Positions 1 through 64,000 of a DNA stretch of 64,000 nucleotides are shown piece after piece. The DNA comes from Phallusia mammillata. Lineage: Eukaryota. The translations under genes and the position numbers were made by a program. A model generated the notes under the pieces. The model was not told the DNA's origin and ran no database searches. It saw nothing but the letters and a program-made list of their open reading frames with translations. The stretch's first letter is position 1, and each line of letters starts with the position of its first letter. Location of the stretch: NCBI GenBank assembly GCA_965637545.1, contig OZ281497.1, forward strand, positions 10,602,001-10,666,000, given 5' to 3'.

Positions 1-119
1 TAGCAATCAGTGGCCGGCCAAAAAATGTCCCCAAAATCAGCAGCGAGCTGGAAAAAATTGAAATTAAAGGAAGTTAATTTAAAGCTGAAATTTAAATGTT
101 TCTAAATTTTTCTTCGCAG

Positions 120-3100
120 GACGGACTGTGTGTTCAGTCCTAACGATAAGTTACTAGTGACTGGAATATCTGTGAGAAAAGATGAGGGACAACAGGGAAA
201 GCTTGTTTTCCTCGACCGAACTGATCTTGAAGTTGTCAACGAACTTCCAGTTTGTCAATCGGTAAGCTCATGTTCTTCTTGCATAGTATATGCATAACAT
301 ATGGAATCGATTATTTTGAAACCTTGAAAAATATGTGCTACCTGCAATAGTATTTTTTGTGGCGAGCACAGTAATAATAAAACTTGCAAACGTACTGGAA
401 TGTTACAATAACAGCACTTACACATGAAAATCGTTCATGCCTGATACGTTTTATTTTAAAGCATTTTTGTTGGCAACTTACAACAAACAGTAACGTTTTA
501 ACTTTATGAACATAAAAGCGTGGAAGCTAACTTTATGTGAAAATAATTACTAGATTTGTATGCTATTCTTGATACTGTTTTTAAGAGTGTTATTCGATGT
601 ATCTGGCATCCCAAGCTGAATCAGATCATCGTCGGTTCGGCTGATGGCAACGTCAAAGTGTTGTACGACCCCGACCGAAGTGCGCGTGGTGCGAAACTTT
701 GTGTCGTTAAAAAGAGAAGAAAACAGAACCATGCCGAAGTTTTCATCCGACACAAAATTATTACACGTAAGTTAGACGTTTTGGTAGTAACAGCCTTGCA
801 TTTCGATTTGAGAAGTTTAAAACTTGAATTCACTACTTCATGTTAGACCTTTTTTATTGAATGCGTGGCTTGTCAACGCAAGTAAGAATACAGTGATGTA
901 TTAGTAGTTCATTTCTTGGGACCACAATAAACAATTTTTCGATTAAAATATGCGATGAAAAGTAACGTGCTGAAATGCTTGTGTCGTACACACAAAGGAT
1001 ATTGCGAAGAAAATAAAAAAGTATATACAGGTTTTTTCAATCACAAGGCTTGCGACGTTGGCAGACATACACGCGTATTTTGATCTTAATTAACAAGGAC
1101 TGATCAAAATATGTGAAGTGATGGAGGCCGACCTTGATTTGGCAACCACACCACTTATGATGTCCAATGTATGTAAAGTTTAAATGTATGTTCAAAAAAC
1201 AAAAAGAATCCCGTTATATCACAACCTGGTAGATATTTAAATTTCCTGACAATTTTATTTATGTTTTAAATTTTTAGCTTACTCACTTCCTATGTACCGG
1301 GAAGACCGAGAACGAAGCACCAAGAAGCAGATGGAGAAGGATCGAAAAGATCACGTTAAATCACGTCGTCCACAACCTCCACTCGCCACTAGAGGGGGTA
1401 AGAGGATCATGCACTTGTTAAAAACAGCGTTATGAAAGAAGTGTTTAAAATTATAGGCTGTATTAAAACGTTTGTCTTTGTTTGTGTTACTTTCGCAGAA
1501 GGCAAATGATACGTACAAAAGTGCAAACACATTTTATAGAACTCGTTCTATTAGCCTCTTTTTTCTTCAACATTTCAGTTTGTTAAAACATGTCACTTGA
1601 GTACTGTAAAAGTGTAAATCATTGTCATAAGTTTAGAAATATCGTATAATGACAATAATGAGTTGTATAACCGGGAAATGAAACAAAAGTGTCGTTTTTA
1701 TGGGCCTAGGTACATTTTAATTGGTCACACGGTATCATTGCTAACCAGGTGCCGGAGGACGTCTACAGGCTCATGGAAGCACCCTGGCCTCGTTTATCAT
1801 GAAGAACATTGCCAAGGATACAGCTGATGACGCAAACGCCCGTGAAGCCATCTTACGTCACGCGGATGACGCAGTTGCCAAACCCAAGTGGATATCACAT
1901 GCATATGCAAAGTAAGAATTGTGGTAGTTGTATTATTAACAGTTTGTAAGAGGAATACCTCGTCAATTCTAACCTAGCAAAAATTAGTTTGGCTACCTTT
2001 TCCTTTATATCTCCATTTAGTCAAATTGTAAATATGTGTGTAAATACAATCAGGAATCACTTAATACCTATTGAATATGCTATAACAAAGTTTGTGATAT
2101 GGAAAGAAGTGAATTATCTCAAAACATGTCAAGTGTCACATATTATGTGCGGCCAAAAAGTTGTATGCTTATTGCACATTCACTGAAAAAACATTCATTG
2201 AGTGATTTCTGAATCCTGCACCCTTCAAACTCCGTTTGGTATTTACCCATTACAATAGCTGGAACCGCTTAATGTTTATCATCGTGACCCTCACATGAAC
2301 CACACATGTGTGTCACTTTCAACTGTGGTACCAGGTATGATGTACAGACTTTGCCGGAGAATTTTCAAATAAAACCATGACTCATCAGACAGAGTAGGCG
2401 GGAAAATTTTTAGATTGTTTAATCGAAACATTAGTGGGGTCTACTTCAATATTGACTGAAGCACAATGACTTTTGTTTATTTTGTTTACTTTTGTTTATC
2501 ATGTTAATAATGCATTCGTATGTTTTAGTAAAATGTCACTGAACGCTCGCCCAGTGATATAGGAATTATATACGAATCACCTTTTCAACGAAAATATAAA
2601 AGCCTTGCAGCTATTTTTATCCTGTTTTGCTATATTTATTTGTGTACGACCAAACGCCTTTCGTAAAAATATAAGCAATATTATAGCCCACCCTAAATAT
2701 AAACGCACCACCACAGTTTGCTTAAAACATTAGCGGAAGGCTTTTCGATTTCTTGGCGGGTAAAATTTCCTAACGCCGTGCACGTTTCGGCTTGTGTTTA
2801 TGTACAAATACAATTTGGCCACCTCCTGCTCTTAGGTGGTCTGCGACGAAATTACTGACGTTTGTGAAATTCTATTACCCGGAAACGATAATTTAAACAG
2901 TTGCTCTGCTAATGAAGTCTAATCAGTCACACATTACGCTTAACAAAGCAGCTATTGTCCTCACCTTCTTAAATCGTGTCCAAGTTGGTCATTGTTGGAC
3001 CTTCGCTGAGGGGGCATTGAAAACAGCTTCTGTCACAACTCCATCTGAATTGTCAACATTGAAATCCTTAAAAAGCACTTTTTCCATGCTGAAATTTTAT

Positions 3101-5440
3101 TGCTTTAATTTTAAATGGTAATATATTACATATACGCATAAAGGTTAGTTTGCAGACATGGACAAATATGAAGCTCCTTTGAACTCGGAGGCAATTTACA
3201 TAAACCCATGACAAACGAGTTTAAACCTTTCATCTGGCACCTCGCTTCACCTTTGCAAATATTTTTATTGCAAAAGCTGCTGTTTGGGCCCAATAACTAT
3301 CACAAGCGGCTGCAATTACCACCATGTAGCACGCACATAGTGCCACCATCATACCAATTGGGTTGTCTCATCGTTGCAACTTGGCCCCTAAATCGGGAGT
3401 TTGCAAATAAACAACTTATAATCATGGATTGTTTACGTTTAAACTTGAACCCCCATCCATACCCGTTGTAGACCAGACGCAAACACCCACCAGCGATGCG
3501 TGTTGATTTAAGTCATTAGTGCCGGGTTCGTTTTTCAACACTACCGCTGCGGGGTCACAGCAGGGACAGGCGATGTGTATGACGTCATGACCGTATTTGC
3601 CTGTCGTAATCACTGTCAGCTGTAAATCTTCGGGTGGACAATTTTAAAGTGTTGATTTCCGAGGATTTGAATTACAACGCAAAACTTGTTTTCTATGTTG
3701 TTAAGCGCTTGTGTTGAAGGTCTTACATTTTACAAAATCAGACGTCCGTTTGTGACACTAGTGCCGCTAGAGCGAGGTTTAGCGGTTTTTTTGAACAACA
3801 TGACTGATCTTTGGTTTAATGCCTGCAAAAATCAACCAATAAAATATTTGTGGTTCTTTTATGCCAATGAACAGTAGCGTACTCAAATATTTGAAAACCA
3901 GTTCGTGAATTCGCTTTTTTTCAACTTGTGTTTTGGAAAAACAATGTTACAGCTATGTTTATATTTTTGAAATCTGGATTGGACCTGTATAACAAAAAAA
4001 TTGTCTTTTTATCAGTTATGCATGGCAATAAGCTTTGTTAAACTGTTGTGAATTATCTTCCTTCATTGAAGAATGTGATCCCCAGTAGCCTGACTCTTCA
4101 TAGTCATCCCAAGTGTTTTATTTGTTTGTTTGTTTTTACTTCGCGTTGAAAACAGTTATTTGTTAAGTTTTTTGTTTCGAGTCCCGAGCCGTGGTTGTTG
4201 ATGACTGGAGCTCATTTGAAGTCATGGTGGCAAAATTAAAATTCTTTTTTGTTTATTACAAAAAAATAATTTGGCCAACGTATTGTATGAATAGTTGTCA
4301 TTCACCACTACCTAAATAGCAGACGGTCTTCAGGGCGGGTTGGCGCCCAGAAGTTTAACTTGCATTCCGTTGTGTTTACCACTTTAGCAAACTTGTTTTG
4401 CTCAAAAACAAACCACGATCGCTTACGAATAGCTTCATATTTCCGTTGTGGATTTAGAACCCCTCCACTAATGTGCATTTATCATCGTCTTTACGCGTCG
4501 GCTTCCGCGGGAATTCGATATCGTTGTTCCCGCTGGTGGGTTATGTTTGTTCACTCAGATCCGGAAATTTCCCGCGGTTCAAGAGGCAACGATTTGTCTT
4601 GATTAACGCAACGCAACACACTTTTGCGCTGACAACCGAGGAAACTTTAAGCCTTTTAACTAAACAAGTAGCTGTTTGTTTGCTCTTTGACTTAACGTAT
4701 TGTTTATGGGGGACTAATATTACTTAGGATTCAGGTTTAGACGGATAAGAATTTATAATTGTTCCAGGAAACGTGGTTTGGAAACGATAAACACATTTGC
4801 AGTGCATGAAGAGCTGTTTACCACAGATATTTAATGCACTACTGTTATATTGGAAACGATGCAAACCTAGGTGTCAAATATATAGGAAAATACCTAGTTG
4901 TGTCCTACGTCAAATAAAACTGCAGAAACTATGGTCATGTGTGCTATCCAATTTTTTAAGAAAATAACCCCTAGGGTTTCTTCCAAACCTTCTAATGCTA
5001 GTTTTGACCCCTAAACATTAGCTAATGGCCTTCGAGCCACATGATTGGTTAATGCATATTTCATGTCTGTTTATGATACATCTTTGACAGACAAACTGCA
5101 TGTAGAATAGGTCATTGTATTACTTGCCTTGATTGGGCCACAGTTATGGCAATTGCCGATTTGGGTCAATTTATTAAACACATGCAAAGTTAGTGGCATA
5201 AGGAAATCTTCATTATGTTTGAAGATAAGACAAACTACAATCACGATCAACATTATTTCAGAACTGAGCAACCGAAGTTTGATGTATCTTTTTTTTACTT
5301 TTTACAGAACTCAGCCAAACACGATTTTTAACACGGGCGAAAGCGACGAATCAGAGGACGAGAACAGTCACGTGATTGTGGGTGGAAACAAGAAGCCAGA
5401 GGAAGAAGAGCCGGCTTGGAAAAAAGCCAAGTTTACGTAA
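120..5440 (+). CDS. WDR70: WD repeat-containing protein 70 (gad-1 homologue), 3' portion; exons 120-261, 586-766, 1278-1397, 1749-1911, 5308-5440 (stop TAA); 5' exons lie upstream of the window
   Basis: GT-AG introns with consistent phases (0,1,1,2). Spliced translation TDCVFSPNDKLLVTG...GKLVFLDR...SVIRCIWHPKLNQIIVG...YDPDRSARGAKLCVVK...IITPYSLPMYRE...STKKQMEKDRKD...GAGGRLQAHGSTLASFIMKNIAKD...AREAILRHA...AYAKTQPNTIF...EPAWKKAKFT matches the recalled WDR70 C-terminus motif by motif. Confidence 0.96.
2100..4600 (-). pseudogene. Possible decayed spliced gene nested antisense in the last WDR70 intron; identity unknown
   Basis: Several minus-strand acceptor/donor signals (donor gtaagc ~4426, ttatacag acceptor ~3985, tttttgcag ~3822, cgatttag ~3388, exon-like 3088-2965 with tttcag/gtgag). 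They flank protein-like segments (NCPPEDLQLTVITTGKYGHDVIHIACPCCDPAAVVL; hydrophobic IGMMVALCACYMVVIAAA; MEKVLFKDFNVDNSDGVV) broken by stops and frameshifts. Confidence 0.35.
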
Positions 5441-5598
5441 CCTTTTGCGTTGACTTGTATTGCAGTTCAATCCAGCCGGGAGAATCCGCATAAATATGGA
5501 GACCTTCGGGGTCAGTTATATGTTCAGTGTGATGATGATGGCTGACTCGGCGGGTTTGCAAGGGAAGATTGGAAATTTTGTATCTCTAGAGTCGAGAC

Positions 5599-5916
5599 CA
5601 GGGGTGGGCAACCTGCGGCCCGCGGGCCACATGCGGCCCTTAAGTAAAGGTTGTGCGGCCCGCAGAGACGATTGAATTTAAAATGGACTGACAAACGAGT
5701 CCAAATATTAATTTTTTTAAGCAGATTAATGCGCCCTATGCTATTTTTCTGCGACCAGGCGTTTTGTGGCTAGAATTAAATTCGAAATTTACTTGTAGTT
5801 AAGTATATTTGGTAAGCAACGAAGTAAAATCACCTTGTGTTATACACAGGTGCGGCCCGCGATCTAATATTGGCTATTGTATTTGCCCCCACAGCAACAA
5901 AGGTTGCCCACCCCTG
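5599..5916. mobile_element. Non-autonomous hAT (Charlie-like) MITE in the presumptive WDR70 3' UTR
   Basis: TIR caggggtgggcaacct / aggttgcccacccctg; subterminal gcggcccgc repeats; 8-bp TSD gtcgagac (5591-5598) / gtctagac (5917-5924) with one mismatch. Confidence 0.93.
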
Positions 5917-5924
5917 GTCTAGAC

Positions 5925-5930
5925 AATAAA
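5925..5930 (+). terminator. Candidate WDR70 polyadenylation signal AATAAA (second candidate at 6052-6057)
   Basis: First AATAAA I found downstream of the WDR70 stop codon; it lies immediately after the MITE TSD. Confidence 0.5.
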
Positions 5931-8669
5931 CCCAATGCAAAAATGCAAAAAAAACTTGCATTCACTATGATTTGCAATTATATACCGAGTCACTGTCCGC
6001 AAACAAACGTTGTTTAAACGCGAAACAACTTTTAGCCTGGTCATTTCTCACAATAAAAGGCTTATTGTTTCACTGAACTTGGCCGTCGGCATCTTGTAAA
6101 CCTCCCGCGGCCCCACTCGGCTTCACATCTCCGCCACACTCACTACAAAGACCCTGTCGGCCTCTTTACCGCACGGAAGCTAACATACAATCAACAAACG
6201 TGGCACTCAAAACCTACCAACAAAGCCTTAAATCCCGATTCATCACATACTGCGGGTGCCCCCTCTCTCCCTCCCACTGGCGCACGCGCGTACATCATAG
6301 CCAGTGACGTAACAATGGCATTGGATTGTTTGCGCATCGTGTTCGCGCAGCAGGCGCTTATCTGCCACAGCTATTGTGTGCTGTTCAAGCCGCAAGTTTA
6401 TTCGCGGATTATCTAAAGTGCCGCTTTCCATCAATCGTCATCTCGCCTCTATTGTGACGTACCATGCGTTGCGTCATCACACGTCATTGTCGCTTACACC
6501 TCGTTTTAATTTGCCGCACGTTTTTGCCCACCGTGTGTGGAAAATTGATTAACGCGAGTATTAGGTTATATTGCACGCTCTTCTCCACGCAGCCTCTGAC
6601 GCAGGGTTTAGAAACCGATAGCCTGATTTGAGAAACGACAACATAAAAATTTAAAACGCGTAAATACGTGTTGTGGTTGTAGTGACGGATCGGCTGTAAC
6701 TTCCTGTTTTCACATTCCTGTTTTCCAAAAACATTTTTACGTTCTTAAGCTATGTGGCTGTTGTCCACATGCCTTAAAGAGGCAACTTGTGGAAAAACAA
6801 TTTTATGGACCAAATATTTGTTAGTGCAACCGGAGTGGGTTAAATTTAACTATCAGGCCCACTTCAATACGCCCTTTGGTTTTGACTTCTTAAACGGGAT
6901 AAAAAAAGCTAAATACCGGACCATTGGAACGAAATAGGCTAATTTTATTCCGATACATTGGTCTGGCAGTCCAATCCACAAGTATTGTTACAATATTTTG
7001 TTTTCTCCTATAACGACTTTCCAACTTTCATTACATGTCACCTATAGTTTTTCCTCCTCGGATTGGTGTTTTAATGTTTTTAATGATGCATCGTCTTTTA
7101 TTGAAATAAATATGCTCTTTTTTCAGTCAGAGAAAGTTTGTGAATGACATAAATCATTACGGTGGGAAGTAACAGCCGTTATATGGTTATGGATGGTCCG
7201 GTCTTGACGTTTCTGTGGCACATTTGTGTTTTGACTTCTTTACCTTGCGCCACCTTTTGGGCGTTTTGGTGCTTTTTCAAAAGTAATAATGTTTTGTTTT
7301 AAAATATTTCTACATTAAGCATCTGTTCACAAAACTACCGTCTTTTTTTCAAATAAGCCTGAATAAATTGGGCATGCCAAATGTTAAAATACGTTTCAAA
7401 ATCTACATTACTTAGGCATGAAATACAGAAAGTGGATTGCTTATGCAACAATGATTTAAACTTTTAGAGAAACTATATAACTTCGATTTTGTCCCAAAGC
7501 CGACGTTGCATTTAATAAGTTACTGGTCCCAAATCTTTCTCGTAAAGTTGAAGACGGGAAAATTGCAACACTTTATCAATGTTAGCAATTCAAGCTGCAA
7601 ACTAACCAAAACCCCCAGGCCGGCTATATTACGGTAAGTCATTTATCATTGTTGTACGATTACGAGCGGCGGAATTTATTCAAACATTGCCTCTTGGTTA
7701 TAAACCGCGAGGGCAATTGACACCTCTTTTGTGAACTGTGTTGGCACTGATGTCATGTACAGCGCAAGGGGTAATACAAACTTCCTTTTTATTTCCCGTG
7801 TGGACTTGCGGCTTGGTTTTATTACCACCGCGTGCGAGCAAGAGCGATTTCTCATCCCCGGGGGGTCGCGTTTTACTTACCCCGAACCCAACCCTTATGG
7901 AAATTTATTGTTTCAAAATGAAACTTCGCTTCACGAAGGCGTGTCAACATGTTTTCGTGCAATGTGATTTTCAAACAGAATGAACGTCGATATATGATGT
8001 GGTGTCCTTCCACGCACAACGCAGCTGAACTGAATTCAAAGTCGAAAGACAAAAAAATAAAGATAAGATAAAACTTTAGCAATTCAACATTCAGTCCCAC
8101 CAAATGACTGACCAACAGTATTTACTTACGCCTTATTCACACAACAAAACCACTTGGGGCGCTCGTGACTTGCATCTGGCTTTACGACGATGTGCGTAGC
8201 AAACTTGTGACGTTGAATATGTTGTCCAACCAGTCGTTGACAATTCGTCACAAAATCCTGTACCTACTGCGGATACAGAAGTTTTTATAGACTGCATTTG
8301 CTCGAACAACTAAACATAACAGCGCGAAGGGCGTATAAGGGGCGCGATTATAGACCTGTTGTTGTTTAACTTGTGGTCGGACCACCCTCGATTGTCTGAA
8401 AGCTTCGGAATTCGTCTTCGTTTACAATTAACAACTAACCCACATTGTTTTCTCAGCTGAGAATTCCGGTAATTCAGCTTGAACTTGCGTTGCTTTAGCT
8501 GTTATTTTGATTTATTGCATCCGAGAAAAGCCGAGGAAAAAGCTACCAATATTTATCAAAATTTTCTTTGTCTCCTTCGTACGAAAAAATCCTTAACTGT
8601 TTTGCGTCGAATCATTCAGTATGACGATTTTTTCATAATTTTTTTTTTTTCGGGCGTGTGATGAAAAGG

Positions 8670-10116
8670 TACATATATGGCAAATCAACAGTCGTGGCAC
8701 AATGAGCAAAAATTCTGTTCAATTCGATACAAAGTACTTTTGCAATTAAAGTGACGAGTACCAGCGTAGAAAAAATTGCTCATTGATAACATCACAACAG
8801 AGTCATTATGTATTTTTGGTACTTCCTAGACTTAATAAAAACCATTTTATTTTAGACTCCGTAATTTCTGATAAGTGATTAGAAACTGACCCATTTGGTG
8901 AAAGTGTCCGTATTAGTTGTCGTGTTCACATTGTCATTTTTTTGCAAAAACTGTGTTGCTCTATTTTGGAGTTATGTAATTTCCGACATTGATAGTATAC
9001 ATCTACAATTCCTTAATTGATGTTATAATTGTAATAAAGTGCCAGTCTTACCTAGCAATGTAAGATGTTTCTTTTATGTCACCCCAAGGATCCACCAGAA
9101 AATTAACACATGCTATTGTGTACGTATGTCAGGGAAACGTTGACATGTTTTACACTGAGACATTGTGTAACTTTTCCATAACAACTGACACCTGGAAATG
9201 CGAATCTGTGTGTCTATACCAAGTCAAATCGTAAATCAACAATTAACAAAAAACTTTTATTTTGAAACGGTGTGAACTTTAAGAATGCAGAGCGGAAAAT
9301 TCTCAGAACTCACTTGACTAGAATTGGAAATGGTAGAAAGCAAACAACAAAACGACCATCCGAGCAATTAAACAGTCGTAGAAAAGGTTCAAGGACCTCG
9401 AGATTGCTCAAATGTAATACTTAACCAAATACTTTGCAATTGTCCCCAGATTTAAGGGCGATTTTCGATTCGTCGTAAATTTATGTCACAATTCAAACCT
9501 TTTGCGTTTTTTTATTTCTAAACATTCCGTTTGAGATTTTTCAACTTTTTTATTCCATGACTCAAAAATTTGTGCACAATCAGAGTGTGGAAACCACATA
9601 AAATTGTAAAACAATAAATAACAAACAATTGTAATTCTTATGCCATAATAAAAATACCACCTGTTTGTTTTATTATGTAGTAAATTTCAAAAACCTATAA
9701 TCAACCACAAATATATTTTTTGAAAGTTAAGAAACAAATCAACTTGGACATGGATTAAGACATTAGGAAAACCTTAATTGCACTTGGGTCATTTGAATCA
9801 TTCGTGCACCTCTTAACCTTTGAACGGAAGTTGCGGCAAGTTGACTTTAATCCATCGGTTACCGACAAAACTATATCCAAATACACGAGTATAACAATAA
9901 ATGGTGATGCCTCTATTAGAAATTGTATTCTTTGGGTTGCGCAACTCAAACCATTCTGTGACAAGACATTGGGGACCCCACAGTATGGTTTACGAGAGTC
10001 AAGCAAATAAAGCATCACCTGTAAAATCGACGGCTGAACAAATGAACCCGAAACTTAAGGTATTCTTTCAGAAATTTAAAGGGAAGCACATACAATGCCA
10101 GTACCAAGTTATATTT
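8670..10116 (-). pseudogene. Decayed spliced gene, pannexin/innexin-like
   Basis: Chain of minus-strand GT-AG introns (9313-9192, 9051-9003, 8890-8826). Fragments fall in pannexin-like order: LVLALYVLPFKFLKEY, FICSAVDFT..YC(W after restoring 1 nt), QFLIEASPFIVILVYL..SVTDGLK, IAKYL..SLNLFYDCLIARMVVLL, DVYYQC, EVPK..AIFSTLVLVTLIAKVL. Multiple stops and frameshifts. Confidence 0.45.
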
Positions 10117-11661
10117 CTGCAACAAAATTTTGACACAAAATTTGTTTCAACTTAAAAACATGCTGTTGAATGAAAATTATAAACTGTAACAAAATCAATT
10201 ATTACACAAACATTGCCTAAATGTTTTCTTTTCATTTTTTGTGATTAATCATTCGCATGAACAACAAACTGTTACATTTTAGAACGCTGCAAAGTAAGTT
10301 ATTCAAAGCACACGTTACTGGGCTGACCTGGGTGAGCAAAAGTCCACGTTTACTCAGAACCAGATGCTTTACGGCGACTCGTTGAGACGCCGACAGCCGC
10401 AGTTTGGCCAGGGATCAATCGGCCCGCCCCACTCCAATGACACTGCGCCACGATTTACTACCACCCAAGTACGTCATAGCGATCTTTGCACACCAACCTT
10501 GTCTGATTGCCGAATGGATTCGAATTTGCCGACTCACAGCTGCTAAACCTGCTGGGCTCTTGCTCGTAAATTCAGGTTGGTGTTTCGTGACAAGAAACTT
10601 TACGACAGGACATCGGCCCCACGATTAAACTCTGTTGAATTGATTTGATGCCATGTGTTTGATAACTCTCTGTTTGGCGCGTGCCGGTGTTTAAAGTTCG
10701 ATCAACAAATGCATCAATTGCAATTTAAGTTGACTTTTAACTGTTTATGAAGTGATGTTAGGTCACGTCCGAATTCAAATCGTCTACATTTTTTTGAACC
10801 GTGTAATAGTGAAATAACAATACAAAAGGGTTTGGAAGGGTTGGATTGTTATTTTACTTTTAACTATTTTCTTAAAATTGCTTTTCCTTTTTCGCTAAAA
10901 TCAGGGTGAAGTCTCATGTTCTTTCGCAGGTCCTGCTATGTGTTTCATAACAGTTCTGTGAAATGATTGTTGCGAGCAATTTTCGACATTTAAAAATCCA
11001 TCCGTCCCACCAACGCATTAGCACGCAACGTGAATCTGTATTATCAGTTATGTGCAACAATTCAAAATGATTATCTTTCTGGCTTAACCCCGCTTATGTT
11101 AAGCAAGGTAGATTCGCAGCAAATCGTCTAAAACCCACATTCTCTTCAGTCGTGTATTTGCGGTAGGCAAAAATAAAGTTGGACGAATGTGTTATTCCTT
11201 CACTTTTCTGTGAAGTGGGATCTAGTCGTGATGAAGATCTTCAACTAACATTTACAGGACGTCGGAGACACTACATGCTCGATCACGACGGGATTTTAAA
11301 TGCCAAGAGTTGATCCAGGCACAAATATGAAGCTGAAATTGCGGGTGGGAAGGGTCTAAATTTCGCACGCAAGTAGACGCGGTCACTGCATGAACAATTG
11401 TTTGCCCAGGGATCGGATGTAAGCATGATAAACGCGCAAGAAATGACGCTGCTTAAGTCTATCATCATGTGTTTGAGATAAGAAACAGTCTGCAGAGAGC
11501 TTGTATCCTTTCTAGCCTGTTTTGTTTCATTTACAAGGCCTGTTTAAATGATGTTCGCGTTGGTTTGGAATCGTGCTCGACCTTCGTGCAATCACTTTAC
11601 CGAAATTTGAACTTCATTGACGTGTTTCCTAATTTCAGGTAAAACGTATTTGCCCCTAATA

Positions 11662-12059
11662 CAGCGGTTCTCAAACTGGGGTCCGCGGTCCTTTAGAGGT
11701 CCGTGAGGCAATTTTTGGGGGACCGCGAAATAGTTGAAGTAATTGTACAATCTTTTTTGGCGTCAGTTTGTGTCACTGAATAAGTTTAAATCAAAGTAGA
11801 ATTTACTGTCTCCATTGTTGAACAATAGCCTTTATTGCATGACAACTAACAAAAATGCAATTGTTCGCGCACAATTGTAATGTTTTTTTTTTGTGTCTTG
11901 TCTGTGATGTCACAAGCTGTATTTTGCATAACTAGCTAAAATCCTGCAATCAATTTTCGTTTTTCTGAAATACACATTCAGGCTTAAGGACCGCGAGTCC
12001 TTGAAATATTGGCAAAGGGACCGTTTTAAAAAAATAAGGAAAAAGTTTGAGAACCACTG
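11662..12059. mobile_element. Non-autonomous hAT MITE
   Basis: TIR cagcggttctcaaact / agtttgagaaccactg; perfect 8-bp TSD ccctaata (11654-11661, 12060-12067). Confidence 0.95.
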
Positions 12060-15000
12060 CCCTAATAGGTGCGAAGTTCGGCGTCCAGGTTTAAAATCTT
12101 GCAAAGTGTCAGGGTTTCAACCTATTTTCTACACATTTGTGTCACATTTTTCTCCTGTATGTATTTTTAACGTTTGCACCAAATTCCGGCGATTGTGTCC
12201 ACCAAGTGCTGGACCGAGCAAACAAACAAAAAGTAGTTTATGGAAATTTGGCGAAATATGGCACTGATTATAAAACGTTGTCCCCAAATTAAGTTAAAAT
12301 TTGGAAATTCATCTTCGTAAACAAACGGTGTCTTCTTAGAAAAACAAGCAACCTGTCAACAAACGACTTATGTCCAAGTTTGTTTGTCTCCCTAACTTAG
12401 TTAAGAGACCACAAAAGTCAAAAGTACCTCAACTAGTTTAACCTCGGCGTAGTAAGTTTTTAAACTACCAGCACCTATCATCCTATTTGCCGGAACGGGA
12501 ATTTCGGCCTCCAATTATTTAAAAAAAGAAGCGTGTTACAGAAAAACAAACAAGGTGGAAACAAGATGTGCACGAGTTGCGATAAAAACAAATCTGGACG
12601 CTGATTAGTAAACGAGCAAAATGTTTGGTTACAAAATCCACACCAGGAACTAAATTTAATGCGCTTGGAAAGGAGCCATTGCTCATTTACTCTTTACTTC
12701 CCTTCTCGCAGTGGTTTATATCACCCAACAAAAAACATCCGCTTTACATTAGGCGACAATTAAAGTCCGATGACAGATGATTCTAAAATCAAGCGCAAGA
12801 ATTGCAGTCTTCAAAAAGCGTTACGCCGACGTGGACCTGGCAAGTTTCAAACCCAATCCGATTTAGCCCACTTCTTTGGCCACCGTGACTAGTGCGGGTG
12901 GTCCGGGCTCCTATGTGGGTGGGGGCTTCTAATTGTTTGTGATGGTTGTCAATGGTTTCTCACTTTTTACCAGGAGCCGTAAATTGTTCACTAATCCCGT
13001 GTTTTCAACGTTAAAACAGCATAAGCGGATGCTCGGCTGATCCCACACTTTTCCATCATCACTCCAACTCATCAAATGTTCACTACAGCGCTACCGGTTC
13101 AAGTTGGGTGTATTAGAAGCTTAAGTTGTAAGCGAATTTCATGTATGCAAATTGTTTTTGACTACCTTTTGTTGTTGTGGTTGTATTAAGTGGAACGAAA
13201 CTCTTTATTTGGTAGTCTGATACTAAAAAAAATCGGGTTTCATTTTGGCACATCGCTCTAAGAACATAAAAAAGAGCTGTTTTCATAAGATACGCCCCAA
13301 ATTTACACCACACGTGGCACTGTTGAGTAATTGCTTTTCTTTGTTTTTAGAATTTTTACGACAAAGTAAAACTATAAATCAAGTTTTGCGGACACTATAT
13401 GCTATGGATTTAACTTTTATGTCAGGTCTGGTTGAAAAGGTAGCGTAACATTACACCTCAAGTAACAAACTAGTTGTCTGGAATTCAATCTACAAACATG
13501 TAGTTTTAAATAGGTGGTAACAGTGAACAGTTCGTTATACTAGTGTTTTGTTTGGAACTAATTATTTTTCCAGCAAAACACTTGTTTTACCACAAACGAC
13601 ATTTTCGTATTTGTGGGCAAGTCAATCAGGATTAGGTAAAAAGTAGTTGCATAAAGTCAAACTGTCACGGTTCATCGGTCTAGAAATATGCGCACGTGAC
13701 GTCAGCTACTTTTAATGACGTCAGTGTTTCCAGGACAGCAACCAAATTCTGGTGTTAGTTGCAACATGTTTTGCCCAAACTTTGCCCCCTACCCCAAACG
13801 ACACCGTCGATATCTGAGTTTGGCTGATGCGGCGTAAGACCCACGTGCTTGTGGTTGTTTGTGGCATTTTGTGGTCACTTGTTGTTGCGCGCACCTGCCA
13901 TAAATTCTGGCTAAACCATCTTGTAAGTTGAATTCTTTAACAGCGTAAATTTTCAACAGATTTTTTAGTGAACTTGTTTGACACATTTTTTCTGAAGATT
14001 ATGATAAGTTGAAAACAAAACCATTGCACTGTTAGTCCTTATTTAAGTCACTCAAACGAAAATCGTAAGGGTTACTTCACTTTTGGACAGTAATTGTCAG
14101 AAAAAAGACCCAAAAAACTCTTCGTAGAAACGATTTATCAATTAATGCGTTTCAACAATTTGCAGAAGCTTTTTGAAACGTGTACCACAGCACGTAAGAT
14201 AATGCAGCCGACTTTTGAAGAGTAGAATTTGTACAGGGTAAACCCTTCACCGTGTTTTATGTTTACTCCCTCAGTCCTAACAATGCGTCACTTAGCCCCC
14301 CAAAATAAGGTTTGAGTCTTTTTTCGCTTGTACCCCTTTTCTCATGACATAACGGGGCCCATTGACCGCGCGGGCTCTTTGATCGAGCGGCTGCTGCCAA
14401 AGTCCCGGAGCCCGAGAAAGAAGCATTGTGTTGAGTTTACCTCTAAGCTGTTAATTAACCGTGGCAATGTAAAGCTTGGGGGCACTCCAAGTACAGTGGA
14501 TCGTTTGTAATGAAGTTACCACTGCGCGTGCGCGACCGGATCACGGTTTTTAGGCCCCTGTAACACGAGGTTACGTTAAAATATTTGTTTGGTGATGTCA
14601 GAAGTTAAGCAACTATTATTTTTTCCTTGTTGGTTGTGGTATTGTTTATTGTTACAGGAGTCTTTGGAACATGTAATGCACGGTAAAGAGTTCTCGCCAT
14701 TGTATTTTTGTTCCCCTTTGCGCCCTAAACCAGTTAAATAAGGTTTCATACCAAGTATAGTCATTAACATCAAATGCTTTGAGCGAAAAAATGTTTTTAC
14801 TAAAATTTATGTCAGTTGTAAGATGATCTTTGTTATACCTTTCATGTAATTATAGCACAATGTTTAATTTAGTATTTGTCTTTCGTCTTTAGAATATTCT
14901 GTCACTAGAAAAATGCGTCCTCAGGTTTAATTTAAGCAAACCCCAAAACTAAACAATCGCTTGGACGTTCAAGAAGTTAACGAAGAATTCTACATATCAA

Positions 15001-18000
15001 CTCAGTCAAATGCCAAATTGCCGGTTTGCCGGTTAAATTCGTGGGATGTGATAGGCGCCCGAAATGACCAAAATAGAGACTGGTCCACCTGTGTCTATCG
15101 ACTCAAAATCAATGACCCGTCGTGTCTTAAGGTTGCAACTTGATCGGGAGTTAACGCACGTTGTGCATCAAATGACCGCTAAGCCTCACTTACTGAAATC
15201 TCTTCAAGCACTCCAAAGACTGCAGCGGTGTCGAAGGTCAGGATACCCAAACGCAATGTTGCTCTATTTTATTTCTCTTTTTGTCTCCTATTCTTCACAT
15301 GACGAAACGTGCATTAGTTTCTCTTCCCAAATGCCTTTTTCTTTACAATCCCCTTTTTCATTTTCTCTCTTTTTCATTTCAGTCTGACAGCATACACCTG
15401 TTGACGAAATAGCCCCTTGACGTAACCTTATCCTGGTCAATGGAGAAAATCATCTAGTTGGTTCTTGTACAACAAGTCAATCCGGTTTATTGAAATCTAC
15501 AAAGGTCTGAATATACAGAACTGGTGAGCCAAAAACACATTAGGGGCAACAGGCGGCGTAACAGGTAATTTTTCCAGTGTCGGAGATCGACTGTCAACAG
15601 GGATTATACCAACAATCAGGTTTGAATCGTCTTTTCGCCAACTGCCGAGTCATTCACGTATTTTGACTGGTATTTTTTGACTCGTATCTTTGTGTTGTTG
15701 CTTTGATATATCTGTGGAAATTGTTTTCAGGATCACAATTTATTTCGGTTACGGTTCAAGTATTTTGAAAATGTTAATTACACTTTGCACATATAAAATT
15801 CTTTGATACCGATAGATTGTTAAAATGTTCAGCGTTTGCAACCAAATTCTAATTAATATCCCTGAAAGCAACCGTTCACACAGCCCTCAAGTTGCATTGA
15901 AACATATTTTCGTTTCGCGCTTTGTTTAACTCATCAACCTCCGTTTAAAATTTATCGACAACTGAGTACCTCGCTTTGTCTACTGGGACACGTTTCCACT
16001 AGGTGGCGCCACATACAAAGCCGTCAGATTGTTTCGTCACAAGGCCTATCTCATCGCCATCTGGTCACACTTCAATGATTATAAGCGTGCAACCTCTTAG
16101 GTAACTCCTATTTTAGGGCGAGAAACTTTTTCGTCTTTTTTCCGTAAAACGCTACCTAATGACAATTTTGCCTCTTTCTTTTGATTTCATTGTTTCACGA
16201 TCTGTGTCAACCAAACCTGTTTCTTCAATTATTTAATGTTCATCGAAAAATTATCGAAATGGCTGTTTTTGTGATGGCACACTAAAAATCAATCTTCCGG
16301 CATATCAGCTGTATTCCGTTTTTTAAACCAGAGAAAAATTGATTAAATAGCCAATATATAAAACAACAACGTGAGGCTGTTTTTCTTGAGCTGTTTAAAT
16401 CTACCATCAAACATAGTGGCATCGAACATAGAATATGTAACACTAGCCATTAAATACTACAAAACTCTGTTTATAACCGGCGGCAGTCACTTGCAAAATT
16501 ACCCTGTCGGTGGCACAAGGTCGCCATGCAACTGCCATTCAGAAACGACACACGTGACACGTGACACAAATTATGCTATTAGCCGCGCATAGACCGGGGT
16601 TTAGCAACCGGATCTGTGTACATTTGAGTGAGATTGCCGTAAAATGGTCTTCAAATAGCTGAGAGCTTCTGTTGTGGAGAATTTGGCAGCACACTGATGT
16701 CCTTTGTGCGATATGGTGCGCTATTATTAGCAACCAGCGAAAATGCCGTAATCCGTCGATTCGGGAGCGTATTTTGAGTAATATACAAATTTACGGCAGG
16801 GGAAAAGCTAAAAGCGTTTTTATTAGTTTTGTCATAGGATTTAAGGAACGAGCAAATCACGATTTTACACGATTTGAATGCCAACAAAACGGAGCGGGTG
16901 AAGTTGACGACCATTTGTGCACAAATAAAACGACTAAAATATGTTTTCTGTGGTTTAATGTTTTTGTTTAAAATAAAATCAAAATCATTATGTCAGTTTT
17001 CGCGAAAAAACTCTTTAAAATAATTGAAATTTTAGACAAACATTCTTTGAAAATAATCAGCAGTATCTCAAAACAAGTCTTTTTTTAGTCAAAATCCCTA
17101 TCCATAGTTATAGTTTAATATGCAAAATATCACCTGACATATTCTTGACGACTGCTTCAATAGTGGCGACGTTTTCAAATACGCGAGGCAAACAATTTTG
17201 TGGCGTGCAAAAAGACGACCAATCTTATGCGGGCAAAAACTTCCGATGTCACATTGTCATTTTTTGACACTTTTACAGCCAACATGACGCAGTTCTTTGA
17301 TGTACGGATGAAGAAGGCAAGAAGTCCCACCCACTTTCCTAGCAGTTGACACAAGGTTCGCTCGATGTTTTGTCACCGTCTGTCTAGCGATCACAGAGCT
17401 GTGGTCGCGCGTTTAAGGACATCAAAGCGAGAGCCAAAGTACATGAGCCTTGTTAACTGGTTCAATTTACGTTTTGACGACACATTTACGCCCCAGAGTA
17501 AGATCACGAACAAGTGGCACCCTGTTACGACATTGGGTATGATTGTGAATTGCTTGTTTAGAGTTCCACTACTTTCTCCGTGTTTCCAGGAACATAGCGA
17601 TATATTTATATTCCTACACGTGTACTAGAAGCGGCGGCGGTTTGGTTTTATGAATGGGCGTCCGACGGTGGTAAGAGGCGTGGCCGAACATAATTGGTTG
17701 TAAATCAATACAGTTTCACTTCACGACTTGGAATGCTATGATAACAAAGATTTAAAAAAAATAGATGCAAAAAAAGGAAAGTTTAACTAGATGTTATAAA
17801 TGCGATTTGTTAGTGCCATTGATTTAAATTTTACTCTTTCAACTAGTTCAAACAATTCAACTAAAATGAAGTAATTTGCCAAGCAAGCTTAAGTCAGAAA
17901 AAACATAACTTTTTTTCAAATCTAGTTTATTTCAAAAGCTTAAGGTATTCGCGTTATCAATGAAGTCCTGCTTAAGCTCTTTCAAAATTGGACGTGTCAT

Positions 18001-19291
18001 AAAATGTGTCGTTCTTTGATTTCAAGCGCGTGGTATGAGTTAACTCAAAACGAAACAAAAAAGTAGTCGAAACAACCTACAGACTACGTGGCTCCCGTAA
18101 CACTTAAAATCATGAGCATGTTTTTGTTTAAGGAAAGCGAATGTTGTCTGTAATGTTTACGGATGACATCCTAAATGCTGCGGGATCATTTTTCGAGAAA
18201 ACAACAAATGTCTATTTTTACATTTGGTTTACTCGCACTTTAATGAGACCGAGGCCAAATTCAATGACTCGCTACCGTTAAAGATACATTAGTCAAATGT
18301 TTATCGGTTTAAACGTGAGTGAAGTGAGTTTAACGCCCTAAACAAGCTCTAAATATTTCAACAAACTCATGCCAAATCGCCCTTTGCTCTGATCGCTTCC
18401 TTATCAGCGGCACGATGCTGGGTGGCAATGTATAAAGTGTTTTCTGGTTGTTATTATGTATCTGTATGCTATCTGTGCCAGTAATTTCACGCTTATGGGT
18501 GTGTCGTACTAACAAATGGCTGTGATGAGAATTTGACCACTTGCTAAACGTGTTTTAAGCTTACATACAATGATTATGCAGCGTTTGGACAGAAAACTTG
18601 AAAAAAAAATATTTGTTTGGTAGTGTCTGAATTGACAACCATTGTAGTTTGAATTGCGAGAGTGATTGCCCCAAAACCTATATACCTTGATTTCTTCGCG
18701 AAAAAAAAACAGTCAGCTTATGTTTTACCAAAAGTAAAACTTGAAACCATTAAAAAATACAACAACATCAATGCTTGACAGGATAGCTTACTACACATCC
18801 AATCACTGTACTAACAGGTTCTATTTTTTATCCAGCAAATTTATATGCTTGACACCAATATTGACGTTTCAACGGATTAAAAAAGATTGCCGACGAAATG
18901 TTTGCAGATGTATAATGCCAATCCCTTACTACACAACCTGACATAAGTTTTCCTCTGTTGTTCGTTTTGTAAAACGTTATGTGGTCAAGTTCTGTTCGTT
19001 TGGTGGATGATGTATTTGTAGTCTTTGTGAGGTTTTATTTTACAATAAATTTCCAAAGTCAACTTCTAAGAACCGACAAAAGTAAAATGACTTGGTAAGG
19101 TTTTCGTGGTTGCAACAACTCCCTGTATATTCACGTGGGAGTTTATTGACTCAGTTGGGTAGCTGTGTTAAAAGTTTATTTTAGAATAAAAGGTCAATGG
19201 TGGTGTTTTAAAGAAAATTTTGCTTCATAAGTTAGTTTGATTTCAAGGGCGCCTAAAAGCGGCCATCAGTGTTTATTTGACGCCTTTAGTT

Positions 19292-19580
19292 TTTGGGCTT
19301 TTCGGGCAGGGTTCGGGCATAGGTTTCTTTAAACAAACGGGCTTAATTCGGGCCTGACTTTACACTTTGTGTCAGTATTTTTTTGAATAAATTTAACCAG
19401 CTAAGTAGCCTGGACCTGACCAAATGGCAAACAGCTCTAAAACGCCTGTTTGTTATCTTGGTCTTTCCTCTGAGGCTTGAATTATCAGGCCTCAAGTCAA
19501 TCAAACTTTCGGGCCTATAAACGGGTTTCTCAAAAACGATTCGGGTTCGGAATCCGATTTCTGACCCGCTTACAACTCAG
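19292..19580 (-). mobile_element. Old, diverged copy of the hAT MITE family at 46728-47168, in opposite orientation
   Basis: gggcttttcgggcagggttcggg...aaacgggcttaa..cgggcctgactttac...cagctaagta matches the reverse complement of 46995-47150; ends tacaactcag (cf. tgcaactctg). Confidence 0.8.
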
Positions 19581-19671
19581 GCCTACATTGCATTATTATC
19601 CTAGTTTTGAAGTAGCTTAATCCATTGACGTTAGCGGCGTATTTTGAGACTTCTGATCACATGTAACATAA

Positions 19672-20859
19672 CACTGGGCAACAAAAAAATATTTTTTACT
19701 GGTGTCTGTAATGTTTTAACTGATTTTGACTAATTCTAGTGGCCTGATTTCAAAAATGCAATCGGTTTATCTGTATCACGTCTAGTTTTCCTGTTATGGT
19801 ACATCCACGTTTGAAAAACAATCTATATGTATCCACTATAGTGAAACTGGTTTTGAGTATTTTATTTGGAATTAACATTATTTCAAGAACAAAATTTCGA
19901 AATTAATTTTAAATGTAACAGGTGGACACTCCTAACAAACAAAATTCAACACAAAAAAACAAAAAAATGTTTCAAGTTTGTAAGTTATTAGGTATAGGCC
20001 TACACATGTACCTTGGTAACTTTCGAAGCTGAGTGGCAGCAATATCGTCCCGTTTAATTGACCAACAGCAGTTAGCCAGGACCACATTATTCCATCTTCC
20101 CTGACACGTTTCGTTTTACTGATATCCTGTTGGAACTTTTCCGCTTAATTCTCATCATTTATATCCCCTACGTTTTAAGGGAAGTGTAGCTTTAAACGTA
20201 TTTTCGTACTCAATTTTTCAGACCGCTTAACAACTTAGTTATGTACTCTTTCTATTAATTTCAGTCCCTTTCTACTGTTTTTGTCCATTACTGCAATATT
20301 CCAATTAACATTAGGTAAGTGGAGCCCATTGCTTGTCCTAAACCCCTAAAGCCACATCGAAGTGTGCAAGATATGCACATTTGATACAGATCTTTTTTCC
20401 CCTTTTAGTTGTGTTGTATGGGTATTCACCAGTAATGTAGCATAAACCATCTTGGTAATTCATGCAACACCTTTAGATGACCTAGCCACTATTAATTTTA
20501 GTTTTACCACCTTGCTTTACTGGTCTGAAAATCACTCCATAAAACATGTATAGTTTAAAGTTACCGCTAGCCTGCACCAACCATTTTTAGACAGAGCATA
20601 AGCATAGAACGCATATTCATGCTATGAAACTGACTGCACTGTAGGAAATTAATGTGTTTAATGTAACAAAACTTTAACAAGCACATAAAAGCATGATTTT
20701 AAAGTCATTAAATCAATATGGTCATAAATTTTGATTTTGTAAATAACTTAAAAAGTTGACCTGATTAAAGAAAACCGTAATGATTTTTGAAATCAGCACC
20801 CCAAAATTAGTCAATATCAATTTAAACATTAAAGACACCAAAAACTGTGTTGGCCAGTG
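19672..20859 (-). mobile_element. Internally deleted Chapaev3 (CMC superfamily) DNA transposon
   Basis: Termini cactgggcaaca / tgttggccagtg with long imperfect TIRs and left flank taa. Minus-strand transposase relics: N-terminal RCCMNYQDGLCYITGEY...KCAYLAHFDVALG..DKQWAP (~20475-20318) and C-terminal EKFQQDIS..QGRWNNVVLANCCWSIKRD (~20160-20040). Confidence 0.85.
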
Positions 20860-21591
20860 AATCTGCGGCATGCAGCGTAGGTGTAATTGCTCCAACAGCC
20901 CCTATTTATAAAATGACAGCATTTAAATATTTCTGAATGTCAAATCCGCTCAACTTGCGATGATTCAAACTGATTATTTCATGGTATTTTAGACGCCTGG
21001 CTCTGAAATTCATGAAAATCTAACCAACCCGATAAAATCCTGGAACCAAATACACTGGATTAAACAAATATATCTAAACATAATTGAGTCATCAGTGTCA
21101 TTGCTGGTTTGACCCAAGGGCGCACTAAATCATAAATATAGACCCTAAAGAGCTTAATGTATATTGAGGCTTTGTAAAACTACCTCGGGTGTATATTTAA
21201 GTAAATCTAAAAAATCCCCGTATACCTACGCGTTTTTGTTATTTCTGCTGAGGATATTACCTAATCTTTATTTTTTCACGTGTCAGGGGATAGGGATTAA
21301 ATAAGTTTTGGTGTCGAAACTCACCGTTGAGTTATTATTGTTTCGTTCTGAGCCATTCAACGATGTAATCCAAAAATACTTCCAGAGGGTATCCGATATT
21401 TTGTTATTATACCTTTTCTATTAACAAACGCTAAATTATACCGGAACGTAAATAAATTGATTTAAGGTGTTTGTTGGTAACTCATTCTTGAAGAAAAACC
21501 CCGCTTGTTACTTGAATTTGAGTTTGAACTTATAATTTTCTGAATCGTCTTGTACGTTTTATTCGAACCTGGCGTGCGTCGTTATTAAAAT

Positions 21592-22010
21592 GGGTGACAC
21601 TAAAACGCTGAATGGGCGGGACGGGCGGGACGGGCGGGACGTCGCGGAAACCGTTAAATATCGGGTAAATTGCTGACGGTTAGTGCTATTAGGGTTGGGT
21701 TGAGGTTTTATAAAAGTATGTGAATCAAAAAATGTCCCTGCCTAAAACTTATTCAGCTGTTTCCTGACATTCAGCAAAAATGCTTGGGCGGGAAGTCTCC
21801 CTCGGCCGCTGAATGTTTCCCTCGGCCGCTGAATGTTTCGCTCGGTCGCGGAAGGTATCCGGGGGAATTATTTTTAATGATTTTCTATTATAAAACCTTA
21901 TCCCAACCTTAGTAGCACTAACTGTCAGCAATTTAACCCGATATTCAGCGGTTTTTACGACTTCCCGCCCATTCGGCCCGTCCCGCCCATTCAGCGTTTT
22001 AGTGTCACCC
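21592..22010. mobile_element. Palindromic MITE with ~150-bp TIRs, Merlin-like
   Basis: TIR begins gggtgacactaaaacgctgaatgggcgggac and ends ...cccgcccattcagcgttttagtgtcaccc; perfect 8-bp TSD attaaaat (21584-21591, 22011-22018). Internal gggcgggac x3 and a ~20-bp tandem pair. Superfamily inferred only from the GG termini and 8-bp TSD. Confidence 0.88.
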
Positions 22011-23783
22011 ATTAAAATTACAACAAAAACTACGCACTTATACAAGCGATGGGCGACAGGAAAAGGTCGGTTACTTATGGCAAGCTTTACGTAATCTCAA
22101 ATGGCGACAAACTCACGTTTCAGTCACAAACAACACTGAAATATCCGACGTATCTCCACGCCCAAATGCCATGTTCCTTTTATCATGAAAAGTTGTCCGA
22201 CGCCAATTTTTCCATAGCCTGGTGGTCGGCGACCTCACTATGGCTACATGTCACTGTTGATTTGCTTTGCAATCAGTGTTTGACAATGCTTCGCCAAAAC
22301 AAACACTGACTGTGGGTAAATAGTCGGAACACGGTGTTATGTCGAGCTTTGCGCCTTTCATATTGCCGATATAATGGCAAGGCGCCAAGATTCATTGCGT
22401 GTCAGTATTTCATGGCGTCGCTTTGCTCGCTAGCTATTGTCCACCTTTGGTAGCAAGACGGTGAATATTTGTTCTAACCGCCCTCGTTTTAATGGCGTTG
22501 CTTGTAACTAGTATTAACAGAATTACGAGCAAACGCGTTGCCACATGCAAAAATCGTTTACAACCATTTGGTCGAATTGTTTCCCCAATTTCACCATTTT
22601 CTTCTTTTGCTGTTAATTACAAATTATTGACATGTACCTATAAGTCGTTACCATCATGATGATTCCGAAGCAACCATTAGTAGAGAGGCCAGCAGCTTTT
22701 GCGCAAGCCAGCCGACTTTTTTAATGTCTTTAATTATTAGAAACCCCGATATTTTTCACTGGGCGCAGCAAATGTTTTGTTACATTTGGAGGAAACGATG
22801 GAAAACAATGCCTCTTTTTTATTCGACTTCCGCCGGGGAAGGATTCCCAATCGACAGCTTCCCGAAGTGGAGTGGCCCTCTCCAGGTAACGACTAGGCCA
22901 TCACTTGAAAATGTGTTTATCAATGGTATGAAGTGGCCACTCGGCGACAGCAGACAGAACACAGACACGGGACAGCCTTGTGTGCATTTCGGATGAAGGG
23001 ACATCGTTATCAGTGGATCGCAAACAAAACTAATATTTTGCAACCTCTTTCACCTTTTGCGCCGCGAGCAAACAGTCAAACGTGACATGCGAGAGATTGT
23101 ACCTCGCCTTTTTTCTTCAGGGTTCCTTTTTCATTTTTCTCTCGAAGGCCTTGGGAAATTACTTGGGAAAAGTGCAAACACGAGAGTTTGCGAGTTTGTT
23201 TGCGCGATCCATCCCCCCACCTATGCTATGACATCACAGTGACGCGGTGCCCTTTGCCACAAACGCAATTACTACCTTGTATCCCCATGGTAACGCTTAA
23301 TGATAATCTATTATCGCTGTTAGTTTAGCTAATATCATCCAGCGTTCATCCTTCATAAGCAAACTCATCTGGTTTAATTGTCGCCAAGGTGTTTGTTTCC
23401 AAAAGTCGTGATATTTCTCTTCACCCAAATGCGTCCAAGACCCTGGACATTGACGCAATCTGTTTTAAAGTTTTTGAGAAATCTTGACTGGTAACTTTGT
23501 TTCGTTTTTTTCTTTTGTGTACTCTTCACTGGTCGTAAACTATGCAGCATAATAACACACTTGTATTTTTGTGGAGAATATGCCAACAGGCTGTTTGCTC
23601 TTTTCTTTTTTGACGTGTTGGATTTTTTATTGGTTTTGTGACTGAGAAAAAAACGTTTTGCTTGCACACAGCAAATAAGTTTTGTTGAAAAATATGTTAA
23701 CTAGACACAAATTTTTAGATATGTTTCAAATGAATCTTACGAAATGTTTTTCATGTGTTTTTAATTACGACAATGCTCCATGA

Positions 23784-24344
23784 CAGGGGCGGGCAACTTC
23801 TCCAGTCGGCGGGCCGGATATGGGGAAATGAAGTACTTGGCGGGCCGGATTCCTGAATCGATATACATTAATCGCGTATTTATCCAGTGATTTAAAACGG
23901 ATTTTTGACCACCTAAACCACATACATTCAAGAACATCACAAATACAATACAGTCCAAACAATCTAACTGATATAACATAAAATTATTCGCCACAGCAAA
24001 TTTAATGCATACACCACAGACTTAGATACTGCTGAAACACTAACTAGGCTACACGTGTGGAAACAAAGGAAACAGTGAAAGCAGGCCACACGCAAGGTTG
24101 GCAGTTATGTCGTAACAATGGATGTATGGTGCGATGGTAACAACGGCGGGAAAGTTTTTTTGCTATTGGGGAGCGTTACTGACCGTTATAACTATAATTT
24201 GACGCAGTAAGCAAGTAGTGGGGGATTGCGGCAGACTGTGGCCGCGGGCCACATTATCATGTAAGACCTGAAACTGTCTGCGGGCCGCTCAAAATCCCGC
24301 CGCGGGCCGGATCCGGCCCGCGGGCCGTATGTTGCCCGCCCCTG
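23784..24344. mobile_element. Non-autonomous hAT (Charlie-like) MITE
   Basis: TIR caggggcgggcaac / gttgcccgcccctg; gcgggcc subterminal repeats; perfect 8-bp TSD ctccatga (23776-23783, 24345-24352). Confidence 0.95.
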
Positions 24345-24731
24345 CTCCATGAGAACAACGCTTTAAAAGTGACAACAACGTATAGCCAATTAAGCAATAA
24401 ATATGAAATTTTTTTGATCATATTTTAAAATCTTTGCAAAAAAATAACTTGTGCAAGTTTTGTTTCACAAATGAACTAAGTCGGAAGTGGCCCAACGTTT
24501 TACGACACTATTGATATTTACCATCCATTATACGAGCAAGGCGTGGATGATTTTCACTCTGTTGACTGATCGTGATGCTCAGAGCTCATAAAACTTTTGT
24601 TTGAGCAACTGTTTCTCCTTTTTAGTACCATTTTTCAGTTTTTTTTTCTCTTTTTTTCTCAGTGTGGGAAGTTTACTTTGATCTTCACCTTACAATGATA
24701 GTGATGAAGGTGCTTTACCAACATCAAACAG

Positions 24732-25153
24732 AAGATGCCCAACTGAGATAAACAGTTTGCATTTACAATGCGAGCGGTTTGCCACAGTTAAATAAGGGTT
24801 TCGGTGCTAACTCACCGAAGTGACCGAATCTTCTTCTATTCGTCACTGTTTCAAATAGATTTTGCAAAATTCCCTTTGAAACCAGACTTTTTTACAATTA
24901 GTTTTATTATTTTGCTTCTTTTTCAGGAATCCTTGGTTTGCAATTTTGCAATTTAAACTTTTAAAAATATCAGCTTAATAGTTAAAAAAACAATCAATTT
25001 TCCAGCAAGATGCCCAACTGCATGAGGCAAAGAGTTTACATTTATACAATGCGAGCGGTTTGCTACAGATAAATAGGGTTTCAGCGTGAACTCACCCAAT
25101 TCTCTTGTATTCGACACTGTTTAAAATAAATTTTGCAAAATTCCATTTGAAAC
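24732..25153. repeat. Diverged ~150-bp direct duplication (about 24732-24883 and 25007-25153)
   Basis: Both copies read aagatgcccaactg...tacaatgcgagcggtttgc...aactcacc...tattcg.cactgttt.aaata.attttgcaaaattcc.tttgaaac. Confidence 0.9.
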
Positions 25154-26410
25154 TATCATCCAGCAAAATATGATGCATCAAACAAATCAGCCAATCCAAA
25201 CAAAGCATTTCTGGAAATAAAATACTTTTAATTGTTTTATAACACACGATTCACCTTAGTGTTTCAAATTTGTTTCCAACGATCAGTCTCTTAGCATTGA
25301 GTTGGAACAACTTGTATTTAACCAGCTAATTCTCTCCCAGATATTGTGTTTACTTTCAATGGCGGCATCCTGCGTGACATTTACATAACATTTCGTTATT
25401 GCTTGGTGGTCGTCGTAATGAGCGTGATATAGGCACAGTGAAGTGGAGAAAATACGGTTTAAAAGGCAGCAGCAGCTATAGTCTGGATCTTGCTGAATTT
25501 GCTCTACTATCAACTTCTTTTCGCTGCTGTTTACCGACTAAGGTGAGTATCCAATAATGATTTAGGAGACAACTCACATGTGTGTTGTACATACTGGGCA
25601 TTAAGCTTTACTCCAACTTGCTTGATTGCAGCAACTTTTGCCAATAATGTAAGCATTTTATAGTTGAAGCTGATGCAATATAATAAATCTGCTAAAATTT
25701 TCCGTTGTGTCAAATAAGGAAAATTTGCACAATAGTAATTTTTCACAAATGTACAAGCTTTCCGAAAGTCACAACTAAACTAAACATTGTATTGTTGTCG
25801 CAAACAACTTAAAAATTGTCTTAGGTTCGTGCATTTTATAGTTGATAAAATAAAGGCAATTAAGTCGTTTTTTATCATTTCTGAATTCGATGTAAACCGC
25901 ACTTACGGCTTCCATCGCTACGATGACTCAGCCAAACGCACTTTTCGTCGTTACTGATCGTCATACATAAAGGCGGTTTTAGCAACAAAGGATAAAGATA
26001 TTTTATCTCGTCAAGTGATACCAAAACAAACCAATTACACTTTGCTAATCGATGACAACGCCTAAAACCCTTGTCACAAAATCCGACTTAGTCACGAACT
26101 GCAAATGAAGTGGAATTCAACAGAGCAAAGTATGAAATGACATTCTCGCCCTTTTGCAAACACATGTTCGCGCAATATATGTAGGTTTAGAGATCGGCTG
26201 TTCACCTTTGCTTTTATGTAACCTTACGTTTGCTAAACTAGGTTTAGATTTCATTATGACTGCATGTGTATGCGTGAATTTATTTCTAAAGTGATATTTA
26301 TTTTTGGTCGTGAAATATGGTTTGTGAGAAAACATTCGTACAAGTTAGTGTTGACTGAAGGTCAATCAAAAATGGTAAAAAAGACAAACAAAACAACCAT
26401 ATTTAAATGT

Positions 26411-26500
26411 AGCTTTTTTAGCTTTTTTTTACTACCCTTCTTAGCTTTTTTACTACCTCTTTTTTTACTACCCTTCTTAGCTTTTTTACTACCCTCTTTC
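26411..26500. repeat. Low-complexity tandem repeat (ttttttactacc[cttcttagc])n
   Basis: Four copies of ttttttactacc with alternating spacers. Confidence 0.85.
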
Positions 26501-29500
26501 TGGTATTGTGTAAAAGTTAAAGGTTTAATAAAACGCATAATAGGAAAGAATGTAAATAGTAACCATGAGTTTCCTTTCCACAATGGATTTATTGTTTGCA
26601 TTGTGTATTCCAAGTCAGTCCTAACATAAAGATACCACAAAATCTGGGATTTTCTGGTGATATGAAACAATGGTTTGTAACATTTGACAGCATTCTGGTT
26701 TATTTGCCTGAAACTTTTACGACGTTTAGGAATTGCTCTTTAACACGGATCCCCTTTGAACAGTCATGCTACATTTCTGCTGGTATTAGAACATATATTC
26801 GAAAAGCAAGTTGTTTAGTGACAAAATGACTAAGACATTTGTTTTAGGGTTGTGATGTTTGTATACTTTGGAAAGCTTAGAAAACTCGCAGACGAATACT
26901 TGTTCAAAAATATGTACTGTAGTAGACGAAGTTGATAAAAATTGGTCGGTTATGTTTTAGCGATTCTGACTTGGTTGGTTTTTATTTGTTTTTTTTACAT
27001 TAGTATACCTGGTCAAGTTAGAAAGGTTGCTTTTAAGTCAAGAATTAAAGAAATAAGCACTGTAGATTTGCTTGTAAATCGAAATATGTGCTGTTAAATT
27101 TTATATATCTTGCATTTTTCTTTGCATGCTTTTGTAATTGCACAAACCGGAAACAAACTGCGTGTGGCCGAATTTAGTAGTTAATCACGTGACAATGTTA
27201 TGGTAATTATGCGACTTACAGGGACTCAAGTTTGGTTGGATTTGCTACCGAGCACAATTTGGATGCGTGTGTGGTGGGTTTGCGTTTGTCTCCTGATTCC
27301 ATCAGGATACCAAAAATCTCGGTTATACCGGCCAAAATCATGTTAAAAAAATCCCGGTTGATAGAAGTAGCAAAGTGTAGTGGTCCAAAAGCAGGTTTAC
27401 AAATCATCACGGTCCTGTTTGGTAGTACAGCATAAAAGTGAAGATACAATCAGAAAAATATTACTTGTGGCTGTAAATGACATTTTTAAGCATGAAACCG
27501 GGTATTACTGACTATCAGCAATCACACTAACAGCTGGCTGTAAAGTGCAAGGCGGAAGAACGAGATGAAGTTCCAACCGTTTGCAAGAGATCAACAACAT
27601 TCAAGTATGTTTTACGCGCACTTGTGAAAAGTGCGGTCCGCTGCTCCCGCTATCACAAGGATGTGGTGAACCCTAATTGACTGCCTTATCACAAGCTGTC
27701 GACCTTTTTTATTTTATTTCCATATCCGCCAAGTGGCGACTGGTATACTCTTATAAGAGGGCATTACCACGCGTCGCATCTTAGAGGCATTACCACGCGT
27801 AACGTTGCCTGCACAAGCAGTAAAACCAAAAAAAGTCAACAACGGTGGTTTCGTTAGTCCGCCTCCCCCAATCGACATGACAAGTGATTCATACAACATG
27901 TTTCACGCACCGCGTCACTTGTTTTTTTCAATCGGCTTGTGTGAGGTGATTGCGGTGGGAGGATTTGGCCCTTATCGCCAAGCATGATAAATCGTGTGGT
28001 TGCATGTGACACGACTTTTTAAAATTCAAATAATAAGCCAAAGGATAACGATCTATTTATACCTTGTACTCAATGCTTTTAATTGTTACCATGACGAAAA
28101 AACCGCTTGTTGAACCGAATTGGAGTAAAATGAATACACGTTTATATAACCGAATGTCGGCTTCAAAGTTGAGGCGAGGTTATTGTTTGAGTTCGATTCC
28201 TTTGGCAAATTTATTTCTCTGGTGAATGTAGCATTTATTCATGCAGCTTGCTTGTTTAGGTTTGGGCTGTGTCCCAACCGATGACTTTGTAATTTTCCAG
28301 CCCTCTGTGTTGCACAAAAGGTCAGGGTATAAACGTGTGTCGTACAAAAAAACGTTAATTTCTAAGCTTAATATAGCTGAGGTGATGGTAGCCTATACAT
28401 GGCGGTCCAATCTGGCCCGGTGCCGGCGCTGGACGATAAGTTTGTGTTACCTTCAACAAACAGTTGCGCCGGGCACGTTACGTTGCAGCGGGCGATGTTT
28501 AAGCCTCCTACTTATGGCGTCATGCACCGTAGATAGCCGCATGACCAAAACGCCGCCGGGCGCCAAACGGATGTGCCCACATTCTTTCCGCGTTTTTTTG
28601 CTAAAATCTTCGACGAAAAAAATCGGGGCCTAGTCGCCGAAAAGGTCACTCTGACGTAATAGGCCCCGCGCGTGGCTGACGCGTAATTAACGTTGTGATC
28701 TTTTTACACACTGGGGGCACGCGCCTCGTTCTTTTTTGTGTGGCGCCCGCCTAATTCTGTTGTTATGAGTAATCTTCGCGAGGAGTGAGAAGTCTTTAGT
28801 TGCTGTTCTGCTTGGTTAAGTTCGGATACACTTACTTTATGAGCTGGCGCTCAAACGTTTGTCAATGTTTGAATGTGGTAAAGAACCGGTTTAGACCAGA
28901 ACAACAAATTTAACAGAGGCTTTCACAAGAATGTTCTTTGTTTCAATCACATAAGATTAAGTAGTCAACAACGCGTCTTTAAACATTAAAATCAAACTTG
29001 AATTGTAGCCAAAACTAGAATCTAGCTCATTGTATGACTGTTGGCAGCATTGACCCACTCGCAAAACAGAAAGAAAATAATCATTGTCCTGTGCAGTTTT
29101 AACTTGACACAATTGAAGTCAATGTTGAATGACCTTTTTGACAGTCAATGTCAACGTTAAAAGTAAAAAAAATAGTTCCCGAATTCGTGCGACCCAGGGG
29201 AACTGGAAACGCTTTTGTCCATCAAAGTCTCCCAACTTTGTTATTCCAAGGGCGTTAAGTTGGCCGGCTTTGCATTGTTATTGTAGAGCTGATGGACAGA
29301 CTTACAACCGATCCCGACAGTTCTTTCATGTGAAGAATTTGCCGCGGATCTTTTGCGACGCCCCATTGATATCTTGAGGCCCCAGCCATGAGTCGTGATA
29401 CCAAGAAATTGGCATCTGATTTTTGTGACTGCTGTTGAAAGCTAATTTCTGAAATAAACAAGGAATTTGCAGATGTAAAACAAAAAAGAAAAGATTTAAC

Positions 29501-32500
29501 TGGATAAAGACATTTTTATAGATTGTGTTCAAAAGCAGTAGTATGTAGTTTATATATTGTCCCGAACTAACTAAGCTATAAGCTTTCACATCATTATCAA
29601 AGACGCGAAAAAGAAAACTATGCTAGTGCTGACGTACTGCCCTACTATCTTATAAGATTATATTGTGTTTGCGGTACGTTTTAATACACATCTTGGAATA
29701 TAAAACGATCCCCTTGCTCTATGGCAAACTATTGGTAATTACGTCATACAGCCGCAATGTACCGAAATAACAAGCAATTTGAAATTCGTCGCATTGACAC
29801 CAACCAGTCTCTTCAGTTGCTGCTTCGACCTTCGCGGTTTTGTCGCTTAAATAAAGTGCACCTGAAGTTTTGATTTTCAAAAAGCGGTAGGACTACGTAA
29901 TGTTTTGCTTTTGCCGCGTGGCCTAGAAAGTTAACTTTCATCGTAATAACATACCGTTAATCCCGATTTAAAGCAGCTAGGCGATAACAGAAAGCATAGA
30001 CACGTGGTAGCCTTATCGTATCAATCACTGAAAGCGCCGTTCACAGAAGAAAGCGTCGCTATTGGATGGATTAAAGCTACTCAGACAATGGCCTGCTATG
30101 TTGTCACTGAACAATTTCTCCCGATAATAAAGTGTGTATGTTTATCGCCGAAGCCAAGTTTATCTGCGCAAACTCAGCATTGCTATTGCCAGATTTACCT
30201 AGGCATCACAGAGCGTAGTATTGTACAGCGACGCTAAGCATCAATTACCAAATTCGCTTAGCTAATTGCTCACAGGCGCGCGACAACAAATATGTGCTCG
30301 AACAATCACGCAACACAATACAGACGCTGCCCTGTGTGAGTCCAAGCAGAAAATCTCATCACATACCCTACACTTGTTTTCCAGGGTTTCACCAAAGTCC
30401 CTTGTTGCTCTGTTTGCTGCGGTGACGCTTACGAGGGATTCCGCAAATAAACAGGAAAAAGTTGTTTTAAGGGATCCCAGGGATTAGATGGGGTGCATTT
30501 TAGGCTACTCTGTTCTTGGAAGCCTAAAGTCGTGCGGGTTAGGGCTTGCTTCAATAGTATCGGTGAACGAAGAGTCTGATTTCATTTTGATAAATTGGTG
30601 GATGACGCGATAATCTTAACGGGCCAATTACCGTGACTGTAGATATAGGCCCTATATGATGCGTTTTAGGGCCTCAAAACCCCAGCAAATATTCGATTAC
30701 AACAATACCCAAACGATAAAACATTTCTCGTCGCGGAATAAGAAATTTTCTCACGAGATTTTTGTAACAAATACATTTTTGGAATCGTTGTAAATAGTTT
30801 TCAAAAGCGATTTTATACAGATCTATCGTTTAAAAAGTTTTATACCATTTTTTATGACCGAAGTACTGTTAACATTTTATAGTTTATGAGTTTTTTTGGT
30901 TTTTATGCGTGTACTGCAAGTTGCCTTTTGCACAAATCCTTTTGTGTCTTTGAAATCGAGGAGAAACCCTATAGGATTTGAGTTGACCACTTCAAAGAGC
31001 CAACAACAACCGCTCTTGCATGTTAACCCTCCATCACATTGAGCTTCGTGTGCGAGCTTCGCAACTTGACACTAGGGTCACGTGATGGGTCATGGCCTGT
31101 TTGTCAATAAAACCGACGATGCGTGACGCAACGAGAAGGAAAGTGGTGACTTGCAGTTGCACACAAACAGCTTACCGAATTAGCTTTGTTTTGGAAATTT
31201 GTATGCAGACATGGATAGTATGAATCAAAGTGAAGAAGTACATCGCTTTCAACTTTGTATTGTGTGCTTTAAGTGTTTTCAGTAACAGACTTTTTTTCGA
31301 AATCCAAGGTGACTTGCACAATTACCCAGTGTTGCAAATAAGACCACTTTCGGCGTATTTTACGCAACGCGTTTCTTGTGATGGTGAAAAATTCACGTGA
31401 TTATTCTTTTTGATTGTTTTAAATGATTCTGTGAAATGCCTCATGTAAAAGTTTTTATGTCATAATACATAAGCAACCCCTGGCACATTATCGGAAATAC
31501 CAACTAGAGTTTTGCTTCTTAAAATGCAGTGTAGCCTCTGGGTACACATATGACGTAATAATTGCCAAGTTCTTACCTTTAAAAACCGCTTCATGCGATT
31601 TTATTTGAGAGTGACCACAGCACAGCACGCTTATCGCTTTGGAATCATGAAAATGCGTTCGCCGAATTTACTGTTTGTTGTACAACTTGAAACTTCATTG
31701 AAATCTCGCCTTATTTGTCAGCCGGATCGAATTATGCGTCATCGGATTAAATAGACAAAACAGATCAACATTTAGCAGGGTGTATGCAAATTAGTGCTAT
31801 GTCAAATAAACGATGGTTTTAAACAGAGATGTTTGCAGATGTGTATTTGCTTCTGCGTTTGTTAGCTTTAAACTGCATACGTTACTAATTCAAACAACGA
31901 TTACTCCTTGATTTCATCAATTTTTCAAGACACAAAACTGTATGGATTTAACCCTAAAGGTCACGTTTAACAGGAGATGAAACCGTTTTCGGTGTTTCTT
32001 CCATGCAACTTGACAGACATTGGCCTCAGCTTTAAAGAAATCATACATTTTTGACGCATGTTTGCTCACTGTCGCAATAGTTTCAAATTCTTCTTATGCC
32101 CCCAATGAGTCACAACTAACAGACAGAAAAGCACCATTAGCAAACATATCGTAAACTACAGTGATTCAGATCTTTATCAGGTCTGATGCCATTACCAGAC
32201 TGCCAGGTTGATGACCAACCGCTACCATATCTGCTGCAAGTAATTCTCCCAAGTGATCTTGATCAAGTGCTCAACATTGATGTGGGTTGTTTAGCAACGT
32301 GCTGTGTGAAATACGCCCGAAAGTCCCAATACATTGTCAATCACTGACAAGAAAAAACATGCATTGTGACGTCACACGCGTGTTAAGTATTGGAACTTGA
32401 CAATTGTTACAATGTACAGGTCCACATTTTCTCATTACTCGGCGCTTTTTGGTATTCTGGCCGTATTCCTTAATCAAATGCCAAAAAATGCGCGTTTTGG

Positions 32501-33425
32501 CCCTTAAACTTGTTGTTCTAACAAATTTCACGAAAAATTTGGGATTCGAGCGCACAAATGGGTAAAATGAAAGCACTGCTTTAGATGAAACACGTGATTT
32601 GTAATATGTAATGTGTGTAGGATTCCTATAGGAAGTTCCAGTATCTTCAAGTGGGTGTAAAGTTTTTTTTTAACTTTCTGACGTAAAATTTCCCCTTCCA
32701 ACTATACCCAAGGCATATAGAGCAAATCACCCTTAATAAAAAAAGTATAAAAAACGGACTTCGAATCTTCAGAAAAACGTTTACACCTTTCTAGTCACGT
32801 TATGATGTAGCTTTCGGGCATTACCCTATATAGAGGCAAAATCTCCAACCGTCAATCACAATGATGGATTAGTGATTTAAGTCGAACGAACAATGACCTA
32901 ACCGTGCAGTTGTGTTGACAACAACCGGTCAGCAGCCTTTACGTTTAATATTCCGTGACTGGCCAAACCAAATCAGCAACCGCATTAGTTTGATTCATTG
33001 ATCAGTGTTTATTTAAAACAAGGGTGTTCCGGCATTTGCGCCGTTTTTTCAAGTGCATTTCCTCTAACGTATGTTTGGTAAGGATCATCTTCCGTCGATG
33101 TTAAATCCACGAGAAACCAATGTGTCTCGGCTTATTCGAAACGCTGCTTATTTTTGGCGCCTGCATTTCATACCTGGTCACGTGTTTAACTTTGTGTGGT
33201 CCAAATTGCGAGGTCTGTACTTCCAAAAAAAGAAGTTACATTTAAAAAACATTTGTTTGTAGTTTCTCTGCCGTCCAATAGTAGCGACTTCAAAATGCAA
33301 CAACGTCTAACGAAAATCACTGTTATTGTACTCGTATTCACCTGTGGGGTGGAGCCTTAGATCATTTAACGATATGCTGTTCATGCTTCCTTCCCTTTTT
33401 CACAAAGGCATGTTAATTTGGATTT

Positions 33426-33480
33426 CTACGTTGCCCTCTTGTCTCTACGTTGCCCTCTTGTACCTACGTTGCCCTCTTGT
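33426..33480. repeat. 19-bp tandem repeat x3 (ctacgttgccctcttgt core)
   Basis: Read directly from the sequence. Confidence 0.9.
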
Positions 33481-35594
33481 CGGTCGAGTTAGGTTCAGTA
33501 AGATTGAAGATAATCTAATCTTCCTCAATTTTCTCCGTAGTTTGTAACAAAGAAACATTTAGATACCTAAAATTTTGTTTTGAAGTGTTTGTTGTATTGT
33601 GCCATATTAGCCTTACAGGTGCATGGTGTATTAAATTTCAACTTTCCATGTAAGCGATTTCTAAAATCGCAAAAGTTTCAAAACAATTGTAAACCGTGTT
33701 TACACAGTCGCAATAAACCCGTTTGACCTTTTAGATTTTCTATTGTAACTTGTCCTCTATATATGGACAGCATTAAAACAATCCATGTTCGCCTCGAAGA
33801 AAATTAAAAACAAGGTTATCAGCTATGATTTTCAAGTTTTACGCGCTTCTAACTTATGTTTTAAAGGTCGCGTATTCCTGATTAGGTTGATGTAATCTTG
33901 TCGTTCAGTTAAAACTTTACTCGTGCACGAACCTTGTTTAATGTGTGAGAAATCATGTACTAGTGGTAACTTGGGAGGTCTATGAAATGCATTACTTTCT
34001 CCTTTTGCGGAATTGTGAAGTTTCTCCCTAAATGTTTGCTCTGTATGGGAGGCCAGTGAACTGGCTTTAAGAAACGTTTGTTAACGAGTGGTTGAAATAT
34101 TACTTTTGGTGAGATTTACATCATCGTACTATCAATCAAAACATTATCTCAACGAGTTGTTGGCATCATTGTGTGTTTAGGGCAAATACATTGCAAAGGT
34201 CATCAACATTTTCTCACTTTCAGTTAAGATGAACATAAATTTATAACTGGGATCAGCCCTGACGCGCTCATGCAGACCAGCGATCGTATGTAAATCATGC
34301 GCGCCAGGCCTTTTGAAGGCGTTATACTGAATCCGCCGGTCACCAAGCATTCCCACATGGCAAATCATTCTCACTTTGAATTCGAAAATGAGGAGCAAAA
34401 TTCTGATTTTGTTTGCAAAATCCATTCGTGGCCAACAGTTTCCCATGTTTTTATCGGAGATATTTAAATGGAGAATACAAATGCTTTTACCGTTATTTTG
34501 ATTTATATTTTTAGATGTTACTAGAATCGATAGGTCTTGACTTAAATTACTGTAAAACGTTTGTTTACCTAAATATACGAGGCTAGAGGTCCTACCTAAC
34601 TATAAGCCACACAGAAATGTGCGCGACCGCAAAAAAATAATGCTGCATAGTATTCAAGCTTTCAGCTTAGAACGCACGCACAATTATGCACAGTGACATC
34701 ACTGTTCAGACTGGAATACAAATCTGCGACAGGCGCACCTATGAAGTCAACATGACATTGCCCCTACACGTTCTTTGTTGTAGCCAAGATATTTTAGAAT
34801 GTAACTGTTATAAAACTTAACCTATTAGAGTGCCTTTAAACGTAACTTGAAACAATGCTTATAATTTGTGTGTGGAAAAATCGCACATAGTTTGGTAACA
34901 GTCTGATTAAGATTTCCCAACATGTTTTATTTTTGACACACAAAGAGTGCTGATTTAAATACGTCCAGCTTTGTGCTAAAAATCTATTTTAAGCAATATT
35001 AATCTCTTTGTATGCACTGTTCACTTTTATAACGTCGACAACCATTTGCAGCTTGTTGCAAAATTTGGTACACCCGAACAAGCAAAACAAATTATCAGTG
35101 GTCAGTATTGATTATTTTCTCACCCATAAAAATGTTTAAAATAGCAAATGTCACGCGTGGCAAAAATTTAGAAAAGAGGCCAATGTAAACTCCTTAAAAT
35201 ACATTTGCAAGTGTTTATGTACACAGACCACCTTTTTGATGCTGGTTGAAACGTTGTAACCTTCTCCGTTTTTGCTGCGACAATGATATGCTTTGTTTGG
35301 GCCAGTAGTATTCGACTTCACGGTTGGCCGCGCCCACGTGGGTTTTCGACTTTTCGACCAGCCGTGAACATATGAAAGCGAAATGAGCTCCAAAAATAAC
35401 TTACCGGTGTCTATTTTTGCAACTGTTGCATTTGTGCGTATAGCGTGCACTTTCAAGTTGTGGGTTGTGCGCGTCATTACTACGTCATAAACTTGGTCGT
35501 TTGTTCTGTTTGCGTCATCAATGTTACGCTCGATTGCTTTGTCTGTAAACAATGGTAGTTCTAGGTCTTAAATTAGCGTTGCAGGTAGCCTTAA

Positions 35595-37223
35595 CCCTTT
35601 GAGGGACACACTTTTTTGTGCACTGCTTTTTTTAATTCAGTCAACAAATCTTAGTTAAAATGGGTCAAAAAAAGTATTCCCCTCAAAAAAAATTTGTAAT
35701 TTCTTAGTTTGTTTATTTTAGAGCATGGTACATATATGTACCAGCAACCATTTGGGAGAATTTTTTTTTGAAAAAAATTTTTTTTCAATTTTGGTGCAAA
35801 TCCATTTTTATAGTAAAAACTGTATTCAAGGATCACTGTAAGTAAACTCTGTTAACTAAAAACACTTGTATTCCATGTATTTGATTAGTAAATACAAAAC
35901 AACAAACAAAACCTAGTCAACAGCATACAAAAATGCCAGAAAAATTGTAAATGTAGAATAATGGTGCAGGTATTTCAACAATAGTTGTTGTCATTACCGG
36001 TGTAGGATTTCAGTTCAGTAAACTTAGCTTCACAAAAACATAGAGATGAAAAGGAAATGCTAGTTTTGTACGAAGAAATCATAGATAGCAAATGGTAACA
36101 GGTCACAAAAATTAAAATACAACCAAATCAAGCACAGAAACTTATTTTTCATGATAAAGTTTAAAGCATTTCCTATCCTTTGTACAACAAAAATATGTGT
36201 CACACTGGACATACTTGTTGTTGGTTCTGTTCTGAATCTTTTGACATGTGCAAAGCTTACACCTTTGTCTATTGTTGATTTTTTCAATTGTATTGACTTT
36301 GCTGGATCTTTTCTTGCAAATACTAGAATTGTGGCCCTTGAAATTTGATCACATGTTCATCAACAGAAGAAAATAGGACTGATAGAAATGATGAATTAAA
36401 ATCCTGTAGTACTGGCCTAATTTTAAAAGCCCTATCATACATTGGATCATTTCTCGGTTTCATATTTTCATTGTTGTTGAAGTTCAACTTGCTACTGATC
36501 TCTTCTAATCACTAGGACTTTGCTTTTTTTGCTACCGTACAATCAAGCATTGAACTGGCAGCAACAATTTAGAATCTTTTAGTAGAACCTTAACATCTTC
36601 TGCATCTAAAGCAAGATCATCTTCAGTGTCGCTAACATCAGCAAACAAAATTTCCTCCACAATGCTATATGTCAGTGGAAAAACTAACTTTTTGTTCCAG
36701 TCACTTTTGTTCTGAAATGTCTTAAAATACAAATAAAAAATACTAAAAACCTTAAATGTGCTGTTTTGTAGTTCTAATTGGACTTAAAAAACAAACAATA
36801 GCATTTTTCAACAAAACCGAAAATTTTGACTTTTTTTCCCCAAATGGACGGTGGTACATATATGTACCATAACATGTATGTCCAAAATTTTTACATTTTT
36901 ACTTGGGTTTTATTTTTTAAAACTAGTAATTATTGATAACCAACACATAAACAATAAAAAACGTTATCAGTCACTTGTTTTTATGTTTTTGTATACTTAC
37001 CAATAAGTGAAACAATTATGCCCTTGAGAATGACCGAAAACTGACTACTTTAAGGCACAAAAACAGCTGATCTGAAGGTGGCAAGTGCAAAAAAATCATA
37101 GAAATATGAACATTAAATCCAAATTGAGAGGTTGTGTGAAAATTATATCGATCGAACATCAAATTAATTTTCTACGACGCTTCAAAGTTGTGGTACATAT
37201 ATGTACCAGTAACCCTCAAAGGG
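35595..37223 (-). mobile_element. Internally deleted piggyBac DNA transposon
   Basis: TTAA on both sides and TIR ccctttgaggg / ccctcaaaggg. Minus-strand relics: acidic N-terminus (IVEEILFADVSDTEDDL), DPMYDRAFKIRPVLQDFN..SVDEHVIKFQG (first catalytic Asp region) and C-terminal RCKLCTC..QCDTYFCCTKDRKCFKLYH. Three copies of the palindrome tggtacatatatgtacca. Confidence 0.95.
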
Positions 37224-40200
37224 TTAAAGTATGGTAAATTTAGATTGCGTTATTCTGAAATTGGCAGACATGTCGTTGACTGTGGTTTTTGTGTGTTTTC
37301 TCGACTAAAGTTTAAACTTTCCGTTAAAAAACGGTACGTTGATTGCGTTTAATACTTTGGGCCGCATGATTTTATCCCCGGTTAAAAATCTTCAACGAGT
37401 GTTTGTTAAATTTTATTTTCTACTCGTTATTAAATCACTGAGATAGTTCGATATCCTTAGTTTAAAATCATATGCAAAGTTTGAGCGTATAACAAACCAC
37501 AACAAAATACTGGTTCGGACATTTCATTCCTATTCGTCGAATCAAACAACTAAAATAGTTAATTTGGTCAAGTTCGAAGACAGTATTCGTTCGAAACGCT
37601 TATGAGTCAGCAACTGTGGTTGGCCGATAATTCACAATATCATGGGATTAAATCCCACCGCATGACAGTTTCTTAGTTCATGTATTTCCACAGCGAAATG
37701 CTTGTAAAACCAATTTGTTTCGAAAAAAACACTTGCCTCAGATCTGGCGTATAACAATTTACACATATGCGTGTTGTTAATGTTGGTCAGCAAGAACGCT
37801 TAAAAACAGATCAACATAATAACTGATTTACTTTTTCAATTGTAAACCAAATAAACGAAGCAACTTATTATGTGCATAAAACTAATTTTGGAAGTCAACC
37901 CTACCTGGCCCTTACCACACACTATCATCCATATCGAACCCGTCATAGATCTTGCATCGATTACACAGCGCTCTTCTTGGTTCTTGCTATGTCACATTGC
38001 AAGTGGAGTTGACTTTCTCCCGGGAAGCGAGCCAAGCGCTAAACGTCAATAGCGGTTTGCGGCAGACTGATGTATTAACCAGGAATAAGATAAGTGAGCA
38101 GAGTTACCTCATGATTTTATTTCCGAACCCTGTGTTTCTTGTTAATTTTATACCCTCGTCTACTGGTTCACAAAGCGGAACAACAATGAGAGTCCTATCT
38201 TTTTTTGTGTGTGTGCAGTACAGAGTTCAATACGTGATTCAGTCTTGCAGGTTGCGCGCCGAACTTGTGACGTCATAATACCGGCTCTTGTTTTCGACTT
38301 GGTGCGGTCTTGATCGCTGATAAAAAAAGATGCTGCTATACTATGCCTCCTCACTCCACAAGTCGCCTACCACAGGCCGTGCAGTCGCATCTCCAAAGGT
38401 CAATTCACAAAACTTGTTCATGATGTTTTTGTATGAATCACGAAGCTTCCGATTCGGTAACCATATAAAAACCGTAGCATTGTAACATGCTGTTTTGAAT
38501 GTACGTCATAGTTTATTGAAGCAACAAAGATTGATGGAATGGGACATGCTGGCACCAACGTGGTGGCAAAATAAATAGTGTGTAAATCACGGATATTAAG
38601 AAACTTGGAAAAAATCGATTTAATTTGTCATCGTACAGTTTACGAATTTTTCTGTGACAGAGTTGTCAAACCGCGCATTACGAAAATGGATTCATGTGTT
38701 TTTTCCAAGGAATTACGCACCTTAAAATAACGCATCATAATCCGACATATGTAGTATGCGAATGTACTTTTAGATCTTCAAATGTCATGAAGTGTGATTG
38801 CGGTTACAATTTCTCCTGTTTCATTCGACTTTGATCGTGAACTTCGTGCACTGGCTACAAGTGACGAACTTCTACACCCAAATCATTGTACAAAATATGG
38901 ACCAAAAACACGATATTCTGCATGTCAATTGGAATTTAGAATAACGCCGCTAAGTTTCTTTTTGTTAACACGTTCGTCTTTTTGCTTTCACCGACACGTT
39001 AGACAAACTTTGCGACATGCAGCGAATTCTGTTGTTAACGGTTAATTCCAATGATACCTAGCTTTTAAGTTTTTTTTCCCCAATAGAATACTTCAATATT
39101 TGTCGTAAACAATGTGTCGTTAATTCATCTGTTGATTGCTCATAAACGTGTTATTTGGCAAACTGTTTTGTCATCGACGTGTTGGTTTAATCAATAACCA
39201 ACTTTAGTGCGTCATCAACATTTTTTCATTTGTTTCTTCGAAATGAATTAGATCTAATAGATAACTTGTCTAAATGAAATTTGACCTTTCGGAGCGTTGT
39301 GTTTTTTATTGTAACTTCATGAGCAGAAAACCAACACGTCACTCGTTTGTCGTTGAACAGTGACGTAAACGCGTCATGCTTTATCAATAGAAATCGTTAC
39401 AGTGCATTTTTTGTGCCACGCACTGATTTTGTGTATTTATTATGGCGATGCAGACTTTGTATAAACCGTGGTCTGCGGTTTTAAGTGTAATGTGTTCTTT
39501 ACTCCATTAAAACCATGTTAGCCGACCCATGATACACACCATCCTTGTTGATGCTGCAACCATCGACCTTAATGATAAGGGCGATGGGCTGTTATAGGCG
39601 CCTTGATTGTTTTTTGTACATTACCAACTTTAACCTTCGTCACTGAAAAGTCAATCAGTGTGTTATTGTGCACGGATTAAGCCTTTTAATTCGGAGTTTG
39701 CAAACTCTTTTAGTGCAAGTGTGGCGGTGTAATAAAAATGGATTATGCAAAAACATTAAAAGGCATGGAAGGTCAAACTTTAATTATATTTGAGCTTGAA
39801 GAATCAAAGCACAATTTTTCATGTAGTTGTATAAAGCGCAGTCAAAACTGCCAATCGATGGTTTGAAAACCGCGTGCGAAATAGTGTAAAAACAATAACA
39901 GTTTGATGTTTTCCGCGCATAGCCAAGTTGCGAGTGACGTCACAAGTGGTATAAAGTGGTGGGTTGCGTCGCATAAAATCGCTGTGTCATTTTTAGAAAC
40001 TTGTTATATTCGACCCATTAAAACAACCAGTATGCCACAATGTGATTCAATGACGTTGCCAGCATCATATTTATCTCGATTTAGCCTATCGAGTTTACTT
40101 TCTTTTATATTCCGATGGGAAATTATACATTTTGCTTCAAACCTGCTACCGATGCTTTGTTAAAATACAAAAGTACAGGATACAATCAAGCCACGCTTTG

Positions 40201-40622
40201 TTTACACACAAATTTGAATAATTCAGTATAATCGAGTGTCAAAACAAGCAGACAATGAGTATGTATTCGATTAGTCTTTTGACACATACACATAACTTTT
40301 GCTGCAATCCGACCACAGTGAAAGCTGAAAACACCATGTTGTAATCGTTTCATGAATGACGGCGCGCTATTATCTGTTTGTTGTCAAGCGTCTTGTTTCG
40401 CACAACTTATGAAAAGACGATCTGCCCAAGCGCCATTAGCATCAAGTTTAGCAGAAAAAAACGTCCACCAAAAGAGGCTAAGCTCTTTTCTTGCAGACGA
40501 TTTATAGCAGAGAGTGTGTGAATGCTTGGACCACCGTGGAAGATACAAGTTTGCCCACGCGATTTTGTGAATGGGTCGTTGTGTTGTTTCTCACCGAGCC
40601 GTATGTTTATCTTCACCTAGTC

Positions 40623-40797
40623 CAGTGGTTCTTAACCTTTTCGGTTTGGTTTCCCACTAAAGTAAATCACCAAGTTCGAATTTCCCCCTCTGTTATTCTT
40701 ATAATGATGTTTTGTGCCCAACATTAACAAAAAATATTCTTTAATCGAAAAATTTCCCTCTGAAAACATTAAATTTCCCACCGGTTAAGAACCACTG
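40623..40797. mobile_element. Short (175 bp) hAT MITE
   Basis: TIR cagtggttcttaacc / ggttaagaaccactg; perfect 8-bp TSD acctagtc (40615-40622, 40798-40805). Confidence 0.95.
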
Positions 40798-43700
40798 ACC
40801 TAGTCTATAGCCTGCTGTTGAAATATACATTGTGGTACGAACTCAAATGTCAAACCGTTTTTAAGAATTAGAAGCACTATAGTGTACTTAAACTTCAAAA
40901 ATAGTGGTGGTTCGGATGAGTTCGTGTCAAGCAAATATCAAAAACATAAAGTTTAATATATTATGAGAATGATATGCACGTGTGGATTAAAACAAAGCGT
41001 TCTGTGCTTTCCGGACCTATACAAAATGCAAATTTGTTTAATGTATTTTGTTTAAACAACATGATAATATTTGGGGGGAAATCGGAATTTTATGTAACAG
41101 GCTGTTTATGGAAAGCTGTATTATGGGGGCTGCATTTTTTCTTGAATCTCTAGTTGTAAATCGTAGAACGTAAATGTTGTACCTTTCATATAATATTTTA
41201 CAAGCACTTTGCCGTTGGATGCTGCCCAATTTGCTGGTGCCAAGCAAACTTCTTTGCAACTTGGAAACAGTGCGCTTCCATGCTTTGCATTTCCATTAAG
41301 TGCGTTTTGCAAAGAGCTGTAGTCCAACAAAAACGAGAGAAAAAAGAAAAAATATCGATTGTTTGGTCACGTCGGGTGCACCTGACCATGATTGTTGTCG
41401 TCGTCGAGGATGTTTGTTTCACACCTGTATCATTTCACGTTGCTTACTTCCGCCTCAACAAGGACCCATATCCCACGAGAGTCACCTGCCTGGCACCGAA
41501 CCGCCGTTCGACTTTCCCATTCCATAGCGCAGCTGCCTGGAATGCCTTTAAGTCATGGGAGACTGAAAGGTGATATTCCAACCCCTCCCGAACACTTTTG
41601 ATGACGTCATGCCGCTGTGACGCGACCGAGATGAAGTGGACATTTGGAATTTCTTGCGGTTTGCAATATGACGTTATACAGCAGGCGGGTTTCGTATTTC
41701 AAGCTTCTCGTTTTGTGCAAATCGTCGCAGTCCCAGCACTGAGGCGCGTAATTGGAATCGCGTGGCGCATTTTGTTTGCTATGTCTTCTTGAAATATCTG
41801 AGCGGGGAGTAAACAACTTTTAACAAAACCCTCCAACTCTATGCGAATTTTCAGACCATCGCATAAAGCAGATTTTATACATTTGAAATTGCTTGTGGAA
41901 CATTGTTGCGCAAAACGACTTTTGTGTTTCCTAACAACATACATAAATTACATCACATGTCATGTCTAGACATTACGTTTAAGTACAAACTTGACCTTGA
42001 ACAGTTAAGGAAATCATGCAACGGACCTCTTATGACAATACATTACATTAGGAGTGTTTGCATCAAGCATATAAAATAACGACGTTTTTCTTGCTGATCA
42101 AACTGATATCAGCCTACACAAATGGATTGCCCAAATTTTGTGGTCGACTCTGTTGCCATCACAATTACCTTGCCTTTGTTTTCGCACCAACCACAGTCCA
42201 TTAAGATAAGCCACACCGACCCTTGACTATCCCGGCCCGTTTGGCTCTCAGGTGTTTTCAACCTTCCGCAGGGCGACTCTTGTTTTGCCTGAGGGCTACA
42301 CTTTGGGATATCCGGGCCAATTCTTCGCGAACAATTGGCTCCTCGGCGGTCGGTGCCTATTTTGTGGTTGGTTTCATGTGGCGAATCCAGATACGATTGC
42401 TGTCATTTGATAAAAGTTAAAGCGGGCAACAGCAAGCAAGTCTCATTTTAGGAGTGGGACAGGAGAGTTTGTATTGGCTACAAATGCTTTGTGGTGGTGT
42501 TTTGAAGGAAGAGCTTTTAGACTCTCTGTTTGTTTGTTTATAATTCGGATTGGTTTCGCAAGTTTTCAGGCTGTAGATTTTTTATAGCATGGTGGTTTTA
42601 AATGAACTCTTCTGGATCCATTTTATTAATATGATATGATTAAATTTAATGTTGGACAAAATTGCATAATTACGTGCCAGGGAGCATTAATGTACATGTT
42701 ATATGTTCGTATTTATGACATATTAGATTCGTATTTATGACACTTAAGCATTTTTGGTTAGGAAATAGCGAACATACCGTGCGCGGTTTATACCGGTCAT
42801 GTGCGGATATTTCCTCTTAATTCTTAAGTATAGTATATTGGACGTTTGGCGCCGACTTAGCCTATAATTTTGGTTTGTAGAAACATGCTATATTGGTATT
42901 AGCCGAATGTCATCCATAATTTTATTCCTCCGGCCGAGTTTAATTGTTCATATCCGCTTCATAGGCATTTGCGTGTATATTAACGGCTTTGGTTACACGA
43001 TCGTGGTTGTTCGAGAAGAAAACGCAGGCTGATGAGGTTCGGCCAATAGCAGCAACTTGTCGGTTTGCATTTAGACAGGATTAAAATGGATTGCAAGTAG
43101 AGGTGATTTGCCCGCAAAAGCATGAGTTATGTATTTTACAAATACGGATTCAAACAATAGTAGTAGATTTGTGTAGGTTTGTCATGTATGCGGAATCATA
43201 GCAGAATCCTAAAGTTTACTGAACCAGCTCAAAACCGTCTAAATCTGAAACTTTTGCGTTCGATCAGTGACGGAAACGTTGTGTTAACAGCCTGATTTGG
43301 TGAGAAAGATGCATCCGGCAGAAACGATCCAGTTACTTCAAGACAGGATGTTTCTTCTCCTTTACTAAGGAATTTCACTGATGCGTGACGTGTGTCATCC
43401 GGACGGTATGGTTCCACTTCACTAAGTTTTATCTTGTTTGTTACATTACACTGTTTTTGCAGTTAATTAACTAACAGCAGACCTAACCAGTTTCAAGTGC
43501 TACAGGGTATATTGATTACAACTAAAGCACTTTGGCATTGGTAACAACATAAATTGTTTTGAAACATCGATTCATGACTTATATTTAACCAAGAAAGCAA
43601 AAGTTACGATTTGACCTTAACTTGCAAGTATTTGTATCGTGAGACCCATTTATGTTAATATTGACTGTTCGCAGAACCATACGCCGGCAAGCCTTGTAAA

Positions 43701-46439
43701 GTTAGCCGCAAATATGATTACATTGGGGCATGTATAAGTTTATTTGACACTATAAACACAACATCTATTTCAGTTAATTAATTTGTTATTTATTTTCCTT
43801 CGCCCATACTTGTGGTAACGTAACTAGTTTATGTAACGTTGGGCTATTGATTGTGATCTCTGCTAGCCGAACTTAACTTTGCTATCGTTTACGGTCGTTC
43901 GCCAAACGCCGAGGTTAAACTGGTAACAGGTTACAGTGCGCACTATATTTAGACATTTACGCAATGCAGATCTGTAGAAAATGGAGGCTTCCGCGTTTCG
44001 AGTTTCGTTAAACAGCTGGCCTATAGTCCTTGGTTTCACAATACCAGAAACTAAGATCTGCTCTTGTTATGGTGCCTGTTAAGGATTTTTACCTTGCGGA
44101 CTGCAACTTTAGGTGTGATGAAAAAAGATCGTTATTTTTATAACACTATTATACGCTCAGTCCATAACATACTTTTTTACGAAGAAACAAAGACTTTGCT
44201 TATTGCTCCCGATATATACAAGTACGGGTATGGTACAAAATAAATCTATATTCCTAACGTTTTTAAAATAAATAAACTGAATTTACGTAACCTCAAAGCT
44301 AAAAAATAAAGTAACAAGGAACACATTACCATCAACGTTTTTAACATTTGGTAATGATCTTGCGTCTAAAAATACTGCAGCATGCAACGTGACTAAGGCT
44401 ACGTGCACAAGATGTTGTCGCTTATTGTGCATGATGTTTGATCACTATCCACTCGGTTGTAATCGCAAATGGGGTATTTAGTAAACATGTATGTCTGTCT
44501 TCGTATCTGGACGTGTAGTGCTTAAACACGTTTTTTCACATTTTGTGCTTATTGAAACTTTTACACAGAACGGTGCTTTTCAATCTTTTTGGCTTTTTGG
44601 ATGTTCAAACACACGAAAAGAAAATATAAACTCAGTGTCTTTATTTTATTATTTAATTCATTTAAACACTTTGTTAGCGTTTCAGTTTAAGTGGGAAGTA
44701 ATATTTCAAAATATGTGTTTTGCGAAAGGCAATGCCGTTCGTAATAAGAATTCCCGCAGAACGCTGCAATAACCCATTAGGCATACACCTTACAGCGGTA
44801 AACTGTTGGCAGAAATAAGAATTATATGTTAACAACTTTGATACGACTATGAGAAAGGTGGTTATAAAAATGATGACCAAGCAAAACCGTCTCAGCACCC
44901 AAACAATAGAAACATTCCAGAGTTTTTGTTCCCCATAATACCCGGTGTAGAGTAATCAGGACATTGTTGCCGTCATAGGGTGCTTACCACCTGTCAGATC
45001 TACAAGGTAAGGTCAGCCGTGTATGCGTTGCGCTGACCAATTTAGATGAAGAACAATAATCCGTTTAGCTAGAAAATCGGGACCTATTCATCGCTTGAAT
45101 AAACTTTGAGCGTTTAGGGTCCACGTGCGTAAAGCGAATGAGAAATGTTTTTACAAGAGTCTTGTCGTTGTTTTTCGTCCCCGGCCCCAGAAAAACACGG
45201 GCTCTCCCTGACTGGGCAGGTTTCCCTGACTAAATTGCGTGGAATTGACTGTGCAAATTACTCGTAGGAAAGTTTTGAGTGTATTTTTATCCTTTGCTTT
45301 CTTTAGTTTTTTCAGCACGCAAACCATAACCTTCAAGGGACCTATTTATTTTCGAACCATCGCTTGAACAGTAATGGCGATCACACGTACATTGTGCCAA
45401 GCAAAACACCGAGCAAACGTCCATAACCTACCCGTTTTGTCTCAAGTAGCAAGAATGTGGGTTTTTGGGGCTAGTTTAAAGGCTTTAGATTGTGTTTACC
45501 AATTCACGCACAAAATAGATTTCGTCTCTCTTCCTAGTAAACCAGTGATCAAACGATTGCTAAAAGAATCAGAATTTCATGCAAAACAATTCGATGATCG
45601 TCGTTGTAATCTTGTTTGTGTCGTCTCAAAGTGTCAGATGCGTCACTATAAGGTCGGGTTTTCACGTGTTGTAGCGCAAATTTTTTATGCTCTGTTGGAA
45701 CTAGGCTTTTCTCACCTCTCGGTTTGCCTGCTACACAACACATGCATGACATGTCATAATGAGGCAATGTGGCAATTTTTTGATTATCGACACCCCTGTG
45801 ACGCCATATATGCGCTACGTCACGCAAACGTTTATCTAATGGGTTGTTTTTCAAAAATGTCTAAAAAGGCAACTCATCGACAAAGGTGAATTGAAGTTGT
45901 AACGCAAAGAAACGTCACAACATCACGTGATGTTTTTGACTGCGCGGCTCGCCGAGAGAACGATAAGATGCAATCGATCAGGCGGCAATTTATGGGACCG
46001 TTGCACAAAATCACCCGGCGTCCCTTCTTTGGTGATCATTGTGGAGAAGCGAACCTGCGTTGTTATAGCAATGTGATTGTCGATAAGATGTCTTTATCAG
46101 TTGTCACTATAAACTCTGACCCAATGCAAACGTGTGAATGGTTGTTTTCAGCATGGTACTTCCAACATTTTGTGTTTTTTAATTAAGATTCAGTTCTAAG
46201 ACACTATTGGTGGATAAGGTTTATGGTAAACTAAAATACGTGTTATTTCTACTCCCAAAGAAAACTTTTTTGTTTTGTATTTTTCTCCACTATACAATGT
46301 TTTGTTTCGGCCTTGCACGATTTTGTCCAATTTACTAAAGTGATTGATGTAGGTTTGACCCACGTGTGTGAAACTTGAAAGGAGATGAGTAACATAGGCA
46401 TTTTGAAATCCACTCGAGCATTCAAATTCAGCTACGCCA

Positions 46440-47745
46440 AGGCACGATTCAAGCTGAAACTATGGGATGACTACGATGAACTAATTAAGTAAGATGTATT
46501 GGTTGGAGATTTCCGAGTTTGATTTTATTTGCTCAAGTGATCCCTACGGTCAGAATAGTTAAAAATAATTGGGTACTATTTTATGTGGTCATCAAGTAGA
46601 TGAATCCAAACGGCGTCAGTTCCAAAACATAAAAATAGTTAACAAGTTCCGAAAGTATGATAGTGCAGTCTGACCTTTAAGACTTTCTCATTCCCAAGAA
46701 TAAAAAAATTGATGTAATCCTTTCTTTCAGAGTTGCACGCGGGCCCGAAATTTGGGCCCGAACCCGTCCCGAACCCGGCCCGAACCCGAAAGTATAAGCC
46801 CGAAGCCCGGGCCGAAGCCGAAACGTTTTTGCAAAGCCCGTTTAGGCCCGAAATTTTGATTGGCAGGCCTATCCACGACAAAGGATGAGAAAGAAAAAAG
46901 AGAAAGACAACAAACACAATGAACAATAGTAGACAATGGGGTAAACAATACGTTTTAGAGGAGGGTGGGCATTAGGTCAAAGCCAGAGAATTGTTACTTA
47001 GCTGAGTGATTATATTTAAAAAACAATGGCGGACATGGAACGTAAAGTCAGGCCCGTTTTAAGCCCGTTTTCTCACAAATACCTAAGCCCGAACCCGGCC
47101 CGAACCCGGCCCGAACCCGGCCCGAACCCGAACCCTGCCCGAAAAGCCCGGCCCGACTTGCAACTCTGCTTTCTTTCCTATACAATCCAAGCGTTGTGAA
47201 ATTCAAAAAAAAAATGATTCGCTGTTCATTCTACGGTTGCGATTTTCTCTCGAACTTGAATCACTTTCTGCATCCGAAACTCCGCGTTCCAGCTGGGATA
47301 TTGTCCACAGCTTTGTAGTGACGCAATTCGGTGGCAAAAGAATAGCATTTCAAGGGAATTTCGTTTCATATGGGCCCATTTCTCTTACGATTTCCTGAAT
47401 GGCACCTTTTCCTTCATACGATTTGGATTGACATTTCACTTGGAAGTCAAATGAACGTGATATGGACTTTATTACTTTTGTGTTGTCCTCTGACATGTGC
47501 TTCATGTAGAAAAATATGTTTCCCATTGCACTGGTTCCGCATATTGCGTTTTTAGCAGCGCCCAGATTGCAACTTCTCACAATGTTGGTATCAAAGAGTG
47601 ATTGTATTGACCAATATAGGAAATTCCGATGACACGGTGCAATGCTCATCTGAGCAGTATCTTCCGCTTCTGGGAACCTATTTTGCCACCAAAATAACTG
47701 CGCCTGTCGGCCAAACGGCCAGCTTGCGCGAGTTCTTGGATACAC
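46440..47745 (-). pseudogene. Possible decayed ZP (zona pellucida) domain gene interrupted by the hAT MITE
   Basis: Minus-strand fragments in ZP order: YCSDEHCTVS; NAICGTSAMGNIFFY...ISRSFDFQVKCQ (ZP-N-like CGT...ISR...F..C); after the MITE, LCFGTDA...YPIIFN..D and HSFSL (ZP-C-like). Stops and frameshifts present; no obvious introns. Confidence 0.4.
46728..47168. mobile_element. Non-autonomous hAT MITE with cccgaacccgg subterminal arrays
   Basis: TIR cagagttgca / tgcaactctg; perfect 8-bp TSD ctttcttt (46720-46727, 47169-47176). Confidence 0.95.
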
Positions 47746-50700
47746 CCCATGTCTTGCGACTTAACATCATGGGAGCGTAAACGTTTGGGAACTCTTTGAC
47801 GCAGAACAAAATGTAACGTCCCTACGTCACCCCGGTTCCAATTTGTGGTGTTGTTACGTATTTTCCCATGGCGATCTACTCCATACGGATGTTGCATATT
47901 GCAGCCATTGATGGAAAGATAGGGGCAACCTTCAGAAGAAGTGAATCATTTCTGTGAAACGGGTTGTTGATTGACTACAAGGTTTTTTGTTATTTTTGAA
48001 ACCTGGAATGTTTGCGCTTGAGAAATTGAGTGTTACGAAGTGTTTTTGTCACTCACGCGTTCAGTTTCTCTTGACCAAGTCTGAATATTGACATAGTAAA
48101 CTAATCAAGGGTTGTGTTTTGCCTAAAACATGGTTGTTGTTGCAGTTTTTAATTTTTTAGTCTTTTATAACTTCGCGAATAAAGTCGCCCACAGGAATCT
48201 GTTGTGACGTGGAAAACCCATCCACATCATCATTGGTTCATAAATTTCTTAGTTAGTATCCTTATACAGAACGAGCAACGCCATAAAAGTCAAATATCTG
48301 TGCTCTTTACGCGTTCACCACTGCGCCACAACTTGCTTTTGTCGTCATGGCAATTGTTATCTGCGAGCTAACCAAGTTATCGGGTGCACCTAAATTGTGA
48401 TAGACAGCTTAGCCACGCAAAGTGTTTGTGCACATATACAAGCCGATCAGCGCGGGAAGCTGCGGTGCATACCTTGTGCGGTTTATTGCTAATATGGCGA
48501 TGCAACAGGAAACTAAGTCAAACCGACAACTCATTGAGAAATTGCTCTTGCGTGAGATACGCATACTCGTTAAATATCATATTCGAGAATAACCGGCCAA
48601 CCTTCTAATGTGTTTATTTTGCCGTCACAACATCATGCACAAATTTGTCGTTTGTGTTGTAGCACGAACATTTAATCACCCACAAAAAGATATACCAAAC
48701 GTTTAATAGCTGCAGAACAAAACTGTTTGCCTAATTGTGGGAACATGTTTACCGAGTGAAATACATTGGCGCTTATGGCACATGCACAAGTAATGCACGA
48801 ACTGTTGCCCTCTGAAAGGTAAACAAATATAATCCAATCTTGCACGTCAATCCCACCGTCTGGAATTTATGTACCAAGTTCACCTCTTCTTTTTACCAGA
48901 AGTTACAAGAATTCCGCCAGCTGTTGCTGTTTATTGCAATGGATTACGAACTGCGATCCACCCGGATAATAGTGATTTTTGTCTAATGATTTGCTGCGGT
49001 TGACGTAAGGCGTCGACTGGCGTTCGTATAAAGTCAACTTACAGCCACAGAATTTAAAAGGTGGTTTGTGCCTCTGTTTTGCAAACTTTGCGCTGTAAGG
49101 TCGGCGACGTGCAAATTGCGTAAGTTCGTTTCGTGGAAGGCATGTCTCGTAACTTTCCGTAGCTCAGCAATTGAACAAACAACGTTTTTTCTGATTTTTA
49201 CCGTTGAATGTTTTTGTAGCATTGTCGTATACCGCCTAGTTTCTCGCGTTCAGAAAAAATATTTTTGGAACAAACGCTTTAGACAGGGTGCATTTACATT
49301 ATCTGATGCAATTTGTTATTATCCAACAAAGAGCGTTAAGCCAATCGTACATCCAACTTTAACCTTCTAAAAGATGGTAAACTATAGAGTTTTTTTGGAC
49401 ATGCAAACCAGAAGCCCAAGAACCCTGTGTTCAGGTTTAATGGATGTATTCAATACCTTAAACGGTAAAACCGGAAAAGATGACGGTCGCAGTAGTGACG
49501 TTGTTATAAGATCCCCGATCCTTCCGCTCCGGGGAGCGGGAAATGATATCCGTTATTATGGATATTGAAGCACATTTAGTCAATCAAAATACAATCATGG
49601 TGGTGACTATACGTCGCCCTGATCATCAACTTAACCATGAAGTTGTTCTTATTTTGCACACAACTTGTTAGGGCTGGGGCCCCCAGATAGCAAAGAATTG
49701 CCAATTTCAAATTGGCGTTTGGCTGACAAAACACTTTTACCTAGCAATACACTCAATTTGGCAGATTGTAAGATCAACAAAGAATCTTGTTTTTCCGCAA
49801 CAGTCACGTGTCGACTAAAATTAGACAGGCACGAGCGTTCCAGTAAACAAACTCAACTTTGCCGTGTTCCTGTCAACCAGTGCCGGGACCTGAAGTGTCG
49901 TGTTTCATATTTTCTCTAGGCGACCCATTGAACTGCTTCATAATCGCACCTCATTGACCGAGCCTGGGTGACGCGTGATTGACGTCATACACTGGTGGAT
50001 ACACATCAACAACGGTAACGTTCGCATGAATGGGTTGCCCGCGCCTGGCGATGAGAGTTTTCTCGTCGGCTTCTGTCACCAACTAGTTTTCGTTTAATTG
50101 GTTACACATTTTTATCGAAGGTATATTTTTGTAAATAAGAATGCGGTGGATTTAAGAGAGAATGACGTAGGGCGCGGTATGCCTAAAAAGCTTGGAAGCT
50201 CCATGAAATTGGATTCCCCTCCCGGCGAATGTAACTGCCGTTATTACAAAATACAGTACTACAGGTTCTAATCTCAACTTGTTTTGATCATTACACAGCG
50301 TTTAACGCGTCGCGCCCCTGCCCGTTCCAGAAAACGCGATTCACAAATATCAATAAAGCAACCACAAGCTGCGCCATTGTCCTTTTGTAAACCGATTGGA
50401 TTCAACGACGAGTCGGTGGTACCAAGACGTAGCGATTGGATAATACCGTCTTGTAGTTAATTGTCTGTTTATGTATAGATAGCTTTCCGGTGCTGAGCCG
50501 AAGTGCCGGCGCAGTGGTTAGATCTAATGTTGTGGAAAATGATTTGCCGATTTGGTTGAGTTTCCTTAATTTGGGCAAACAGTCGATCTTGTATAGTCGC
50601 CCCACACACCGTATTAACCGCGCGCGTGGCAAATTTGAGCTTTATTAGGCGCACGTGTCTTGGCAATGCAAAGGTTGCGGTATTCACTTATCACGCGCGA

Positions 50701-52253
50701 GAGTGTGTCTGTTTGTATTTTTCAATGTTTCTTTTAATTTGTTCCTTTATAAGGAGCTCCTGTGACGTTTGTACTGAGCAAAGCCTGCAACCTTTCAACC
50801 TGGGTGTGACAACGATTTGTTTTGCATTGAAGCAGATTGCGGATCGTGACTCCTATGATTAGAATTACGTTAAGATTTTTATCGCCTAAACAGTGTGCCA
50901 GTTTTCGAATCTCTTTTTGCACAGTACAGATACGAGAATTAGTAACATTTGAAACGCTTCAATGCTATGTTATTTTTCAAAAAGTCGTCGATCGTTTACC
51001 TCAATACGTAATCACTTACGACGTCACGTTTAGTTTACAAATGGGCTTTGTTCGTTAGCGAAATAGGTAACAGTGTAACGTTGTTTTTAAACGTAAAAAA
51101 ACACACCAACATTAGTCATCAAAAGTTAATTCCGGTTGTAATCCGCAACGAAACCCTTCGCTGGTTAATAAAGGTTTAAATCTCCGCCCCATCTACAAAG
51201 CGGGTGATGACGCAGTGTACAATATCGCTATTTTAAGCGCAATCTGTAATCCTGACAGATAAACGACAGGTTGCCTCGGTGTACAACCGGCGTCAATGTT
51301 TCTGCACGTGCTCACCTGTGCATAATTGCTGCCTCCTGGGACGTGAAACTTCGATAAACGACCTCACAGTTCATTGTGATAGAACCTACTCAATTGGAGC
51401 ATTCTTATTTCACAACACGCACGTCTGTGCATTTCCGTTGCAGTCAGATTTATATCGACGTAAAACATCACTTTCTCGCCCGCAACAGCCGATTTCGTGT
51501 TCAAACCAATAATTGCCTTTACCGCGAGAGAATACTGTGCTCATAAAGCAATTAAAGAGCCACCAAGAACAGTCTTGACATGATTAGGTGTTGTTTTGTA
51601 ACAGAACATCAGCTTCGTGAGAAAAATATCTCCTATCTGTGTAATTTCATGACCCAAACCGTAATTTTGCACTCTGAAGTATGAATAGCGCCAAAATCTC
51701 GACGTAAAAATGCCATAGGTGTTTTGATGTTCGAAATATTTGGATCGCAAATTGTTGTTTTGAAAACGGTGGTCAGCAAGGAAAGGAATTTATGTCCTAT
51801 GATAGTTAGAACTCTGTTGTCTCCATTTTAGTGCTAAATTTGGTTCAAACAGTAATTATACAAAAGCGCCGTTTCTTAGTTTTGTGTTTTTTTTTTGTGA
51901 CTTAAATATTTCGGAATGCAGCGTTCGCATTAACCTTGCGAAATTTGTTGGGTATGACTCCGAGTTAATTTGGAATCGAAAGTTTAAAACTAAAATGGAA
52001 TCGATTTACGCAATGGATAAATGCCGAGGTAGCTCGACATTTTGCATTTCGTTGATTGACATTTAAACAAAAACAAACGTGCCGTGCGTGAAGAACCCAC
52101 AGAACTTTCGGGAAGGTTACAATCCTCGCTGTCCCCAAACAGCAGAAAAAGCGTAAATATTTGTGCCAAGTAGCTAAATCGACGAATGTCAGTGAAAATG
52201 AACATGGACTGTTTTGGTGACCGCAGACAAGTTAAGCTGCGTGTTTACGTGAC

Positions 52254-52285
52254 AAAACGTGCAAAAACGTGCAAAAACGTGCAAA
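52254..52285. repeat. 10-bp tandem repeat (aaaacgtgca) x3
   Basis: Read directly from the sequence. Confidence 0.8.
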
Positions 52286-54187
52286 CCGACTTTACGAGTG
52301 CATAACCACACGGCAATGTGAGATCCCCGAGTCCTAGGCGCCAACGACACGTCCCAGACCGCTGGTGTGCATTTCTCTGGTGGGCTTAGCCGACAAAGGG
52401 AGAGACGATCCGCAATGCGATTGTGGCGTGTCGTTGTCCTTCTGAACGTTGCGCTAATGAGTACAGCCAGCATGCATCGCATTTGGTTCAGTTTTACTGG
52501 CGCCCAAATAACTTCAAGTAGCTGCAAAGGACTCATTTTTCTCCCAAGAATCCGGAAATTCGTTTCGGTTTCACGTTTTTGTTCTGATTGCTCATCGGGA
52601 CTGAATTACGTACGCTCGGAGTTATTTGTAGATTGCCGAGTTCAACTGTGTACTAGAACACGATGACCACGTGGGAACTGCAACTCTAGACTTGTCCGAC
52701 TCGTGACGTCAACACAACGTAACATCATGTAGCACAGTGATGACGAATTTGTGTGGACATATGATTTCAATCACATTACACATGTGCAACTTTCATTACA
52801 AATGAATGATTCAACAAATACGATGCGAAACACAAAATTTTCAAAAAATCTGTACCTTTAAAGTTATTAAGATTGTTCACATTTTGCTGTTTTAGTGGAA
52901 ACGCTGGGTTAATTAATAAAACAGCTTCGTTAATATAACAAACGTACTTCCGAAAAATCTGCGTTTATGAGATAAATACTCTTGCATTCACACACAAACC
53001 AAACATTTAAAATATAAAAAATCGAAATTAACATGCGTTATATTTGGTTGAAACATTACAAAGTTAAACTTGGGGTTAGAATAAAGTTAATAGGAGGATT
53101 ACTAGTCCCTATTTTCAAACGAACCCTTCGTTAACGTCAATGCAGCCCGCAATGGTATATCCAGTGATTTGTAATGTTTCCACTTGTCGAGGCAACGCGA
53201 AAAAAAGGCGGCTCGCCTTATAAACCCAACGAACCTAGGCTTTAACATCAGTAATCGACTGGCGGTCTCTAAACGCAAGGAGATCTCAGGGCTGATAGCC
53301 TGTGTTCTCTTATAAGAAAGTTTTTAAAACTTGCGTTGATGTTGCAGACTTTGTGATTGGATTTAATCGTTAAAATTATAGCACACGAAAATTGTTGTAG
53401 ATTATAGTCAAGGTACAACTGATCAAAGGATCAGGAAAAATTCCGGGATTTGCCGAAAACATGTGTTAGTGATTGGGCAGAATCGCCCGTAGTGTACTCG
53501 ATGTATCGGCTCATTGCCTTAAAGCTTGAAAAAAGCTTTTCGAGTAAACAAATTGAATCGTGACCGAAAACTGAAAGGCGATTTCCCGCATGAAACTTAT
53601 TTTCGGAAATAAAAATAAAGATTGCCCATTGTCAGAGGCGGATCTGTTTTCAGTCAGCCAAACGCTTGAACACTAGAAATAATACCGGGTGTTGACTTAG
53701 ACGCAGGCTCTGTTGATACGCTTGAGGAAGACCGGTGCTTGTGAGCGGCATCTAAGCCGCCGCCGCTGCAGTTGTTGATACTCGCTTAGTGGTCTGTGAA
53801 GGAGTGTGTACAAGTTTCGTTCAGACGATGCGAAGAGAAGCATCAAGCTGATCCCGCAAGATTTGGCCTAGGCGCTCTGGGCGATGAGATTATTATGACC
53901 GCTTTTATTCGTTTGAGCAATACGGCGAGCACAGAGCACACCTTGTCAGCAAAGCGCGACGGTCCGAATGGGGGTTCGGAAGCGCGCGAATGTTACGCTA
54001 GAGCTGAGTTCAAGAATAGATCATGACAACATAGGATGAACAGCACCCAGCAGACTCCTTGAAAAGCGTTCATTGTTATGTGCTTGGCTTCCGGCCTAGC
54101 TTGAGCGAAACGATCGATTTGACCTTGACGGCTCGATTTACCTAGATCGTTTTCATCTTAACCATAATGTTTTCTTTTTTATCGCAG

Positions 54188-54542
54188 ACGCATAAGCGAC
54201 ATACAATAACGAACAAATAAGCGTCTATATTTGTGAAGACTGTCAAAACAAAAAATACGACAGCCTAAAGAAGACGAAAAAACGACGTGTAAATCCTATT
54301 TATTGGAATTAAGAGAGGCTCTGAAACATTAAAGCACGTCGAGATTTTGCCAAGTTTACGGAACCTGTCGCACTGACGGCGTTGGGCAAGTTTCAAGCAT
54401 CGTCAAGATAAGATCGATTGGTCGGCAGGGCGCCGAACAAAGAAGCAACTGTTGTCGGGCGTCTCGAAGCTACGGCACACGTTTTTGTCCTTTATTTTTA
54501 TTTATCGCTATTTAATCCACACTCACATCGCCTTATTTATCA
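54188..54542 (+). other. ADAMTS 5' UTR portion of the first coding exon, preceded by a strong splice acceptor (cis or SL trans-splice)
   Basis: Branch-like cttaac at ~54157 and tgttttcttttttatcgcag acceptor (AG 54186-54187). No ATG in the 355 nt before the signal-peptide ATG at 54543. Confidence 0.65.
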
Positions 54543-57500
54543 ATGGCTCTTGGGAGACATCGACTCGTTTGCGCCACATTGGCCGCATTTTACTTCTCAT
54601 TTCTGGCAGATGCCACCACGATGGAACGACGACACGGTAAGTGAATGTCGCTGTACTAAAACTGTAAACGCTTTTACAATAATTAGCAACTAAATCTTGA
54701 AAGATGTCTGCTATACACAAGGCACAATTTGAAGTAACCGTGTAAACAGACAATCGCACACACCCACCTGTCAGCGGAACACAATAAAAGTGATTTGCGC
54801 CAAGCGGTTTAGCCAGATTTTTTATGGGTTCTTGTCGTTGACGCATTCACTACGAACCTTCACGTTGATTTCTTATATCGTGCGCTTCTTGGCGATAAAT
54901 TTGTTATTTCCTATAGGATGGCAAAACGATTTATTGTGGCAATGTACTGCTACATGAATTGTCCACAGCGCAGCTGTCATTCTGTCTCGATTTTCCCGAA
55001 CACAGAAACCGTACAGCTTGTACCGATCGAGTAGGCTTCGTCAATATTTATTCAAACGACTTGTGACTTGATTTAACATGCTCGCTTCGGCTCTGCATGT
55101 TTCTTTCCTTACTTCAGCTCTTTCGAGGGTTGGGCGATTTTACGGCGCACCAGGGTATTTTTCCTACTTGCCGATAGTTCCGCAAATGCCTCCTTGGCAA
55201 TTGAAACTTTTTTACACCTTTTTTTGTTATGTTTACAATATAATGTAAATAGTCACTAGTCACTTTGTTAATGTTTAAACTTTAAACTACCGATTTCACC
55301 AATCGCTTTGCGTTAATTAAGAACAAAATTTTAACATTAAACATTCACGTGATTAGGTTGTACAAGAGATTATCGCGTTTGTGTGTAGATCGGCGACAAT
55401 TAACAAACTATTTTGGTACCTTTGATAAACATCGTGTATAAACAACCTCCACTGAGCACCAATGCGGCGCGTTTAATCCATTGTGCGGCTTAGCTACCGT
55501 TGTAGGCTGTACAATTGTGTTCGTGCTTTCCAATGGCCTTATCAAGATGCCCGTGAATAGCCTTGTGTAAATTTTAACTTCCTTTAGGCCGACTTTCGTC
55601 ACGCACTGTAGAAATTAAAGTGCTTGATCGGATTAGTTATGACAAATTTTGCTCCATGTGCGATTTTCAATGGGAATTAGTTGCAGTTGTCTGTTCGCAT
55701 TTCCACCTCTGAACCCATGATTTATGTTAAGGCGGTGTTAAGTCAAAGTCGAATAATCCCCAAGTAATTGCATCATTACCTTTTACCGGAACTAATTCCG
55801 TCCCCCTTTTTTGTGTTTCTTATGGGAATTTAACACCGGAGCAGAAAAGTTTGTGAAAACCCTCGAAGTGCTGGGCGCCGGCGGGAATTTCGAAACAGTA
55901 GTCACCGTCACACCAACGCGCGTCACCAGGTCTGGAGACTTCCTCGAATACGCTTCACTCTCGCCACTTTCCATCCACGAGGGAGCGAAAAAACTGCGGC
56001 GTCGGCGGAGTTTGGACGCCCGAGATGTCCGGGAAGAGTTGGACGCAGCATCGGCCACAGCCGAGGGCGACCACGAAGTGTTTTTCGATTTGGGAGACGC
56101 GCCCGGTACACCACTATCTGGCGCAAGACTCCACCTAAAGAGAAACTATAAGTTGGTTTCGAGAAACTTTTTGGTCGAGGAGCGGTCACGGGGTGGAAAG
56201 ATTGTGGGCAGACACAGCCTTGTGGAGGATTGTCATTACAAGGGTGTGATCCACAATCACGACAGCTTCTCAAAAGTAGCCCTGAGTCTTTGCAATGGCC
56301 TGGTAAGTGGTCCACACTTGACATGTTCTTGCGATGAATGCGTACATATATTTATGCGAATTTTCGATCTACAGCAAGGTGTGATCGTCCGCGATGACGA
56401 CACGTTTTTTATCGAGCCAGCGTGGAATCACACAACGACAAACTCATCGAACGGTGACACCCAATCTGAGGGCGGGCATCCCCACGTAATCTTAAAGCGC
56501 TCTGTCCTAGAGCACTTAAAAGAACGACGAGAAAACGAAGACGACTTGGGACACTGCGGATATTCAGGTGAGGAGAGATTTAAATAAAGAAACTTCGTAA
56601 AAGTCTTGTAGAAACCCTAAATCATGATTTTGTACAGACAAAGTTGCTGGAGAGACACCGTGGTGGAAAATTGATCCGCGTGAGCCAACCAAGAAGAATG
56701 AAAAACAAGACGAGGAAGATACGTCGTCGCAAAAACATCACCATCATCGTCACGCCAACCACCGCACAAGCGCTGGCCGCTCCGCTGCGGAAGAGGAGGA
56801 GGTTGATGCTTCCGAACCGGACATGGAAAAGAGCAGGAGACGACGATCCGTGAGCGTGGAACGTCACGTGGAAGTTATGGTTGTTGCCGACAAGATGATG
56901 GTTGGATTTCACGGACGCAAGGATGTAGAGAAATACATTCTAACCATCATGAACATTGTAAGTGGACACATAACATACACTCTTTTTTAAAAAGAGCATT
57001 GTATAAATCGTGTGTTATCTTTTCACCAGGTCAGCAACCTGTATCATGACTCGAGTATTGGCAACGCGGTGAACATTGTCGTCACAAGGGTCGTTCTGTT
57101 GACAGAAGACCAGGTAAGCAAAAATCACGTGATATTGCTTCACTCAAAGCGGTGTTGTTCCGTGTCTATAAGGGCACCCAAAAACAATGCATGTCCGTAT
57201 GTGGCTGTACACTGTCGTCTATTGTCTTCGAAAGAGAAACGAACGGTGTTAAGGGCGATGCGGGTGTTCCTCGGCATTTGTACCACACGATAAGGGGGCT
57301 ATAAGACGCGAGCCACGACGATAACACGAACACACAAACCACAATGGAGGGTAAGGCGATACCTAGAGCAGTAGCCAACATTGAGTGGAGCCGCTACTAC
57401 AGGCCTGAGCTATCATTAGCGCTGATAAGAGACCGACTTAGACAAACTAATTGTTCTCTGATGGTTTGTTTTTGCCTTGTTTGCCCTCTCTGTTTACCGG

Positions 57501-60500
57501 CACGTTAAAATTCCCAGGGCATAGCAAGCATTCCGTCGCGAGCGCAATGATGTCCCTTCGTGACGTCAGGTGGAACGCGCGACCCAAAGAAAAGGTCGTT
57601 CAGGCGATTTTTGCAACAAACATCTCGTGCGTTGGGCTCGCAAATAATTTTTTACAAAGCCAGATCGCTATAGTTGTTGCCAAACACACGAAGGAAGTGA
57701 GTCACGGCGAAATAAAACTTCCTGCGTATATCCATATAAGATCACGCCGGTCTTTAGCAGAAAACGAATGCGCCCTGAACTTTGTTGACTGTGCGAGATT
57801 GCTATGATTTATCATACGAGTCACGAAATATCCATGTATTTTTGCTTGAGGCTCGCCAAGCACCATTGACTGCTAACGGCGATTTTAGGTGTTTCACACG
57901 CAATGGTTTGAGAAACTTAAGGAATTGTTTGTCCCGCATGTTTACAGCGATTTGCTCGTATCGTCAGGCGCGATACGAAATCGGTACCAGGAATAGGTGA
58001 CTTCCAGTAAAGGCCGCATTTAATCGACTGAACGTGAGACGGATTAAGGCTTTCTTGTGATCGCCGTACATAAACATAAGTCAGCTTGCGGCATCGTGTG
58101 GCCTGCATCATTTTGACCATGTTTGGTGCAGCGCAATGTCCACAGGGTGTGCCAGGCAATCCAGTGGTTTCATTGAGAAACGTTGTAGGCAACGATAACA
58201 GCTTCAATCGCAAGGCGATAAAACTTGCAAGCATCTGTTTGTAGCGCTCTTAACGACACTGATCTACACCACCGCGCAATGGGGCATGCATGCCGCGGTC
58301 CATTAAGGTCCATATAGCCAACATGCCACCTTGCAACATCGCCCTAACGTTAAGGTTTGGATAAAACACTTTGCAATCTATAGCGATGTGATAAGGTATC
58401 TTATTTGTTGCGACTGTTCGGGTCTGTTCCCACGTGGTCGCCACGTTCGCACAGGACCAACTACGCAAACCGGCGTGTCACATTTCAATTGCTGCGTGTC
58501 GAGTTCACAGCAAGGTCGAGGGGCAGTGCCACTCATACAGGCACGCCTTGCATTTACCGCCTTTAGACTGGCAAATGGCGTATATCAAATGCATGCGGGC
58601 GGCAGTGATTTCTCCAGGTGACAGTAGTCGAAGTCGCGAATAGGAGCCAAGGAAAACCATCAGAAGATCGACAGGCCCACTTCAAAGTTCCCTTGCCCTT
58701 TTGAAAGCGCAGTGCCTGGTCCTCAAGAGACTCGCGCTGCTTTCTCGCTATGGAAGCTATTTTCCCACGCTCGTAAATAAACGTGCCGTTTTACAAATTC
58801 CATTTCGAAACCAATGGGTCCCCTAAAGTCAGTTTTAAACTGTTTCCTTGAGTAGTACTAACCGATGTTTTGTTAATTGCAGCCTGGATTGGAGATAAAC
58901 CATCACGCAGATCAATCCTTAAACAGTTTCTGCAGATGGCAATCCGACATCAACGTCAATGAATCCACAGGCTCATCCGATTTTGGCCTTGCTCATCATG
59001 ACAACGCTATTCTGATTACAGGGTAAGTTATTAGTTCATTATTTTTTTTGCCACACATTCATATTTGCCAGACCTGTTGCAACATTTACGAAAAAAGGTT
59101 TGTGTTTGTGGGATTTGATTGCGCTTGATCAACGTGTTGTGTATGCACAACAGGCTTTAATGAGACCCCGCCGGCTGTTATTGCCCCTTGGGGTGTTTGC
59201 ATTTGATAACAGTCAACTCGTTTATTGTCATAACCTTGGACCCGCTTTCGCTATGTCGACACAATTGTTTGCAAACCGTCTGTCGCCTTCGCTACTGCAC
59301 AAATTAAGAAATAGCCTTTTTAGCAACAGTTCAATGTACCACTCTCCGTGGGAGCGCAGGTGCAGGAAAAAGCTAAAGTAACTAAAGCGTCACCTAAGCT
59401 TGGGTGACGTGATGGTCTATATTGAGCCTCGCACTGTCTTAACAATCCGAAGCGACTGTAGCATATCAGGCGTGACCACACGGACCCCAGGCTTCAACCC
59501 TTGATTTTAGCACTTCCATTCAAAATTTGTCTCTCAGGATTGGAAACGAAACACTCTAAAGAGTGGGTTTCGTGAGAACCAGGTTACGGGTCGTTGGTCA
59601 TCTGTAGGGACGCCGGTTGACGTCATAGGACAACCGTGACAGGCAACGTGCCGGTCGTCAAGCTCGATTGCCTTTGTCGATGCTTGATCTGTGTGTGATA
59701 GCAGCCAAAATAGAAGCCTTGCGTTTTATTTACTTTTTCCGTACCACTGAGATCACTTATAGCGGGTTGCCTGCAATTTGAGCGCCCCGGTCGGCTTAGA
59801 ATCTTTGCACCAACGCCTTTAGACTTGCTCATGTGCCCTGTAATCATCGCTTTGATGGCAAGGTGCGGAATATCGCATCTTGGCAGGACGACAATGGCGA
59901 TCACTGTGCGCATCAAAACGAAGCAAATTCTCCATATCCGGCTGTAGATCCTGCTGGTGATACCTCACACCATGTGAGGATTAGGAACGTTGTTATAAAT
60001 GTGCGCCCTGTCTATTTCACAAACCGTGTACAGCTGTTTATCAAAAACACTATAATGTATCCCAGTTTCGCCTCTGTAGTTGAATTCCAGTCCACAACCA
60101 GTAACAGCCAGAAGAATTTTTAAAATTTTAAGCATTTGTTGCGGTGGCCTCCTTAAAAAATTCAGGCTAGAGCGCGAATGTCTCAGTATGCTATGAATTC
60201 CGACCGAGTTTCCTTCAGGCCACTTCAATATCATGAGGCGCCTGTTTCCCATCAAAAATGACGGATGTTGATCACTGGTTCACTAAGTATTATAAGAATT
60301 TCACAAGAAACCTTTACGAAAGCCACGGATTGATGTATATTTATTTTAACCACACCATAGAATAAATGTACTCACTTCTGGAAAATAGGAGGTTAAGTTC
60401 GTTTCAGGATCCAAAACAAACCCGCCCCCTCTGGACTATAATACCGTGTTTGGCATCGCACACAGAAGCCTTGTAGATCAAAGGGCCCGAATGTTCAAGT

Positions 60501-63500
60501 TAGTCGCTTTGGCCCTCACAAAACGCAGGCCATCATAACATACCCGCAATATCGTTTGCCGGCATTCAGTGCCAACTTTGCCTGCACCGGCAGTTGAACA
60601 GACACATGACCCGCTTTTTGACGTGCACTGTTATTCCCTGCACGTCTCAACTACAAGCATTTGCGTATTTACAAAGCTGTTGCAATATCGTATTCATGCT
60701 TGATCAATGACATACTTTCGTTTCAATAAGCCGTGACTTACAGCTGATCTTGCTTTCGTAGGTACGACATCTGCACCTACAGGAATCAACCGTGTGGCAC
60801 ACTCGGTAAGTAAAAGTTAAGATGTGTTTTTGCATTTAATAGGATATTTGGAAATAATTGAGATCCTATTCTACCGCTGGTTGTCTCGCGAACTTCCTTT
60901 TCGTGGAAAGCATTGACTCGTTTAGCTTCTTCCAATGCCCTTAGGCGTATTGGTCATTTTGTCTCTAAATTTTGTTGATATCAGGAAATTGATCACTGTC
61001 TGTTCATAATCAGCGAAATTTCACCTCAATAATGTTTCAAATACGTTTATCATGATGGTTACATCGTTTGCTTACAAAAACATAGCTCAATTGCGTAATA
61101 CACAACTATAAATTAGTTCTAAACAGGCGATCATTGCCCCGCAGAGTAGAGCACTCACGCAAAGCTTCATAGGTAAAGAGCTTTTGTTCGCACGGACGAA
61201 GTTTGGCGCTGTAAAACCCTTTTGGGGACGACGCGTGTGTATTCTGGGCCTTCGCTTCCGCCCTGTTCTATGGACCGCACGCGCGTCAAGGACCTTTTCA
61301 TTCGGTCCTTGATTGTCGAAGAACGCAGATAGGGGCGGGCGGTTGCTTTTATCACGCAACGGGCCAAAGCAAACTCTTGCTCATTGAACCTTCGCGTTAG
61401 GCCATTGTCGACTGGAACAACACCGAATACGTCATACCTGTGTCACGCCTCAGTTACCCCGCGCCTTACAGCTAGAATCGACCATTAGGGAACTTGGTTA
61501 TCCAGAAAACGTATTCATATAAGAATAACACCAGATCTTCGCTTGTTGAAACTGAATATGTTTGTTTAAGGTTTGGCGCCTGTGTCTGGGATGTGCGAGC
61601 ATATGAGGAGCTGCAGCATCAACGAAGACATTGGACTGGCATCCGCCTTCACCATTGCACACGAAATCGGACACAAGTGAGTACAACTTTTTGCTACAAC
61701 ATTTGAATACGGAATAGCAACACGCTTAGGCTGTTGCCCGCGAATTTGTCGGTATGTACGTGGTTAATGGTAATTATTACACGCAATTTTGACTTGGCCA
61801 ACCAAATCCAATTAATGCCACTTAACATAATAAGTAGGTTGAAGATTTGTCTCGCTAGACTTTTTTTGCTAAACATACCCGTTTCAACTTGGGTAAAGAG
61901 GTATGGGAGTTTTCTGAGCGTTTGGCGTCTAGACTTTCCTTCCCAGAATTGAGTGTTTGTGCAGCAGTTAACGCGCGCGAAAGACGAATGAGCGCTGAAA
62001 TCTAAACAGTTCTGCCATTTGTGATCTTGTGTTGGTGTCGTGAACCAGCTTTAATCCCAACGCTTACGCTGTTGAAAACACTACGGCTGTTTTCGATCGA
62101 ACTAAGTTGACAAATTTAAGAGGCTGAACTGACAGACGACCTTGCCTTCTGTCGTCAACTTGAAGATTGTCTTTTTAACGACCTGATCTGTACTATAGCG
62201 CCGCTAGTGGTGATTGTAATGCTTGGAGGCAAAAAGTTAAATCAAAACAGGGGATTTTTTAGTGTTTACACAGCAGTGATTGAATCGTGTAGTTACGCCT
62301 CACAGGGCGTTAATCCATTTGGTTTGAGCTCGTTTGTAAACGTCGCGCCCCACACGCAGTTTTGGAGCTGCACTCATGCAGTTTCGCTTCTGTGTAATCC
62401 CATCAGCACACAGAGATAGATCGAAAACATCCATCACATCGAGTACTGTATAGTCTCGAAGGGCTTACTTTGGAAATGTTATGTTTGTATATTTGAAAAC
62501 TTTACACTGGCGTCTATGTTTAGTTTTGGCATGAACCACGACGGAACCGGCAACGAATGCGGTCCAGGAAACGGTCAACCATCCAAGATCATGGCGCCGC
62601 AAATGACCACAAACACAAGTCCCTTTATGTGGTCCAGATGCTCTAAAAAATACATTACCGACTTCTTGGAGTAAGTGTCTCAGTACATAAAAGAATGATT
62701 AGTGTATTTTTTTCAATATGATAACAATGTGCTTTTTACTTTAGCTCCGGTGCAGGCAATTGCCTCGTCGACTCGCCACCATCAAGGGACTTTAACTTCC
62801 CTGAAGAAATGCCTGGCCAGTTGCATGATGCCGATGAGCAATGTCGATTCCAGTATGGTGCACAGTCCAAACAATGCCGTTATGGGGTAAGCACTTGTGA
62901 AAATTTCAACATGGTCAAAAACAATCCTCTAAAATCCGGCAACAGTGTTCGAGAAATGTATGCTTTGTTTCCGTACCCCGGGGAACGAGTATCTAATGTA
63001 ACCCACTGTTTCGTTCATAAACAAATCTAATGGGGCATTGGCCTCATGTCCCTGGTAGACAAGATCTAGGTGACTGATTATACGCGCTTAAAAAACGCGC
63101 TTGGAATTTAACGGGCTTTACCGCAAAATGCACATCTTGATTGGCACACAATGCAAATGGAGTAATTAATGGAAAAACTGTCTGCCTTATCACATAACAG
63201 TAATCCACCGGTGGAACTTATCTCGTTTTCTCTACGTCATTTCATAGTTCGCTGCCTTCGAACTTCGCACCTACGCACGCCAAACTGGGTGGTCTAAACC
63301 GCCGGACTAACTTCCGAACTTAAGGTCAACCGTAATGTTGAAAGTTGGGCTATCCAGGCCAGTGAGTTTAGTCGACGACAAACACTGGGCGACCACCCAC
63401 ATATATTTGCCAAAACTTTTATTGGCACTTCAGCTGCATTTATTTGGTAGTCATCGACCAAGTATAGTTTCAAGCCTTATTAATTAGCGGAAATCGCTAG

Positions 63501-64000
63501 TCTGGACATTAAATCGCAGTTATACAAAACGAAATACCACTTGCCCAATTCGCAATAAATCAATGGTTTCTTCAGCGTGTCCGGTTACGGGTTAATACAA
63601 GTCTTCATTAGGTACGTCTTTGTTGTTAAAATTGTCTCGCCACAAATCGGTGAAACCGACTAAAAAACTTTCATTGCCCCGAGTTCGAAGAGATTGCCTT
63701 TTATATTGTGTCTTCTGTCACGTTACGCACTTCTAACGTGGTATATTGCTTTTTGTTAGGATGTGTGCCGGGAGTTGTGGTGCACGAGCAAAAACGAACG
63801 ATGTGCAACAAACAGCATTCCAGCTGCAGAAGGCACCAACTGCATCACAACCGATATACCAAGGGGGGTAAGTACGCAAAACAAAAAAGTTGTCATGCTC
63901 ATTTCATCGCCACTGCCGCCTAAATTTTAACGTCGATCTCTTTTTGACAGTGGTGCTATCGTGGAAACTGTGTGCCGTTCGGATACCGACCACAAGCGGT
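54543..64000 (+). CDS. ADAMTS6: ADAMTS6/ADAMTS10-type secreted metalloprotease, 5' portion; exons 54543-54636, 55845-56302, 56375-56567, 56638-56957, 57030-57113, 58883-59022, 60762-60805, 61571-61676, 62524-62670, 62745-62886, 63760-63867, 63951->64000
   Basis: Signal peptide [24 protein letters not shown]; prodomain [29 protein letters not shown]; PWW motif; furin site [41 protein letters not shown]; [18 protein letters not shown]; [23 protein letters not shown]; zinc motif HEIGHNFGMNHD; Met-turn IMAP; disintegrin-like [27 protein letters not shown]. All junctions are GT-AG with matching phases. Probably the single pro-orthologue of vertebrate ADAMTS6 and ADAMTS10. Confidence 0.93.

Follow-up and report, generated by a model that had tools for sequence, protein, structure and literature searches.

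Genomic setting of the element

Within a window of 64,000 nucleotides from the Phallusia mammillata genome (the whole stretch of contig OZ281497.1 analysed here), the 187-nt element at 42186-42372 on the + strand is predicted to fold into a three-way junction. This raises the question of whether the element encodes a discrete RNA or is a piece of DNA for which the fold is incidental. Its GC content is 54%, against approximately 39% in its surroundings. In the scanned genome (240 Mb, 312 contigs), the whole element matches one place, as does each of its halves, in a DNA search that skips very common words.

The element lies in a gap of approximately 46 kb without a recognisable exon, because none of the 254 open frames of at least 55 amino acids between 5.6 and 52.5 kb passes the Pfam cut-off (three gave weak hits). 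The nearest gene downstream is the following:

52322-64000, + strand: ADAMTS metalloprotease gene, start exon inferred

Pfam places a Reprolysin propeptide domain and ADAMTS domains at 55.8 and 62.7 kb. The ADAMTS exons run from 55.8 kb, and the element lies approximately 10 kb upstream of the inferred first exon. We take the gene to be ADAMTS6/10, and exon-like frames at 0.5-5.4 kb, which have no Pfam hit, resemble WDR70. A GDNF-like gene in the gap, considered on grounds of synteny, was rejected, as no fitting cysteine motif was present. No tRNA was found anywhere in the 64-kb window. Literature searches, which cannot be made by sequence, listed no title or abstract on the locus. A 10-base direct repeat (42135-42144 and 42359-42368) flanks most of the element and overlaps two TGTGGT motifs. 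Elsewhere in the gap are two repeat pieces. The one at 35845-36678, covered by sequencing runs guessed to be RNA, weakly matches a transposase domain (PF13843, E 0.0075), and the one at 45368-45889 is an open frame of 173 codons that gave no Pfam hit.

Predicted fold of the element

The five helices and the alternative pairing proposed in the preliminary description are listed here together with what the present analysis adds to them:

42186-42195, + strand: 5′ arm of P1, carrying a − strand TGTGGT motif at 42190-42195
42363-42372, + strand: 3′ arm of P1, carrying a TGTGGT motif at 42363-42368
42214-42221 with 42348-42355, + strand: P2, which closes the junction in the predicted fold
42228-42310, + strand: P3/P4 long arm, with roughly the shape of a pre-miRNA and z −2.9 when folded alone
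42315-42340, + strand: P5 hairpin, paired in the predicted fold
42234-42239 with 42313-42318, + strand: alternative 6-bp helix, complementary but not populated

All five helices were recovered at their proposed positions with their proposed pairs, including three G-U pairs in P4 and one in P5. Their pair probabilities of 0.69-1.0 indicate that they dominate the predicted ensemble, in which G-U pairs make up 11 of the 66 pairs. The predicted energy of the + strand is −72.2 kcal/mol, corresponding to z = −4.60 (none of 200 shuffles was equally stable) and to z = −4.24 in a separate set of 100 shuffles. The − strand folds less well (z = −2.59), and the two flanks of the element, with z values of +0.2 and +0.3, are unfolded.

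The same description read the alternative helix as a switch or pseudoknot, and this part was not confirmed. The probability of the pairing is 0.0, and forcing it gives −65.5 versus −72.2 kcal/mol, a cost of 6.7 kcal/mol. Its 3′ strand (42313-42318) shares bases with the 5′ strand of P5, so that the pairing cannot form a pseudoknot on the fold and makes a poor switch. The folding model, then, bears out the helices as predicted structure, but not the switch.

Comparison of the fold with chance

The null model likewise picked the best closed fold of 150-200 nt from each shuffle. None of 166 such boundary-matched shuffles reached −4.24, the best being −4.01 (119 were scored, and 47 contained no closed fold of 150-200 nt). 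The fold thus exceeds chance at its own locus.

Comparison across the window gave a different picture. Among 251 non-overlapping local folds of at least 150 nt, 40 were shuffled; 9 of these 40 had z ≤ −4.0 and 5 had z ≤ −4.6. The strong folds include 56089-56275, which lies inside an ADAMTS coding exon, and several folds stronger than the element coincide with repeats. When bounded automatically (42183-42381), the element had a z of only −3.2, rank 25 of 40, and in a windowed z scan it fell outside the top 30 clusters. In a composition-corrected sliding scan, the boundaries of the preliminary description ranked 2 of 1597, whereas the on-grid window over the element reached only −2.5. Judged as the strongest candidate out of 64 kb, the fold is not clearly beyond chance, and the folding score by itself fails to set the element apart from other stretches of the window. 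According to PMC1570369, z scores from single sequences are poorer than those from sequence pairs at telling real RNAs apart from controls.

With a per-locus p of approximately 0.01 and approximately 250 loci, we infer that at least one such chance fold per window is to be allowed for. This counts towards the view that the element is unconstrained or decayed sequence, perhaps what is left of an ancient repeat, with a fold that arose by chance and with the contigs described below as random amplified fragments. We regard this explanation as unlikely on the whole, but it deserves serious consideration.

Two side observations concern other folds. MITE-type inverted-repeat elements occur in the window at 5591-5924, 19295-19590, 21578-22024, 24296-24347 and 46744-47149, several of which match or surpass the element in folding. 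A 200-nt local fold at 6785-6984 (z −4.8) lies outside the listed repeats.

Copies and relatives of the element

A multi-copy decayed MITE had been named beforehand as the finding that would speak against a novel RNA, and what we found instead was a single-copy element. Like MITEs, it has perfect 10-base inverted ends around approximately 170 bases; unlike them, it is present once, lacks a target-site duplication adjoining P1 in the inspected sequence, and has a branched rather than rod-like interior. Sequences with the ends of P1 separated by 155-180 bases occur at two places in the genome, with unrelated interiors. The other place is a 184-base stretch (L046, G000:C1:12726551-12726734) that carries the 10-base inverted ends of P1 around an AT-rich interior. 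The existence of this second place, similar in spacing, fits chance or decay, whereas the absence of a further copy of the whole or of either half, in a search that passes over very common words, and of a target-site duplication speaks against it.

Searching 97 kb with a model derived solely from the element revealed no second copy, and metagenome scans with two patterns returned no match. Nine loci from the viral scan were dismissed as chance, since none exceeded 12.1 bits with the element model (the pattern sites scored 3.5-8.8). No orthologue of the element was therefore found in the metagenome and viral scans.

Searches for known RNA classes

Searching the window with the Rfam 15 covariance models, a check suggested in the preliminary description, gave no hits (criterion: gathering score or E ≤ 10). 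Between 41500 and 43000, three sub-threshold hits were seen, none overlapping the element. The genome does contain U2, U6, U1, 7SK, RNase MRP and vault RNAs at other places, with vault RNA at seven loci and 7SK at two. The snRNA-type genes share a promoter element with a CAAAC core at −53 (U1, U2) or −59/−60 (U6, 7SK). A species-specific promoter matrix was built from seven real promoters, which scored 6.7-21.9 bits in leave-one-out. The best match upstream of the fold on the + strand scored 3.8 bits (rank 324). The other match near the element was the following:

42484-42499, − strand: weak snRNA promoter match of 9.5 bits, 27th in the window, whereas the better fold is on the + strand

We found no box A or box B in the element, and T4 runs lie inside the fold on the + strand at 42255, 42283 and 42360. 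Vault RNAs, Y RNAs and 7SK resemble the element in that their ends pair into a terminal stem. They differ from it in that the element lacks box A/B, the snRNA promoter element and an Rfam match, and contains internal T4 runs. The element does not qualify as a Pol III transcript of the vault, Y or tRNA-like type.

Ribozyme and snoRNA-like features were inspected by their motifs. In agreement with the earlier statement that there is no hammerhead core, CTGANGA was absent from both strands, and a single TCCTCG, as in HDV-like ribozymes, had no flanking P3 pairing by inspection. The + strand of the element contains neither an Sm site nor a C box. The H/ACA layout is incomplete: there is an ACA after P4 and a box resembling H at 42204, without a 5′ hairpin (z −0.9), and a 144-nt H/ACA candidate folds at z +0.8.

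The long arm could alternatively be a microRNA hairpin, P3/P4, cut by Drosha and Dicer from a primary transcript. Its arm of approximately 35 nt per side, its 13-bp core and a precursor of approximately 60 nt are suited to this, but it has no Rfam miRNA match, its stem, interrupted by a 4x3 U-rich loop and branched at the top, reaches a z of only −2.6 to −2.9, and the hairpin is embedded in a junction instead of single-stranded flanks. Both the H/ACA and the miRNA layout thus fit only in part, and we consider a microRNA highly improbable. Likenesses to seeds of the miR-96/182 type, in the 5′ arm of P4 and at 43531-43552, were discarded, having no Rfam hit; 43531-43552 does not fold (z −0.6).

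Telomerase RNA was considered because of the topology of its CR4/5 domain. The telomere repeat is TTAGGG at 8 of the 11 contig ends read, and CCCTAA, as expected of a template, was absent from both strands of 39001-45000. As far as CR4/5 is described in the accessible part of PMC8480181, the likeness is one of topology alone: a closing stem, a long arm and a short arm on the 3′ side. The element differs in lacking a TTAGGG template (39-45 kb), a small loop of the P6.1 type and an H box directly after the stem. Its short arm has 8-9 bp and a 10-nt loop, and the 78 nt downstream fold at z +0.31. A telomerase RNA would be recognised by its template and by a CR4/5 domain that carries P6.1 and is accompanied by H/ACA on the 3′ side, and neither is present. 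A stretch at 42084-42097, which resembles the telomerase pseudoknot loop, was dropped, there being no template. The same part of PMC8480181 names no ascidian telomerase RNA.

Coverage of the element in sequencing runs

The element is present in 13 of the 24 listed runs, 7 large and 6 small, none of which is on record as RNA. The six small runs come from two studies, are guessed to be DNA, amount to 4-16 million contig letters each and hold a share of 0.34-0.57 of the query words. That six runs from two studies hold the element argues against chance or decay. In two of them, X8 and X10, isolated contigs cover the element:

42166-42407, strand not assigned: isolated contigs of two small runs, X10 at 42166-42381 (depth 7.5) and X8 at 42178-42407 (depth 4.1)

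Neither contig differs from the element in sequence. In each of these runs, the single 216-230-base contig on the element is the sole unique piece in 19.9 kb (33-52.9 kb), a region otherwise represented by repeat pieces alone. Equally GC-rich stretches at 41420, 49860 and 52260 are uncovered in X8 and X10, so that GC bias alone was rejected as the source of the contigs, and restriction-fragment libraries were rejected on inspection, as the contig ends match no common site. Random fragments of 200-300 bases would yield shares of this size at p 0.04-0.12, a level that fits chance or decay. Because the small runs were picked for holding the query, with shares computed among the holders only, and because of these p values, the pattern can be taken as a hint only that the contigs resemble an enrichment peak or a short transcript. 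Two further runs, guessed to be RNA, cover neither the element nor any unique exon in 33-52.9 kb and were excluded from the evidence.

The limits of the contigs bear on another explanation, in which the GC content and the folding would follow from exonic nature:

42169-42399, − strand: candidate 231-nt exon, a 77-codon open frame between splice-like sites, without a homologue

Such an unannotated exon (42399-42169), coding or non-coding, has a donor-like site that ranks 12th or better among the 2815 GT sites of the − strand in the gap, an acceptor in the top tenth and 77 open codons in phase 0, by general splice-site weights rather than ones trained on this genome, and its limits lie near those of the contigs. 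Nevertheless, the − strand of the gap contains 12 such site pairs, the frame has no homologue among longer proteins and no Pfam hit, the other candidates yield no coherent gene, and the X8 contig extends, unspliced, 8 bases beyond the acceptor. We consider this exon very unlikely.

A structured RNA as a possible explanation

The novel non-coding RNA originally proposed stands as a predicted three-way junction, whereas the switch has been set aside and nothing shows a discrete RNA. The discrete RNA finds no support because the element has no family match, no small-RNA promoter of the type used in this genome, no ribozyme core and, in the metagenome and viral scans, no orthologue in which covariation could be sought. 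It could nonetheless be an uncatalogued, non-polyadenylated structured RNA of approximately 190-240 nt, transcribed from the + strand, whose three-way junction would serve as a scaffold for proteins. Such an RNA would either have a Pol II promoter that lacks the snRNA element or be processed out of a longer transcript. The well-defined ensemble (z −4.2 to −4.6, the + strand better than the −, 11/66 G-U), the unstructured flanks, the gene-like single copy and the ends of the X8 and X10 contigs, 8-35 bases from those of the fold, are consistent with this. On the other side, no Rfam match or known type of promoter or terminator was found, the + strand lacks an Sm site, a C box and a two-hairpin H/ACA layout, and z drops to −2.82 across the 242-nt span that the contigs cover, which come from small runs guessed to be DNA.

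From the predicted fold, we consider such an RNA doubtful. The same holds for its broader form, namely a new tunicate RNA class outside Rfam or an enhancer that is itself transcribed into an RNA with a defined scaffold fold. The balance is thus against a function as RNA. If there were one, it would add a class to the non-coding RNAs of a lineage in which little is known of them; the available portion of a tunicate survey (PMC5006418) reports that telomerase, vault and Y RNAs were not found by homology.

A proposed distal regulatory element as the best explanation

The explanation we prefer, at a probability of approximately 0.4, is that the single-copy, GC-rich, non-coding island is a distal DNA regulatory element of the enhancer type, with the ADAMTS gene 10 kb downstream probably as its target. 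Short GC-rich sites, clustered in the element and some of them inverted, would be bound by transcription factors, the bound factors would keep approximately 200 bases accessible, and the accessible element would act on the neighbouring promoter. P1 is an inverted pair of TGTGGT motifs, and since inverted GC-rich sites let one strand fold well on paper, no RNA would be needed. The motifs concerned are the following:

42139, 42190, 42363 and 42490, strand not assigned: four TGTGGT (RUNX-type) motifs spanning 42139-42495

The accessible text of PMC2952845 gives the RUNX core as TGTGG. Four motifs in 357 bases form the densest TGTGGT cluster of the window, yet the window-wide p is 0.195.

The part of 10.1101/371005 available to us, a study unconnected to the runs above, reports ascidian open-chromatin peaks with a median of 123-219 bp that occupy approximately 1% of the genome and exceed the rest of the non-exonic DNA in GC content. 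The element resembles the distal cis-regulatory elements described there in its size of approximately 200 bp, in its GC excess, and in being single-copy and intergenic near a developmental gene. It is non-coding and present once, with the size and GC content of accessible elements, as an enhancer would be. Accessible elements are not described as folding in that part of the study.

The absence of a small-RNA promoter of this genome's kinds and the presence of equally good folds in other stretches count for an enhancer; the near-unit helix probabilities, the better fold of the + strand, the 0/166 shuffles and the unfolded flanks count against it. The main weakness of the enhancer reading is that binding sites explain P1 and leave P2-P5 to chance. 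As an enhancer, the element would be ordinary, one of thousands. The locus is small and single-copy and would be cheap to test for either an enhancer or an RNA.

Small-RNA genes elsewhere in the genome

The genome-wide searches also located several small-RNA genes of separate interest. The vault RNA genes (L031-L034, G000:C2:13.95 Mb and C1:3.45-3.94 Mb) gave seven matches above the Rfam cut-off, unlike the survey of another tunicate, which, in the part available (PMC5006418), did not find vault RNA. The two 7SK genes, L021 (G000:C6:2406082-2406400) and L022 (G000:C5:11482709-11483048), are clearly diverged and lie on separate chromosomes; both have the promoter element, a TATA-like box and, as terminator, a T-run. 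U1 and U2 alternate in a tandem array at G000:C6:6.46-6.53 Mb (L004-L010, L018-L020) with a unit of approximately 1005 bases, and U6 forms a separate array on C5, of approximately 1316 bases.
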